NCBI GenBank assembly: GCA_041677365.1
Contig: JBAYQC010000001.1
Location: 1 to 34,460, forward strand
DNA length: 34,460 bases
Reading direction: 5' to 3'
Source of the DNA: Candidatus Izemoplasmatales bacterium
GTDB taxonomy: Bacteria > Bacillota_I > Bacilli_A > Izemoplasmatales > Hujiaoplasmataceae
Part shown: piece after piece, positions 1 through 34,460 of the stretch
Numbering within the stretch: the stretch's first letter is position 1
Layout of the letters: each line of letters begins with the position of its first letter
The notes under the pieces: generated by a model
The model's database searches: none
What the model saw: only the letters and a program-made list of their open reading frames with translations
What the model was told of the DNA's origin: nothing
Position numbers and translations under genes: made by a program

Positions 1-230
1 AAGAAATCTTGTTCTTGTTCATAGAATTCATCTTTAGTATTTAGTGAATTACGGATTGAAACAAGGGTAATCATACTCTCGATTTCATCGTTTAAAGCAA
101 ACATCTTTTCGATAGCTTTCTCTTCGACTTCTAAAGATTCATCTTCTCCGATTTTGGCTAACAAATCTTTAGTTTTTATAATAAATTCTTCTAAATCTGG
201 TCTTTCATACTTAAAATCTTTAAATTTCAT
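1..230 (-). CDS. M3-family oligoendopeptidase F-like peptidase, N-terminal fragment (gene runs off the left edge)
   Basis: Not in the ORF track because it is truncated by the window. Reverse-complement translation from the ATG (complement of 228-230) reads MKFKDFKYERPDLEEFIIKTKDLLAKIGEDESLEVEEKAIEKMFALNDEIESMITLVSIRNSLNTKDEFYEQEQDF. The F-x-Y-x-RPD start and the DEFYxQEQDF block are typical of Firmicute M3B oligoendopeptidases. A GAGAGG RBS lies just upstream (complement of about 236-243). Confidence 0.6.
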   Translation of the reverse strand, partial: MKFKDFKYERPDLEEFIIKTKDLLAKIGEDESLEVEEKAIEKMFALNDEIESMITLVSIRNSLNTKDEFYEQEQDF

Positions 231-266
231 TGTTCTACCTCTCTTTTAAATTAATATTTTTTATCT

Positions 267-683
267 TTATTCACCGATAATCTTAATTAAAACCCGTTTT
301 TTTCTCATGCCATCGAACTCACCATAAAAAATTTCTTCCCAAGGACCAAAATCTAACTTACCTTCGGTTATAGCACACACGACTTCTCTACCCATTATCT
401 GTCTTTTTATATGAGCATCGGCATTATCTTCATAGCCATTGTGTTCATACATTGAATGGGGTTTTTCTGGAGCAATCTTTTCTAAGAACTTTTCAAAATC
501 ATGGTGAAGTCCAGTTTCGTTATCATTAATAAAAACTGAAGCAGTAATATGCATAGCATTAACTAATACTAAACCTTCCATTATTCCTGAAGCTTTAATT
601 GCTTGATTAACTTTATCAGTAATCCTTATAAATTCACGTCGTTTCTTAGTTTCAAACCACAGTTCCTGTCGATAACTCTTCAT
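267..683 (-). CDS. yjbQ: YjbQ/UPF0047 family protein (secondary thiamine-phosphate synthase enzyme)
   Basis: 138 aa, the full family length. Family-typical blocks are present: [27 protein letters not shown] and [16 protein letters not shown]. Confidence 0.85.
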
Positions 684-1353
684 TAGTATTTCTCCTTTTC
701 TTTGCTAGAGTCAAGATCAATCCCAAAGCAATTGATAAGAAACCAGCACTTAGAATCCGGTAATTCTCAGGCAAGAGAAAAGTGATGGTATGAGCAGGAA
801 TCCAAAAACAAGGGATTGTTTTAAAAACTACGAAAGTAATAAAATTTTTAAAATCAATTGAGTCAATAACCTTCGAAATTTTTACTTTTCTAATTTGTTT
901 GAATCTACCTTTGCCAATTTCTATGTAAGTATCGGTAACTCGGTGTAACAACATAAAAGTAGGAGCGAAGATTAAATTCATAAACATACTAGTAATAAAA
1001 GCAATATAGAGATTGTTTAAAAGCCCATCTTGGTTTAACTTTGGTAAAAGTCCAGAATCGATACTCGCTCTAACTCCTTGATCAAAGATTTTAAACACCA
1101 AGACAAATGCCATTCCTAATAATCCCCAGATGATAAAACGATAAATGAGACCATCTTTAGAAAAATAGTTTTTTGATATTAGTCTAGACGCTAACATTTC
1201 CCCCATTGTTGCTAAAATAGCAGTTTTAATAAAACCCATTAAATACGGGGAATTCGAACTGGCAGTTTCAATAAATACTCTTGTGACTGGGATTGCAAGG
1301 ATAGTTATGATTATAATGAAAATCAGTATAAATAATCCGTCAATTTTCTTCAT
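652..1353 (-). CDS. Polytopic membrane protein, family not recognised
   Basis: 233 aa with about 6 hydrophobic helices. Its stop overlaps the yjbQ start by 32 nt, suggesting co-transcription (membrane protein - yjbQ - pepF-like). Confidence 0.55.
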
Positions 1354-1473
1354 GAATAATTCTCCTGTATAAAAAAAGTAATAACTTTTATCTGCAAATA
1401 AACACTAAACTAATTATAACATATATAAGTTGATTAAAAATAGAAGTTTTTATGATAATTAGTTTAGGTGAGG

Positions 1474-1502
1474 TTTAAAAATTTGTTTGAATGTGTTATA
1501 AT
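1474..1502 (+). promoter_or_regulatory. Putative sigma-A promoter of the EncFtn-like gene (TTTAAA - 17 nt - TGtTATAAT)
   Basis: Extended -10 TGTTATAAT at 1494-1502 and -35-like TTTAAA at 1474-1479. AGAGGAGG RBS at 1513-1520 before the ATG at 1529. Confidence 0.4.
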
Positions 1503-1528
1503 ATGTAGAAAAAGAGGAGGAATGAATA

Positions 1529-1816
1529 ATGAATCAATATCATGAACCATTTGAATTATTAGATGACGAAACCAGAGAAATAACTAGAGCAATCAAATCT
1601 TTAATTGAAGAATTTGAGGCGGTTGACTGGTATAATCAAAGAGTCAATGTTACTAAAGATGAAGAATTAAAAAAGATTTTAATTCATAACCGTGATGAAG
1701 AGATTGAACATGCTGCAATGGCATTGGAATGGCTAAGAAGAAAACTTCCTGTTTTAGATGAAGAACTAAAGGATAATCTTTTTAAAGAAGGTTCAATTAC
1801 TGGACATCATCACTAA
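1529..1816 (+). CDS. Encapsulated-ferritin-like (EncFtn family) ferroxidase, without a recognisable encapsulin targeting peptide
   Basis: 95 aa. HEPFELLDDET...EEFEAVDWYNQRV...ILIHNRDEEIEHAAMALEWLRR...LFKEGSIT is nearly collinear with my memory of Rhodospirillum rubrum EncFtn (HEPLEVLKEET...EELEAVDWYDQRV...AHNRDEEKEHAAMTLEWLRR...LFTEGPIT). This includes the Glu/Glu-x-x-His ferroxidase ligands. Confidence 0.8.
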   Translation: MNQYHEPFELLDDETREITRAIKSLIEEFEAVDWYNQRVNVTKDEELKKILIHNRDEEIEHAAMALEWLRRKLPVLDEELKDNLFKEGSITGHHH

Positions 1817-1821
1817 ACTTT

Positions 1822-1846
1822 AAAAAGCACCCTATGGTGCTTTTTT
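1822..1846 (+). terminator. Rho-independent terminator after the EncFtn-like gene
   Basis: AAAAAGCACC-CTAT-GGTGCTTTTTT: 6-bp GC-containing stem, 4-nt loop, T-run. Confidence 0.75.
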
Positions 1847-1890
1847 AATATTATTTTAAACTTTTTTTATTTGCTTTTTAGGAGGAAATT

Positions 1891-3844
1891 ATGCCTTATC
1901 AGAACAAATATTTAGAGCTACTTAGCTATGAATATCCCACTATTCAAATGGTAGCTTCAGAGTTAATAAATCTAAATGCAATTATGAACTTGCCTAAGGG
2001 AACAGAAATCTTTATTACTGACATACATGGTGAATATGATGCTTTTAATCATTATTTAAAAAATGCTTCAGGAATAATTCAAGAGAAGATTGAGTTAAAC
2101 TTTCCTGAACTCAGTATTAAAGAGAAAAACCGTTTAGCTTTTTTCATTTATTATCCAACAGACATGTTGAATAAGTACAAACTTAAGTTATCTAAAGATG
2201 ATTTTGTTGAGTTACTTCATAAAATTCTTTATGATATGATTAAACTCGCTAAGGAAATAGTGACTAAATATACTAAGAGTAAGGTTAGAAAGTCCCTACC
2301 GGAAGAGTTCTCTTATGTCATTCAAGAACTAATTTATGAATCGAGTTCTCATGAGGATAAAGAGAAGTATTATCAAGCGATAATTGAAGCAATCTTTTTA
2401 ACAAAAAGAGAAAGTAAATTTATTCTACAAATGTCTAGGTTTATTCGTAAACTAGCAATTGATCAGTTGCATATTATTGGAGATATTTTTGATCGTGGTC
2501 CTAAACCACATTTGATAATGGAAAAATTAATCAATATGAATAACGTTGATATTCAATGGGGAAACCATGATATCGCTTTTTTAGGAGCAGCTAGTGGCTC
2601 TAGGGTTATGGTAGCTAACGTGATAAGGATTGCAGCAAGATATAATAATTTAGATTGTTTTGAAGATGGGTATGGTATTAATTTAATTCCTTTGGCAAGA
2701 TTAGCAGAAAAGTATTATAAACATGATGATTGCCATGAGTTTCAACCTCGAGGTTTTAATAACGATTATTTTAAAAGTGAAGACCTCTCTTTCATCGCAA
2801 GAATCCATAAGGCTATAAGCGTTATTCAGTTTAAATTAGAAGCTGCATTAATTGCTAGGAAACCCGGATTTAATCTTGAAGATAGATTATTACTCGATAA
2901 GATTGATTATAATAATTATACTGTTGAGGTTGAAGGTAAAAAGTATTCATTGCTAGACCATAATTTTCCAACTATAAACCCGAAAAAACCCTATCAACTT
3001 AATAAGGATGAATTAGAAGTTATTAATCACTTAACCCAGCTGTTTTTACATAATGAAATGTTACAAAAACATGCTCGCTATTTACTTCAAAAAGGATCAA
3101 TGTATTTAAAATACAATAACAATCTATTGTTTCGCGGCTATTCCTTTAACTGAGGATGGTAAGTTTGCTACTCAGGTTCTTCATGGTGAATCTTATTACG
3201 GAAAAAGTCTTTTTGATGAGTATGATCGATTGGTTAGAAGCGCATTTTTAAATCGTTATGATAAAGAAAATCATGACCGAGATTATTTCTATATCCTATG
3301 GCAAAGCGCTACATCTCCTCTTTTTGGAAAAAATTCAATGAAAACTTTTGAAAGGTATTTTATCAAAGAAAAAATAACCCATAAAGAAATCACAAATCCG
3401 TATTATCGATATCGAATTGAAGAAAACATTTTAAGAATGATCTACGATGAATTTGATTTAGATTTTAAAAAATCAAAAATAATTAATGGTCATGTTCCTT
3501 TAGATATTACCAAAGGTGAACAAGTAATATTAGCTAACAAACGCATTTATAGTATCGATGGGGGAATGAGTAAAGAATACAGTGATAGAACAAGTATCGG
3601 TGGTTATAGCATGATTTCCGATTCACACGCTTATTTCTTAGTTTCTCACGAACGCTTTGAAACCTACCAAAAATTAATTGAAACAGAACAGGATATCGTT
3701 TCGGTTACTCGTTCAGAAGAAATCAATAAAGATCGAACCTATATTTATGATACTAATAAAGGTAAAGAAATCAAAGAGAAGATTGATGATTTATTGGAAT
3801 TATTAAATGCTTATCGTTCTGGACAGATTACCGAAAAAAAATAA
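1891..3844 (+). pseudogene. fbp: Class 3 (Firmicute-type) fructose-1,6-bisphosphatase, interrupted by a frameshift near 3133-3139
   Basis: ORFs 1891-3153 and 3230-3844 are two halves of one Fbp class 3 protein of about 640 aa. Frame 1 ends ...KYNNNLLFRGYSFN*. The +1 frame is open from 3110 and reads ...AAIPLTEDGKFATQVLHGESYYGKSLFDEYDRLVRSAF, continuing into the second ORF. The family has a conserved ...LLFHGCIPL...DG... block at this junction, so 7 nt (cgcggct) stand where 9 are expected. Confidence 0.85.
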
Positions 3845-3857
3845 TAAATTTTTCTTA

Positions 3858-3888
3858 ATCATACAAAATTTAGTTTTGTATGATTTTC
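3858..3888 (+). terminator. Rho-independent terminator after fbp
   Basis: Perfect 11-bp stem ATCATACAAAA / TTTTGTATGAT (3858-3868 and 3874-3884), 5-nt loop, followed by TTTCAT. Confidence 0.6.
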
Positions 3889-3938
3889 ATAAAAATAGGA
3901 GTTTTTTTTGAGGGTTTATAGTATTTATACTATATTTA

Positions 3939-3947
3939 TGGTATAAT
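3939..3947 (+). promoter_or_regulatory. TG-extended -10 element (TGgTATAAT), putative promoter of the purine-catabolism operon
   Basis: This is the only good -10 in the 169-nt gap between the fbp terminator and the first operon gene. The -35 is weak (TAGTAT). The same 17-mer TATGGTATAATTTACTT recurs at 24831-24847. Confidence 0.45.
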
Positions 3948-4013
3948 TTACTTCAATAATTTTTTATATAAGATATTTTTTTGTTTAAATATGTAAGCGC
4001 TTAAAGTGAGGTA

Positions 4014-4571
4014 GTGATGATTGAAGGGGTTGTTTTAGCAGGCGGATATTCTTCACGTTTCTCCAGCAATAAACTTACCAAAGTTTATCAGGGAGAGCCT
4101 TTAATTATGCATACAATAAATTCGATGCTTAGTGTCTGTGATCGAATTGTAGTTATCAGTGGACATTATCATCAAGAGATTCTTCAAGTATTACAAGGTG
4201 TCGATAAGGTAGAAGTTATTTATAATGAACTCTATAGTCAAGGCATGTTTACCTCCGTCTTAAAAGGAGCAAACTCAATCAGCCATGATTTTTTTATCAT
4301 ACCTGGTGACTACCCATTTATTGGGGAAGAAGTCTATAAAGCCTTACTTAAGGGAGAAAAAGCGATAAGAGTCCCCTCTTTCAATCACCGTCTAGGCCAT
4401 CCTATTTTTATCAAAGCAGAGTTGATTGAAAGTTTAAGAAATACAAAAGCAACTAACTTAAAAGATTTTAGGAACCAATATGACTATGAAATTATCAACG
4501 TAAATGATCAGTATATCTTAAAGGATATTGACACAATAGAAGATTTTAAAAGAATTTTAGAAAGGGATTGA
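4014..4571 (+). CDS. mocA: MobA-like NTP transferase, probable molybdenum cofactor cytidylyltransferase (MocA/YgfJ-like)
   Basis: 185 aa. The N-terminal VLAGGYSSRFSSNK matches the AAGxSSRM..K signature of MocA/MobA. The context is next to Mo-hydroxylase subunits. The ATG at 4017 (5 nt after GTGAGG) is a likelier start than the GTG at 4014. Confidence 0.75.
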   Translation: MMIEGVVLAGGYSSRFSSNKLTKVYQGEPLIMHTINSMLSVCDRIVVISGHYHQEILQVLQGVDKVEVIYNELYSQGMFTSVLKGANSISHDFFIIPGDYPFIGEEVYKALLKGEKAIRVPSFNHRLGHPIFIKAELIESLRNTKATNLKDFRNQYDYEIINVNDQYILKDIDTIEDFKRILERD

Positions 4572-5377
4572 TGAAAATGGAGATTAATAATTATTTCGCT
4601 CCAAAAAAGGTAGAAGAAGCTTACGAACTCTTCATCGACAATGAAGCTAACCGATTTATTGCCGGAGGAGCATGGATGAAATTGAGTACCAAAAAAGTCA
4701 ATGACTTAATCTCGCTTGATCGATTAAGATTGGATTATATTAAAGAGGAAAATGCTTTTTTTGAAATCGGAGCGATGACTTCTCTTAGAGCAATAGAAAC
4801 CAATCAACAAATCAAGAGTTATTACTCGGGGATTTTGAATCAAGCAGTAAGTAAAATCATGGGAGTTTCTGTTAGAAATCTCGCTACTATAGGCGGATCG
4901 GTTATGGGGAAATTTGCTTTTTCTGATTTGCTTGGAGTATTGTTGGTCTTAGATGCAAGACTACATTTTTATAAATTAGGAGAGATTTCGATCCAAGAGT
5001 TTTTAGCGATGAAAAGACCACCTCGAGATTTACTGGTAAAAATTAGAATACCTAAGGTTTCTGGAAAAGGATATTTTAAGAAAGTCAGTAAAACACATTT
5101 GGACTTTTCAGTTATCAATCTAGCGATATTTAAAGGCGAAAATATTAAGATAGCTGTTGGATCAAGACCTTTAGCAGCTGAAATTGCTAGTAAAGCTAGT
5201 AATTTCTTAAGTTCACAATCATCAATTACTGATGAAATAATTGAAAATGCTTGTGATTTAGTAATTGAAGAATTGAAACTGAGTTCTAATTTAAGAGGTT
5301 CTAAGGAATATCGTGAGCTATTGGTTAGAACCTATCTAAAGAGAGGATTAGGGCAGGTGATGAACGATGAAAATTAA
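4568..5377 (+). CDS. Xanthine dehydrogenase family, FAD-binding (CoxM/XdhB-type) subunit, module 1
   Basis: 269 aa. IAGGAWMK and ATIGGSV blocks of the PCMH-type FAD-binding fold, with a CO-dehydrogenase flavoprotein C-terminal-like tail. The start overlaps the mocA stop (TTG 4568 / ATG 4571). Confidence 0.75.
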   Translation: MMKMEINNYFAPKKVEEAYELFIDNEANRFIAGGAWMKLSTKKVNDLISLDRLRLDYIKEENAFFEIGAMTSLRAIETNQQIKSYYSGILNQAVSKIMGVSVRNLATIGGSVMGKFAFSDLLGVLLVLDARLHFYKLGEISIQEFLAMKRPPRDLLVKIRIPKVSGKGYFKKVSKTHLDFSVINLAIFKGENIKIAVGSRPLAAEIASKASNFLSSQSSITDEIIENACDLVIEELKLSSNLRGSKEYRELLVRTYLKRGLGQVMNDEN

Positions 5378-5819
5378 TCTTAATATCAATGGAGAGAAAA
5401 AAACATTTTTGATTGAGAATAATGAATATTTGTTAGATGTTCTAAGAAGAAATAATTATAAAAGTGTTAGACGCGGTTGCGATAATACAAGTTGTGGTGT
5501 TTGCACAGTGTTATTCGATGGAAAGCCAGTTCCTTCTTGTTCTTTGTTAGCAGTCAGATGTAAAGATCACGAGATTACAACTGTTGAGGGGATTGAGAAA
5601 GAAGCGGAGAAGTTAGCTAAACATTTTGGAGATTTAGGAGCGGATCAATGTGGATATTGCAATCCTTCTATGGCGCTAACTGTCTATGCATTAAAACAGG
5701 AAAATAAAAATGCTTCATTGGAAGAAATTAAAGAATATTTAGTTGGTAATCTTTGTCGCTGCACTGGTTATATATCTCAACATGAAGCTATAAAAAGATA
5801 TTTAGGTGATGAATCATGA
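5367..5819 (+). CDS. Xanthine dehydrogenase family, 2x[2Fe-2S] small subunit, module 1
   Basis: 150 aa. Motifs CDNTSCGVCTV...C and QCGYCNPSM...CRCTGY are present. 11-nt overlap with the upstream gene. Confidence 0.9.
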   Translation: MKINLNINGEKKTFLIENNEYLLDVLRRNNYKSVRRGCDNTSCGVCTVLFDGKPVPSCSLLAVRCKDHEITTVEGIEKEAEKLAKHFGDLGADQCGYCNPSMALTVYALKQENKNASLEEIKEYLVGNLCRCTGYISQHEAIKRYLGDES

Positions 5820-8122
5820 AAGTAGTAAATAATAAAACTCATTCAATTGATGGATTGGGAATAATGAAAGGTAGAAAAGCTTTTACCGATGATTTTTCCG
5901 AAAATGATTCTTTGATTATTAAAGTATTAAGATCTCCACATGCTTATGCGAAGATTAAAACTATTAAGGATGAAAAAGCTTTAGCTCTTGAAGGCATCGA
6001 AATGGTTTTAACCCATAAAGACTTTAAACGTATTTCATTTACGCGTGCTGGGCAAGGATATCCAGAACCATCACCACATGACAAGTTTGTTTTAGATGAA
6101 TATGTCCGTTATGTGGGCGATGAAGTTTTAGCTGTTGTTGGCAAGAGTGAAGATATCTGTAATAAAGCTTTAGGTTTAATCGAAGTTGAGTATGAAGTTT
6201 TAGATCCAGTTTTAGATTTTGAAAAAGCTATTGATAATAAAGTTGTAATTCATCCTGAAAAAGAAGCAAAAGAAATGTTTCCTATTGGTTTTGAACCTTT
6301 AAGAAATATTGCGGCAAGCTATAAAATGGAAGTTGGGGATGTGGAAAAGAGTTTAAAAGAATGCGATTATGTAATCAGAGAAACTTTTTACACACAAGCG
6401 CAAGCGCATGTAATGCTTGAGCCACATACTGTAAATGCGAGAATGGATTATCAAAATCGGATTTTAATTTACAGTTCCACACAAACACCTTTTCATATCA
6501 GGAGAATTATATCTCAAGGTTTAGAGATTCCATTATCTAAAATTAGAGTTATTAAACCAAGAGTTGGGGGCGGATTCGGTGGGAAACAAGCAATCCATGG
6601 AGAAATGCTTGTTGCTTATGTAACTAATAAAACTGGTAAGCCCTCTAAACTTACTTATACCCGTAAAGAAGTTTTTGAATCTTCTTATACTCGTCATCCT
6701 ATGCGATTAGAAATCGCTTTAGGAGCGCTTAAATCTGGTAAGTTAAAAGCAATTGATTGCAAAGTTTTAAGTGACACTGGAGCTTATGGAGAACATGCTT
6801 TAACGGTCTTCATGGTTACGGGATCAAAAGTTTTACCATTATATAATAAAGTTGATTCAGTTAGATTTGGCGGAGATGTGGTTTATACTAATCACACGCC
6901 TGCTGGAGCTTTTAGAGGATATGGAGCAATCCAAGGTAACTTTGCTCTTGAATCAGCCGTCGATATTCTTTGTAAAGAGATGAAAATCGATCCAATTAAG
7001 TTTAGACAAATGAACATGATGAAAGAAAAAGAAACTTCACCGATATTTGAAATTATGGGTGAGGGAACTACAGGTACAGCAATGATTATGGAAACCTGTA
7101 AGTTAGAAGAATGCGTGGAAAAAGGTCTTGAGTTGATTGATTGGAAAAACAAATACCCTAAAAAAATTATGGATAATAAAATTCGTTCAGTGGGTATGGC
7201 TTTAGCGATGCAAGGTAGTGGTATTCCTTATATTGATATGGGAGCGGCAACGATAAAATTAAATGATGATGGATTTTACAATCTAATGGTTGGAGCTACC
7301 GAAATCGGTCAGGGTAGCGATACAGTTTTAACCCAAATAGCAGCCGAAGAGCTAATGACTAGTGTTGATAAGGTAGTAATCTACTCTTCAGATACCGATT
7401 TAACTCCATTCGATGTTGGAGCATATGCTTCATCGACAACTTATGTATCAGGTAATGCGGTATTTAAAGCCGCGAAAAAACTTAAAAATTCAATGATTGA
7501 AGAAGCTGCAAGAATCTTCGAAACCAAGATTGAAGATATTGATTTCGATGGTTGTAAATTTAAATGTATCAGTAAAAATGAAGAACTTTCATTAGTTGAT
7601 TTTTCAAATCAAATTACTTATTCACATGAACAGAAACAACTTCAAGAAACAGCTTCATATGTTGGACATAAATCTCCACCGCCTTTCATGGCTGGTTTCG
7701 TTGAAATTGAAATTGATAAAGACACATATGAAATTGAAATATTAAATTATGTTTCAGTGGTAGACTGCGGCACAACAATTAATCCAATGCTCGCTAAAGG
7801 TCAAGTTGATGGTGCTATCGTTCAGGGATTGGGTATGGCTATGTTTGAAGATGTGATTTATTCTGCAAAAGGAAAACTCATCTCAAGTGATATGCTAAAT
7901 TATAAAATTCCTACTCGTTTAGACATTAAAAATTTAACAACAGTTTTTGTTGATTCATATGAAGAAAGTGGTCCGTTTGGAGCTAAATCAGTTGGGGAAA
8001 TTGGAATTGACACTCCACCAGCTGCACTTGCAAATGCTGTTTATAACGCTCTTGGCGTAAGAATTAAAGATTTACCGATTACACCAGAAAAAATATATGA
8101 AGAATTGAGGAAAAAATCATGA
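5816..8122 (+). CDS. Xanthine dehydrogenase family, molybdopterin-binding large subunit, module 1
   Basis: 768 aa. Blocks VGGGFGGKQ (about 6561-6590), AFRGYG (about 6907-6925) and C-terminal GAKSVGE. ATGA start/stop overlap with the FeS subunit. Confidence 0.9.
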   Translation: MKVVNNKTHSIDGLGIMKGRKAFTDDFSENDSLIIKVLRSPHAYAKIKTIKDEKALALEGIEMVLTHKDFKRISFTRAGQGYPEPSPHDKFVLDEYVRYVGDEVLAVVGKSEDICNKALGLIEVEYEVLDPVLDFEKAIDNKVVIHPEKEAKEMFPIGFEPLRNIAASYKMEVGDVEKSLKECDYVIRETFYTQAQAHVMLEPHTVNARMDYQNRILIYSSTQTPFHIRRIISQGLEIPLSKIRVIKPRVGGGFGGKQAIHGEMLVAYVTNKTGKPSKLTYTRKEVFESSYTRHPMRLEIALGALKSGKLKAIDCKVLSDTGAYGEHALTVFMVTGSKVLPLYNKVDSVRFGGDVVYTNHTPAGAFRGYGAIQGNFALESAVDILCKEMKIDPIKFRQMNMMKEKETSPIFEIMGEGTTGTAMIMETCKLEECVEKGLELIDWKNKYPKKIMDNKIRSVGMALAMQGSGIPYIDMGAATIKLNDDGFYNLMVGATEIGQGSDTVLTQIAAEELMTSVDKVVIYSSDTDLTPFDVGAYASSTTYVSGNAVFKAAKKLKNSMIEEAARIFETKIEDIDFDGCKFKCISKNEELSLVDFSNQITYSHEQKQLQETASYVGHKSPPPFMAGFVEIEIDKDTYEIEILNYVSVVDCGTTINPMLAKGQVDGAIVQGLGMAMFEDVIYSAKGKLISSDMLNYKIPTRLDIKNLTTVFVDSYEESGPFGAKSVGEIGIDTPPAALANAVYNALGVRIKDLPITPEKIYEELRKKS

Positions 8123-8757
8123 AAAATAATCGTTTAGAATTTGTAGTTAAAATTGTTTTCTTTGGGGCTTTATGGGGGTTAGTAGAAGCAACCCTTGGAT
8201 ATGCTTTGCATATATTACCAGCACTGATTGCTGGTAGTATCATGTTTCCAATTGTAATGGTGATACTATACCAAGCCTATAAAAGTTTAGACTCAAGAAA
8301 AGCAATTTTATTTGTTGGCTTTGTAGCAATCTTAATTAAATCATCAAATTTATTATTACCGTTCTTATTTCCGGCAAAAACTATCAATCCGATGATTGCG
8401 ATGTTTATTCAAAGCCTGCTTGCATTTGCGTTTATTCCTAACCTTTCAAGTTCGAGTATAGTTAAGAAAATTGCGATTTTAACCGGTATTAGCCTTACTT
8501 GGCGTTTAGGGATGATTGGTTATTATGCAATTAACTACTCTTTGACTAGTTTCTTAGACTTTAGAATTGCTAATTTTGATTCAGCACTTGCTTTTGTAGT
8601 TTTTGAAGGCTTGATTTCAGGTGCTTTTGCAATAATTCTAGTCATTGGCTATGAAAAATTTAAGCTTTTGGATCGAGTAAAAACCCTAAGAATTAATCCG
8701 ATTCTCTCAACCGTAGCTTTAGCCTTAGCCTTATTCTTCACTCTTTATAAGTTTTGA
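8119..8757 (+). CDS. Uncharacterised 6-7 TM membrane protein embedded in the Mo-hydroxylase/maturation block
   Basis: 212 aa and almost entirely hydrophobic helices. ATGA overlap with the Mo subunit stop. No family recognised. The size and topology resemble small substrate-capture/transport proteins, but this is only an impression. Confidence 0.6.
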   Translation: MKNNRLEFVVKIVFFGALWGLVEATLGYALHILPALIAGSIMFPIVMVILYQAYKSLDSRKAILFVGFVAILIKSSNLLLPFLFPAKTINPMIAMFIQSLLAFAFIPNLSSSSIVKKIAILTGISLTWRLGMIGYYAINYSLTSFLDFRIANFDSALAFVVFEGLISGAFAIILVIGYEKFKLLDRVKTLRINPILSTVALALALFFTLYKF

Positions 8758-8768
8758 AAGGATAGTCA

Positions 8769-9602
8769 ATGGATATTTTTAAATTAATCGCTGAATATAA
8801 ACAAAAAAACATTACGATGATGGCGATTACGGCTGTAAAAAAAGACGGAGCTGGACCTGTAGAAGTAGGAAAAAAACTCTTGTTATTTCCTGATGGGAAA
8901 AGTATTGGTACTGTCGGAGGCGGAGCGATTGAATACTACGCACAAAAAAAAGGTTTAGAACTTTTAGAAAAAAAGCAAAGTTTGCTTGAAACCTATGTTC
9001 TCGATGAAGGTAAGGTTCTTCCTGAGACTAAAACATTACCAATGGTTTGTGGAGGAGTTGTTACGCTTTTTTATGAGTATATTGGCCCAAAAGCAACTAT
9101 TTATATCTTTGGTGGCGGTCATGTTGGTCAAGCTTTGGTTAATGTTTTAAAAACTATGAATTACCACATTACCGTTATTGATGAAAGAAAGCCAATAATC
9201 GAGAAGTTTAACAACGCTGATGTCTTGGTAAATGAAGCTTTTGTTAGTTTTATCGAAAAAGACACAATTAAAGATGGTGATTATATCATCGTTTGTACCC
9301 CTAGTCATAAGTACGACTATCATGTAATAAATAAGATTCTTGAAAAAAAGCTGAAGCCAGCTTATTTAGGTATGCTTTGCTCACCGGATAAAATCAAAGG
9401 TTATTTGAAATCCACTTATGAAAAATTTGGAAAAGATATCGATTTAAGTTTCTTTTACTCACCGATTGGGTTAGATACCGGAGGTATGACTCCGGAGGAA
9501 ATTGCAATCTCAATAACTGCAGAAATTTTAGCTATCACTAACAAAAAAAGCGGTCATAAACATATGCGGGAGACCTTAGATGATCAAGATCATTACTGGT
9601 AA
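8769..9602 (+). CDS. xdhC: XdhC/CoxI-family Mo-hydroxylase maturation (Moco insertion) protein
   Basis: 277 aa. N-terminal XdhC_CoxI-like region (VGTVGGGAIEY) followed by a Rossmann-like domain (IYIFGGGHVGQAL ... VIDER). Confidence 0.8.
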   Translation: MDIFKLIAEYKQKNITMMAITAVKKDGAGPVEVGKKLLLFPDGKSIGTVGGGAIEYYAQKKGLELLEKKQSLLETYVLDEGKVLPETKTLPMVCGGVVTLFYEYIGPKATIYIFGGGHVGQALVNVLKTMNYHITVIDERKPIIEKFNNADVLVNEAFVSFIEKDTIKDGDYIIVCTPSHKYDYHVINKILEKKLKPAYLGMLCSPDKIKGYLKSTYEKFGKDIDLSFFYSPIGLDTGGMTPEEIAISITAEILAITNKKSGHKHMRETLDDQDHYW

Positions 9603-10047
9603 GATAAACTCATATAAAACCACTAGACTAATTGATTATTACCAAAATTATAAACAAGGTGACGGCTTCGCTAGTTTAAAAGTTATGCATAATGATATAG
9701 TTAAGGAATATAATCTTTTACATTTATCAAAGAATAAAAAAATTCCTTATATTAAAAGAAATAATCAAGATATTACCGAACCCGTTATTTATGAAATTGG
9801 ACCATATCGATTTTTAAAGAGTGCTTTTGATTATGTAGAAACTGAAATTGAGAAGATGATTGAAAAAAGAGTTGAACCAATATTTTTGGATGAGATTTCA
9901 TTATTAGAACTTAAAAATCAAGGTTTTCATCAGATTCTTATTAAATTATTAGCCGCTGATTTAGATTTGATTTTAGTTATCAGAAATGATCTTCTAATTG
10001 ACGTATTGGCTAAGTATCAGTTTAAGGATTATAAAATTATTAAGTAG
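9580..10047 (+). CDS. Small P-loop NTPase-like protein (THEP1/DUF2478/MobB-like) with degenerate Walker A
   Basis: 155 aa. The Walker A-like GKINSYKT (9598-9621) has Tyr in place of the second Gly of GxxxxGK[ST]. The Walker B-like IFLDEISLLEL resembles the hhhhDEIGxMEL of THEP1-type NTPases. 23-nt overlap with xdhC. Confidence 0.5.
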   Translation: MIKIITGKINSYKTTRLIDYYQNYKQGDGFASLKVMHNDIVKEYNLLHLSKNKKIPYIKRNNQDITEPVIYEIGPYRFLKSAFDYVETEIEKMIEKRVEPIFLDEISLLELKNQGFHQILIKLLAADLDLILVIRNDLLIDVLAKYQFKDYKIIK

Positions 10048-10059
10048 GAAGTGAGATAA

Positions 10060-11349
10060 TTGTTCGATAAAAGAATAATAAATGGTCAAGTTTTTTACGA
10101 CGATAAGTTTCATAAAACTAACCTTTATATCAAAGGCGAAAAAATCGCCAAAATTTCTTCAGAAAATTTTAATGCTAAAGAAACGATTGACGTAAAAAAT
10201 TCCCTTGTTTTACCTGGTTTAATTGACCCCCATGTTCACTTTGATCTCGACTTGGGAAAAATTCACTCGCGTGATGATTTTTATTATGGCAGTTTAGGAG
10301 CTTGTTTTGGTGGTGTAACCACTATCATTGATTTTTTAGATCCAGTTGATAAATGGGAAGATTTAGAAGCTGCTTATAAATCAAGGTTAAAAGCAGCTGA
10401 AACATCAGTAGTAGATTATCTTTTTCACGCAACAATAAAAAATCCTAAAGGGAGTTTAGAAGATTTTGTCTTAAAAATGAAAGAGTTAGGCATTAACTCG
10501 CTAAAACTTTTTACTACCTATTCTGATTCGAACCGAAGAACATATGATGAACAAATTATCGAACTTTTAAAATTATCTGAAAAATATAATTTCTTATTAT
10601 TAGCGCATATCGAACATGACGATTATATTGATTTAAATCCTCACTTTAAATACCAACAATTACTAAAATCACGTCCAACTCAAGCAGAGACTAAAGAAGC
10701 TTTAAAACTAGCTGGTTATGTTGAAAAATATGGTGGTTATCTCTATATGGTTCACTTAAGCAGTGGAGAAACGCTTAGGGCTTTGAAAAGAGAGTTCCCA
10801 ATGCTTTTAAACAAACGCTTTTTCATTGAGAGCTGTCCCCATTATTTTCTTTTCACCAACGATTTTTTAGAACGGTGCGATGGATTTTTATATACTTTAG
10901 CTCCACCTTTAAGAACAAGAAAAGAAAGAACGCTATTAAAGGATAGTTTTTCTGATATTTTCACTATCGGAACTGATCATTGTGCTTTTAATAGAAGTGA
11001 TAAAGATCATAAATATTTAAAAGATGTTCCCTTAGGTATCGGTAGTATCGAGTATTCATTCGATGTTTTGTTTGAACTCTTTAAACATAAAGCTATTGAT
11101 AAAATGAGCAAAAACATCGCGTGTCTTTATCCTTCTTTAATAGACCAAGGAGAAATTAAGGTCGGTAATAAAGCTAATATTTTTGTCTATGAACTCTATG
11201 ATAATTTCATTGATTTTCATCATGGAAAAACCGATTACAACCTCTATGAAAATTTCAAACGTTCAGGAAGAGTTATGCATACATTATTAAGAGGTGAGTT
11301 TATTGTTAAAAATCAAAAATATGTCGGTCATGGAGGAAAGAAACTATGA
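10060..11349 (+). CDS. hyuA: Cyclic amidohydrolase, D-hydantoinase/dihydropyrimidinase family (HyuA-like)
   Basis: 429 aa, TTG start. PGLIDPHVHFDLD..DDFYYGSLGACFGGVTTIIDF parallels E. coli HyuA (PGGVDVHTHFNID..DDFFTGTRAAACGGTTTIIDH). The carbamylatable Lys (SLKLFTTY), the His ligands (AHIEHDD, MVHLSS) and the Asp (GTDHCAF) are all present. Confidence 0.8.
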   Translation: MFDKRIINGQVFYDDKFHKTNLYIKGEKIAKISSENFNAKETIDVKNSLVLPGLIDPHVHFDLDLGKIHSRDDFYYGSLGACFGGVTTIIDFLDPVDKWEDLEAAYKSRLKAAETSVVDYLFHATIKNPKGSLEDFVLKMKELGINSLKLFTTYSDSNRRTYDEQIIELLKLSEKYNFLLLAHIEHDDYIDLNPHFKYQQLLKSRPTQAETKEALKLAGYVEKYGGYLYMVHLSSGETLRALKREFPMLLNKRFFIESCPHYFLFTNDFLERCDGFLYTLAPPLRTRKERTLLKDSFSDIFTIGTDHCAFNRSDKDHKYLKDVPLGIGSIEYSFDVLFELFKHKAIDKMSKNIACLYPSLIDQGEIKVGNKANIFVYELYDNFIDFHHGKTDYNLYENFKRSGRVMHTLLRGEFIVKNQKYVGHGGKKL

Positions 11350-12677
11350 AAGAAAGAAAAGTAAAAACATTTATTAATGCGAGAATTTACGACTATGATA
11401 AATACATTGAAAATGGCTTTATATCTTTTGATGAAAAAATCATTTCGATTGGTGATATGCAAGATTTCAAAGAAACTCAAGTAGAAGTAATTGATTTGAA
11501 AAATCAAATGGTCATTCCCAGTTTCATCAGTGGACATACCCACCTATATTCAAGTTTTGCTAGAGGAATGGCAAATGAGTTTAATCCGCAAAATTTCTTG
11601 GAAATACTTGAACAACTTTGGTGGAAACTAGATAATTTTCTTGATAAAAAGATGATTCATTTTTCCGCTTTAGTCGGCGCTATAGATCAACTGAAACACG
11701 GAACTACTACATTGATTGATCACCACGCTTCAAAAGTGATTTCAGGAAGTTTAGAACAAATAAAGTCGGCATTAAATGATAAGCTAAATTTGCGTTCAGT
11801 TTTAGCTTTTGAGACAAGTGACAGGTTTTTGATTTCTGAGGCAATCTCTGAAAATAGCGATTTTATTAAGAATAATCAATCTGAATTTATCAGTGGTTTA
11901 TTCGGTGCTCACGCTTCATTATCTTTAAGTGATCAAAGTTTAAAAATGATCTCGAGAAACTTAAATGGCGCAGGAATTCATATTCATGTCGCTGAAAGCT
12001 TAATGGATGAAGAAGATTCACTTAAGAAATATAATCTAAGAGTCGTAGAGCGGTTAGAGAAATTTAACCTTCTTAATGAAAAGTCTCTCTTAGTTCACTG
12101 TACACATATTAACGATAAAGAAATGGATATCATTAAGAAGTATGGTTGTCGAGTAGCGGTAAATGTTACTTCAAATTTAAATAACGCTGTAGGGATTACC
12201 AATATTAAAAAAATGCTCAATAAGGGAATTAAAGTAATTAGCGGTAATGATGGATTAATCCAATCACAACCGATGGAGTATTTAAATATTTACTATTTAT
12301 CACATCTTAAGACGCTTTCGCCAACAAATTTCTCTTTAGATGATATCTTAACGATTATTAATAACACTTATGAATATGCCAATCTAATGTTAAAGACAAA
12401 TCTCGGTAAATTCAAAGTAGGTGCAGAAGCAGATTTTTTAGTTACTGACTATCAGAATTTTACACCGATAACTAAAGAAAATATCTTTTCTCATCTGTTC
12501 TTTGGAGTTTATCCTGGATTTAGAGCTAAAGATGTCTTTGTTTCCGGAAAACAAGTAATCGAAAATTATCAATTAATCAATGATTATGATTCATTATATA
12601 AAGAAGCTAAATCCCAAGCACAAAAATTATGGGATATAGTTGAAAAGGAAGGTGGAAAAATTGAATTTAACTACTAA
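11346..12677 (+). CDS. ssnA: SsnA-family aminohydrolase (ATZ/TRZ chlorohydrolase-guanine deaminase superfamily)
   Basis: 443 aa. SGHTHLYSSFARGMA...LEQLWWKLD...TTTLIDHHAS parallels E. coli SsnA (CSHNHFYSGLSRGIMA...LKNLWWRLD...CTSVIDHHAS). Metal ligands HIHVAES, LVHCTH and GNDG are present. ATGA overlap with hyuA. Confidence 0.85.
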   Translation: MKERKVKTFINARIYDYDKYIENGFISFDEKIISIGDMQDFKETQVEVIDLKNQMVIPSFISGHTHLYSSFARGMANEFNPQNFLEILEQLWWKLDNFLDKKMIHFSALVGAIDQLKHGTTTLIDHHASKVISGSLEQIKSALNDKLNLRSVLAFETSDRFLISEAISENSDFIKNNQSEFISGLFGAHASLSLSDQSLKMISRNLNGAGIHIHVAESLMDEEDSLKKYNLRVVERLEKFNLLNEKSLLVHCTHINDKEMDIIKKYGCRVAVNVTSNLNNAVGITNIKKMLNKGIKVISGNDGLIQSQPMEYLNIYYLSHLKTLSPTNFSLDDILTIINNTYEYANLMLKTNLGKFKVGAEADFLVTDYQNFTPITKENIFSHLFFGVYPGFRAKDVFVSGKQVIENYQLINDYDSLYKEAKSQAQKLWDIVEKEGGKIEFNY

Positions 12678-13743
12678 ATTTGACGGATTAGAATTTAAGA
12701 ACCCTTTGATGCCAGCTGCAGGACCACTTAACGGTGATTATGAAAAATTAGAATTCTTGGTGGAACAAGACTTGGGCGGGATTGTAACTAAAACCATATC
12801 TAAAGAATTACCAAAAATACCAAAGCCTTGTATTTATGGTGATAAGACTTTTATTATGAATTCAGAACTATGGAGTGAACATAGTTATGAAACTTGGATA
12901 AATGATTTTTTACCAAAGTTTATGAAGATTAAAGATAGACCTTTGATTGTAAGTCTCGGTTATTCTAAGGAAGATATGGAATTTTTAGTTCCTAAACTTG
13001 ATAAATTCGCTGATGCTTTTGAAATATCTACTCATTACGTTGGAACGAATTTAGAAGTAATCAAAGATACTGTTAAAGCTATAAGAGCTAATACAAAAAA
13101 ACCGATTTACATGAAGATATCTCCACATATTCCTAATCCTGAAGGTTTTGCTAGAGCAATAAAAGAAGCTGGAGCTTCTGGAGTAGTGGCTATTAATTCT
13201 TTAGGACCAACAATGAAAATCGATTTAAAAACTAAAGCGATTATCTATAGCAATGATTCTGGTTTTGTCTGGACTAGTGGTCCAGCGATAAAACCGATTG
13301 CTTTAGCAACTGTTTATAAGATCAAACAAGCAGAGCCGACACTTACGGTAATTGGAGTTGGAGGAATTAAAACTGCCGATGATGTTTTGGAATTTTTATT
13401 GGCAGGTGCGTCTGCTGTCCAAATGTTATCAGCTGCTTTACTAACCGGTAAAGATTTATACGCAAAAATAATCAAGGATTTACCAAAAGCCTTAGAAAAA
13501 TATGGATTTAATAGTATTGAAGAAGTAATTAATCATGGATTAAAAAAGGAAGTTGTGTATAAAAGAAGTCTTCCAGTCTTAGACAAAGACAAATGTATTG
13601 ATTGTATGCTATGTCAAAAAATTTGTCCCTATTTTGCAATTGACTATCCGGGGGTAATTACTTTTAATCCGGATAAATGCTTTGAATGTGGACTATGTAT
13701 TGCCAAATGTCCGACTGGGGCAATAAGTTTTAATGAAAGGTGA
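12640..13743 (+). CDS. DHOD/DPD(PreA)-fold FMN flavoprotein with C-terminal 2x[4Fe-4S] ferredoxin domain; non-canonical active-site loop
   Basis: 367 aa. The DHOD class 1-like blocks FKNPLMPAAG, IVTKT, VVAINS, AIKPIAL and IGVGGI are present. The C-terminus carries CIDCMLCQKICP and CFECGLCIAKCP. The likely true start is the TTG at 12661 (MNLTTKF...), after GGAAGGTGG. Confidence 0.8.
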   Translation: MKRKVEKLNLTTKFDGLEFKNPLMPAAGPLNGDYEKLEFLVEQDLGGIVTKTISKELPKIPKPCIYGDKTFIMNSELWSEHSYETWINDFLPKFMKIKDRPLIVSLGYSKEDMEFLVPKLDKFADAFEISTHYVGTNLEVIKDTVKAIRANTKKPIYMKISPHIPNPEGFARAIKEAGASGVVAINSLGPTMKIDLKTKAIIYSNDSGFVWTSGPAIKPIALATVYKIKQAEPTLTVIGVGGIKTADDVLEFLLAGASAVQMLSAALLTGKDLYAKIIKDLPKALEKYGFNSIEEVINHGLKKEVVYKRSLPVLDKDKCIDCMLCQKICPYFAIDYPGVITFNPDKCFECGLCIAKCPTGAISFNER

Positions 13744-15833
13744 TTGATATGAGAGATATTTCGCGCTCAATAAATAAAGTTGATAACGATGAAAAGATGA
13801 GTGGTAGCGCTAAATATACCGCTGATTTAAGATATGAAAATATGCAATACGCTTATACCTTAAGGTCAAATATAGCTAAGGGAGAGATTGTTAGTATTGA
13901 TTACCCTAAACTTCCTGAAGGTTATTTTATCGTTGATCACTCAGATATTCCTGGTAAAAATATTGTCAAAGTTATCTATGATGACATGCCAATTTTCACT
14001 ACAGGAAAAATTAGTTATTTATACGAACCAATCGCTCTTATTGTTGGACCAGATAAAGCCGTGTTGAAAAAACTTATCGAAGAAGTTAAGGTTGAATATA
14101 AAATAGAAGAACCAATCTTTGCTTGGGAAGATAGTGTAATCCACTATGAGTTTTCTAAGGGCGAAGGTAAACTTGCTTTCGATAAACTTCAAACAGTTGA
14201 TTTTAATTACGAGACTTCTTATCAAGAACAAGCCTATATTGAACCACAAGGATTTGTCGCTTATATGGAAGGTGAAAAAACCACTTTGATTGGTTCAATC
14301 CAATGTCCATACTATGTGAAAAACGCTGTTATTCAAGCCTTAGGCGTTAGAGAAGATCTTGTAAGAGTTATCCAAGCTAATGTCGGCGGAGCTTTTGGTG
14401 GTAAGGAAGAGTTTCCTTCACTTTTAGCTTGTCAATTGGCAGTAGCTGTAAATAAAGTTAATAAACCAATCCAATTAATTTTTGAAAGAGAAGAAGATAT
14501 CTTAGTAACAACTAAAAGACATCCAGCAAAAATTAGTTTTAGAGCCGCAATTAAAGCAGGAAAAATTTATGCTTTAAGTGTAAAGGCGGGAATTGATGGT
14601 GGAGCGACTATCGGACTTAGCGGAGTAGTTTTATCCAGAGCACTAATCGCTTGTACTGGAGCTTATACAATTGATAATCTCGATGTCAGTGGTGATGTTT
14701 ATCGAACAAACACTGTACCTAATGGAGCTTTTCGAGGGTTTGGAGCGCCACAGATGTTTTTTGCGATTGATATGTTTGTTGAACACGTAGCTAAAACTTT
14801 AGGCGTTGATCCTTTAGAATTTAGGATAAAGCATTTGGCTAAACAAAATGATTTTACTTCAACAATGGGGATATTCAGAGATCCAATTTTAATGCCAGAA
14901 ATGATTGATAGGGCATTAAAGGACTCAAATTATAAAGCGAAACATAAACTTTATGAAAACGATGGAAGTTACCGTGGGATTGGAATGAGTTTGTTTTTCC
15001 ATGGTTGTGGTTTCACCGGTTCTGGTGAACAAAATATCATTAAAGCTAAAGTCAGACTTAAAAAGAGCGGCGACTTAGTAGAAATCTTAATCGCAGCTGT
15101 AGATATGGGTCAAGGTGTAAAAACTAGTTTTAGAAAATTAGTTGCACATATTTTACAGATTCCGATTGAACGGGTTATCTTTAATAATCCTGATACCGAT
15201 TTTGTGCCTGATTCAGGGCCAACAGTAGCTTCTAGAACAATGATGATTGTTGGCGGGTTAGTCGCAAGAGCTGCTAAAGAAGTAAAATCTCGTTTTTCAG
15301 AAAGTGAATTTATCGTTGAAAGACAATATGAACAACCTGAGTATATTAAGTATGATGAAGAAAACTTTAAAGGTGACGCTTATCCAGCTTATTCATGGGG
15401 AGTAAATGTTGTTGAAGTTGAAGTTGACAAATATACCTATCAAGTAAAAGTTAAGAAAGCTTGGTCATTCTATGATGTTGGTAAGGCTATTGACGAAAGA
15501 ATTGTTATTGGTCAAGCTGATGGAGGTTTAGCTCAAGGCTTAGCATATGGATATTTAGAGGTAATGCGTCATGAGTTAGGTTATATCAAGCAAAAGAACT
15601 TTACAGATTACATTATCCCTACGGCAATGGATATGCCTCCGATGGAAACTCATCTTTATGATAACCCATATGCCTTTGGTCCTTATGGAGCAAAGGGTGT
15701 CGGAGAACTATCTTTAATCGGTGGAGCTCCAGCAGTTGCTAAAGCTATAGAAAATGCAATTGGGAGAAAAGTTTTCAAAATACCAGTGACCTCAGAATAT
15801 ATTATGGAGTTGATAAATAATGGCGAAAATTAA
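13740..15833 (+). CDS. Xanthine dehydrogenase family, molybdopterin-binding large subunit, module 2 (canonical XDH catalytic triad)
   Basis: 697 aa. Blocks VGGAFGGKEE (about 14381-14416), AFRGFGAPQ (about 14725-14750) and C-terminal GAKGVGE. The likely start is the ATG at 13749, after GAAAGGTG. Confidence 0.9.
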   Translation: MIDMRDISRSINKVDNDEKMSGSAKYTADLRYENMQYAYTLRSNIAKGEIVSIDYPKLPEGYFIVDHSDIPGKNIVKVIYDDMPIFTTGKISYLYEPIALIVGPDKAVLKKLIEEVKVEYKIEEPIFAWEDSVIHYEFSKGEGKLAFDKLQTVDFNYETSYQEQAYIEPQGFVAYMEGEKTTLIGSIQCPYYVKNAVIQALGVREDLVRVIQANVGGAFGGKEEFPSLLACQLAVAVNKVNKPIQLIFEREEDILVTTKRHPAKISFRAAIKAGKIYALSVKAGIDGGATIGLSGVVLSRALIACTGAYTIDNLDVSGDVYRTNTVPNGAFRGFGAPQMFFAIDMFVEHVAKTLGVDPLEFRIKHLAKQNDFTSTMGIFRDPILMPEMIDRALKDSNYKAKHKLYENDGSYRGIGMSLFFHGCGFTGSGEQNIIKAKVRLKKSGDLVEILIAAVDMGQGVKTSFRKLVAHILQIPIERVIFNNPDTDFVPDSGPTVASRTMMIVGGLVARAAKEVKSRFSESEFIVERQYEQPEYIKYDEENFKGDAYPAYSWGVNVVEVEVDKYTYQVKVKKAWSFYDVGKAIDERIVIGQADGGLAQGLAYGYLEVMRHELGYIKQKNFTDYIIPTAMDMPPMETHLYDNPYAFGPYGAKGVGELSLIGGAPAVAKAIENAIGRKVFKIPVTSEYIMELINNGEN

Positions 15834-16293
15834 ATTTATTTTAAATAACCAGTCACAAGAAATTGATACGGATTTAAACCGAAGACTATTAGATGTTCTT
15901 AGAAATGACTTTAATCTTACTGGGCCAAAAGAAGGTTGTGGCGAAGGTGAGTGTGGTGCTTGTGCGGTATTACTTAATGGCAAAATTGTCAATTCTTGTT
16001 CAGTGCCTTTAGCAAATGTAGTAAGTAAAGAAATAATGACAATTGAAGGCTTTTCGCAAACAAAAAGATATGAAATAATCAAGGAAGCTTTTGCGGAAAT
16101 GGGTGGTGTACAATGTGGTTTTTGTACTCCAGGAATGATTATTGCAACTGAGAGTTTATTGAGACATAATCCGCATCCAACAATTGAAGAAATAAAAATT
16201 GGTTTATCAGGAAATCTTTGTCGTTGTACCGGGTACAACTTAATTGTTAAAGCGATTCAACAAGCAGCTAAAAAAGGTGATGGACTATGGTAG
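15820..16293 (+). CDS. Xanthine dehydrogenase family, 2x[2Fe-2S] small subunit, module 2
   Basis: 157 aa. Motifs GCGEGECGACAV...C and QCGFCTPGM...CRCTGY are present. 14-nt overlap with the upstream gene. Confidence 0.9.
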   Translation: MAKIKFILNNQSQEIDTDLNRRLLDVLRNDFNLTGPKEGCGEGECGACAVLLNGKIVNSCSVPLANVVSKEIMTIEGFSQTKRYEIIKEAFAEMGGVQCGFCTPGMIIATESLLRHNPHPTIEEIKIGLSGNLCRCTGYNLIVKAIQQAAKKGDGLW

Positions 16294-17126
16294 AAGCATA
16301 TGTGCCTAAAAACTTAAAAGCAGCTTTAGAAATGCTTCATGAGAAAAGTTTAAGGATAGTTGCGGGTGGAACAGATATGTTGATTCAAAACCGTAATCGA
16401 TCTGGACTACCAATTAATTTTAAAAGTGATATATTATATGTTTTCGATTTAGAAGAGTTAAAAAGAATCGAAGAAGATAGTGAATTTTTATATATCGGAG
16501 CTAGTTGTTCTTTAGAGAGTATCTTAGAAAACAAACTCACACCCGAACTTTTAAAGATGACGATTTTAGAAATGGCATCACCAGCAATTAGAAATACCGG
16601 AACTTTAGCTGGTAATATTGCTAATGCATCACCAGCAGGGGATGGGATTGTCACTTTAGTATTGGAAGACGCGTTATTAGAAATTCAATCAATAAATCAC
16701 CTGCGAAGAGAAAAAGTTCAGGATTTTATTCAAGGAGTTAGAAAGATTAACTTAAATTCTGATGAGTTAATAACTAAAATTATCATTCCTAAAGTTACAT
16801 TTGATAAAGCTTATTTTAAAAAGGTTGGTCCAAGACTTAGCGACGCTATTTCTAAAGTTGCTTTTGCAGGCGCAATTAAATTTGAAGACACGATTGTTAA
16901 AGACTTTCGGATTTGTCTTGGAGCTGTAAATATCAAAATGGTTCGCGATTCAGCAATTGAAAAAAAATATATAGGAAAAACTAAAAAGGAATTGCAAGGT
17001 TTAATTTCCCAAATTTTAAATGATTATTCGCCTTTAATCAAACCAATTGATGATCAGCGTTCAAATAAAGAATATCGCAAACAAGTCAGTTTGAATTTGA
17101 TTCAAGAATTTATCGAAAATTTATAG
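16287..17126 (+). CDS. Xanthine dehydrogenase family, FAD-binding subunit, module 2
   Basis: 279 aa. Blocks VAGGTDMLIQ and GTLAGNIANASPAGD are present, and the C-terminal DQRSNKEYRK is typical of the CO-DH flavoprotein C-domain. Confidence 0.85.
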   Translation: MVEAYVPKNLKAALEMLHEKSLRIVAGGTDMLIQNRNRSGLPINFKSDILYVFDLEELKRIEEDSEFLYIGASCSLESILENKLTPELLKMTILEMASPAIRNTGTLAGNIANASPAGDGIVTLVLEDALLEIQSINHLRREKVQDFIQGVRKINLNSDELITKIIIPKVTFDKAYFKKVGPRLSDAISKVAFAGAIKFEDTIVKDFRICLGAVNIKMVRDSAIEKKYIGKTKKELQGLISQILNDYSPLIKPIDDQRSNKEYRKQVSLNLIQEFIENL

Positions 17127-17146
17127 GGAATTTAGGAGGTATCTAC

Positions 17147-18868
17147 TTGAACAAAACTAAGTTACTAAAAGTTGCTAAAGGTGAGATAAAAGCTGATATC
17201 GTGTTGAAAAATGCTCAGTTAATCAATGTCTTTACCAAAGATATTGAGAGTGGAAATTTAGCTATCTCTGATGGCATAATTATTGGGGTTGGTAACTACA
17301 AAGGCGAAATAGAATATGATTATAGTGGGTACTTTTTAGCACCTGGTTTTATCGATGGACATGTCCATATAGAATCTTCAATGTTAATCCCACCTTATTA
17401 CGCTCAAGCTGTTTTACCAAGAGGAACTACTTCAGTAGTCGCAGATTGTCATGAAATAGCAAATGTTTTAGGTATTAAAGGTATTGATTTTATGTTGGAA
17501 GCTAGTGAAAACATTCCCTTAGATGTTTTTATGATGATACCTTCTTGTGTTCCTTCAACTAAATATGAAACTTCAGGGGCTGTACTTAAAGCTCAGGATT
17601 TAAAAAAATATGTTGATAATGACAGAGTCTATGGTCTAGGAGAAATGATGGATTACCCTGGAGCAATCAATGGTGAAAAGGAAGTACTAAAGAAGATTGA
17701 TGCTTTTGCCCATAAAACAATTGATGGTCATGCACCATTAATCATGGAAAAAGACCTTAATGCTTATGTGTTATCCGGTGTTAAAACCGATCATGAATGC
17801 ACGGTTCCAGAAGAACTTATTGAAAAGGTTAAACGAGGTATGTACATTCATTTAAGAGAAGGTTCACAGACGAAAAATATAGTTGATTTATTACCGGGTG
17901 TAAACCCTAGTATCTATCAAAGAATATTGTTTTGTTCGGATGATTTACATCCATCAGATATAAAGAAAACTGGGCATATCGACAACAATATCAATATAGC
18001 TATTAAAAGTGGTATACCGCCAGTTGAAGCGATATCAATGGCAACGATTAATATTGCTAATTGCTATAGGCTTAAAGATGTTGGAGCTATCGCTCCAGGA
18101 TATAAAGCCGATTTAGTAGCTTTTAAAGATATTAATAATATTGAAATTATTGATGTCTTTAAAGCCGGTAATTTAGTCGTTAAAAATAAAAAGACTTGCT
18201 TTAAAGTAAAAGAAGTAGATACTATGAAAGTAGAAGATACGGTTAAGATAAATTTGGCTAGTGTAAATCTTGCTTTTAATTTAAAATCTAATTACATAAA
18301 AGTAATCGGTTTAATTAAAAATAATGTCACTACAAAAATGTTAGAAGAGACTGTAAAGTTAAATCAGGGTCGGTTCCTACCAAAAGAAAATCCTGGTTTA
18401 CTAAAACTAGTTGTTTTAGAAAGACATAAACTAAGTGGCAATATCGGAAAAGCTATTGTGAGAGGCTATGGTTTGAAAAATGGAGCCTTAGCATTGACTA
18501 TCGCTCATGACAGTCATAATTTAATCTGCATCGGTGATAATAACCCTGATATGCTCAAAGCGATCTTTACAATAAAAGACATCGGCGGAGGAATTGTGCT
18601 GGTAAGTGAAGGAAAAGTAATTGAAACTCTACCTTTAGAAGTAGGGGGATTGATGTCTAAAAAACCTCAAGAGTTTGTGATTGAAAGATTAGAAAGTCTA
18701 GAGAGCAATCTAAAAAAACTTGGAGTGAATCATGAAATTGAAGATCCGATTCTACAACTAGCATTTTTATCATTGCCAGTAATTCCCGAATTAAAGTTGA
18801 CTGATATGGGTCTATTTGATGTTAGAAAATTTAAAATTACATCAATTGAGGTAGGTGAAGATTCTTGA
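17147..18868 (+). CDS. ade: Adenine deaminase (amidohydrolase superfamily, AdeC-type)
   Basis: 573 aa, the same size as B. subtilis AdeC. PGFIDGHVHIESSML is present, and the two-domain length and the overall block order fit the family. Confidence 0.85.
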   Translation: MNKTKLLKVAKGEIKADIVLKNAQLINVFTKDIESGNLAISDGIIIGVGNYKGEIEYDYSGYFLAPGFIDGHVHIESSMLIPPYYAQAVLPRGTTSVVADCHEIANVLGIKGIDFMLEASENIPLDVFMMIPSCVPSTKYETSGAVLKAQDLKKYVDNDRVYGLGEMMDYPGAINGEKEVLKKIDAFAHKTIDGHAPLIMEKDLNAYVLSGVKTDHECTVPEELIEKVKRGMYIHLREGSQTKNIVDLLPGVNPSIYQRILFCSDDLHPSDIKKTGHIDNNINIAIKSGIPPVEAISMATINIANCYRLKDVGAIAPGYKADLVAFKDINNIEIIDVFKAGNLVVKNKKTCFKVKEVDTMKVEDTVKINLASVNLAFNLKSNYIKVIGLIKNNVTTKMLEETVKLNQGRFLPKENPGLLKLVVLERHKLSGNIGKAIVRGYGLKNGALALTIAHDSHNLICIGDNNPDMLKAIFTIKDIGGGIVLVSEGKVIETLPLEVGGLMSKKPQEFVIERLESLESNLKKLGVNHEIEDPILQLAFLSLPVIPELKLTDMGLFDVRKFKITSIEVGEDS

Positions 18869-20112
18869 GTTATAAATTAGCATATCGCTGCACCATATGC
18901 AATAAGAAATATCCAGTTGATAAGGAACTATATACCTGCCCCGAATGCGGAGAAACTGGAATTTTAGATATTGAATATGATTATAAAAAAATCGCTGAAG
19001 TATTCACTAAAGCAAAACTTAGTTCGTCAAAAGAATACTCTTTATGGCGTTATCTTCCCCTTTTACCAGTTGAAGAAAGTTTCACAAAGAATTCATTAAG
19101 GGTTGGCTGGACTCCGCTTTATAAATTCGCTGATTTAGCATTGAAGTATAATACTAAAGCTATATATATTAAAGATGATGGACAAAATCCTACTCAATCT
19201 TTAAAGGATAGAGCAAGCGTAGTCGCTTGCGTAAAAGCGTTGGAGTTAAATCAAAAAGTCATCTCCTGTTCCTCGACTGGAAATGCCGCTTCCTCTTTAG
19301 CGGGCAATGCCGCCAAAATGGGATTGAAAACAGTGATCTTTGTTCCGGAGCGAGCCCCAATTGGAAAATTAACCCAGATTCAAGCTTTTGGGTCTCAATT
19401 AATAAAAGTAAAAGGTGACTATAAAGCTGCTTATGAGATGTCAAAGGCGGCGATAAACCACTTCGGATTTTATAATCGTAACGCTGCTATTAACCCTAAT
19501 CTAATCGAGGGAAAGAAAACTGTAGCTTTAGAAATTGCTGAACAACTTAATTTTAAGCCGACTGAGTGGATAGTTGTTTCAGTTGGAGACGGCTGCACAA
19601 TTGGTGGAGTATACAAAGGGTTTTATGACCTTTTTAATTTGAATTTTATCAAAAAAATCCCTAAAATTTTAGGTGTACAAAGCAGTGGTTGTAACCCCTT
19701 TTATCAGGCATATAAAAATAATTTAGATTATTTAGAAGAAACAGATGAGCTTACAGTCGCCGACAGTATTTCTGTAGGCATACCGAGAAACCCTGTTAAG
19801 GGATTAAATGCTGTAAAAAAATCCCAAGGAGCTTTTATTGAGGTAAGCGATGAAGAGATTTTAAGCGCAATCAAAGAATTAGCTTCACAAACGGGAATTT
19901 TTGCTGAACCTGCAGCAGCAGCTAGTTTTGCTGGATTTAAGAAAGCAAGACGTAAAGCCATAATTAGTAGCGAAGAAGAAGTAACAATTATCATAACCGG
20001 TAACGGACTTAAAGACCCTAATAACGCTAGAAAAGTTCTTGAAGAACCTTTAGCAGTTGAACCAGTTTTTGAAAAAATTAAACATATTTTAAATATAGAA
20101 AGAAGGACATAA
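18865..20112 (+). CDS. Threonine-synthase-family fold-type II PLP enzyme with N-terminal Cys4 zinc ribbon
   Basis: 415 aa. CTIC-x16-CPEC ribbon (from 18889), LWRYLPLLPV, PLP-lysine block PTQSLKDRAS, and SSTGNAASSLA. TTG start overlapping the ade stop. Confidence 0.75.
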   Translation: MSYKLAYRCTICNKKYPVDKELYTCPECGETGILDIEYDYKKIAEVFTKAKLSSSKEYSLWRYLPLLPVEESFTKNSLRVGWTPLYKFADLALKYNTKAIYIKDDGQNPTQSLKDRASVVACVKALELNQKVISCSSTGNAASSLAGNAAKMGLKTVIFVPERAPIGKLTQIQAFGSQLIKVKGDYKAAYEMSKAAINHFGFYNRNAAINPNLIEGKKTVALEIAEQLNFKPTEWIVVSVGDGCTIGGVYKGFYDLFNLNFIKKIPKILGVQSSGCNPFYQAYKNNLDYLEETDELTVADSISVGIPRNPVKGLNAVKKSQGAFIEVSDEEILSAIKELASQTGIFAEPAAAASFAGFKKARRKAIISSEEEVTIIITGNGLKDPNNARKVLEEPLAVEPVFEKIKHILNIERRT

Positions 20113-20115
20113 TTT

Positions 20116-21468
20116 ATGAGCAAAATACCATTTGGACCAACTTATGACGAGATGGCTAATCCCAGTCACATTGATCCTAAAATTCGTAAAAAAGCATTAG
20201 CGGGAAAACAAGATGAACTAGATCCAATTAATCTTTTCAACATCAATTGGAAAGATGATGAAAATAAGGTTCACAAAATTGTTTTACCAAAAGCACTGAC
20301 AAATGTTGACAGTAATATTGTTGTATTGATTGGAAAACACTTCCCAAGTGGGTCACACAAAGTTGGGCCTGCTTATTCTACTTTAATTGAAGGCTGTGTT
20401 GATCAAACGATTCTCCCGGGAAAGCATACTATCTTAGGACCATCAACAGGAAACTTTGGTATCGGAGTATCCTATATTTGTAATTTAATGAAGTATGATT
20501 CAATTGTAATCATGCCCGATAATATGAGTAAAGAAAGATACCAAAGAATCAAAAAATATGGAGCTAAACTAGACCTTACTCCTGGTACTGAATCGGATGT
20601 TATTCTTACACTTGAAAGAACTTTTGAACTTAAAAAAGATCCTAAAAACAGATCACTTGCACAGTTTGAACTTCTACCTAATTATCGTTTCCATCGCCAT
20701 GTTACTGGACAGGCTTGTGTTGAAGCAGTTAAAGGGATAGGGAACGGCCGAATAGCGTGTTTTGCATCGGCACCAGGTTCTGCGGGAACTTTAGCTGCAG
20801 GAGACCATATTAAGACAGTTTATCCAGAAGCAAAAATCGCTGCTTTAGAACCATATGAATGTTCAACTTTAATGAATGGTGGTAGAGGACAACATCGAAT
20901 CGAAGGTATTGGTGATAAGATGTGTACCTTAATTCACAATGTATTAAATACTGATTTCATTGCTTTAATTAAAGATGAGGAATCTGTTCAAGGTTTAAAG
21001 ATTATTCATGATGGAATGAATATATTAATTGAAAATGGAGTTGACCCATTAGTAGCTAAAGAGATGCAAGAATTATTTGGGGTTTCCGGTATCTGTAATA
21101 TTATCGGTGCGATTAAAATGGCAAAATTTTTAAAACTCGGACCTGATGATAATATCGTTACTGTCGCAACTGATGGATTCGATCGTTATGAAACCGTACT
21201 TCACGATTTGAATAAACGTTATTTAGAAACAGAAGATTTTGTTTTAAGAAGATGGTTCAAGGATATCTTTGTTAAAACTGAAACTAATGATATTGCTGAT
21301 TATCGACCGATTTCTCAAAAAGAAAAACTCTTTAAACAAAAAGAGAAGGATTGGTTGAAGTTCGGGTATGCTCAAGAATACCTTGATGCAATGCGAAATA
21401 TGAGTTTTTGGGATCGAGAATATCAAAAGGTATTTCATTACGATGAATTAATCAAGAAGTTGAGATAG
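20116..21468 (+). CDS. Fold-type II PLP enzyme, 450 aa (cysteine-synthase/TrpB superfamily; possibly the OrtB-like lyase/thiolase group)
   Basis: Blocks [12 protein letters not shown] (candidate PLP Lys), [10 protein letters not shown] and [11 protein letters not shown] (phosphate loop) are present. It has N- and C-terminal extensions relative to CysK. The OrtB-like assignment is from memory only. Confidence 0.6.
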
Positions 21469-21478
21469 AGGTGAAATT

Positions 21479-22696
21479 ATGATTTATGAAAAGATTTATG
21501 AACTTAGTAAAAAGTATGAAAAAGATATGACTAAATTCTTAAGGGATATGATTAGGATTCCTAGTGAGAGTTGTGGTGAAAAAGAAGTCATCCAAAGAAT
21601 TAAACAAGAAATGGAAAAAGTTGGTTTCGATGAAATAAGAATTGACAAGATGGGAAACATCATCGGAAGAGTCGGTAGTGGAAAGCACTTAATTGCAATG
21701 GATGCTCATATCGATACTGTAGGAATTGGTGAAATAAAAAACTGGAAATTTGATCCTTATGAAGGTTTTGAGGATGATGAGTTAATTGGTGGTAGAGGTG
21801 GTTCTGACCAAGAAGGCGGTATGGCTTCTATGGTTTATGCCGGAAAGATAATCAAAGAGTTAAACTTGGATAAAGAGTATACACTTTTGATTACTGGAAC
21901 TGTTCAAGAAGAAGATTGCGATGGTTTGTGTTGGCAATACTTAATTGAACAAGAAAATATTCGTCCAGAGTTTGTAGTTATAACTGAGCCTACTAATTTA
22001 AATATTTATCGTGGACATCGTGGAAGAATGGAAATTAAAGTTTCAACAAGTGGAATTTCTTGTCACGGAAGCGCTCCTGAAAGAGGCGACAACGCAATTT
22101 TTAAAATGGCTCCGATTCTTTTAGAACTACAAGAGCTAAACAAGCGTTTATTAGATAATGCATTTTTAGGAAAAGGCACTTTAACTGTTAGTGAAATTTT
22201 TTACTCTTCACCTTCTCGCTGTGCTGTAGCTGATGGGTGCGCCGTGTCTATTGATCGAAGATTGACTGATGGAGAAACTTATCTTAGTGCAATTAAAGAA
22301 ATTGAAGAATTAGAATCAGTGAAGAAAGCCAATGCTAAAGTAGAAATGTATGAGTATGCTAGACCATCTTACACAGGTTTAGTTTATCCTACAGAAGCAT
22401 ATTTTCCTACTTGGGTCATTCCTGAAGATCATATAATTACAAAAACTAGTGTTGAAGCTTACCGTAGTTTATTTAATCAAGAACCTTTGGTTGATAAATG
22501 GACATTTTCAACTAACGCTGTTTCAATTATGGGACGACATAATATTCCTTGTATTGGTTTTGGCCCTGGTAAAGAAGAGCAAGCTCACGCACCAAACGAG
22601 GTAACTTATAAAGAACATTTAGTTAAAGCTTGTGCAATGTATGCTTCAATACCTTTAACTTATATAAATAATTTAAAAGAAGGAGAGAAAAAATAA
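21479..22696 (+). CDS. ygeY: YgeY-family M20 metallohydrolase (selenium-metabolism-linked hydrolase family name)
   Basis: 405 aa. It is collinear over nearly its whole length with my memory of E. coli YgeY. Examples: [19 protein letters not shown] vs [61 protein letters not shown] and [17 protein letters not shown]. Confidence 0.9.
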
Positions 22697-23679
22697 TGAA
22701 ACCACTATTTAAAGGCAAACACTTCATTACCTTAGAGGAATGGGATAAATCAGAAATTGATAAACTCTTGGAAGTATCCAAGGAGTTTAAACGCAAATTC
22801 TATGCTAATGAAGAAACTGATTATTTAAAGAACAAAACTGCATTTTTAATGTTTTTTGAACAATCTACAAGAACAAGAAATTCAATGGAAGCTGGACTAG
22901 CGCAAATGGGCGGTCATGCAGTTTTCTTAGATACTTCAAAAATGCAAATAGCTCATGGCGAAAGCGCAAAAGATACTGCAGTAATTCTTTCATCTTATGG
23001 TCATGGAATTGCTTGTAGAAACTGTTTTTGGGGAGTAGGTAATAAGTTCTTGCGAGAAATGGCGGCTAATTCAACAGTCCCAATTATGAGTTTACAATGT
23101 GACCTTTATCATCCAATGCAAGGTTTAGCGGATTTGATGACAATTCAAGAGGTTTCTAAATCTACTAAAAACCTTAAAGTGTCAATCATATGGGCTTATG
23201 CAACGACGCATAAAAAACCAATTTCAGTACCTTTAACACAAGTTCTATTGTTTCCAAGATATGGCATGGATGTTACTATTGCTTATCCAGAAGGTTATGA
23301 TTTACCTGAATGGGTTTTTGAAAAAGCGAAGAAAAATGCAATTGAAAATGGTGGTTGTTTTAAAATAACTCATAATATGGAAGAGGCTTATAAAGATGCT
23401 GATATCGTAATCCCTAAGAACTGGGGTTCATGGGTTAATAATCAATCTGACGCTGTAGTTGATGATTTATTAAAAAGTTATAAATCTTGGAAATGTACGG
23501 ATGAAATGATCGCTCTAGCAAGTAAAGATGTAAAATATATGCATGCTTTACCTGCTGATAGAGGTAATGAAGTAACCGATAGTGTTATCGACGGGTCACA
23601 CTCAATAGTATATCAAGAAGCAGAAAACCGGATTCATACTGCAAAAGCGGTTATGGCCATGACCATGGGTGACAAATAA
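22696..23679 (+). CDS. ygeW: YgeW-like carbamoyltransferase (ATCase/OTCase superfamily)
   Basis: 327 aa. STRTR and HPMQ motifs are present. The central blocks QIAHGESAKDTA, SLQCDLYHPMQGLADL, IIWAYATTHKKPISVP and YGMDVTIAYPEGYDL, plus MEEAYKDADIVIPKNW, track E. coli YgeW. The C-terminus HALPADRGNEVTD...AENR is OTCase-like. Confidence 0.8.
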   Translation: MKPLFKGKHFITLEEWDKSEIDKLLEVSKEFKRKFYANEETDYLKNKTAFLMFFEQSTRTRNSMEAGLAQMGGHAVFLDTSKMQIAHGESAKDTAVILSSYGHGIACRNCFWGVGNKFLREMAANSTVPIMSLQCDLYHPMQGLADLMTIQEVSKSTKNLKVSIIWAYATTHKKPISVPLTQVLLFPRYGMDVTIAYPEGYDLPEWVFEKAKKNAIENGGCFKITHNMEEAYKDADIVIPKNWGSWVNNQSDAVVDDLLKSYKSWKCTDEMIALASKDVKYMHALPADRGNEVTDSVIDGSHSIVYQEAENRIHTAKAVMAMTMGDK

Positions 23680-24217
23680 ACCGCTAATGAGAATTTTTAT
23701 TGCGCTGTTATTTCCCGAAGCTATTAAAGAAAAGCTTTACTCAGTTATTAATGAATGTAAAGATAACTTTCCCGGAAATTATACAGCTTATAATAATTTA
23801 CATCTGACCCTACATTATCTTGGAGAAGTTAGTGAAGATAAACTAAATTTACTAAAAGAAAGCATTAAGGAAATAGAATTTCCAAGTTTTACTTATACAG
23901 CAAAGAAGATTGATAGTTTCAAAAACAATAAAGCAAAAAAGATTGTACATCTAAGAGTGGAAAAATCGACATATTTAAAAATGCTTCATCAGAAAGTAAT
24001 CAATCTATTGTATGGTTTAGGATTTGAATTGGAAAATACTAACTTCACTCCTCACATAACTTTAGGTAGAAAAGTAGAGGTAAGTCATGAAGATTTATTG
24101 AATATAGAGTTCAATAAATTACTTATCCCAGCGACAAGAATAAGTATTATGGAAAGTAAAAGAATTAATGACGAACTGGTTTATGAAGAGATAGAGTTTG
24201 TTGATTTGATAAAATAA
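23669..24217 (+). CDS. thpR: RNA 2',3'-cyclic phosphodiesterase (ThpR/LigT, 2H phosphoesterase)
   Basis: Two HxTx motifs are present (HLTLHYLG and HITLGR). The typical N-terminus MRIFIAL begins at the ATG at 23687, which is a likelier start than the GTG at 23669. Confidence 0.8.
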   Translation: MTNKPLMRIFIALLFPEAIKEKLYSVINECKDNFPGNYTAYNNLHLTLHYLGEVSEDKLNLLKESIKEIEFPSFTYTAKKIDSFKNNKAKKIVHLRVEKSTYLKMLHQKVINLLYGLGFELENTNFTPHITLGRKVEVSHEDLLNIEFNKLLIPATRISIMESKRINDELVYEEIEFVDLIK

Positions 24218-24241
24218 AAACGCTGAATTTCAGCGTTTTTT
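24216..24241. terminator. Bidirectional rho-independent terminator shared by the purine operon (+) and guaD (-)
   Basis: AAAAA-CGCTGA-ATT-TCAGCG-TTTTTT lies between the convergent stops at 24217 (+) and 24240 (-). Confidence 0.75.
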
Positions 24242-24719
24242 AGTATAATTCTTTTTCTTTTTCTTGATATTCCTTAAAGAGTGTTAAGCAAGTTTCTCTT
24301 TCTTTTTCTTCTAAATCTAGTATGTTTAAATCAGAACGTTTATTTTCGATAAACTTATAGATAAAATCATCCCTAAAACCAATTTCATCAGCATCACTTT
24401 CAACACATCCGTAGTATACCTTTTTAATATTTGACCAGATAATTGCTCCTAAACACATCGGGCAGGGATAGGCTGTAGTATAGAGAGTGCAGCCACTTAA
24501 GTCGTGAGTATTTAAAGCTTTTGTTGCTTTTCTAATTGCGTTGATTTCAGCGTGTGCTGTAGGATCATGGTCTTTTAAAACCGTATTTGAAGCAATGGCG
24601 ATAACTTCATTGTTTTGATTTACAACTAAAGCGCCAAAAGGACCTCCGTAGTTTAAATTCATCGTTTTTCTAGCTTCAGATACCGCTAAATCCATTAATG
24701 CTTTGTGGTCTTTACTCAT
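24240..24719 (-). CDS. guaD: CDA-fold guanine deaminase (GuaD/YknA-type)
   Basis: 159 aa. GGPFGALVV...DPTAHAEINAIRKA...PCPMCLGAIIWSNIKKVYYG...GFRDDFIYK tracks B. subtilis GuaD (GGPFGAVIV...DPTAHAEVTAIRKA...PCPMCLGAIYWARPKAVFY...GFDDSFIYKE). The GF-DD-FIY tail distinguishes GuaD from TadA. Confidence 0.8.
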   Translation of the reverse strand: MSKDHKALMDLAVSEARKTMNLNYGGPFGALVVNQNNEVIAIASNTVLKDHDPTAHAEINAIRKATKALNTHDLSGCTLYTTAYPCPMCLGAIIWSNIKKVYYGCVESDADEIGFRDDFIYKFIENKRSDLNILDLEEKERETCLTLFKEYQEKEKELY

Positions 24720-24832
24720 ATCGATAATCTCCTCTTTTCCATGTCAAGTAAACTAATTATAAAAGATAGAGTTTTTTTTGTAAACAAGTAGGGAAGAATT
24801 AAGCCTAAAGAATTAAAAATAATTCGTATATA

Positions 24833-24841
24833 TGGTATAAT
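24833..24841 (+). promoter_or_regulatory. TG-extended -10 element (TGgTATAAT), putative promoter of the exoA operon
   Basis: Located 36 nt upstream of the ATG at 24877. It is part of the 17-mer that is identical to 3937-3953. Confidence 0.4.
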
Positions 24842-24876
24842 TTACTTACAATTAAAAAGAAAGCGAGAGTGTAGGA

Positions 24877-25629
24877 ATGAATTTTATTACTTGGAATGTT
24901 AATGGACTAAGAGCAGCTAGGAAAAAGGGTTTCGATGAATTCTTTAATGATTCCGCCGCTGATATCTTTGCGATTCAAGAAACAAAAATGCAAGAAGAAC
25001 AAAAAGATTTTGATTTTCCGGGATACCATGAATATTGGAATTGTGCAGATAAAAAAGGTTACTCTGGAACTTTGATTTATACAAAAAAAGCACCTTTAAA
25101 CGTGGTTTTTGGGATTGACGGAGAAGGGTATAACGATGAAGGTAGAATCATCACTTTAGAGTATGATAATTTCTATTTCGTCAATACCTATGTCCCTAAT
25201 GCACAACCGGAACTTGCGAGACTTGATTATCGCATGAGTTTTGAAGATAACTTTAGATCATACTTAAGTAGATTAAAAGCAACTAAACCAGTTGTCCTTT
25301 GTGGAGATTTAAACGTTGCTCACAAAGAAATTGACCTAAAGAATCCTCAGTCAAATCAAAAGAACCCTGGATTCAGTATTGAAGAAAGAACTAAATTTCA
25401 AGAATTATTAGATGCTGGTTTTATCGATACTTACCGATATCTTTATCCTGATACGGTTAAATACACTTGGTGGTCATATCGATTTAACGCAAGAGCGAAT
25501 AACTCAGGATGGAGAATTGACTATTTTGTAGTTTCAGAAGATTTAAAGAAAAAAGTTAAAGATGTAAAAATACTCAATGAAATTTTTGGTAGTGACCATT
25601 GCCCAGTTGAAATTGATATTGATTTGTAG
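24877..25629 (+). CDS. exoA: Exodeoxyribonuclease III (AP endonuclease, ExoA/XthA family)
   Basis: 250 aa. Blocks ITWNVNGLRA, IQETK, GDLNVAH and SDHCPV are present. Confidence 0.9.
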   Translation: MNFITWNVNGLRAARKKGFDEFFNDSAADIFAIQETKMQEEQKDFDFPGYHEYWNCADKKGYSGTLIYTKKAPLNVVFGIDGEGYNDEGRIITLEYDNFYFVNTYVPNAQPELARLDYRMSFEDNFRSYLSRLKATKPVVLCGDLNVAHKEIDLKNPQSNQKNPGFSIEERTKFQELLDAGFIDTYRYLYPDTVKYTWWSYRFNARANNSGWRIDYFVVSEDLKKKVKDVKILNEIFGSDHCPVEIDIDL

Positions 25630-25636
25630 GTGACTC

Positions 25637-26326
25637 ATGAACCGTTTAACTCTAAAGATTATTGCAATTACTACTATGTTACTAGATCACATTGCTTTGA
25701 TCTTTTTTGCTAGTGACGGTTGGTTGTATTTTGTTTTCAGAGGTTTAGGAAGAATAGCTTTTGTGTTATTTGCTTATTTGTTAGCTGAGGGTTTTCATCA
25801 TACCAAATCAATAAAAAACTATTTGTTAAGAATTGGTATAACAACTTTAATAATTGAACTTGGTTTGTTAGGATATTACTTTATCAGTAAAGAAAACATG
25901 CTGTTGAACTTTAATATTTTTTGGACACTTCTATTCGGTTTATTTGGTTTATATTTAATCGGTAGAAAAGAAGTTTACTTAAGAATTTCAGTCATTCCTT
26001 TGATTATAGTGGCTGAATTATTACAATTTTCTTATGGAGCATATGGTGTTTTGATGATTGTAATGTTTGGCTTATATCAAAATAGATTAACAAGTTTCTT
26101 CCACCTTATTTTCCTTAACTTATTGTTTATTGATTGGCCATTATTTGAGCTTTTCAATATTAGTGAAATGGCTAAATACCCGTATTTACAGTGGTTCAGT
26201 GTCTTAGCTTTTATCCCGATTTTTCTCTATAACAAACAACTTGGCAAATACCAATTAAAATGGTTTTTCTATTTGTTTTATCCTGCACATTTACTAATCC
26301 TTTTTTTCATCAGTGATTTTCTTTAA
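25637..26326 (+). CDS. TraX family membrane protein
   Basis: 229 aa, polytopic. The N-terminal LKIIAITTMLLDHIA is characteristic of the TraX family. Confidence 0.7.
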   Translation: MNRLTLKIIAITTMLLDHIALIFFASDGWLYFVFRGLGRIAFVLFAYLLAEGFHHTKSIKNYLLRIGITTLIIELGLLGYYFISKENMLLNFNIFWTLLFGLFGLYLIGRKEVYLRISVIPLIIVAELLQFSYGAYGVLMIVMFGLYQNRLTSFFHLIFLNLLFIDWPLFELFNISEMAKYPYLQWFSVLAFIPIFLYNKQLGKYQLKWFFYLFYPAHLLILFFISDFL

Positions 26327-26345
26327 AAGGTGGTGACTTAAGAAA

Positions 26346-27761
26346 ATGAATTCTGTCTTTTCTACAAAAGAGTTTAGGAAAATTGAACTAGAGACAATAA
26401 AGCAAAAAAACCTAAGTGAAACTGATTTAATGTATCAGGCTGGATATATGCTTACCAAAGATTTTCTATCTCGACTTCAACCTAATGTCTTCGATGAAAT
26501 TGTCATTATCAGTAACTCTGGCAATAACGGTGGAGATGCTTTAGTGATGTTTAAAGAACTTAAAACAAGAGGTTACAAAGTAAAAATCTTCTTTATTGGC
26601 CAGCCTGAAAAAGCTTCTACGGCTTATAAGCATTATTATCAAGAAATATCTTTAAAGTTAGATGATAATGAACTTTTAAAGACGCCTAATTTTGATGGGG
26701 CTAAGTATATTATTGACGGTATTTTTGGCATTGGTTTAAAGCGAGATATTAAGGGAAAATATTGTGAACTGATTAAAATTATTAATGATTCTCAATCGAT
26801 AGTCTATTCAATCGATTTGCCTTCAGGGATTCATCCTGATTCTGGTAAAGCGATGAATGTAGCTGTAAAAGCTGATTACACTGGTGTTTTGGGTTATTAT
26901 AAAACTGGTAATCTTCTTAGTAAAGCCCAAGATTATCATGGAGAAATCAGGCTGCTTGATATTGGATTAATAAGCAAAGATGCAAATATTTATTTAGTAG
27001 AATTAGATGACATTGACATCAAGGAAAAGCGGAACTTTGACACTCATAAATATAACTTCGGTAATATAGCTTTTGTCGGTTCTTCAAAACTTCCTGGGGC
27101 GATTAATATGTCAGCTTTAAGCGCTCTTAGAAATGGTAGTGGTTTAGCTAGTGTATATTATGATGAGGAAATAGTGAGATTTTATCCAGATTTGTTATAT
27201 AAAAGTCTTGATAAAAATGAAGACTTTTCAAAATATGATGTTGTAGTTTTTGGGCCAGGAGTAAATGAGAAAAACTCTCTGTACCTAAACTTATTAAATA
27301 AAATAATTGAGAATAATAAAGTTGTGGTAGATGCCTTAAGTATCGAAATGATTGATCAAAGGAAGGATTTAAAAAACGTAATTATCACACCGCATCTAGG
27401 TGAACTTTCTAGGTTATTAAAAATTGATAAAAACTTAATCTTAGATGCTCCAATTTTTCATTTGAGAGCTTTAGCGAAAAAAGGTTTGACGATTATCTTA
27501 AAAGGCGCAACTAGCATTGTTCAATATCAGGATAATACATACCTTTTACAGTCAAGAAATCCCGGTTTAGCTAAAGCAGGAACTGGAGATGTGTTAGCTG
27601 GTTTGATTGGTAGTTTTTATCATAAAACCAATCAATTAGAAGCTTGTCTGAAAGCCTTTAAAATTCATGCTTTAGCTAGTTATCAAGCTAGAGAAAAATA
27701 TAGTGAAACTGGATTTTTAGCTAGTGATTTAATTGAAGAAATCGGAAAGGTAAAAAGATAA
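26346..27761 (+). CDS. nnr: Bifunctional NAD(P)H-hydrate epimerase / ADP-dependent dehydratase (Nnr)
   Basis: 471 aa. YjeF_N block SGNNGGDALV and C-terminal carbohydrate-kinase block GTGDVLAG are present. Confidence 0.85.
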   Translation: MNSVFSTKEFRKIELETIKQKNLSETDLMYQAGYMLTKDFLSRLQPNVFDEIVIISNSGNNGGDALVMFKELKTRGYKVKIFFIGQPEKASTAYKHYYQEISLKLDDNELLKTPNFDGAKYIIDGIFGIGLKRDIKGKYCELIKIINDSQSIVYSIDLPSGIHPDSGKAMNVAVKADYTGVLGYYKTGNLLSKAQDYHGEIRLLDIGLISKDANIYLVELDDIDIKEKRNFDTHKYNFGNIAFVGSSKLPGAINMSALSALRNGSGLASVYYDEEIVRFYPDLLYKSLDKNEDFSKYDVVVFGPGVNEKNSLYLNLLNKIIENNKVVVDALSIEMIDQRKDLKNVIITPHLGELSRLLKIDKNLILDAPIFHLRALAKKGLTIILKGATSIVQYQDNTYLLQSRNPGLAKAGTGDVLAGLIGSFYHKTNQLEACLKAFKIHALASYQAREKYSETGFLASDLIEEIGKVKR

Positions 27762-28678
27762 TGAAATATATATACGGTCCAATACCATCAAGAAGATTAG
27801 GTCAAAGTTTAGGTATTTCCCCAATTTCAAAAAAGACTTGTAATCTAGCTTGTGTTTATTGTATGTTAGGAAATACAGATAAAATGACAAACGATTTTGT
27901 TTATGAGTATCCGGTTAATGAGATTCTTGATGAAGTAAAAATCATGCTTAAAAAAGCAGAAATTATTGATGTAATAACGATAGTTGGTGAAGGTGAGCCC
28001 ACACTATATTTAAAACTCGGTGAATTAATCACTAAGATTAAGGAGTTAACTGATATTCCAGTGGCAGTTATAACCAACGGAACTTTATTAACTGAAGACT
28101 CGGTATATCAAGCTTTGTTAAAAGCTGATATAGTTCTACCATCAATTGATGCGTATGACGAAATAAGTTTTAAACTTATTAATCGACCACATAAAGCTTT
28201 AAACTATCAAAATAGTTTAGCAGCATTAATTAAGTTTTCTCATGAATATCAAGGTCAGATTTGGTTAGAAACTATGATCATGTCAGGTTATAATGATTCT
28301 TTTGAAGCGGTTGAAGGATTTAAAAATATCTTTAAGAAAATCCGTTACGATCGTCTTTACTTAAATTCACCAGTTCGCCCCCCTGCATTATCAACTGTAA
28401 AAACTGTTGATCATGATTTAATGGATTCTTTGGCTAGAACCTTAAATGGAATTAATATTGATTTGTTAGCAGATCCAAATTTCCATTCAGAAATTGCTGA
28501 TGACTATGAAGCAATTCTTTCAATTATTAAAAGACATCCGATGAATCAATTTGAAATATCTTCGTTTTTAAAGAGTCGAAAGAATTTAATGCCTGAAGCG
28601 ATATTTACAAAACTTAATAAAAATTCTGATTTAATAAGAATTAACTATAAAAGTTATGACACCTACAGATTTAAATAG
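27761..28678 (+). CDS. Radical SAM protein (COG0731-like family, function unknown)
   Basis: 305 aa. The N-terminal GPIPSRRLGQSLGI...CNLACVYC carries the CxxxCxxC cluster motif. Its ATG shares one nucleotide with the nnr stop (TAATG). Confidence 0.75.
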   Translation: MKYIYGPIPSRRLGQSLGISPISKKTCNLACVYCMLGNTDKMTNDFVYEYPVNEILDEVKIMLKKAEIIDVITIVGEGEPTLYLKLGELITKIKELTDIPVAVITNGTLLTEDSVYQALLKADIVLPSIDAYDEISFKLINRPHKALNYQNSLAALIKFSHEYQGQIWLETMIMSGYNDSFEAVEGFKNIFKKIRYDRLYLNSPVRPPALSTVKTVDHDLMDSLARTLNGINIDLLADPNFHSEIADDYEAILSIIKRHPMNQFEISSFLKSRKNLMPEAIFTKLNKNSDLIRINYKSYDTYRFK

Positions 28679-28689
28679 GAGGTAAAAAA

Positions 28690-29178
28690 ATGAAATATAA
28701 AGATTATGAACCAAAAATCGATTCTACGGCTGTTAATCTAGGTGGAGACGTAATTGGTAATGTCACAATTAAAAAAGACGTAAATATCTGGTTTAACGCA
28801 ACTATCAGAGGTGATATGGCAGGAGTAACAATCGAAGAGGGATCAAATATCCAAGATAATGTTGTAGTGCATACCAATATCAATCAACCAACCTATATTG
28901 GTAAGTATGTAACTGTTGGCCATAGCGCTATAATACATGCTTGTACGGTTAATGACTATGCATTAATCGGAATGGGATCAATTATCTTAGACAAGGCTGT
29001 CATTGGTGAAAAAGCAATGGTGGCTGCTGGTACGGTTGTGCCACCAGGTAAAATTGTCCCACCGAAAACATTAGCATTGGGAAACCCAATGAGAATAATC
29101 CGAGATTTAACTGAAAAAGAAATTGAAGCTAATATCAATAACTCAAGGGAATATATTAAATTATCCAAGGAGTATTAA
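28690..29178 (+). CDS. Gamma-carbonic-anhydrase-like left-handed beta-helix protein (YrdA/PaaY family)
   Basis: 162 aa. Hexapeptide repeats with WFNATIRGD...IQDNVVVH...GHSAIIHAC...LIGMGSIIL. Confidence 0.8.
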   Translation: MKYKDYEPKIDSTAVNLGGDVIGNVTIKKDVNIWFNATIRGDMAGVTIEEGSNIQDNVVVHTNINQPTYIGKYVTVGHSAIIHACTVNDYALIGMGSIILDKAVIGEKAMVAAGTVVPPGKIVPPKTLALGNPMRIIRDLTEKEIEANINNSREYIKLSKEY

Positions 29179-29179
29179 G

Positions 29180-29764
29180 ATGGAAAAACTAGTTAAGAAA
29201 GCCAAAGATTATGTAAAACAATTGCGTGATGAAGAACCCACAGGTCATGATTTCCATCACGCCTTAAGGGTATATAATAATGCATTATATTTATCTGTAG
29301 GAAAAGACGTTGATTTATTAGTGATTTCTTTAGCGGCTTTACTTCATGACCTTGATGACCCGAAGATTTCATCTAAAGATAGTCATTTAGCGGAAGATTT
29401 TTTAAAGCAAAATCTGGAAGAAAAAAAGCAAAGAGAAGTAATGGATATCATTGAAAGCATATCTTTTACCAAACAAAAACATGGTGTTTATCCTGAAAGC
29501 TTGGAAGGAAAAATTGTTCAAGATGCAGATCGATTAGATGCTTTAGGAGCTATTGGGATTGCTAGATGTTTTGCCTATACTGGTAATAAGCAAAAACTAA
29601 TTTACAACGAAAGTATTGATGATGATTCAGCAATCGCACATTTTTATCAAAAATTACTTAATCTCGATATTTATATGAATACTACCGAAGCTAAGATAAT
29701 CGCAGAAAATAGAATTAAGTACATGAAAAACTTTTTAGAAGTCTTCTTTAATGAATGGCGTTGA
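29180..29764 (+). CDS. HD-domain phosphohydrolase (YedJ-like)
   Basis: GHDFHHALRV...LLHDLDD...DADRLDALGA are present. The track ORF starts at 29123, inside the upstream gene. The ATG at 29180, 7 nt after AAGGAG (29167-29172), gives MEKLVKKAKDY... and is the probable start. Confidence 0.8.
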   Translation: MEKLVKKAKDYVKQLRDEEPTGHDFHHALRVYNNALYLSVGKDVDLLVISLAALLHDLDDPKISSKDSHLAEDFLKQNLEEKKQREVMDIIESISFTKQKHGVYPESLEGKIVQDADRLDALGAIGIARCFAYTGNKQKLIYNESIDDDSAIAHFYQKLLNLDIYMNTTEAKIIAENRIKYMKNFLEVFFNEWR

Positions 29765-29795
29765 ACCTAGCTTTTTTACTAGAGCTAGGTTTTTT
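29764..29795 (+). terminator. Rho-independent terminator after the HD gene
   Basis: AACCTAGC (29764-29771) pairs with GCTAGGTT (29784-29791), followed by a T-run. The loop is long (12 nt). Confidence 0.6.
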
Positions 29796-29899
29796 AATTA
29801 TTAAAGTATAAATCTCTTTGAACTGTAAATGTCTGGATTTATAAAATAATTTTTTGTACAATAAATAATAATAAGTGATATAATATCAATGGTGATAAC

Positions 29900-31789
29900 A
29901 TGATAAAGATTTTAAGAGAAAAAGGTACAATATTAGGAATATTTTTAGTTTATTATTACCTTATCCAAATAATTACTTTTGAATGGATTAATTTTCAATT
30001 TCTTCCTTCAAGTTTTTTTGTTGACTTTTTTATTGCATTGATGATTGGATCAGTTGTCTTTTTATTTAAGTCTAATAAACTAGCTATAGCTTATGTTACT
30101 GTGATAATTTCTATGGTTATTGCACTTTTTATGGTCAATGCTACCCTTTACAGTGTTTATCGTGATATTTTTACATTACAGCAGTTTACACTTTTGCAGG
30201 AAGCAGGAGCGGTTTTCAGGTTTGAATTTGTATCAATAAACTCTTTGATAGTTACGGTATTGATAGCTATTTCTTATTTTTTAGTTATCTATGTCGCTTG
30301 GAAAAAAATCTTAAGAACTAATAGTAGTAATTTTTATTATCCTAAAGCAGCAATTATCTTTATAAGTCTAAACTTGTTGTTGGTGAGTTTTTTTTTCAGC
30401 GACATCGAAACTTTTGATTTATATCGAGATGATAATGCAGTAACAGCTTTTAAGCGGACATCATTAAAGAAGTACGGACTATTTGGTTATTACTTTAAGG
30501 AATCAGAATTTCTAATCGGTGGTAGTCAAATTGACCCGGATATTGATATTGACGATGACTCGATAATTCCAGTTGAAAATCCTGGGTTAACCGATTATCA
30601 CGGCTTCTTAGCTGGTGCTAATGTAATTACGATTCTTGTGGAAACCCTTCAACCATTTGCGGTTAATGAGGTCTTAACCCCTAATTTATATAAGCTGAAT
30701 CAAGAAGGTTTGTATTTTCCAAATAACTACAGTGAAAATAAAACTAATGTTTCCGAAATGATTGCGATTACCGGTAATTATCCAACATTTTATTTTTTAC
30801 CGAAAACCTATGATTATGATTTTTCCCAATCTTTACCTAGCGTTCTAAGAGAGGATAATTATCATACGGGGTATTTTCATGATAATGTTGGTAGTTTTTA
30901 TAATCGCGAAAAATTCTTTGAAGATTTAGGCTTTGATGACTTATACTTTCATGAAGATCTTTTCCCTGATAAAGAAATGTGGCATTGGGGAGGGAATTAT
31001 AATTTAGATAGTTTAACCGTAGAAAGTGTCATCGATAAAATCGAAACTGAAGGTAATTTCTATTACTATTGGTCAACGATGATTACTCATGGACCATATA
31101 ACAATAGTTCTGAGAATATTAACTTGTTTACTGAACTAGGATATTTTGATCAAATCGATACAGCTGAAAATGATGGTCTTTGGGAAAATCCTCTTTCTGA
31201 AGTAGAAGAAGACGCTTTGAAAATCAGATATTATCAAGCAGCTGTAATGGATTTTGATAAAGCTTTAGGGAAATTATTAGACTTCTTAGAAGAAAATAAC
31301 ATCTTAGATGATACTATTTTAGTTTTATTTGGTGATCATAATGTCTACTATCATGATTTGAGCAAAAAGATGTATGAAGAAAGTGGTTCAGAATATTATA
31401 ATTTTGAGATGTATAAGACATATCTAAATATCTATAATCCACTTTTAACCAATAAGTTTCTCGAAACAAATTCTACAAATGTAATTGAGAAGTTTGTTTC
31501 TTTATATAATATAGTTCCAACGGTTTTTGAGTTGTTAGGTTATGAGTATAATCAAAACTTTATGATGGCAGAACCTGTTTTTACAGATGCATTAGAAATT
31601 TTTTACTCACAGAAATTAACTGGTTATTTTAACGATAAGTTTTATAGTGATGATGGATTTGATGTGATTTACCAAAGTGCAGATGCTTCTGGAAGTGACT
31701 TAAATCTCTTCTTAGATAAGACTTTCATCTTGAATAATCGAATAGAAATGATTAATTACTTTTATGATGAAACAAAAAAACCGATTTAA
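29900..31789 (+). CDS. LTA synthase family protein (LtaS-like sulfatase-domain enzyme)
   Basis: 629 aa. Five N-terminal TM helices are followed by an extracellular sulfatase-type domain (NKTNVSEMIAITG, MITHGPY, LFGDHN). Confidence 0.8.
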   Translation: MIKILREKGTILGIFLVYYYLIQIITFEWINFQFLPSSFFVDFFIALMIGSVVFLFKSNKLAIAYVTVIISMVIALFMVNATLYSVYRDIFTLQQFTLLQEAGAVFRFEFVSINSLIVTVLIAISYFLVIYVAWKKILRTNSSNFYYPKAAIIFISLNLLLVSFFFSDIETFDLYRDDNAVTAFKRTSLKKYGLFGYYFKESEFLIGGSQIDPDIDIDDDSIIPVENPGLTDYHGFLAGANVITILVETLQPFAVNEVLTPNLYKLNQEGLYFPNNYSENKTNVSEMIAITGNYPTFYFLPKTYDYDFSQSLPSVLREDNYHTGYFHDNVGSFYNREKFFEDLGFDDLYFHEDLFPDKEMWHWGGNYNLDSLTVESVIDKIETEGNFYYYWSTMITHGPYNNSSENINLFTELGYFDQIDTAENDGLWENPLSEVEEDALKIRYYQAAVMDFDKALGKLLDFLEENNILDDTILVLFGDHNVYYHDLSKKMYEESGSEYYNFEMYKTYLNIYNPLLTNKFLETNSTNVIEKFVSLYNIVPTVFELLGYEYNQNFMMAEPVFTDALEIFYSQKLTGYFNDKFYSDDGFDVIYQSADASGSDLNLFLDKTFILNNRIEMINYFYDETKKPI

Positions 31790-31817
31790 TTAGTAAAAAT
31801 ATGTTGAGGTGATAAAT

Positions 31818-32381
31818 ATGTGGGAAACTATTTGGGAATTTATTAGTTCCGTTCCGGTCTGGGAAGCTTTGGTGATTTTAGTTGCGAAAGTTGTTGAAGT
31901 ATCTATTGGTACATTAAGAATAATTTTTATTGGTAAGGGTTTGAGAAAACCTGGTACTTTACTTGCACTTGTTGAGATATTGCTTTGGGTTTTCATTGCT
32001 TCTAGAGTTATTACTGGTTTAGCTGAGACACCATTAAAAGGAGTCTACTACAGCATCGGTTTTGCTTTAGGTGTATATCTGGGGTCAATTTTAGAAAGTC
32101 ATCTAGCTGTGGGTAAAATCTTTATTCAAGCGATAATCATGAAAGATGAAGCTAATACTGTTATTAACGCTTTGAGAGAAGCCGGACATGGGGTTACAAG
32201 TATTGATGCACACGGTAAATATAAAGACCGTGAAGTGTTACTATTGTTTGCTAATCGTAAGAATAAGGAAGACATTGTAAAAATAATTTCTGAAAACGAT
32301 GATGATGCTTTAGTTGTCGCTAATGAGGTTTCTTATCTGCGAGGTGGATTTGTTAGTCCATGGCGTAAATTAGCTAAATAA
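31818..32381 (+). CDS. UPF0316 / DUF2179-domain membrane protein
   Basis: Three N-terminal TM helices plus a C-terminal DUF2179-like alpha/beta domain. The family pattern is like B. subtilis YebE. The ATG at 31818, 6 nt after GAGGTG, is preferred over the GTG at 31809. Confidence 0.7.
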   Translation: MWETIWEFISSVPVWEALVILVAKVVEVSIGTLRIIFIGKGLRKPGTLLALVEILLWVFIASRVITGLAETPLKGVYYSIGFALGVYLGSILESHLAVGKIFIQAIIMKDEANTVINALREAGHGVTSIDAHGKYKDREVLLLFANRKNKEDIVKIISENDDDALVVANEVSYLRGGFVSPWRKLAK

Positions 32382-32421
32382 ATCACAGTTTTTTCAAACA
32401 AAAAATTCTTAAAAAAAATAG

Positions 32422-32450
32422 TTGAAATTTATCTTGAAATCATTTAAAAT
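32422..32450 (+). promoter_or_regulatory. Sigma-A promoter for tRNA-Gly (TTGAAA - 17 nt - TAAAAT)
   Basis: TTGAAA at 32422-32427, an exact 17-nt spacer, and TAAAAT at 32445-32450. It ends 15 nt before the tRNA 5' end. Confidence 0.6.
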
Positions 32451-32465
32451 AGATAATGCAACTAA

Positions 32466-32539
32466 GCAGGTGTAGTTTAATGGTAAAACCGGTGCTTGCC
32501 ATGCATCTAATGGGGGTTCGATTCCCCTCGCTTGCTCCA
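32466..32539 (+). tRNA. tRNA-Gly (anticodon GCC), CCA encoded
   Basis: Hand-folded cloverleaf. The acceptor stem GCAGGTG/CGCTTGC has two G-U pairs. The anticodon stem is GGTGC/GCATC with loop TTGCCAT (anticodon GCC). The T arm is GGGGG-TTCGATT-CCCCT, with discriminator T and CCA. Total length 74 nt. Confidence 0.9.
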
Positions 32540-32552
32540 TACACTAAAAGTC

Positions 32553-32590
32553 GACATTTTGTATCTAATACAAGATGTCTTTTTATTTTT
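32553..32590 (+). terminator. Rho-independent terminator after tRNA-Gly
   Basis: 11-bp stem GACATTTTGTA / TACAAGATGTC (one U-G pair), loop TCTAA, then TTTTTATTTTT. Confidence 0.75.
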
Positions 32591-32637
32591 ATTGCTTCAC
32601 TGAGATGTTTCACAAGTATCTAGATGATCAGAAAAAA

Positions 32638-32688
32638 GTCGACAATGTCGATTAAAATATTCTAAATGTCGACATAATAAGATATAAT
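32638..32688 (+). promoter_or_regulatory. Promoter region with GTCGAC-centred operator-like palindromes upstream of the 217-aa gene
   Basis: GTCGACAATGTCGA lies at 32638-32651. The perfect 10-bp palindrome ATGTCGACAT at 32666-32675 sits in the spacer immediately upstream of TATAAT (32683-32688). A third copy, AAAAGTCGACA, lies at 32546-32556. Confidence 0.4.
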
Positions 32689-32709
32689 ATAGACAAAGGC
32701 GGTGACATA

Positions 32710-33363
32710 ATGAATTACACAAAAACATTAAGAAAGTTTTGTATACAAAATCAAGGACGAATATTTGATGTTCAATATGAACAAAATCATCGGTTTTCTT
32801 TGATACCATATAAAACACTGCTTAAGATACTGAATAGATTAGAAGATGAGCAAATCCTTTCAAGTATTGCAAAAGGGGTATATATTGTCAAATCTGATCA
32901 AGATATTGACATTGATAAAGCAATCAAAGAATATTATGTGGATCATTTTAGCGGTATGATGGTTGGCAAAGCGATGTATAACTACTACGATATCGGAGAT
33001 CAAGATGATGATACTATTCAGATTTATACGAACAAAATAGTATCTAACAACAAATCAATTGATAAGTACCACCTCATCAAGTTTAATACATTATTCTATG
33101 ATGAAGTAGTAAGTCTAATTACTGCCTTGGAGTTAATAGAAAAAGTAAGTTCTATAAAAGATATCGATTATATTCGTTATCATGAAGAAAAAGAATCTGG
33201 GATAAAATCATATTCCGATGAGATTTTCAAAGAGATTATAACGCACCATCCCTATAAATACTCAACAGTAGCTACTCTTGATGAATTATTAAATAGATAT
33301 TCAATTAAGAATGATCTCATAAACATCTACAAAGAGAATTATAAAAATGTTCTTCAGAAATAA
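32710..33363 (+). CDS. Hypothetical protein with N-terminal winged-helix resembling AbiEi/DUF6088 antitoxin-type domains
   Basis: 217 aa. Residues of about 1-63 (...YKTLLKILNRLEDEQILSSIAKGVYIVKSD) fit the pattern L..L.RL...G.L....KGVY of AbiEi_4/DUF6088 wHTH domains. The remaining 150 aa or so are unrecognised. The assignment is weak. Confidence 0.4.
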   Translation: MNYTKTLRKFCIQNQGRIFDVQYEQNHRFSLIPYKTLLKILNRLEDEQILSSIAKGVYIVKSDQDIDIDKAIKEYYVDHFSGMMVGKAMYNYYDIGDQDDDTIQIYTNKIVSNNKSIDKYHLIKFNTLFYDEVVSLITALELIEKVSSIKDIDYIRYHEEKESGIKSYSDEIFKEIITHHPYKYSTVATLDELLNRYSIKNDLINIYKENYKNVLQK

Positions 33364-33895
33364 TGAAACAGATTTTTGGAAATGGTGTAGACATTATTTA
33401 AAACGAGCAAAGTATGTTATCAAATTTTATGATAATATAGAAAATACTCATTATCGTATTAAAAACATAAAACAATACAAAGATGCCAAAGAAATCATTG
33501 AACAATATGAAGTTTTAAAATATACGCTAACTGAAGAACAAAACCAGTTACTAGAAAAATCATTGATTAATAATGAAAGTTTTAAATACGATAAAAGAAC
33601 ATTTAATAACATTGATGAAATCATGAGAAATTGGAGTCAAATCTGTTTTCCAAAACATAAATTGAAACTCAAATCAATCTCTAAAATAGAAGTTGGTAAA
33701 GCAATAAAAAATCAAAGACTATATCATGACATGTCATTAAAGTTTGTTGCAGATTTACTTAATATTAGTCAAGCAACTCTTAAAAGTTATGAGACTGGAA
33801 CTAGATTAGCAAGACTAGATGTGATATATGGATTATCTCAGATTTATAATACTACAATTGATAAGTTGATTTATTACAACATTAAAATAACTTAA
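33347..33895 (+). CDS. Two-domain protein: unknown N-terminal domain (about 110 aa) + C-terminal XRE-family HTH
   Basis: 182 aa. The C-terminal VGKAIKNQRLYHDMSLKFVADLLNISQATLKSYETGTRLARLDVIYGLSQIYNTTIDKLI is a classic HTH_3/XRE domain. 17-nt overlap with the upstream gene. Confidence 0.65.
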   Translation: MFFRNNETDFWKWCRHYLKRAKYVIKFYDNIENTHYRIKNIKQYKDAKEIIEQYEVLKYTLTEEQNQLLEKSLINNESFKYDKRTFNNIDEIMRNWSQICFPKHKLKLKSISKIEVGKAIKNQRLYHDMSLKFVADLLNISQATLKSYETGTRLARLDVIYGLSQIYNTTIDKLIYYNIKIT

Positions 33896-33980
33896 TTCAT
33901 TTTTTACCTTTTTCTGCCTTCATTTATTGTATAGAATATTATATAATAGATGGTAAGATACTCGATAAGGAGATGATGAA

Positions 33981-34262
33981 ATGAATGACATCAAAGAATC
34001 TGTAGACATTATTCCCGAAGATCTAGAAAATGAGTATTTGACTGAAAAAGAAGAATTACAGTTGAAAAAACTTATAAAATCTTTGTTTTTTTATACTATT
34101 TTGGTAGTCTTAACATCATTAACTTCTATAATACTAAAATTTCTTGAAGTAGAGAGAAGTGTAACATTGATATCTGGTACTATAGCAATAGTGATTATTG
34201 TTTTTATAGTTATACGAGTAACAATGATTTATAAAGAAGTTGGAAATCTAGGGAGAAAGTAA
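33981..34262 (+). CDS. Small membrane protein (acidic N-terminus + 2 TM helices)
   Basis: 93 aa. AAGGAG RBS at 33969-33974. Two hydrophobic stretches (FFYTILVVLTSLTSIILKF and LISGTIAIVIIVFIVIRV). No family recognised. Confidence 0.5.
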   Translation: MNDIKESVDIIPEDLENEYLTEKEELQLKKLIKSLFFYTILVVLTSLTSIILKFLEVERSVTLISGTIAIVIIVFIVIRVTMIYKEVGNLGRK

Positions 34263-34379
34263 TCTCGTGGTTCAAGTTTCTTTTTGACACAAAGAAATAA
34301 CCACTTGAAAATTGACTTGGACTATATAGGGTAAATGCAACAGTCTTTTTGAATATCCCTTAGTAAAGCCATTTTTATA

Positions 34380-34431
34380 GGGGTGCGTAAAATCCCATGA
34401 AGGGTGCGTAAAAATAGGCTAGGGGTGCTAA
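34380..34431 (+). repeat. Three phased direct repeats (iteron-like): GGGGTGCGTAAAAT / AGGGTGCGTAAAAA / AGGGGTGCTAATTT
   Basis: Copies start at 34380, 34401 and 34421, giving 20-21 bp phasing in non-coding DNA at the right edge. The array may continue beyond the window. Confidence 0.5.
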
Positions 34432-34460
34432 TTTGTATCAAAATAGGTAGTATTACACAT

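Follow-up and report, generated by a model that had tools for sequence, protein, structure and literature searches.

A putative UacX-type purine reductase lacking the catalytic cysteine loop in a YgfK-free gene cluster of an Izemoplasmatales bacterium

The window analysed here (34,460 nucleotides of contig JBAYQC010000001.1, from a Candidatus Izemoplasmatales bacterium) carries a uacX-type gene within a series of purine-related genes on the same strand (Table 1). The initial annotation had placed this gene between ssnA and a second Mo-hydroxylase, a position that was borne out: ssnA overlaps its start, and the start of the Mo subunit overlaps its stop. The genes from 17147 to 23679 form the downstream part of the purine operon. 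The 212-aa protein encoded within 4014-10047 gave no family match, and a promoter and terminator scan of positions 9500-24800 returned sites no more frequently than chance.

Table 1. Features of the uacX-type gene and of its surroundings (window coordinates).
Feature	Positions	Strand	Basis or remark
uacX-type gene	12640..13743	+	ORF as given, 367 codons; Pfam DHO_dh + Fer4; 40% identity to C. difficile UacX
FMN-binding DHOD/DPD-type TIM barrel, residues 10-300	12667..13539	+	Pfam, AF2, Foldseek
K51 (VTKT), equivalent of FMN/substrate Lys in DHOD/DPD	12790..12792	+	present in 78/78 loci covering the position
N74-S-E-L-W-S-E80 motif, counterpart of DPD N609-I-E-L-I-S-E	12859..12879	+	
E128-I-S-T-H-Y133, end of beta4 and start of truncated loop	13021..13038	+	MSA, profile alignment, AF2
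K159 (YMKISP), second conserved Lys of the family	13114..13116	+	
N186-S187 (AINS), equivalent of DHODA Asn193 / DPD Asn736-Thr737	13195..13200	+	invariant
First [4Fe-4S] motif, C319-x2-C322-x2-C325-x3-C329-P	13594..13629	+	Pfam, conserved Cys
Second [4Fe-4S] motif, C347-x2-C350-x2-C353-x3-C357-P	13678..13713	+	Pfam, conserved Cys
mocA, first Mo-hydroxylase module (FAD, FeS, Mo), 212-aa protein, xdhC, NTPase-like gene	4014..10047	+	
hyuA-like hydantoinase/dihydropyrimidinase	10060..11349	+	
ssnA, aminohydrolase	11346..12677	+	375.8 bits vs cut-off 444; overlaps uacX start
Second Mo-hydroxylase module (Mo, 2Fe-2S, FAD subunits)	13740..17126	+	GTG start overlaps uacX stop (GTGA)
Adenine deaminase, two PLP enzymes (ThrC-like, CysK-like), ygeY, ygeW/OTC-like carbamoyltransferase	17147..23679	+	

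Judging from the sequence, the true start of the gene is probably TTG 12661 (360 aa, MNLTT...) or GTG 12652 (363 aa) rather than 12640: a Shine-Dalgarno-like GGAAGGTG lies upstream of the TTG codon, where homologues also begin, and the GTG codon is the start of database entry P0002. In the open reading frame as given, Pfam recognizes DHO_dh (residues 10-285, E 4.6e-39) along with two Fer4 regions. Its AlphaFold2 model is confident (pLDDT 93.1, pTM 0.90), and the best Foldseek matches are pig DPD (TM-score on query 0.85-0.89), apparently through the FMN and C-terminal Fe-S parts of that enzyme, and L. lactis DHODB (TM-score on target 0.88, rmsd 2.0). The protein is confirmed to combine a DHOD/DPD-fold FMN barrel with a 2x[4Fe-4S] domain at its C-terminus; as in UacX, no FAD/NAD(P)H domain is present. 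The barrel motifs listed in the initial annotation all occur in the translation (FKNPLMPAAG 19-28, IVTKT 48-52, VVAINS 182-187, AIKPIAL 216-222 and IGVGGI 238-243), and its two C-terminal CxxCxxCxxxCP motifs were located at 13594-13629 and 13678-13713. The conservation of the barrel and of both cluster motifs agrees with its proposal that FMN and Fe-S electron input are retained.

The C. difficile homologue of this protein was named UacX (UniProt Q181U4; hereafter CdUacX) by Li et al. 2025 (Life Metab 4:loaf031, PMC12507026), who proposed it as a ferredoxin-dependent substitute for YgfK, the 2,8-dioxopurine reductase, purified it and described an assay. Over its full length, the window protein shares 40% identity with CdUacX (E 1e-92). 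Both have the E-[ILV]-S-T-H-Y motif (ELSTHY in CdUacX) and the N-x-E-L-W-S-E motif (NTELWSE in CdUacX), a PF01180 barrel with a C-terminal 2x[4Fe-4S] domain but without a FAD/NAD(P)H domain, and a YgfK-free context of ssnA, hyuA, ygeY and Mo-hydroxylase genes, represented in the window by an SsnA neighbour, HyuA, YgeY and an XdhD-like Mo enzyme. The C. difficile locus itself reads YgeX-YgeY-UacY-SsnA-permease-UacX-HyuA-XdhD, matching the published description. Identity, motifs and gene-cluster type support the assignment of the window protein as a CdUacX orthologue. As far as its sequence indicates, it is an ordinary member of a known family, with a putative function and the Cys-less active site pointed out in the initial annotation. 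The latter's suggestion of a reductive role on a purine-derived ring, and not on dihydroorotate or uracil, coincides with the proposal of Li et al. 2025; the functional assignment is already published and not new, and the function is putative here as well.

The missing Cys loop is real. The E-I-S-T-H-Y stretch lies exactly at 13021-13038, as initially annotated, and stands in place of the E-L-N-x-S-C-P-[NH] segment and mobile loop of DHOD/DPD. In the AlphaFold2 model, beta4 (126-130) is separated from alpha4 (138-149) by 7 residues, against 17-20 in DHODB/DPD, the loop being 9-12 residues shorter than the long mobile N-x-S-C-P-[NH] loop, and no invariant Cys was found in the barrel among the related loci and aligned homologues. 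The replacement motif at the end of beta4 is short and rigid, as opposed to the mobile Cys loop. By contrast with the loss of the Cys loop, the residue-by-residue pairing of E-I-S-T-H-Y with N-x-S-C-P-[NH] in the initial annotation is probably not correct. In a 122-sequence MSA, E128 pairs with the Glu of 'E-L-N', S130 with Asn127/668, T131 with Ile/Leu and H132 with Ser129/670, and the same register is favoured by a profile-profile alignment with classical Cys-loop enzymes and by the modelled beta4 strand. In the best-supported register, S130 would thus correspond to the substrate-binding Asn and H132 to the loop Ser, the Cys being either deleted or equivalent to Y133. HMMER alignments to PDB sequences place T131 (or S130, with a one-residue slip) opposite the Cys, so that the question of which residue occupies the Cys position receives different answers from the two kinds of alignment, and the favoured equivalence, based on alignments and secondary structure, is a probable one. 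T131 was down-weighted because it varies between T, C and S beside invariant neighbours and because three other lines pair it with Ile/Leu. A MAFFT alignment with E. coli PreA alone set STH opposite the T-S-H of PreA, a register that we judged opportunistic. We also rejected C64 (K-P-C-I, also in YgfK) as an essential, relocated catalytic Cys, because nine of the 78 loci, SsnA-linked ones included, have N, S or A at this position. Ser in place of Asn where beta4 ends, the lost loop Asn and Trp78 are in keeping with a pocket adapted to a bicyclic purine rather than to a pyrimidine.

E128, S130, H132 and Y133 are invariant among the related loci, in which motif counts are biased since the pattern used to scan for them contained STHY; recounted in two word-based homologue sets, the STHY-type motif was present in 120/120 and 118/120 sequences. 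Of the T-H pair singled out in the initial annotation, H132 is the conserved member, since, of the 80 orthologues, eight have Cys and two have Ser at position 131. N74, E76, W78 and E80 are kept in all 79 loci covering them, and K51, K159, N186, S187 and all eight Fe-S cysteines are conserved. In the tree, 69 of 117 cluster representatives are short-loop DHOD-ferredoxin fusions. All bearers of S[TCS]HY fall within one 33-representative clade (support 99/88), 17 members of which have altered motifs, so that strict monophyly of the motif was rejected. Because the S-T-H motif is no longer present in P0122, P0124 and P0125, the cluster representatives closest in sequence (44-48% identical), function may vary within this clade.

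The genomic association with SsnA, the proposed partner hydrolysing the reduced ring, is tight: among the 58 related loci flanked on each side by 3 kb or more, SsnA is encoded within 10 kb in 53 and immediately upstream on the same strand in 42, and loci with this linkage occur in Bacillota, Thermotogota, Spirochaetota, Synergistota, Acidobacteriota, Chloroflexota and archaeal bins. The five well-flanked loci with no SsnA nearby count against the reading preferred below. YgfK, noted as missing from the window in the initial annotation, was found neither there nor in any of the 80 related loci, and no PreT/GltD-type NAD(P)H module was detected in the window or in these loci, except for one GltD-like match in locus L063.

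The NAD(P)H:2,8-dioxopurine oxidoreductase known from E. coli and C. sporogenes is YgfK (DOPOR), and its step, the reduction of 2,8-dioxopurine coupled to SsnA, is experimentally established; the same reaction and coupling are proposed for UacX. The two proteins appear to be distant homologues, the statistical signal being weak and near the detection limit: hhalign of the YgfK N-terminal domain against UacX gave E 7e-5 to 7e-4 (probability 26-63%) and tblastn on the loci gave E 4-5e-4, a direct BLASTP comparison of UacX with the E. coli protein matched only the Fe-S motif, with no significant hit in the barrel, and Pfam found no DHO_dh match in YgfK residues 1-440. The YgfK model, of only moderate confidence (pLDDT 73.7), has the same strand-loop-helix-strand layout as UacX. 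E. coli YgfK appears to carry the UacX-type beta4 'S-T' and N-x-E-W-S-x-E motifs, since its beta4 L-S-T (S226-T227), Lys254 on the following strand and N-T-E-W-S-T-E align with the UacX motifs, and both proteins are devoid of the S-C-P-[NH] loop. They differ in that YgfK (1032 aa) contains, besides additional Fe-S sites, a GltD/PreT-like FAD-NAD(P)H module, its electron source therefore being NAD(P)H, whereas UacX, with two [4Fe-4S] clusters only, would require an external low-potential donor. It is conceivable, at less than even confidence, that, within the DHOD/DPD superfamily, UacX and the FMN domain of YgfK form a subclass whose mechanism does without the Cys, the proton coming from Tyr/His or being dispensed with, and that UacX is one branch of a large group of short-loop N-heterocycle reductases. 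In such a subclass, the rigid end of beta4 would read E-x-S-[T/C/S]-H-Y in UacX and T-L-S-T-M-H in YgfK, no proton would be needed if the hydride attacked the purine C6=N1 imine, and the short-loop DHOD-ferredoxin fusions would be ferredoxin-dependent reductases of non-pyrimidine N-heterocycles.

We consider it likely that the gene encodes a UacX orthologue, homologous to the half of dihydropyrimidine dehydrogenase that holds FMN and 2x[4Fe-4S], which reduces 2,8-dioxopurine (yanthine/isoxanthine) in the YgfK-less type of anaerobic purine/uric-acid cluster, the substrate of the window protein being one that we infer from gene context only. UacX would catalyse the reductive dearomatisation of 2,8-dioxopurine. 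Electrons from a low-potential donor, which may be reduced ferredoxin or perhaps the Mo-hydroxylase modules encoded nearby, would reach FMN via the pair of [4Fe-4S] clusters at the C-terminus, and the FMNH- hydride would be delivered to purine C6 by analogy with uracil C6 in DPD. For the related PydAc, dependence on ferredoxin has been demonstrated. The proton would be supplied by the rigid, invariant S130/H132/Y133/E128 set at the end of beta4, or by solvent via tautomerisation, and not by a mobile Cys loop. SsnA, encoded immediately upstream, would pull the unstable dihydro product forward by opening the ring to a ureidomethyl-hydantoin for HyuA, the YgeW-like enzyme and YgeY. The main text and one supplementary file of Li et al. 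2025 give no activity result for UacX, and this absence of the CdUacX assay result from those parts of the publication could mean a negative outcome, which counts against our reading.

Reduction of another purine-derived heterocycle (xanthine, urate, 6,8-dioxopurine or a later unsaturated intermediate) is unlikely. The substrate specificity of UacX is predicted only, and the window cluster is a pathway variant with two Mo-hydroxylase modules of the XDH type, two unusual PLP enzymes, no DpaL and a downstream part unlike the E. coli and C. difficile clusters; however, it shares its SsnA-UacX-HyuA core with C. difficile, the active-site residues are invariant across cluster variants and the motifs in common with YgfK argue for the same substrate. 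We regard as quite improbable a ferredoxin-dependent dihydropyrimidine dehydrogenase (PydAc/PreA-like) acting on uracil/thymine, with the hydantoinase as dihydropyrimidinase and YgeY as carbamoyl-amino-acid hydrolase, so that catabolism would include pyrimidines. Such enzymes of the PydA type are known (PMC7332683), DPD is the best structural match, a DPD-like N-x-E-L-x-S-E motif is present and the adjacent gene matches the dihydropyrimidinase model TIGR02033. That match, at 211 bits, is nevertheless under its cut-off of 393, the window protein scores 149.8 against the NCBIfam PreA cut-off of 335, it has Ser for the beta4 Asn, neither the catalytic Cys nor the loop Asn, and one ferredoxin domain where PydAc has two, and the partner conserved beside it is SsnA, while genes for Mo-hydroxylases and purine deaminases lie close by.

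The GTGA overlap with the Mo subunit at 13740-13743, and the fact that UacX precedes the second Mo module in Izemoplasmatales and Erysipelotrichaceae-type loci, would suit an accessory subunit of this Mo-hydroxylase, i.e. an FMN/Fe-S electron entry module with no substrate turnover. This is very improbable: UacX stays with SsnA, away from the Mo module, in Clostridium, Paraclostridium, C. difficile and Thermotogota, and the substrate-side barrel residues N74, E76, W78, S130, H132, Y133 and N186 are invariant, as in a catalytic pocket. Finally, databases annotate relatives as 'dihydroorotate dehydrogenase' and the best NCBIfam and PDB sequence matches are class 1B DHODs, yet a biosynthetic class 1 PyrD with a fused ferredoxin is hardly credible, given scores far below the PyrD cut-offs (185.3 against 269 and 184.8 against 270), the absence of the catalytic Cys and of two of the four orotate-binding Asn, the location within a catabolic operon and the absence of PyrK or pyr genes nearby.

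It was not until 2025 that the anaerobic route by which gut and sediment bacteria degrade urate and purines was elucidated. Its YgfK-free variant, found in C. difficile, C. perfringens-type clostridia, rumen Erysipelotrichaceae and marine Izemoplasmatales, depends on UacX, a putative reductase. Izemoplasmatales degrade DNA in marine sediments, and a purine locus was noted in them with no known downstream route (Wasmund et al. 2021); the present assignment extends the reductive purine pathway to this group. To the published proposal we add that the UacX family has a wide distribution and a close linkage to SsnA, that the catalytic Cys, substrate-binding Asn and mobile loop of DPD/DHOD have all been lost from UacX, and that E128, S130, T131, H132, Y133 and W78 are candidate residues, together with the motif shared with YgfK.

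Among known systems, the solved protein nearest in sequence is L. lactis DHODB PyrD (PDB 1EP1, 5UE9), with E 1.9e-34, ~30% identity and an rmsd of 2.0 over 305 columns; it differs in being biosynthetic, with an N-I-S-C-P-N catalytic loop, a PyrK partner and no ferredoxin tail. The window protein does not have the catalytic Cys in an N-x-S-C-P-N loop of class 1 PyrD, nor its full set of orotate-binding Asn (DHODA Asn67, 127, 132 and 193): the equivalents N74 and N186 are kept, Asn127 is replaced by Ser130 and the Asn132 region is deleted. With pig DPD (PDB 1GTH, 7M31) and E. coli PreA, it has in common the order of FMN barrel and C-terminal 2x[4Fe-4S] domain typical of PreA/PydA, and with pig DPD the conserved Lys, the Asn609/Glu611-type motif and the equivalent of Asn736. 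By contrast, Cys671, the general acid of DPD, mobile loop 670-683 and Asn668 (replaced by Ser130) are not conserved in UacX, where the loop is shortened by 10-12 residues, and no PreT-type partner or N-terminal FAD/NADPH domains are present in the protein or the window. PydAc of Clostridium chromiireducens (Biosci Rep 2020, PMC7332683), a ferredoxin-dependent dihydropyrimidine dehydrogenase compared here by its published description, resembles the window protein in that its DPD-type FMN barrel is joined to ferredoxin domains of the bacterial type and an NAD(P)H module is lacking; it differs by its two ferredoxin domains (four clusters), its uracil substrate and its PydB/PydC neighbours in place of SsnA. 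Compared with CdUacX, the window gene is flanked immediately by ssnA on one side and by a three-subunit Mo-hydroxylase on the other, with no permease gene between ssnA and uacX, its cluster encodes a YgeW-like carbamoyltransferase instead of UacY and two PLP enzymes instead of YgeX, and its host is an Izemoplasmatales-type bacterium.

The uacX-type gene probably starts at TTG 12661 (MNLTT..., as in 360-aa homologues, with GGAAGGTG upstream), the alternative being GTG 12652, the start of database entry P0002. The 3' end of ssnA extends into this gene, whose own stop codon shares bases with the GTG that begins the next one. Every motif quoted in the initial annotation was found in its product (hereafter the window protein, whose residue numbering is used), with E-I-S-T-H-Y and the two C-terminal CxxCxxCxxxCP motifs exactly as tabulated here.

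Coding positions of the uacX-type gene and its motifs, with gene order around it
Feature	Position	Strand	Basis or content
uacX-type gene	12640-13743	+	ORF as given, 367 residues on translation
E-I-S-T-H-Y	13021-13038	+	exact coding position
First [4Fe-4S] motif, CxxCxxCxxxCP	13594-13629	+	sequence motif
Second [4Fe-4S] motif, CxxCxxCxxxCP	13678-13713	+	sequence motif
Upstream operon order			mocA, Mo-hydroxylase module (FAD, FeS, Mo subunits), unknown 212-aa protein, xdhC, NTPase-like gene, hyuA-like hydantoinase, ssnA, then uacX-type gene
Downstream operon order			second Mo-hydroxylase module (Mo, FeS, FAD subunits), adenine deaminase, two PLP enzymes, ygeY, ygeW/OTC-like carbamoyltransferase
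Deaminase gene after operon			convergent orientation

Pfam assigns residues 10-285 to DHO_dh (E 4.6e-39) and finds two 4Fe-4S ferredoxin motifs, with eight cysteines, in residues 312-364. The best NCBIfam class 1 dihydroorotate dehydrogenase (DHOD) models score 185 bits (cut-offs 269/270) and the PreA model 150 bits (cut-off 335), so that the protein lies outside both curated families. Its AlphaFold2 model, for which 54 orthologues were used, has high confidence (pLDDT 93.1, pTM 0.90). Foldseek matches in the PDB include pig dihydropyrimidine dehydrogenase (DPD; TM-score on query 0.85-0.89, E about 1e-27), apparently through its FMN and C-terminal Fe-S parts, and L. lactis DHODB (TM-score on target 0.88, rmsd 2.0); in architecture the protein corresponds to the PreA half of DPD. 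K51, N74, K159, N186 and S187, the residues that bind FMN and substrate in DHOD/DPD, do not vary among related loci. The N74 segment, N-S-E-L-W-S-E, resembles N609-I-E-L-I-S-E of DPD, with Trp instead of Ile613; its N, E, W and E are kept in 79 of 79 loci with coverage there, and an N-x-E-L-W-S-E-type motif is found in 239 of 240 homologues.

The active-site loop departs from this pattern. In classical enzymes the stretch from the beta4 Asn to the helix comprises 17 (DHODB) to 20 (DPD) residues, whereas in the AlphaFold2 model beta4 (residues 126-130, A-F-E-I-S) is followed by a 7-residue loop (T-H-Y-V-G-T-N) and alpha4 starts at 138; the loop is thus 9-12 residues shorter. The initial annotation had paired E-I-S-T-H-Y, residue by residue, with the catalytic N-x-S-C-P-[NH] loop, and the residue placed opposite the Cys varies with the alignment method. 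HMMER comparison with PDB sequences sets S130-T131 opposite S-C by opening a 2-residue gap within the strand, and shifts the pairing by one residue with the DPD C671S entry. Two alignments leave the strand ungapped: one made with MAFFT from 122 diverse representatives of the family, the other a profile-profile alignment (hhalign) against classical Cys-loop proteins (E 5.5e-83). In this ungapped register, E128 is the 'E-L-N' Glu that is conserved universally, S130 corresponds to Asn127 (DHODA) or Asn668 (DPD), T131 to Ile/Leu and H132 to Ser129/670, the Cys being deleted or replaced by Y133. The representative P0195 (E-I-S-I-S-A-P), whose register is unambiguous, shows the same Asn-to-Ser change as S130 in the MAFFT alignment, and the modelled strand through S130 is compatible with the ungapped register. 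Judging from both alignments and the modelled strand, the initial pairing is probably shifted by two.

The conservation pattern agrees with the ungapped register. A scan limited to one genome per species returned 80 related loci, in which E128, S130, H132 and Y133 are invariant and position 131 varies, with 69 Thr, 8 Cys and 2 Ser (motif frequencies here are biased, since STHY was part of one of the two search patterns; in two sets of homologues collected independently of the motif, STHY is present in 120/120 and 118/120). Variation at position 131 is typical of a small semi-buried residue, not of a catalytic one. Note that eight loci from rumen Erysipelotrichaceae/Bacilli-type MAGs (L028-L033, L037, L080) carry E-V-S-C-H-Y, with Cys at the T131 position, in the same operon order, and that the L059 and L079 orthologues read S-S-H-Y. 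The barrel has no invariant Cys, C64 giving way to N, S or A in 9 of 78 loci. The central point of the initial annotation, the absence of the catalytic Cys loop, therefore stands: the general-acid Cys has been lost, one substrate-binding Asn changed and another deleted. S130 or a Thr may occupy the catalytic spot.

When 1.84 billion cluster representatives were searched exhaustively with HMMER, 7,622 matched at E <= 1e-3, 114 of them at E <= 1e-30. Among 117 full-length representatives, a maximum-likelihood tree sets the classical Cys-loop proteins apart from a 69-member short-loop group (support 99/91), a placement that makes UacX one branch of a large DHOD-ferredoxin fusion group. One 33-member clade (99/88) contains every S-[T/C/S]-H-Y bearer, along with 17 proteins whose motif is altered; P0122, P0124 and P0125, the nearest representatives, are among these 17. 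Representatives P0122-P0271 (DHOD fold plus 2x[4Fe-4S]; 69/117 in the tree) have even shorter beta4 loops, e.g. E-L-V-S-Y, and keep N-x-E-x-W-S-[ED].

The closest database relatives of the window protein are labelled Candidatus Izemoplasmatales or Mycoplasmatota, and a xanthine-dehydrogenase-plus-deaminase locus has already been noted in the order Izemoplasmatales (Wasmund et al. 2021). Hosts of the 80 loci include Izemoplasmatales, rumen Erysipelotrichaceae-type bins, Clostridium, Paraclostridium, Thermotogota, Spirochaetota, Synergistota, Acidobacteriota, Chloroflexota, Actinomycetota, Bipolaricaulota and archaeal bins. Loci on contigs binned as Methanomethylophilaceae archaeon (L051; 65% identical to the window protein), Bacteroidaceae (L024) and Thermoplasmata (L076) reflect either mis-binning or horizontal gene transfer. 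By tblastn mapping of the window's proteins, SsnA is present in 66 of the 80 loci; where at least 3 kb is available on both sides (n=58), 53 have it, 44 of them next to the uacX-type gene and 42 directly upstream in the same orientation. Four Thermotogota loci (L044, L047, L049, L043; two with 10-kb flanks, two short contigs), in which SsnA was not detected, have uacX homologues 46-49% identical followed by a ThrC-like PLP gene, and may represent a different pathway arrangement.

In the window, the gene lies within a long co-directional operon, between ssnA and the second Mo-hydroxylase as initially described. YgfK, reported absent, was indeed found neither in the window nor in any of the 80 loci, and a GltD-like gene occurs once in the searched loci (L063). 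The 17147-23679 cluster contains ThrC-like and CysK-like PLP enzymes, both co-occurring with UacX in most related loci; neither a diaminopropionate ammonia-lyase (YgeX) nor a carbamate kinase (YqeA) is recognisable there. The 212-aa ORF (8119-8757), which follows the first Mo subunit and precedes xdhC, matches nothing in Pfam or NCBIfam; homologues occupy the same place in many Izemoplasmatales-type loci. At 1891-3844, a Firmicute-type fructose-1,6-bisphosphatase (PF06874) is split into two ORFs, one of 420 aa that spans profile positions 1-410 and one of 204 aa that spans 442-638, which points to a frameshift or sequencing error.

The reductive urate pathway was established by two 2025 studies: XdhD/XdhAC reduces urate to 2,8-dioxopurine, which YgfK (DOPOR) then reduces. 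As noted by Li et al. 2025 (PMC12507026), C. difficile is without YgfK and has instead a PF01180 protein, which they named UacX (Q181U4), purified and described a methyl viologen assay for, proposing reduced ferredoxin as donor, as for clostridial PydAc (PMC7332683). The assay result was not found in the main text or one supplementary file, and none of the other papers searched uses the name. The C. difficile protein (CdUacX, P0527) contains ELSTHY and NTELWSE, and its alignment with the window protein shows 40% identity along the full length (E 1e-92). Its locus (PALP - M20 - Amidohydro_3 - Amidohydro_1 (SsnA) - permease - UacX - HyuA - XdhD) is as published; a permease separates SsnA from UacX and HyuA follows, whereas in the window the uacX-type gene directly follows ssnA and precedes a Mo-hydroxylase.

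This orthology and the SsnA-linked context support the reductive step on a purine-derived ring, in place of YgfK, that had been suggested from the sequence; such a predicted purine-ring-reductase role was anticipated by Li et al. 2025, and what we add is the active-site anatomy, its conservation and a possible common motif with YgfK. Electrons would enter the two [4Fe-4S] clusters from ferredoxin or the nearby Mo-hydroxylase modules, and FMNH- would deliver hydride to C6 of 2,8-dioxopurine, with a proton from Y133, H132, S130 or E128, or from solvent via tautomerisation; SsnA would trap the product. A route from hypoxanthine would be redox-neutral (4 electrons released in forming urate, 4 used in dehydroxylation and ring reduction), and this could account for the pair of Mo modules on either side of the gene.

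Finally, UacX was compared with the N-terminal 440 residues of E. coli K-12 YgfK (L082:8061-9380), in which Pfam finds nothing and which BLASTP did not align with UacX. The hhalign match is weak (E 7e-5 to 7e-4, probability 26-63%), and by tblastn the domain matched the uacX genes of two loci (E 4-5e-4). The alignments share P-A-A-G-P and K-P-C-I, and place N-S-E-L-W-S-E opposite N-T-E-W-S-T-E, E-I-S-T-H-Y opposite T-L-S-T-M-H and K159 opposite K254; the YgfK residues so paired are invariant in 33 enterobacterial YgfK sequences, the invariant segment around beta4 being T-L-S-T-M-H-G-C-P-P. The moderate AF2 model of YgfK (pLDDT 73.7) has a strand (222-226) with S226 as its last residue, a loop of 6 residues, a helix (233-247) and a strand (250-255), the same order as in UacX (strand 126-130, loop, helix 138-149, strand 156-159). 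These alignments and models suggest that the proven 2,8-dioxopurine reductase YgfK shares the Cys-less beta4 'S-T' arrangement with UacX, and that its N-terminal 'domain of unknown function' is a divergent DHOD/DPD-type FMN barrel.

Follow-up and report, generated by a model that had tools for sequence, protein, structure and literature searches.

Two translationally coupled genes for fold-type II PLP enzymes, here called P1 and P2, lie between the adenine deaminase gene and ygeY of an anaerobic purine and uric-acid breakdown operon in the 34,460-nucleotide stretch of Candidatus Izemoplasmatales DNA that we analysed (the window). On balance, we consider it probable that both are part of a variant form of the operon for the anaerobic reductive urate pathway, in which P1 would be the equivalent of diaminopropionate ammonia-lyase (DpaL, or YgeX) and P2 an extra beta-lyase-type enzyme coupled to YgeY.

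Results

The reductive urate (2,8-dioxopurine) pathway was described in 2025, and the roles given here to the HyuA-like, SsnA-like and UacX-like enzymes are taken from that work (10.1101/2025.05.19.654654). The XDH, UacX, SsnA, HyuA, YgeY and carbamoyltransferase genes of the window match this route, and every pathway gene other than dpaL was found there, all on the forward strand. Positions 4014 to 10047 encode MocA, a first XDH-type enzyme (FAD, 2Fe-2S and Mo subunits; XdhA-like, 647 bits), a 212-aa protein without assignment, an XdhC-like maturation factor and an NTPase-like 155-aa protein. Downstream, homology identified a HyuA-like hydantoinase (10060-11349), an SsnA-like aminohydrolase (11346-12677) and a UacX/PydA-like reductase with a 4Fe-4S domain (12640-13743), and family profile matches a second XDH-type molybdoenzyme with Mo, 2Fe-2S and FAD subunits (13740-17126), followed by adenine deaminase (17147-18868; TIGR01178, 595 bits against a cutoff of 472). 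P1 (18865-20112; Pfam PALP, 240 bits) is a zinc-ribbon, ThrC-like protein of 415 aa with a TTG start, and P2 (20116-21468; PALP, 74 bits) a CysK-like protein of 450 aa with an ATG start. After them come YgeY, the M20 hydrolase responsible for removing one ureido group (21479-22696; TIGR03526, 690 bits against a cutoff of 321; 72% identity to E. coli YgeY), and, in place of the knotted YgeW, an unknotted OTC-like carbamoyltransferase with OTCace_N and OTCace domains (22696-23679), which falls under all NCBIfam cutoffs, is 35% identical to E. coli YgeW, and is followed by carbamate kinase in two related loci (L060 and L078).

The junctions, read directly, are as the initial annotation had described them: the TGA of adenine deaminase (18866-18868) overlaps the TTG of P1 (18865-18867), and a 3-nt spacer separates P1 from P2 (TAA, TTT, ATG, with AGAAGGA preceding). 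Between P2 and ygeY, the TAG is followed by 10 nt containing AGGTGA and then by the ygeY ATG. An antisense ORF at 19728-20123, almost all within P1 and ending 11 nt beyond its stop, was taken to be spurious.

The pair occupies the usual place of DpaL, as had been proposed, given that ygeX lies between ygeW and ygeY in E. coli and dpaL directly upstream of ygeY in E. faecalis (hydA-dpaL-ygeY). No DpaL/YgeX homologue was found anywhere in the window. Judged by family scores, neither P1 nor P2 is DpaL, with the NCBIfam model PRK08206 giving 52.9 and 25.3 bits, respectively, against a cutoff of 276, and P1 shows 22-27% identity to YgeX in partial alignments. The suggested dissimilarity to DpaL thus holds at the level of scores. 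In both proteins, moreover, Thr occupies the position that corresponds to D120 of E. coli DpaL, the second catalytic base of that enzyme.

The translation of P1 contains LWRY (residues 60-63), the lysine block NPTQSLKDR and STGNAASS, the first two as noted initially. The PLP-binding K114 (19204-19206) aligns with K61 of T. thermophilus ThrC in alignments to 1uim and 2zsj, and is Lys in 73 of 73 orthologues. The N-terminal C4 zinc ribbon read from the translation (18889-18948) is spaced C9-x2-C12-x12-C25-x2-C28, rather than with the x16 linker reported at first, and its four Cys are invariant across 26 relatives. With ThrC (EC 4.2.3.1), in its short bacterial and zinc-ribbon PRK08197 types, P1 shares the S-x-K-D-R lysine block, the STGN loop, the EG-x-KT motif, the N-terminal ribbon architecture and the fold: ThrC structures (2zsj, 6nmx, 1v7c) are the best Foldseek matches of its AF2 model (pLDDT 89), at TM-scores of 0.87-0.92 target-normalised and 0.74-0.78 query-normalised. 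P1 scores above the cutoff of TIGR00260 (206 vs 167 bits) but below that of PRK08197 (271 vs 303 bits).

The pocket of P1 differs from that of ThrC. T88, S155, R160 and N188, which we take to hold the phosphate in the T. thermophilus structures, do not vary among five solved ThrC structures, the plant enzyme included, whereas 72-73 of the 73 P1 orthologues have the replacements T88A, S155A, R160L/M and N188D. Across the whole P1 group (orthologues, metagenomic and haloarchaeal sequences), T88A, S155A, R160L/M/T/Q, N188D, G190C/V and Q164K are fixed. Because these phosphate-pocket residues are replaced, P1 is, on sequence grounds, not a housekeeping threonine synthase, in agreement with the earlier view of it as a ThrC homologue in a catabolic purine operon. 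The gamma-phosphorylated substrate suggested for it at the same time is unlikely, since residues invariant in the solved ThrC enzymes are lost. A crude neighbour-joining tree placed all P1-type sequences outside a clade of four true ThrC (95/100), but the P1 group as a clade received 45/100 and was unresolved.

P2 contains a ten-residue lysine block with K82, STGNFGIG and the GSAGT loop that had been pointed out. K82, within SGSHKVG (20359-20361), aligns with the PLP lysine of CysK and is invariant in the two alignments A1 and A3. CysK/CysM and CysK-like enzymes (beta-cyanoalanine synthase, SbnA, Fn1055) align with P2 at the PLP lysine, the S-T-G-N loop, the Q of the QF motif, the G-S-A-G-T phosphate loop and the S-G motif near N1. 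P2, however, reaches no curated family cutoff, its best NCBIfam match being cysK at 124 bits against 351, and it differs from CysK in having Phe for Thr after the Asn loop, about 60 additional N-terminal and 90 additional C-terminal residues, and a catabolic genomic setting. The long terminal extensions initially described are real, since CysK structures in the PDB match only residues ~61-362. These segments (~1-60 and ~360-450) are kept down to 28% identity, full-length relatives of 28-46% identity having both in a family of 427-562 aa. The structure model of P2 is poor (pLDDT 60). The OrtB-like label first given to P2 found no backing: OrtB (2-amino-4-ketopentanoate thiolase beta subunit), presumably a PLP protein of fold type II and comparable in length, is absent from the NCBIfam matches of P2, and no OrtA-like small gene, ornithine-fermentation gene, thiolase gene or CoA gene was found near the pair.

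The pair shows tight linkage to ygeY and also to the carbamoyltransferase gene: in a set of 80 related genome loci, the order and strand of P1, P2, YgeY and the OTC-like gene are kept wherever the contig reaches far enough (Izemoplasmatales, Acholeplasmataceae, Erysipelotrichaceae, Bacillota and Acididesulfobacillus), with median gaps of -8, -1 and +3 nt, so that the genes overlap or nearly abut. P2 identity across these loci is 73-88%, about equal to YgeY conservation, and the 120 best database proteins are 78-100% identical to P2. DpaL is absent in 79 of the 80 loci; dpaL, a true thrC, ridA or arcC may lie elsewhere in these genomes, beyond the loci scanned. In Xianfuyuplasma coldseepsis, the cluster's "threonine synthase", "cysteine synthase", OTC, aminohydrolase, XDH and deaminase genes are up-regulated together, upon induction with organic nutrient plus thiosulfate (PMC8397711).

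In Mycoplasmatota/Bacillota the P1 and P2 genes lie side by side and overlap (median gap -8 nt), but they are not neighbours in many other urate clusters. Distant P2 relatives (P0253 type, 33-42% identity to P2, around 35%) are members of metagenomic urate clusters, with the knotted YgeW directly upstream in 36 loci, YgeY directly downstream in 13, and the complete YgeW-P2-YgeY order in seven. The P1 pocket signature recurs in 16 P1-like genes of metagenomic urate clusters and in haloarchaeal genes as well. On megaplasmids of Haloterrigena, Haloarcula and Haladaptatus, the P1-type gene is in fact the sole PALP gene of a urate-type cluster with SsnA-like and HyuA-like amidohydrolases, an LLM-class reductase, a D-aminoacylase, a Zn hydrolase, XDH, adenine deaminase and a purine permease, and neither P2 nor DpaL was found in these clusters; one haloarchaeal P1-type gene (Salinigranum) lies outside any purine cluster. 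Among 18 full-flank metagenome loci with a P2-type gene, P1 was present in six, bona fide DpaL in two and both in none, and in ten of the 18 neither was detected within 6 kb. Because SsnA likewise went undetected in 13 of these 18, absence within 6 kb tells little. Bona fide DpaL occurs together with a P2-type gene in L078, L092 and L151, the first of which (Acididesulfobacillus) is the single locus where P1, P2 and DpaL were all seen, and a Bosea plasmid (L168) has near its P2-type gene a DpaL-like gene of 37% identity to E. coli YgeX, which was not scored against DpaL models. The combinations of PLP enzymes found are therefore DpaL alone, P1 alone, P2 with P1, P2 with DpaL and, once, all three. 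Outside purine clusters, P2 relatives adjoin M20 peptidases, TauE/SafE sulfite exporters and RidA, a neighbourhood that fits a lyase acting on beta-substituted alanines. The Chloroflexi out-group closest to P2 is mostly not in purine clusters.

Discussion

In the pathway as we reconstruct it, the earlier steps follow from homology to characterised enzymes, and the final step is inferred. XDH-type enzymes and adenine deaminase would convert purines to 2,8-dioxopurine, UacX and SsnA would reduce the purine and open its ring, and the HyuA-like enzyme would yield 2,3-diureidopropionate, from which YgeY, by hydrolysis, and the OTC-like carbamoyltransferase, by phosphorolysis to carbamoyl phosphate, would remove both ureido groups to give 2,3-diaminopropionate (DAP). 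The PLP-dependent conversion of DAP to pyruvate and ammonia, carried out by YgeX/DpaL in E. coli and clostridia, is here proposed to fall to P1 and P2. With its ThrC-derived pocket rebuilt (Arg to Leu, Ser/Thr to Ala, Asn to Asp), P1 would take over the substrate as an external aldimine on K114 and eliminate the beta-amino group, the resulting aminoacrylate hydrolysing to pyruvate and ammonia. P2, derived from CysK, would catalyse a second beta-elimination or beta-replacement, its gene being translationally coupled to that of the M20 hydrolase YgeY; a YgeY product with a free alpha-amino group, either one DAP enantiomer or 3-ureidoalanine (albizziin), would be its most likely substrate. Two specialised enzymes might then share a task that the D/L-bispecific YgeX (EC 4.3.1.15) performs alone. 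DpaL resembles the pair in being a fold-type II PLP enzyme, in its slot next to ygeY and the carbamoyltransferase, and in the required step from a C3 diamino acid, and it alternates with P1 beside P2-type genes; it is nonetheless one protein where here there are two.

Precedents exist for parts of this scheme. Cysteate synthase (9k3c, CapA2), a ThrC homologue, shows the ThrC scaffold at work on a C3 beta-substituted alanine, as proposed for P1, although P1 reaches only 99 bits against the TIGR03844 cutoff of 325, and that enzyme keeps a phospho-substrate (O-phosphoserine) while P1 has lost the pocket residues. In cysteate dissimilation, the CuyB racemase, the D-specific CuyA sulfo-lyase and RidA combine stereochemical conversion with beta-elimination to pyruvate (PMC11193023), a two-enzyme precedent for a pathway that likewise passes through D-configured intermediates. 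CuyB, however, does not depend on PLP, CuyA is a member of the D-cysteine desulfhydrase branch, and there is no sequence relation to P1 or P2. The analogy is a lead only.

The alternative that deserves most attention, though we regard it as rather unlikely, is that P2 itself replaces DpaL, turning DAP from YgeY into pyruvate and ammonia, with P1 as an accessory racemase/epimerase or side-product lyase. Its location in the ygeX slot, directly upstream of ygeY in the window and elsewhere between knotted ygeW and ygeY, its near-YgeY level of conservation, the aminoacrylate intermediate of CysK-type chemistry, the RidA and sulfite-exporter neighbours of plasmid P2 relatives, which suggest beta-elimination, and the ten metagenome loci with neither P1 nor DpaL would all agree with such a role, even if the poor recovery of SsnA leaves the last point with little weight. 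P2 is, on the other hand, not a simple DpaL substitute, because P2-type genes co-occur with DpaL or a DpaL-like gene, where they would be redundant, and the haloarchaeal clusters manage with P1 and no P2. A further alternative is an anabolic or salvage role in which P2, with P1, captures DAP or aminoacrylate and turns it by beta-replacement into a different amino acid (serine, a DAP derivative or, with sulfide, cysteine) instead of pyruvate. The co-occurrence of P2 with DpaL in some clusters would permit such a branch point. CysK-family enzymes are typically beta-replacement catalysts and the ThrC cycle closes with water addition; the organisms, moreover, are of sulfidic sediment, and thiosulfate was part of the induction in X. 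coldseepsis. We find this improbable nevertheless, as the pair is strictly coupled to catabolic genes in all 80 loci, the haloarchaeal clusters with P1 as sole PLP enzyme still need a route to pyruvate, and no gene for acceptor supply is nearby.

Less probable still is the mechanism of the initial annotation, in which a ThrC-type enzyme carries out beta/gamma-elimination on a purine-derived amino acid (phosphorylated, carbamoylated or ureido) alongside an OrtB-type, C-C-cleaving partner. The pair is kept within the purine operon, and the P1 pocket derives from one holding a five-atom side chain, in which Asp for the ThrC Asn could suit a ureido group such as that of albizziin; but, besides the lost phosphate pocket and the missing OrtB traits, all known pathway intermediates are C3 and have no gamma position, and both ureido groups are already handled by YgeY and the carbamoyltransferase. 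That the database names are correct, with a threonine synthase and a cysteine synthase that came to lie near purine genes accidentally or so as to be regulated together with nitrogen supply, strikes us as very improbable. All sources do call the orthologues threonine synthase and cysteine synthase (family), and P1 has a clear ThrC fold and a score above the TIGR00260 cutoff. Against these names stand the four replaced pocket residues, the low cysK score and two additional conserved segments of P2, the gene order with ygeY and the carbamoyltransferase, kept in 80 loci that span several orders and also in distant relatives, and the absence of thrB, hom and cysE from the window in profile and homology searches.

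We thus favour P1 as the probable DpaL equivalent and P2 as an additional enzyme coupled to YgeY. The absence of DpaL, with P1 and P2 in its slot, points to an undescribed variant of the final steps of the reductive urate pathway.

Results

The two fold-type II PLP enzymes considered here are encoded side by side on the + strand, with the zinc-ribbon ThrC-like protein (P1, 415 aa, TTG start) at 18865-20112 and the CysK-like protein (P2, 450 aa, ATG start) at 20116-21468. Read directly, the junctions are tight: the TGA stop of the adenine deaminase gene (18866-18868) overlaps the TTG of P1, the TAA stop of P1 is followed by TTT and then by the ATG of P2, and the ygeY ATG lies ten bases beyond the TAG stop of P2, with a purine-rich ribosome-binding site ahead of each start. 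Both proteins carry a PALP domain according to Pfam (240 bits for P1). All the motifs quoted for the pair in the initial annotation were found in translations of the window, the one error being the spacing of the P1 ribbon, which is CxxC-x12-CxxC (C9, C12, C25, C28) rather than CxxC-x16-CxxC; these four cysteines are invariant across 26 relatives. An antisense ORF of 131 aa (19728-20123, - strand), almost wholly within P1 and ending 11 nt past its stop, was treated as spurious.

P1 and P2 are members of a single operon-like block on the + strand (4014-23679), which runs from MocA, an XDH-type enzyme (FAD, 2Fe-2S and Mo subunits) and maturation proteins, through a HyuA-like hydantoinase, SsnA, a PydA/UacX-like reductase, a second XDH-type enzyme and adenine deaminase, to P1, P2, YgeY (690 bits; 72% identity to E. 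coli YgeY) and an OTC-like carbamoyltransferase. In the reductive urate pathway, XdhD forms 2,8-dioxopurine, YgfK or UacX together with SsnA yields ureidomethylhydantoin, HyuA produces 2,3-diureidopropionate, YgeW or UacY with YgeY releases 2,3-diaminopropionate (DAP), and YgeX/DpaL converts DAP to pyruvate and ammonia, YqeA gaining ATP from carbamoyl phosphate (10.1101/2025.05.19.654654). The components expected of such a cluster (an XDH-type enzyme, YgfK/UacX, SsnA, HyuA, YgeY, and a carbamoyltransferase or UacY) are all present at 4014-23679, and, judged by homology, the operon minus P1 and P2 matches the reductive urate (2,8-dioxopurine) pathway in the form described in 2025. Searches of the window with E. 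coli proteins (tblastn) found neither DpaL nor carbamate kinase, and DpaL is equally missing from 79 of 80 related loci. The pair stands, as first noted, in the usual place of DpaL, the ygeX/dpaL slot of E. coli and E. faecalis. Neither of the two papers describing the pathway mentions ThrC-like or CysK-like proteins; one of them took PF00291, the generic PALP domain, as its sole mark of "YgeX" in gene neighbourhoods, so that the complete want of DpaL in many clusters stays hidden.

Several neighbours deserve mention in their own right. The first of the two XDH-type molybdoenzymes (4568-8122) has 34-36% identity to E. coli XdhD and XdhA, from which the second (13740-17126) has diverged further. 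An XdhC-like gene is flanked by genes for a 212-aa protein with no family match (8119-8757) and a 155-aa NTPase-like protein (9580-10047), both recurring in some related loci (L025, L055, L065, L079); by analogy with YqeB and YqeC, these may be cofactor-maturation factors. A gene for a LigT/ThpR-type 2',3'-cyclic phosphodiesterase (23669-24217) overlaps the end of the carbamoyltransferase gene and keeps this position in many Izemoplasmatales loci, with no obvious tie to purine base catabolism. Upstream of the operon, a Firmicute-type fructose-1,6-bisphosphatase (PF06874; 1891-3844) is split into two ORFs, 1891-3153 matching profile positions 1-410 and 3230-3844 matching positions 442-638; because the second frame extends upstream as IPLTEDGKFATQVLHGESYYGK, a frameshift near 3120-3150 is indicated, and the split points either to a pseudogene or to a mistake in the assembly.

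The P1-P2 arrangement is real and strongly conserved. Among 80 genome loci carrying P2 at at least 73% identity, P1, P2, YgeY and the OTC-like carbamoyltransferase occur in the same order and on the same strand in every locus with enough flank to judge, usually preceded by HyuA-SsnA-UacX (or YgfK)-XDH-(Ade). The hosts are Izemoplasmatales, Acholeplasmataceae, Erysipelotrichaceae, other Bacillota and Acididesulfobacillus. Neighbouring genes of the module overlap or are separated by very little (median P1-to-P2 gap, -8 nt), and neither thrB nor hom was seen in the window or at any of the 80 loci. Only one locus, L078, has a DpaL, 56% identical and side by side with P1 and P2; the DpaLs of this locus and of L092 and L151 exceed the curated DpaL cutoffs. 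In the cultured Xianfuyuplasma coldseepsis, the genes of this cluster for a "threonine synthase", a "cysteine synthase", an OTC, an aminohydrolase, XDH and a deaminase are co-induced (PMC8397711). Four loci (L022, L023, L061, L078) have a full-length YgfK (41-46% to E. coli YgfK) where the window has its UacX/PydA-like reductase (12640-13743), the remaining operon being unchanged. The carbamoyltransferase of the window (22696-23679, 327 aa) is an unknotted, OTC-like protein, not knotted YgeW, falling under all NCBIfam cutoffs and showing 35% identity to E. coli YgeW; carbamate kinase follows this type of gene in L060 and L078.

Structurally, P1 has the threonine synthase fold, the best Foldseek matches of its AF2 model (pLDDT 89) being ThrC structures (target-normalised TM 0.87-0.92); its catalytic lysine K114, in the counterpart of the ThrC S-F-K-D-R block, aligns with K61 of 1uim. 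P1 scores 206 bits against the broad NCBIfam model TIGR00260 (cutoff 167), only 271 against its best-matching equivalog PRK08197 (cutoff 303), and below cutoff against the other ThrC equivalogs, and all sources name its orthologues "threonine synthase". In an alignment with five solved ThrC (Thermus, Aquifex, Mycobacterium, Bacillus and Arabidopsis), all of these true enzymes share T88, S155, R160 and N188 (Thermus numbering); from Thermus substrate-analogue structures, we take these residues to hold the phosphate of O-phosphohomoserine. P1 has Ala, Ala, Leu and Asp at these positions, and its orthologues have T88 replaced by A in 73/73, S155 by A in 72/73, R160 by L or M in 73/73 and N188 by D in 73/73, with G190C and Q164K likewise fixed among the 73. 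A literature search returned nothing usable on the roles of these pocket residues. From their replacement we infer that P1 would no longer bind a phospho-substrate and is probably not a threonine synthase, in keeping with the earlier view that it is no housekeeping ThrC; the same replacements leave the phosphorylated or gamma-substituted substrate that had been suggested for it unsupported. In a quick NJ tree, the four true ThrC form a clade (95/100) that excludes all 27 P1-signature sequences, and this crude analysis supports the P1 group itself as a clade at only 45/100.

That neither protein is DpaL, as had been proposed, is borne out by scores far under the DpaL cutoffs: 52.9 bits for P1 against PRK08206 (cutoff 276), and 25.3 (cutoff 276) and 21.5 (cutoff 532) for P2; the models considered were PRK08206, TIGR03528 and TIGR01747. 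E. coli YgeX has TTDGNHG where P1 and P2 both read S-T-G-N, so that both are without the Asp at the position of E. coli DpaL D120, the Asp of the T-D-G-N loop and the second catalytic base.

P2 aligns to CysK structures over residues ~61-362 only (E ~1e-27), and its score stays below cutoff with both the cysK (124 bits, cutoff 351) and the cysM model (80, cutoff 394). Within that core, K82, S110-T-G-N113, Q183 (the QF glutamine) and G221-S-A-G-T225 match the PLP lysine, Asn loop, Gln carboxylate ligand and Gly-rich phosphate loop of CysK, and all are invariant in the P2 family alignment. P2 differs from the ~300-aa single-domain architecture of CysK and CysM in having 450 aa and two conserved extensions. 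Its close relatives are unusually conserved (78-100% identity in the 120 best database proteins, 73-88% in the 80 genome loci); an exhaustive search of 1.84 billion representatives returned only 107 sequences at E<1e-30, some of them full-length relatives (427-562 aa; 28-46% identity) that have both terminal extensions. None of ten relatives tested reached a curated NCBIfam cutoff. The sub-cutoff cysK score, together with relatives that share the extensions and pass no curated cutoff, places P2 in a distinct, unnamed family derived from CysK. Its AF2 model is poor (pLDDT 60), and Foldseek gave CysK-type matches only (TM ~0.3-0.36 query-normalised, 0.40-0.53 target-normalised), with nothing gained on the extensions. 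The idea of an OrtB-type partner found no support in models or neighbourhoods, as the NCBIfam hits of P2 include no OrtB family and no OrtA-like gene adjoins it in any locus; a literature search on OrtB gave passing mentions only. A selenium-delivery role for P2 was rated low, since P2 lies among the catabolic genes and not with MocA, XdhC or other maturation genes, and since the canonical E. faecalis cluster already has the dedicated sclA, selD and yedF.

More distant relatives were reached with P0253, a single P2 relative (34% identity) used as query for 80 metagenome loci, and these P2-type genes also lie in urate clusters. Immediately upstream, 36 loci have a knotted YgeW (63-70% to E. coli; 674 bits for one tested); YgeY is immediately downstream at 13, and seven have YgeW-P2-YgeY, an order which puts P2 in the ygeX slot of E. 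coli ygeW-ygeX-ygeY and resembles the dpaL-ygeY pairing in E. faecalis. True knotted YgeW here replaces the OTC-like carbamoyltransferase, and with one enzyme or the other the two ureido groups may be removed in another order. P1-type genes (37-46% identity, same signature) occur in 16-17 of the 80 metagenome loci, mostly not adjoining P2. At the 18 metagenome loci with full 6-kb flanks, P1 was found in six, true DpaL in two and both in none; SsnA was found in just 5/18, so these clusters reach past the fetched flanks.

On megaplasmids of Haloterrigena (pHTUR01, L170), Haloarcula (pNG700, L171) and Haladaptatus (L173), a P1-type gene (41% identity; STGNAA, NAAINPFQ, GDGCT) is the sole PALP gene, and the only PLP gene, of clusters followed for up to 31 kb, over which neither P2 nor DpaL was found. 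These clusters hold SsnA-like and HyuA-like amidohydrolases, an LLM-class (F420-type) reductase, a D-aminoacylase, a Zn hydrolase, an F420 reductase (NpdG), XDH, adenine deaminase and purine permeases, and appear to be an archaeal counterpart, of F420/LLM type, to the reductive urate cluster.

Chloroflexi hold the closest out-group of P2 (46% identity), and at four of the six loci, of which two are nearly the same, a zinc-ribbon ThrC-like protein with just 24% identity to P1 is encoded directly ahead of the P2 relative (L082-L084, L086); L085 and L087 are without it. This partner has 490 aa and the motif GSHKGRH and lies outside purine clusters, two of the loci facing a DctPQM TRAP transporter. 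A 115-aa gene upstream of the P2 relative in L085 was considered as an OrtA/zinc-ribbon partner and set aside, having only weak, sub-threshold zinc-ribbon hits. On alphaproteobacterial plasmids, P2 relatives adjoin M20 peptidases, TauE/SafE sulfite exporters and RidA, which hints at catabolism of sulfonated or N-acylated amino acids in this branch. The genes on the Bosea (L168) and Rhizobium (L169) plasmids show 34-35% identity to P2 and have GGT nearby; a DpaL-like ORF of the Bosea plasmid is absent from the PLSDB table.

Discussion

The operon holding P1 and P2 represents a variant, so far undescribed, of the way in which a recently solved pathway ends, and it is built with two unnamed PLP families that are mislabelled in databases. 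Five combinations of the candidate enzymes were seen: E. coli and E. faecalis have DpaL alone and haloarchaea P1 alone, P2 comes with P1 in the window and most loci and with DpaL in L092 and L151 (a DpaL-like gene in L168), and L078 has all three. That P1 and P2 belong to the operon is shown by the gene order, and their catalytic roles we infer; on the simplest reading, P1 and DpaL would be interchangeable suppliers of the terminal step from DAP to pyruvate, and P2 an additional enzyme of beta-elimination or beta-replacement tied to the M20 hydrolase YgeY. The pathway intermediates have the D configuration, and E. coli YgeX takes either enantiomer (10.1101/2025.05.19.654654); for this reason the division of labour that we favour, which is only a guess, would split the work of P1 and P2 by stereoisomer, or between DAP and 3-ureidoalanine. 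Cysteate dissimilation already offers a two-enzyme solution, where a racemase and a D-specific lyase act with RidA (PMC11193023).

The roles might also be reversed, P2 being the true substitute for DpaL and P1 an accessory, and this alternative keeps appreciable weight because of the position of P2. A bolder reading, which we hold to be possible and rather doubtful, is that the purine pathway here has a catalytic step that E. coli and Clostridium lack, P2 representing a new CysK-like family of 427-562 aa with an undescribed activity and P1 a second, independent diaminopropionate ammonia-lyase built on the threonine synthase scaffold. The activity of P2 could then be, for example, that of a PLP lyase with a ureido amino acid such as albizziin as its direct substrate, or that of a fold-type II DAP racemase or epimerase feeding a stereospecific lyase.

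The reductive urate pathway was solved only in 2025, and it is of medical interest for the clearance of urate by gut bacteria and of ecological interest for its use by sediment bacteria feeding on DNA. If P1 and P2 perform its terminal steps, these families will have to be part of any prediction of the pathway in Mycoplasmatota, many Bacillota, haloarchaea and numerous uncultured lineages. The labels "threonine synthase" and "cysteine synthase" would in that case mislead predictions of amino-acid auxotrophy; of the 240 closest database proteins, nearly every named one carries such a label, as many of the further relatives, which number in the thousands, probably do. The pair would then also offer two new PLP specificities to study, including a clean case of a ThrC scaffold that has lost its phosphate pocket.
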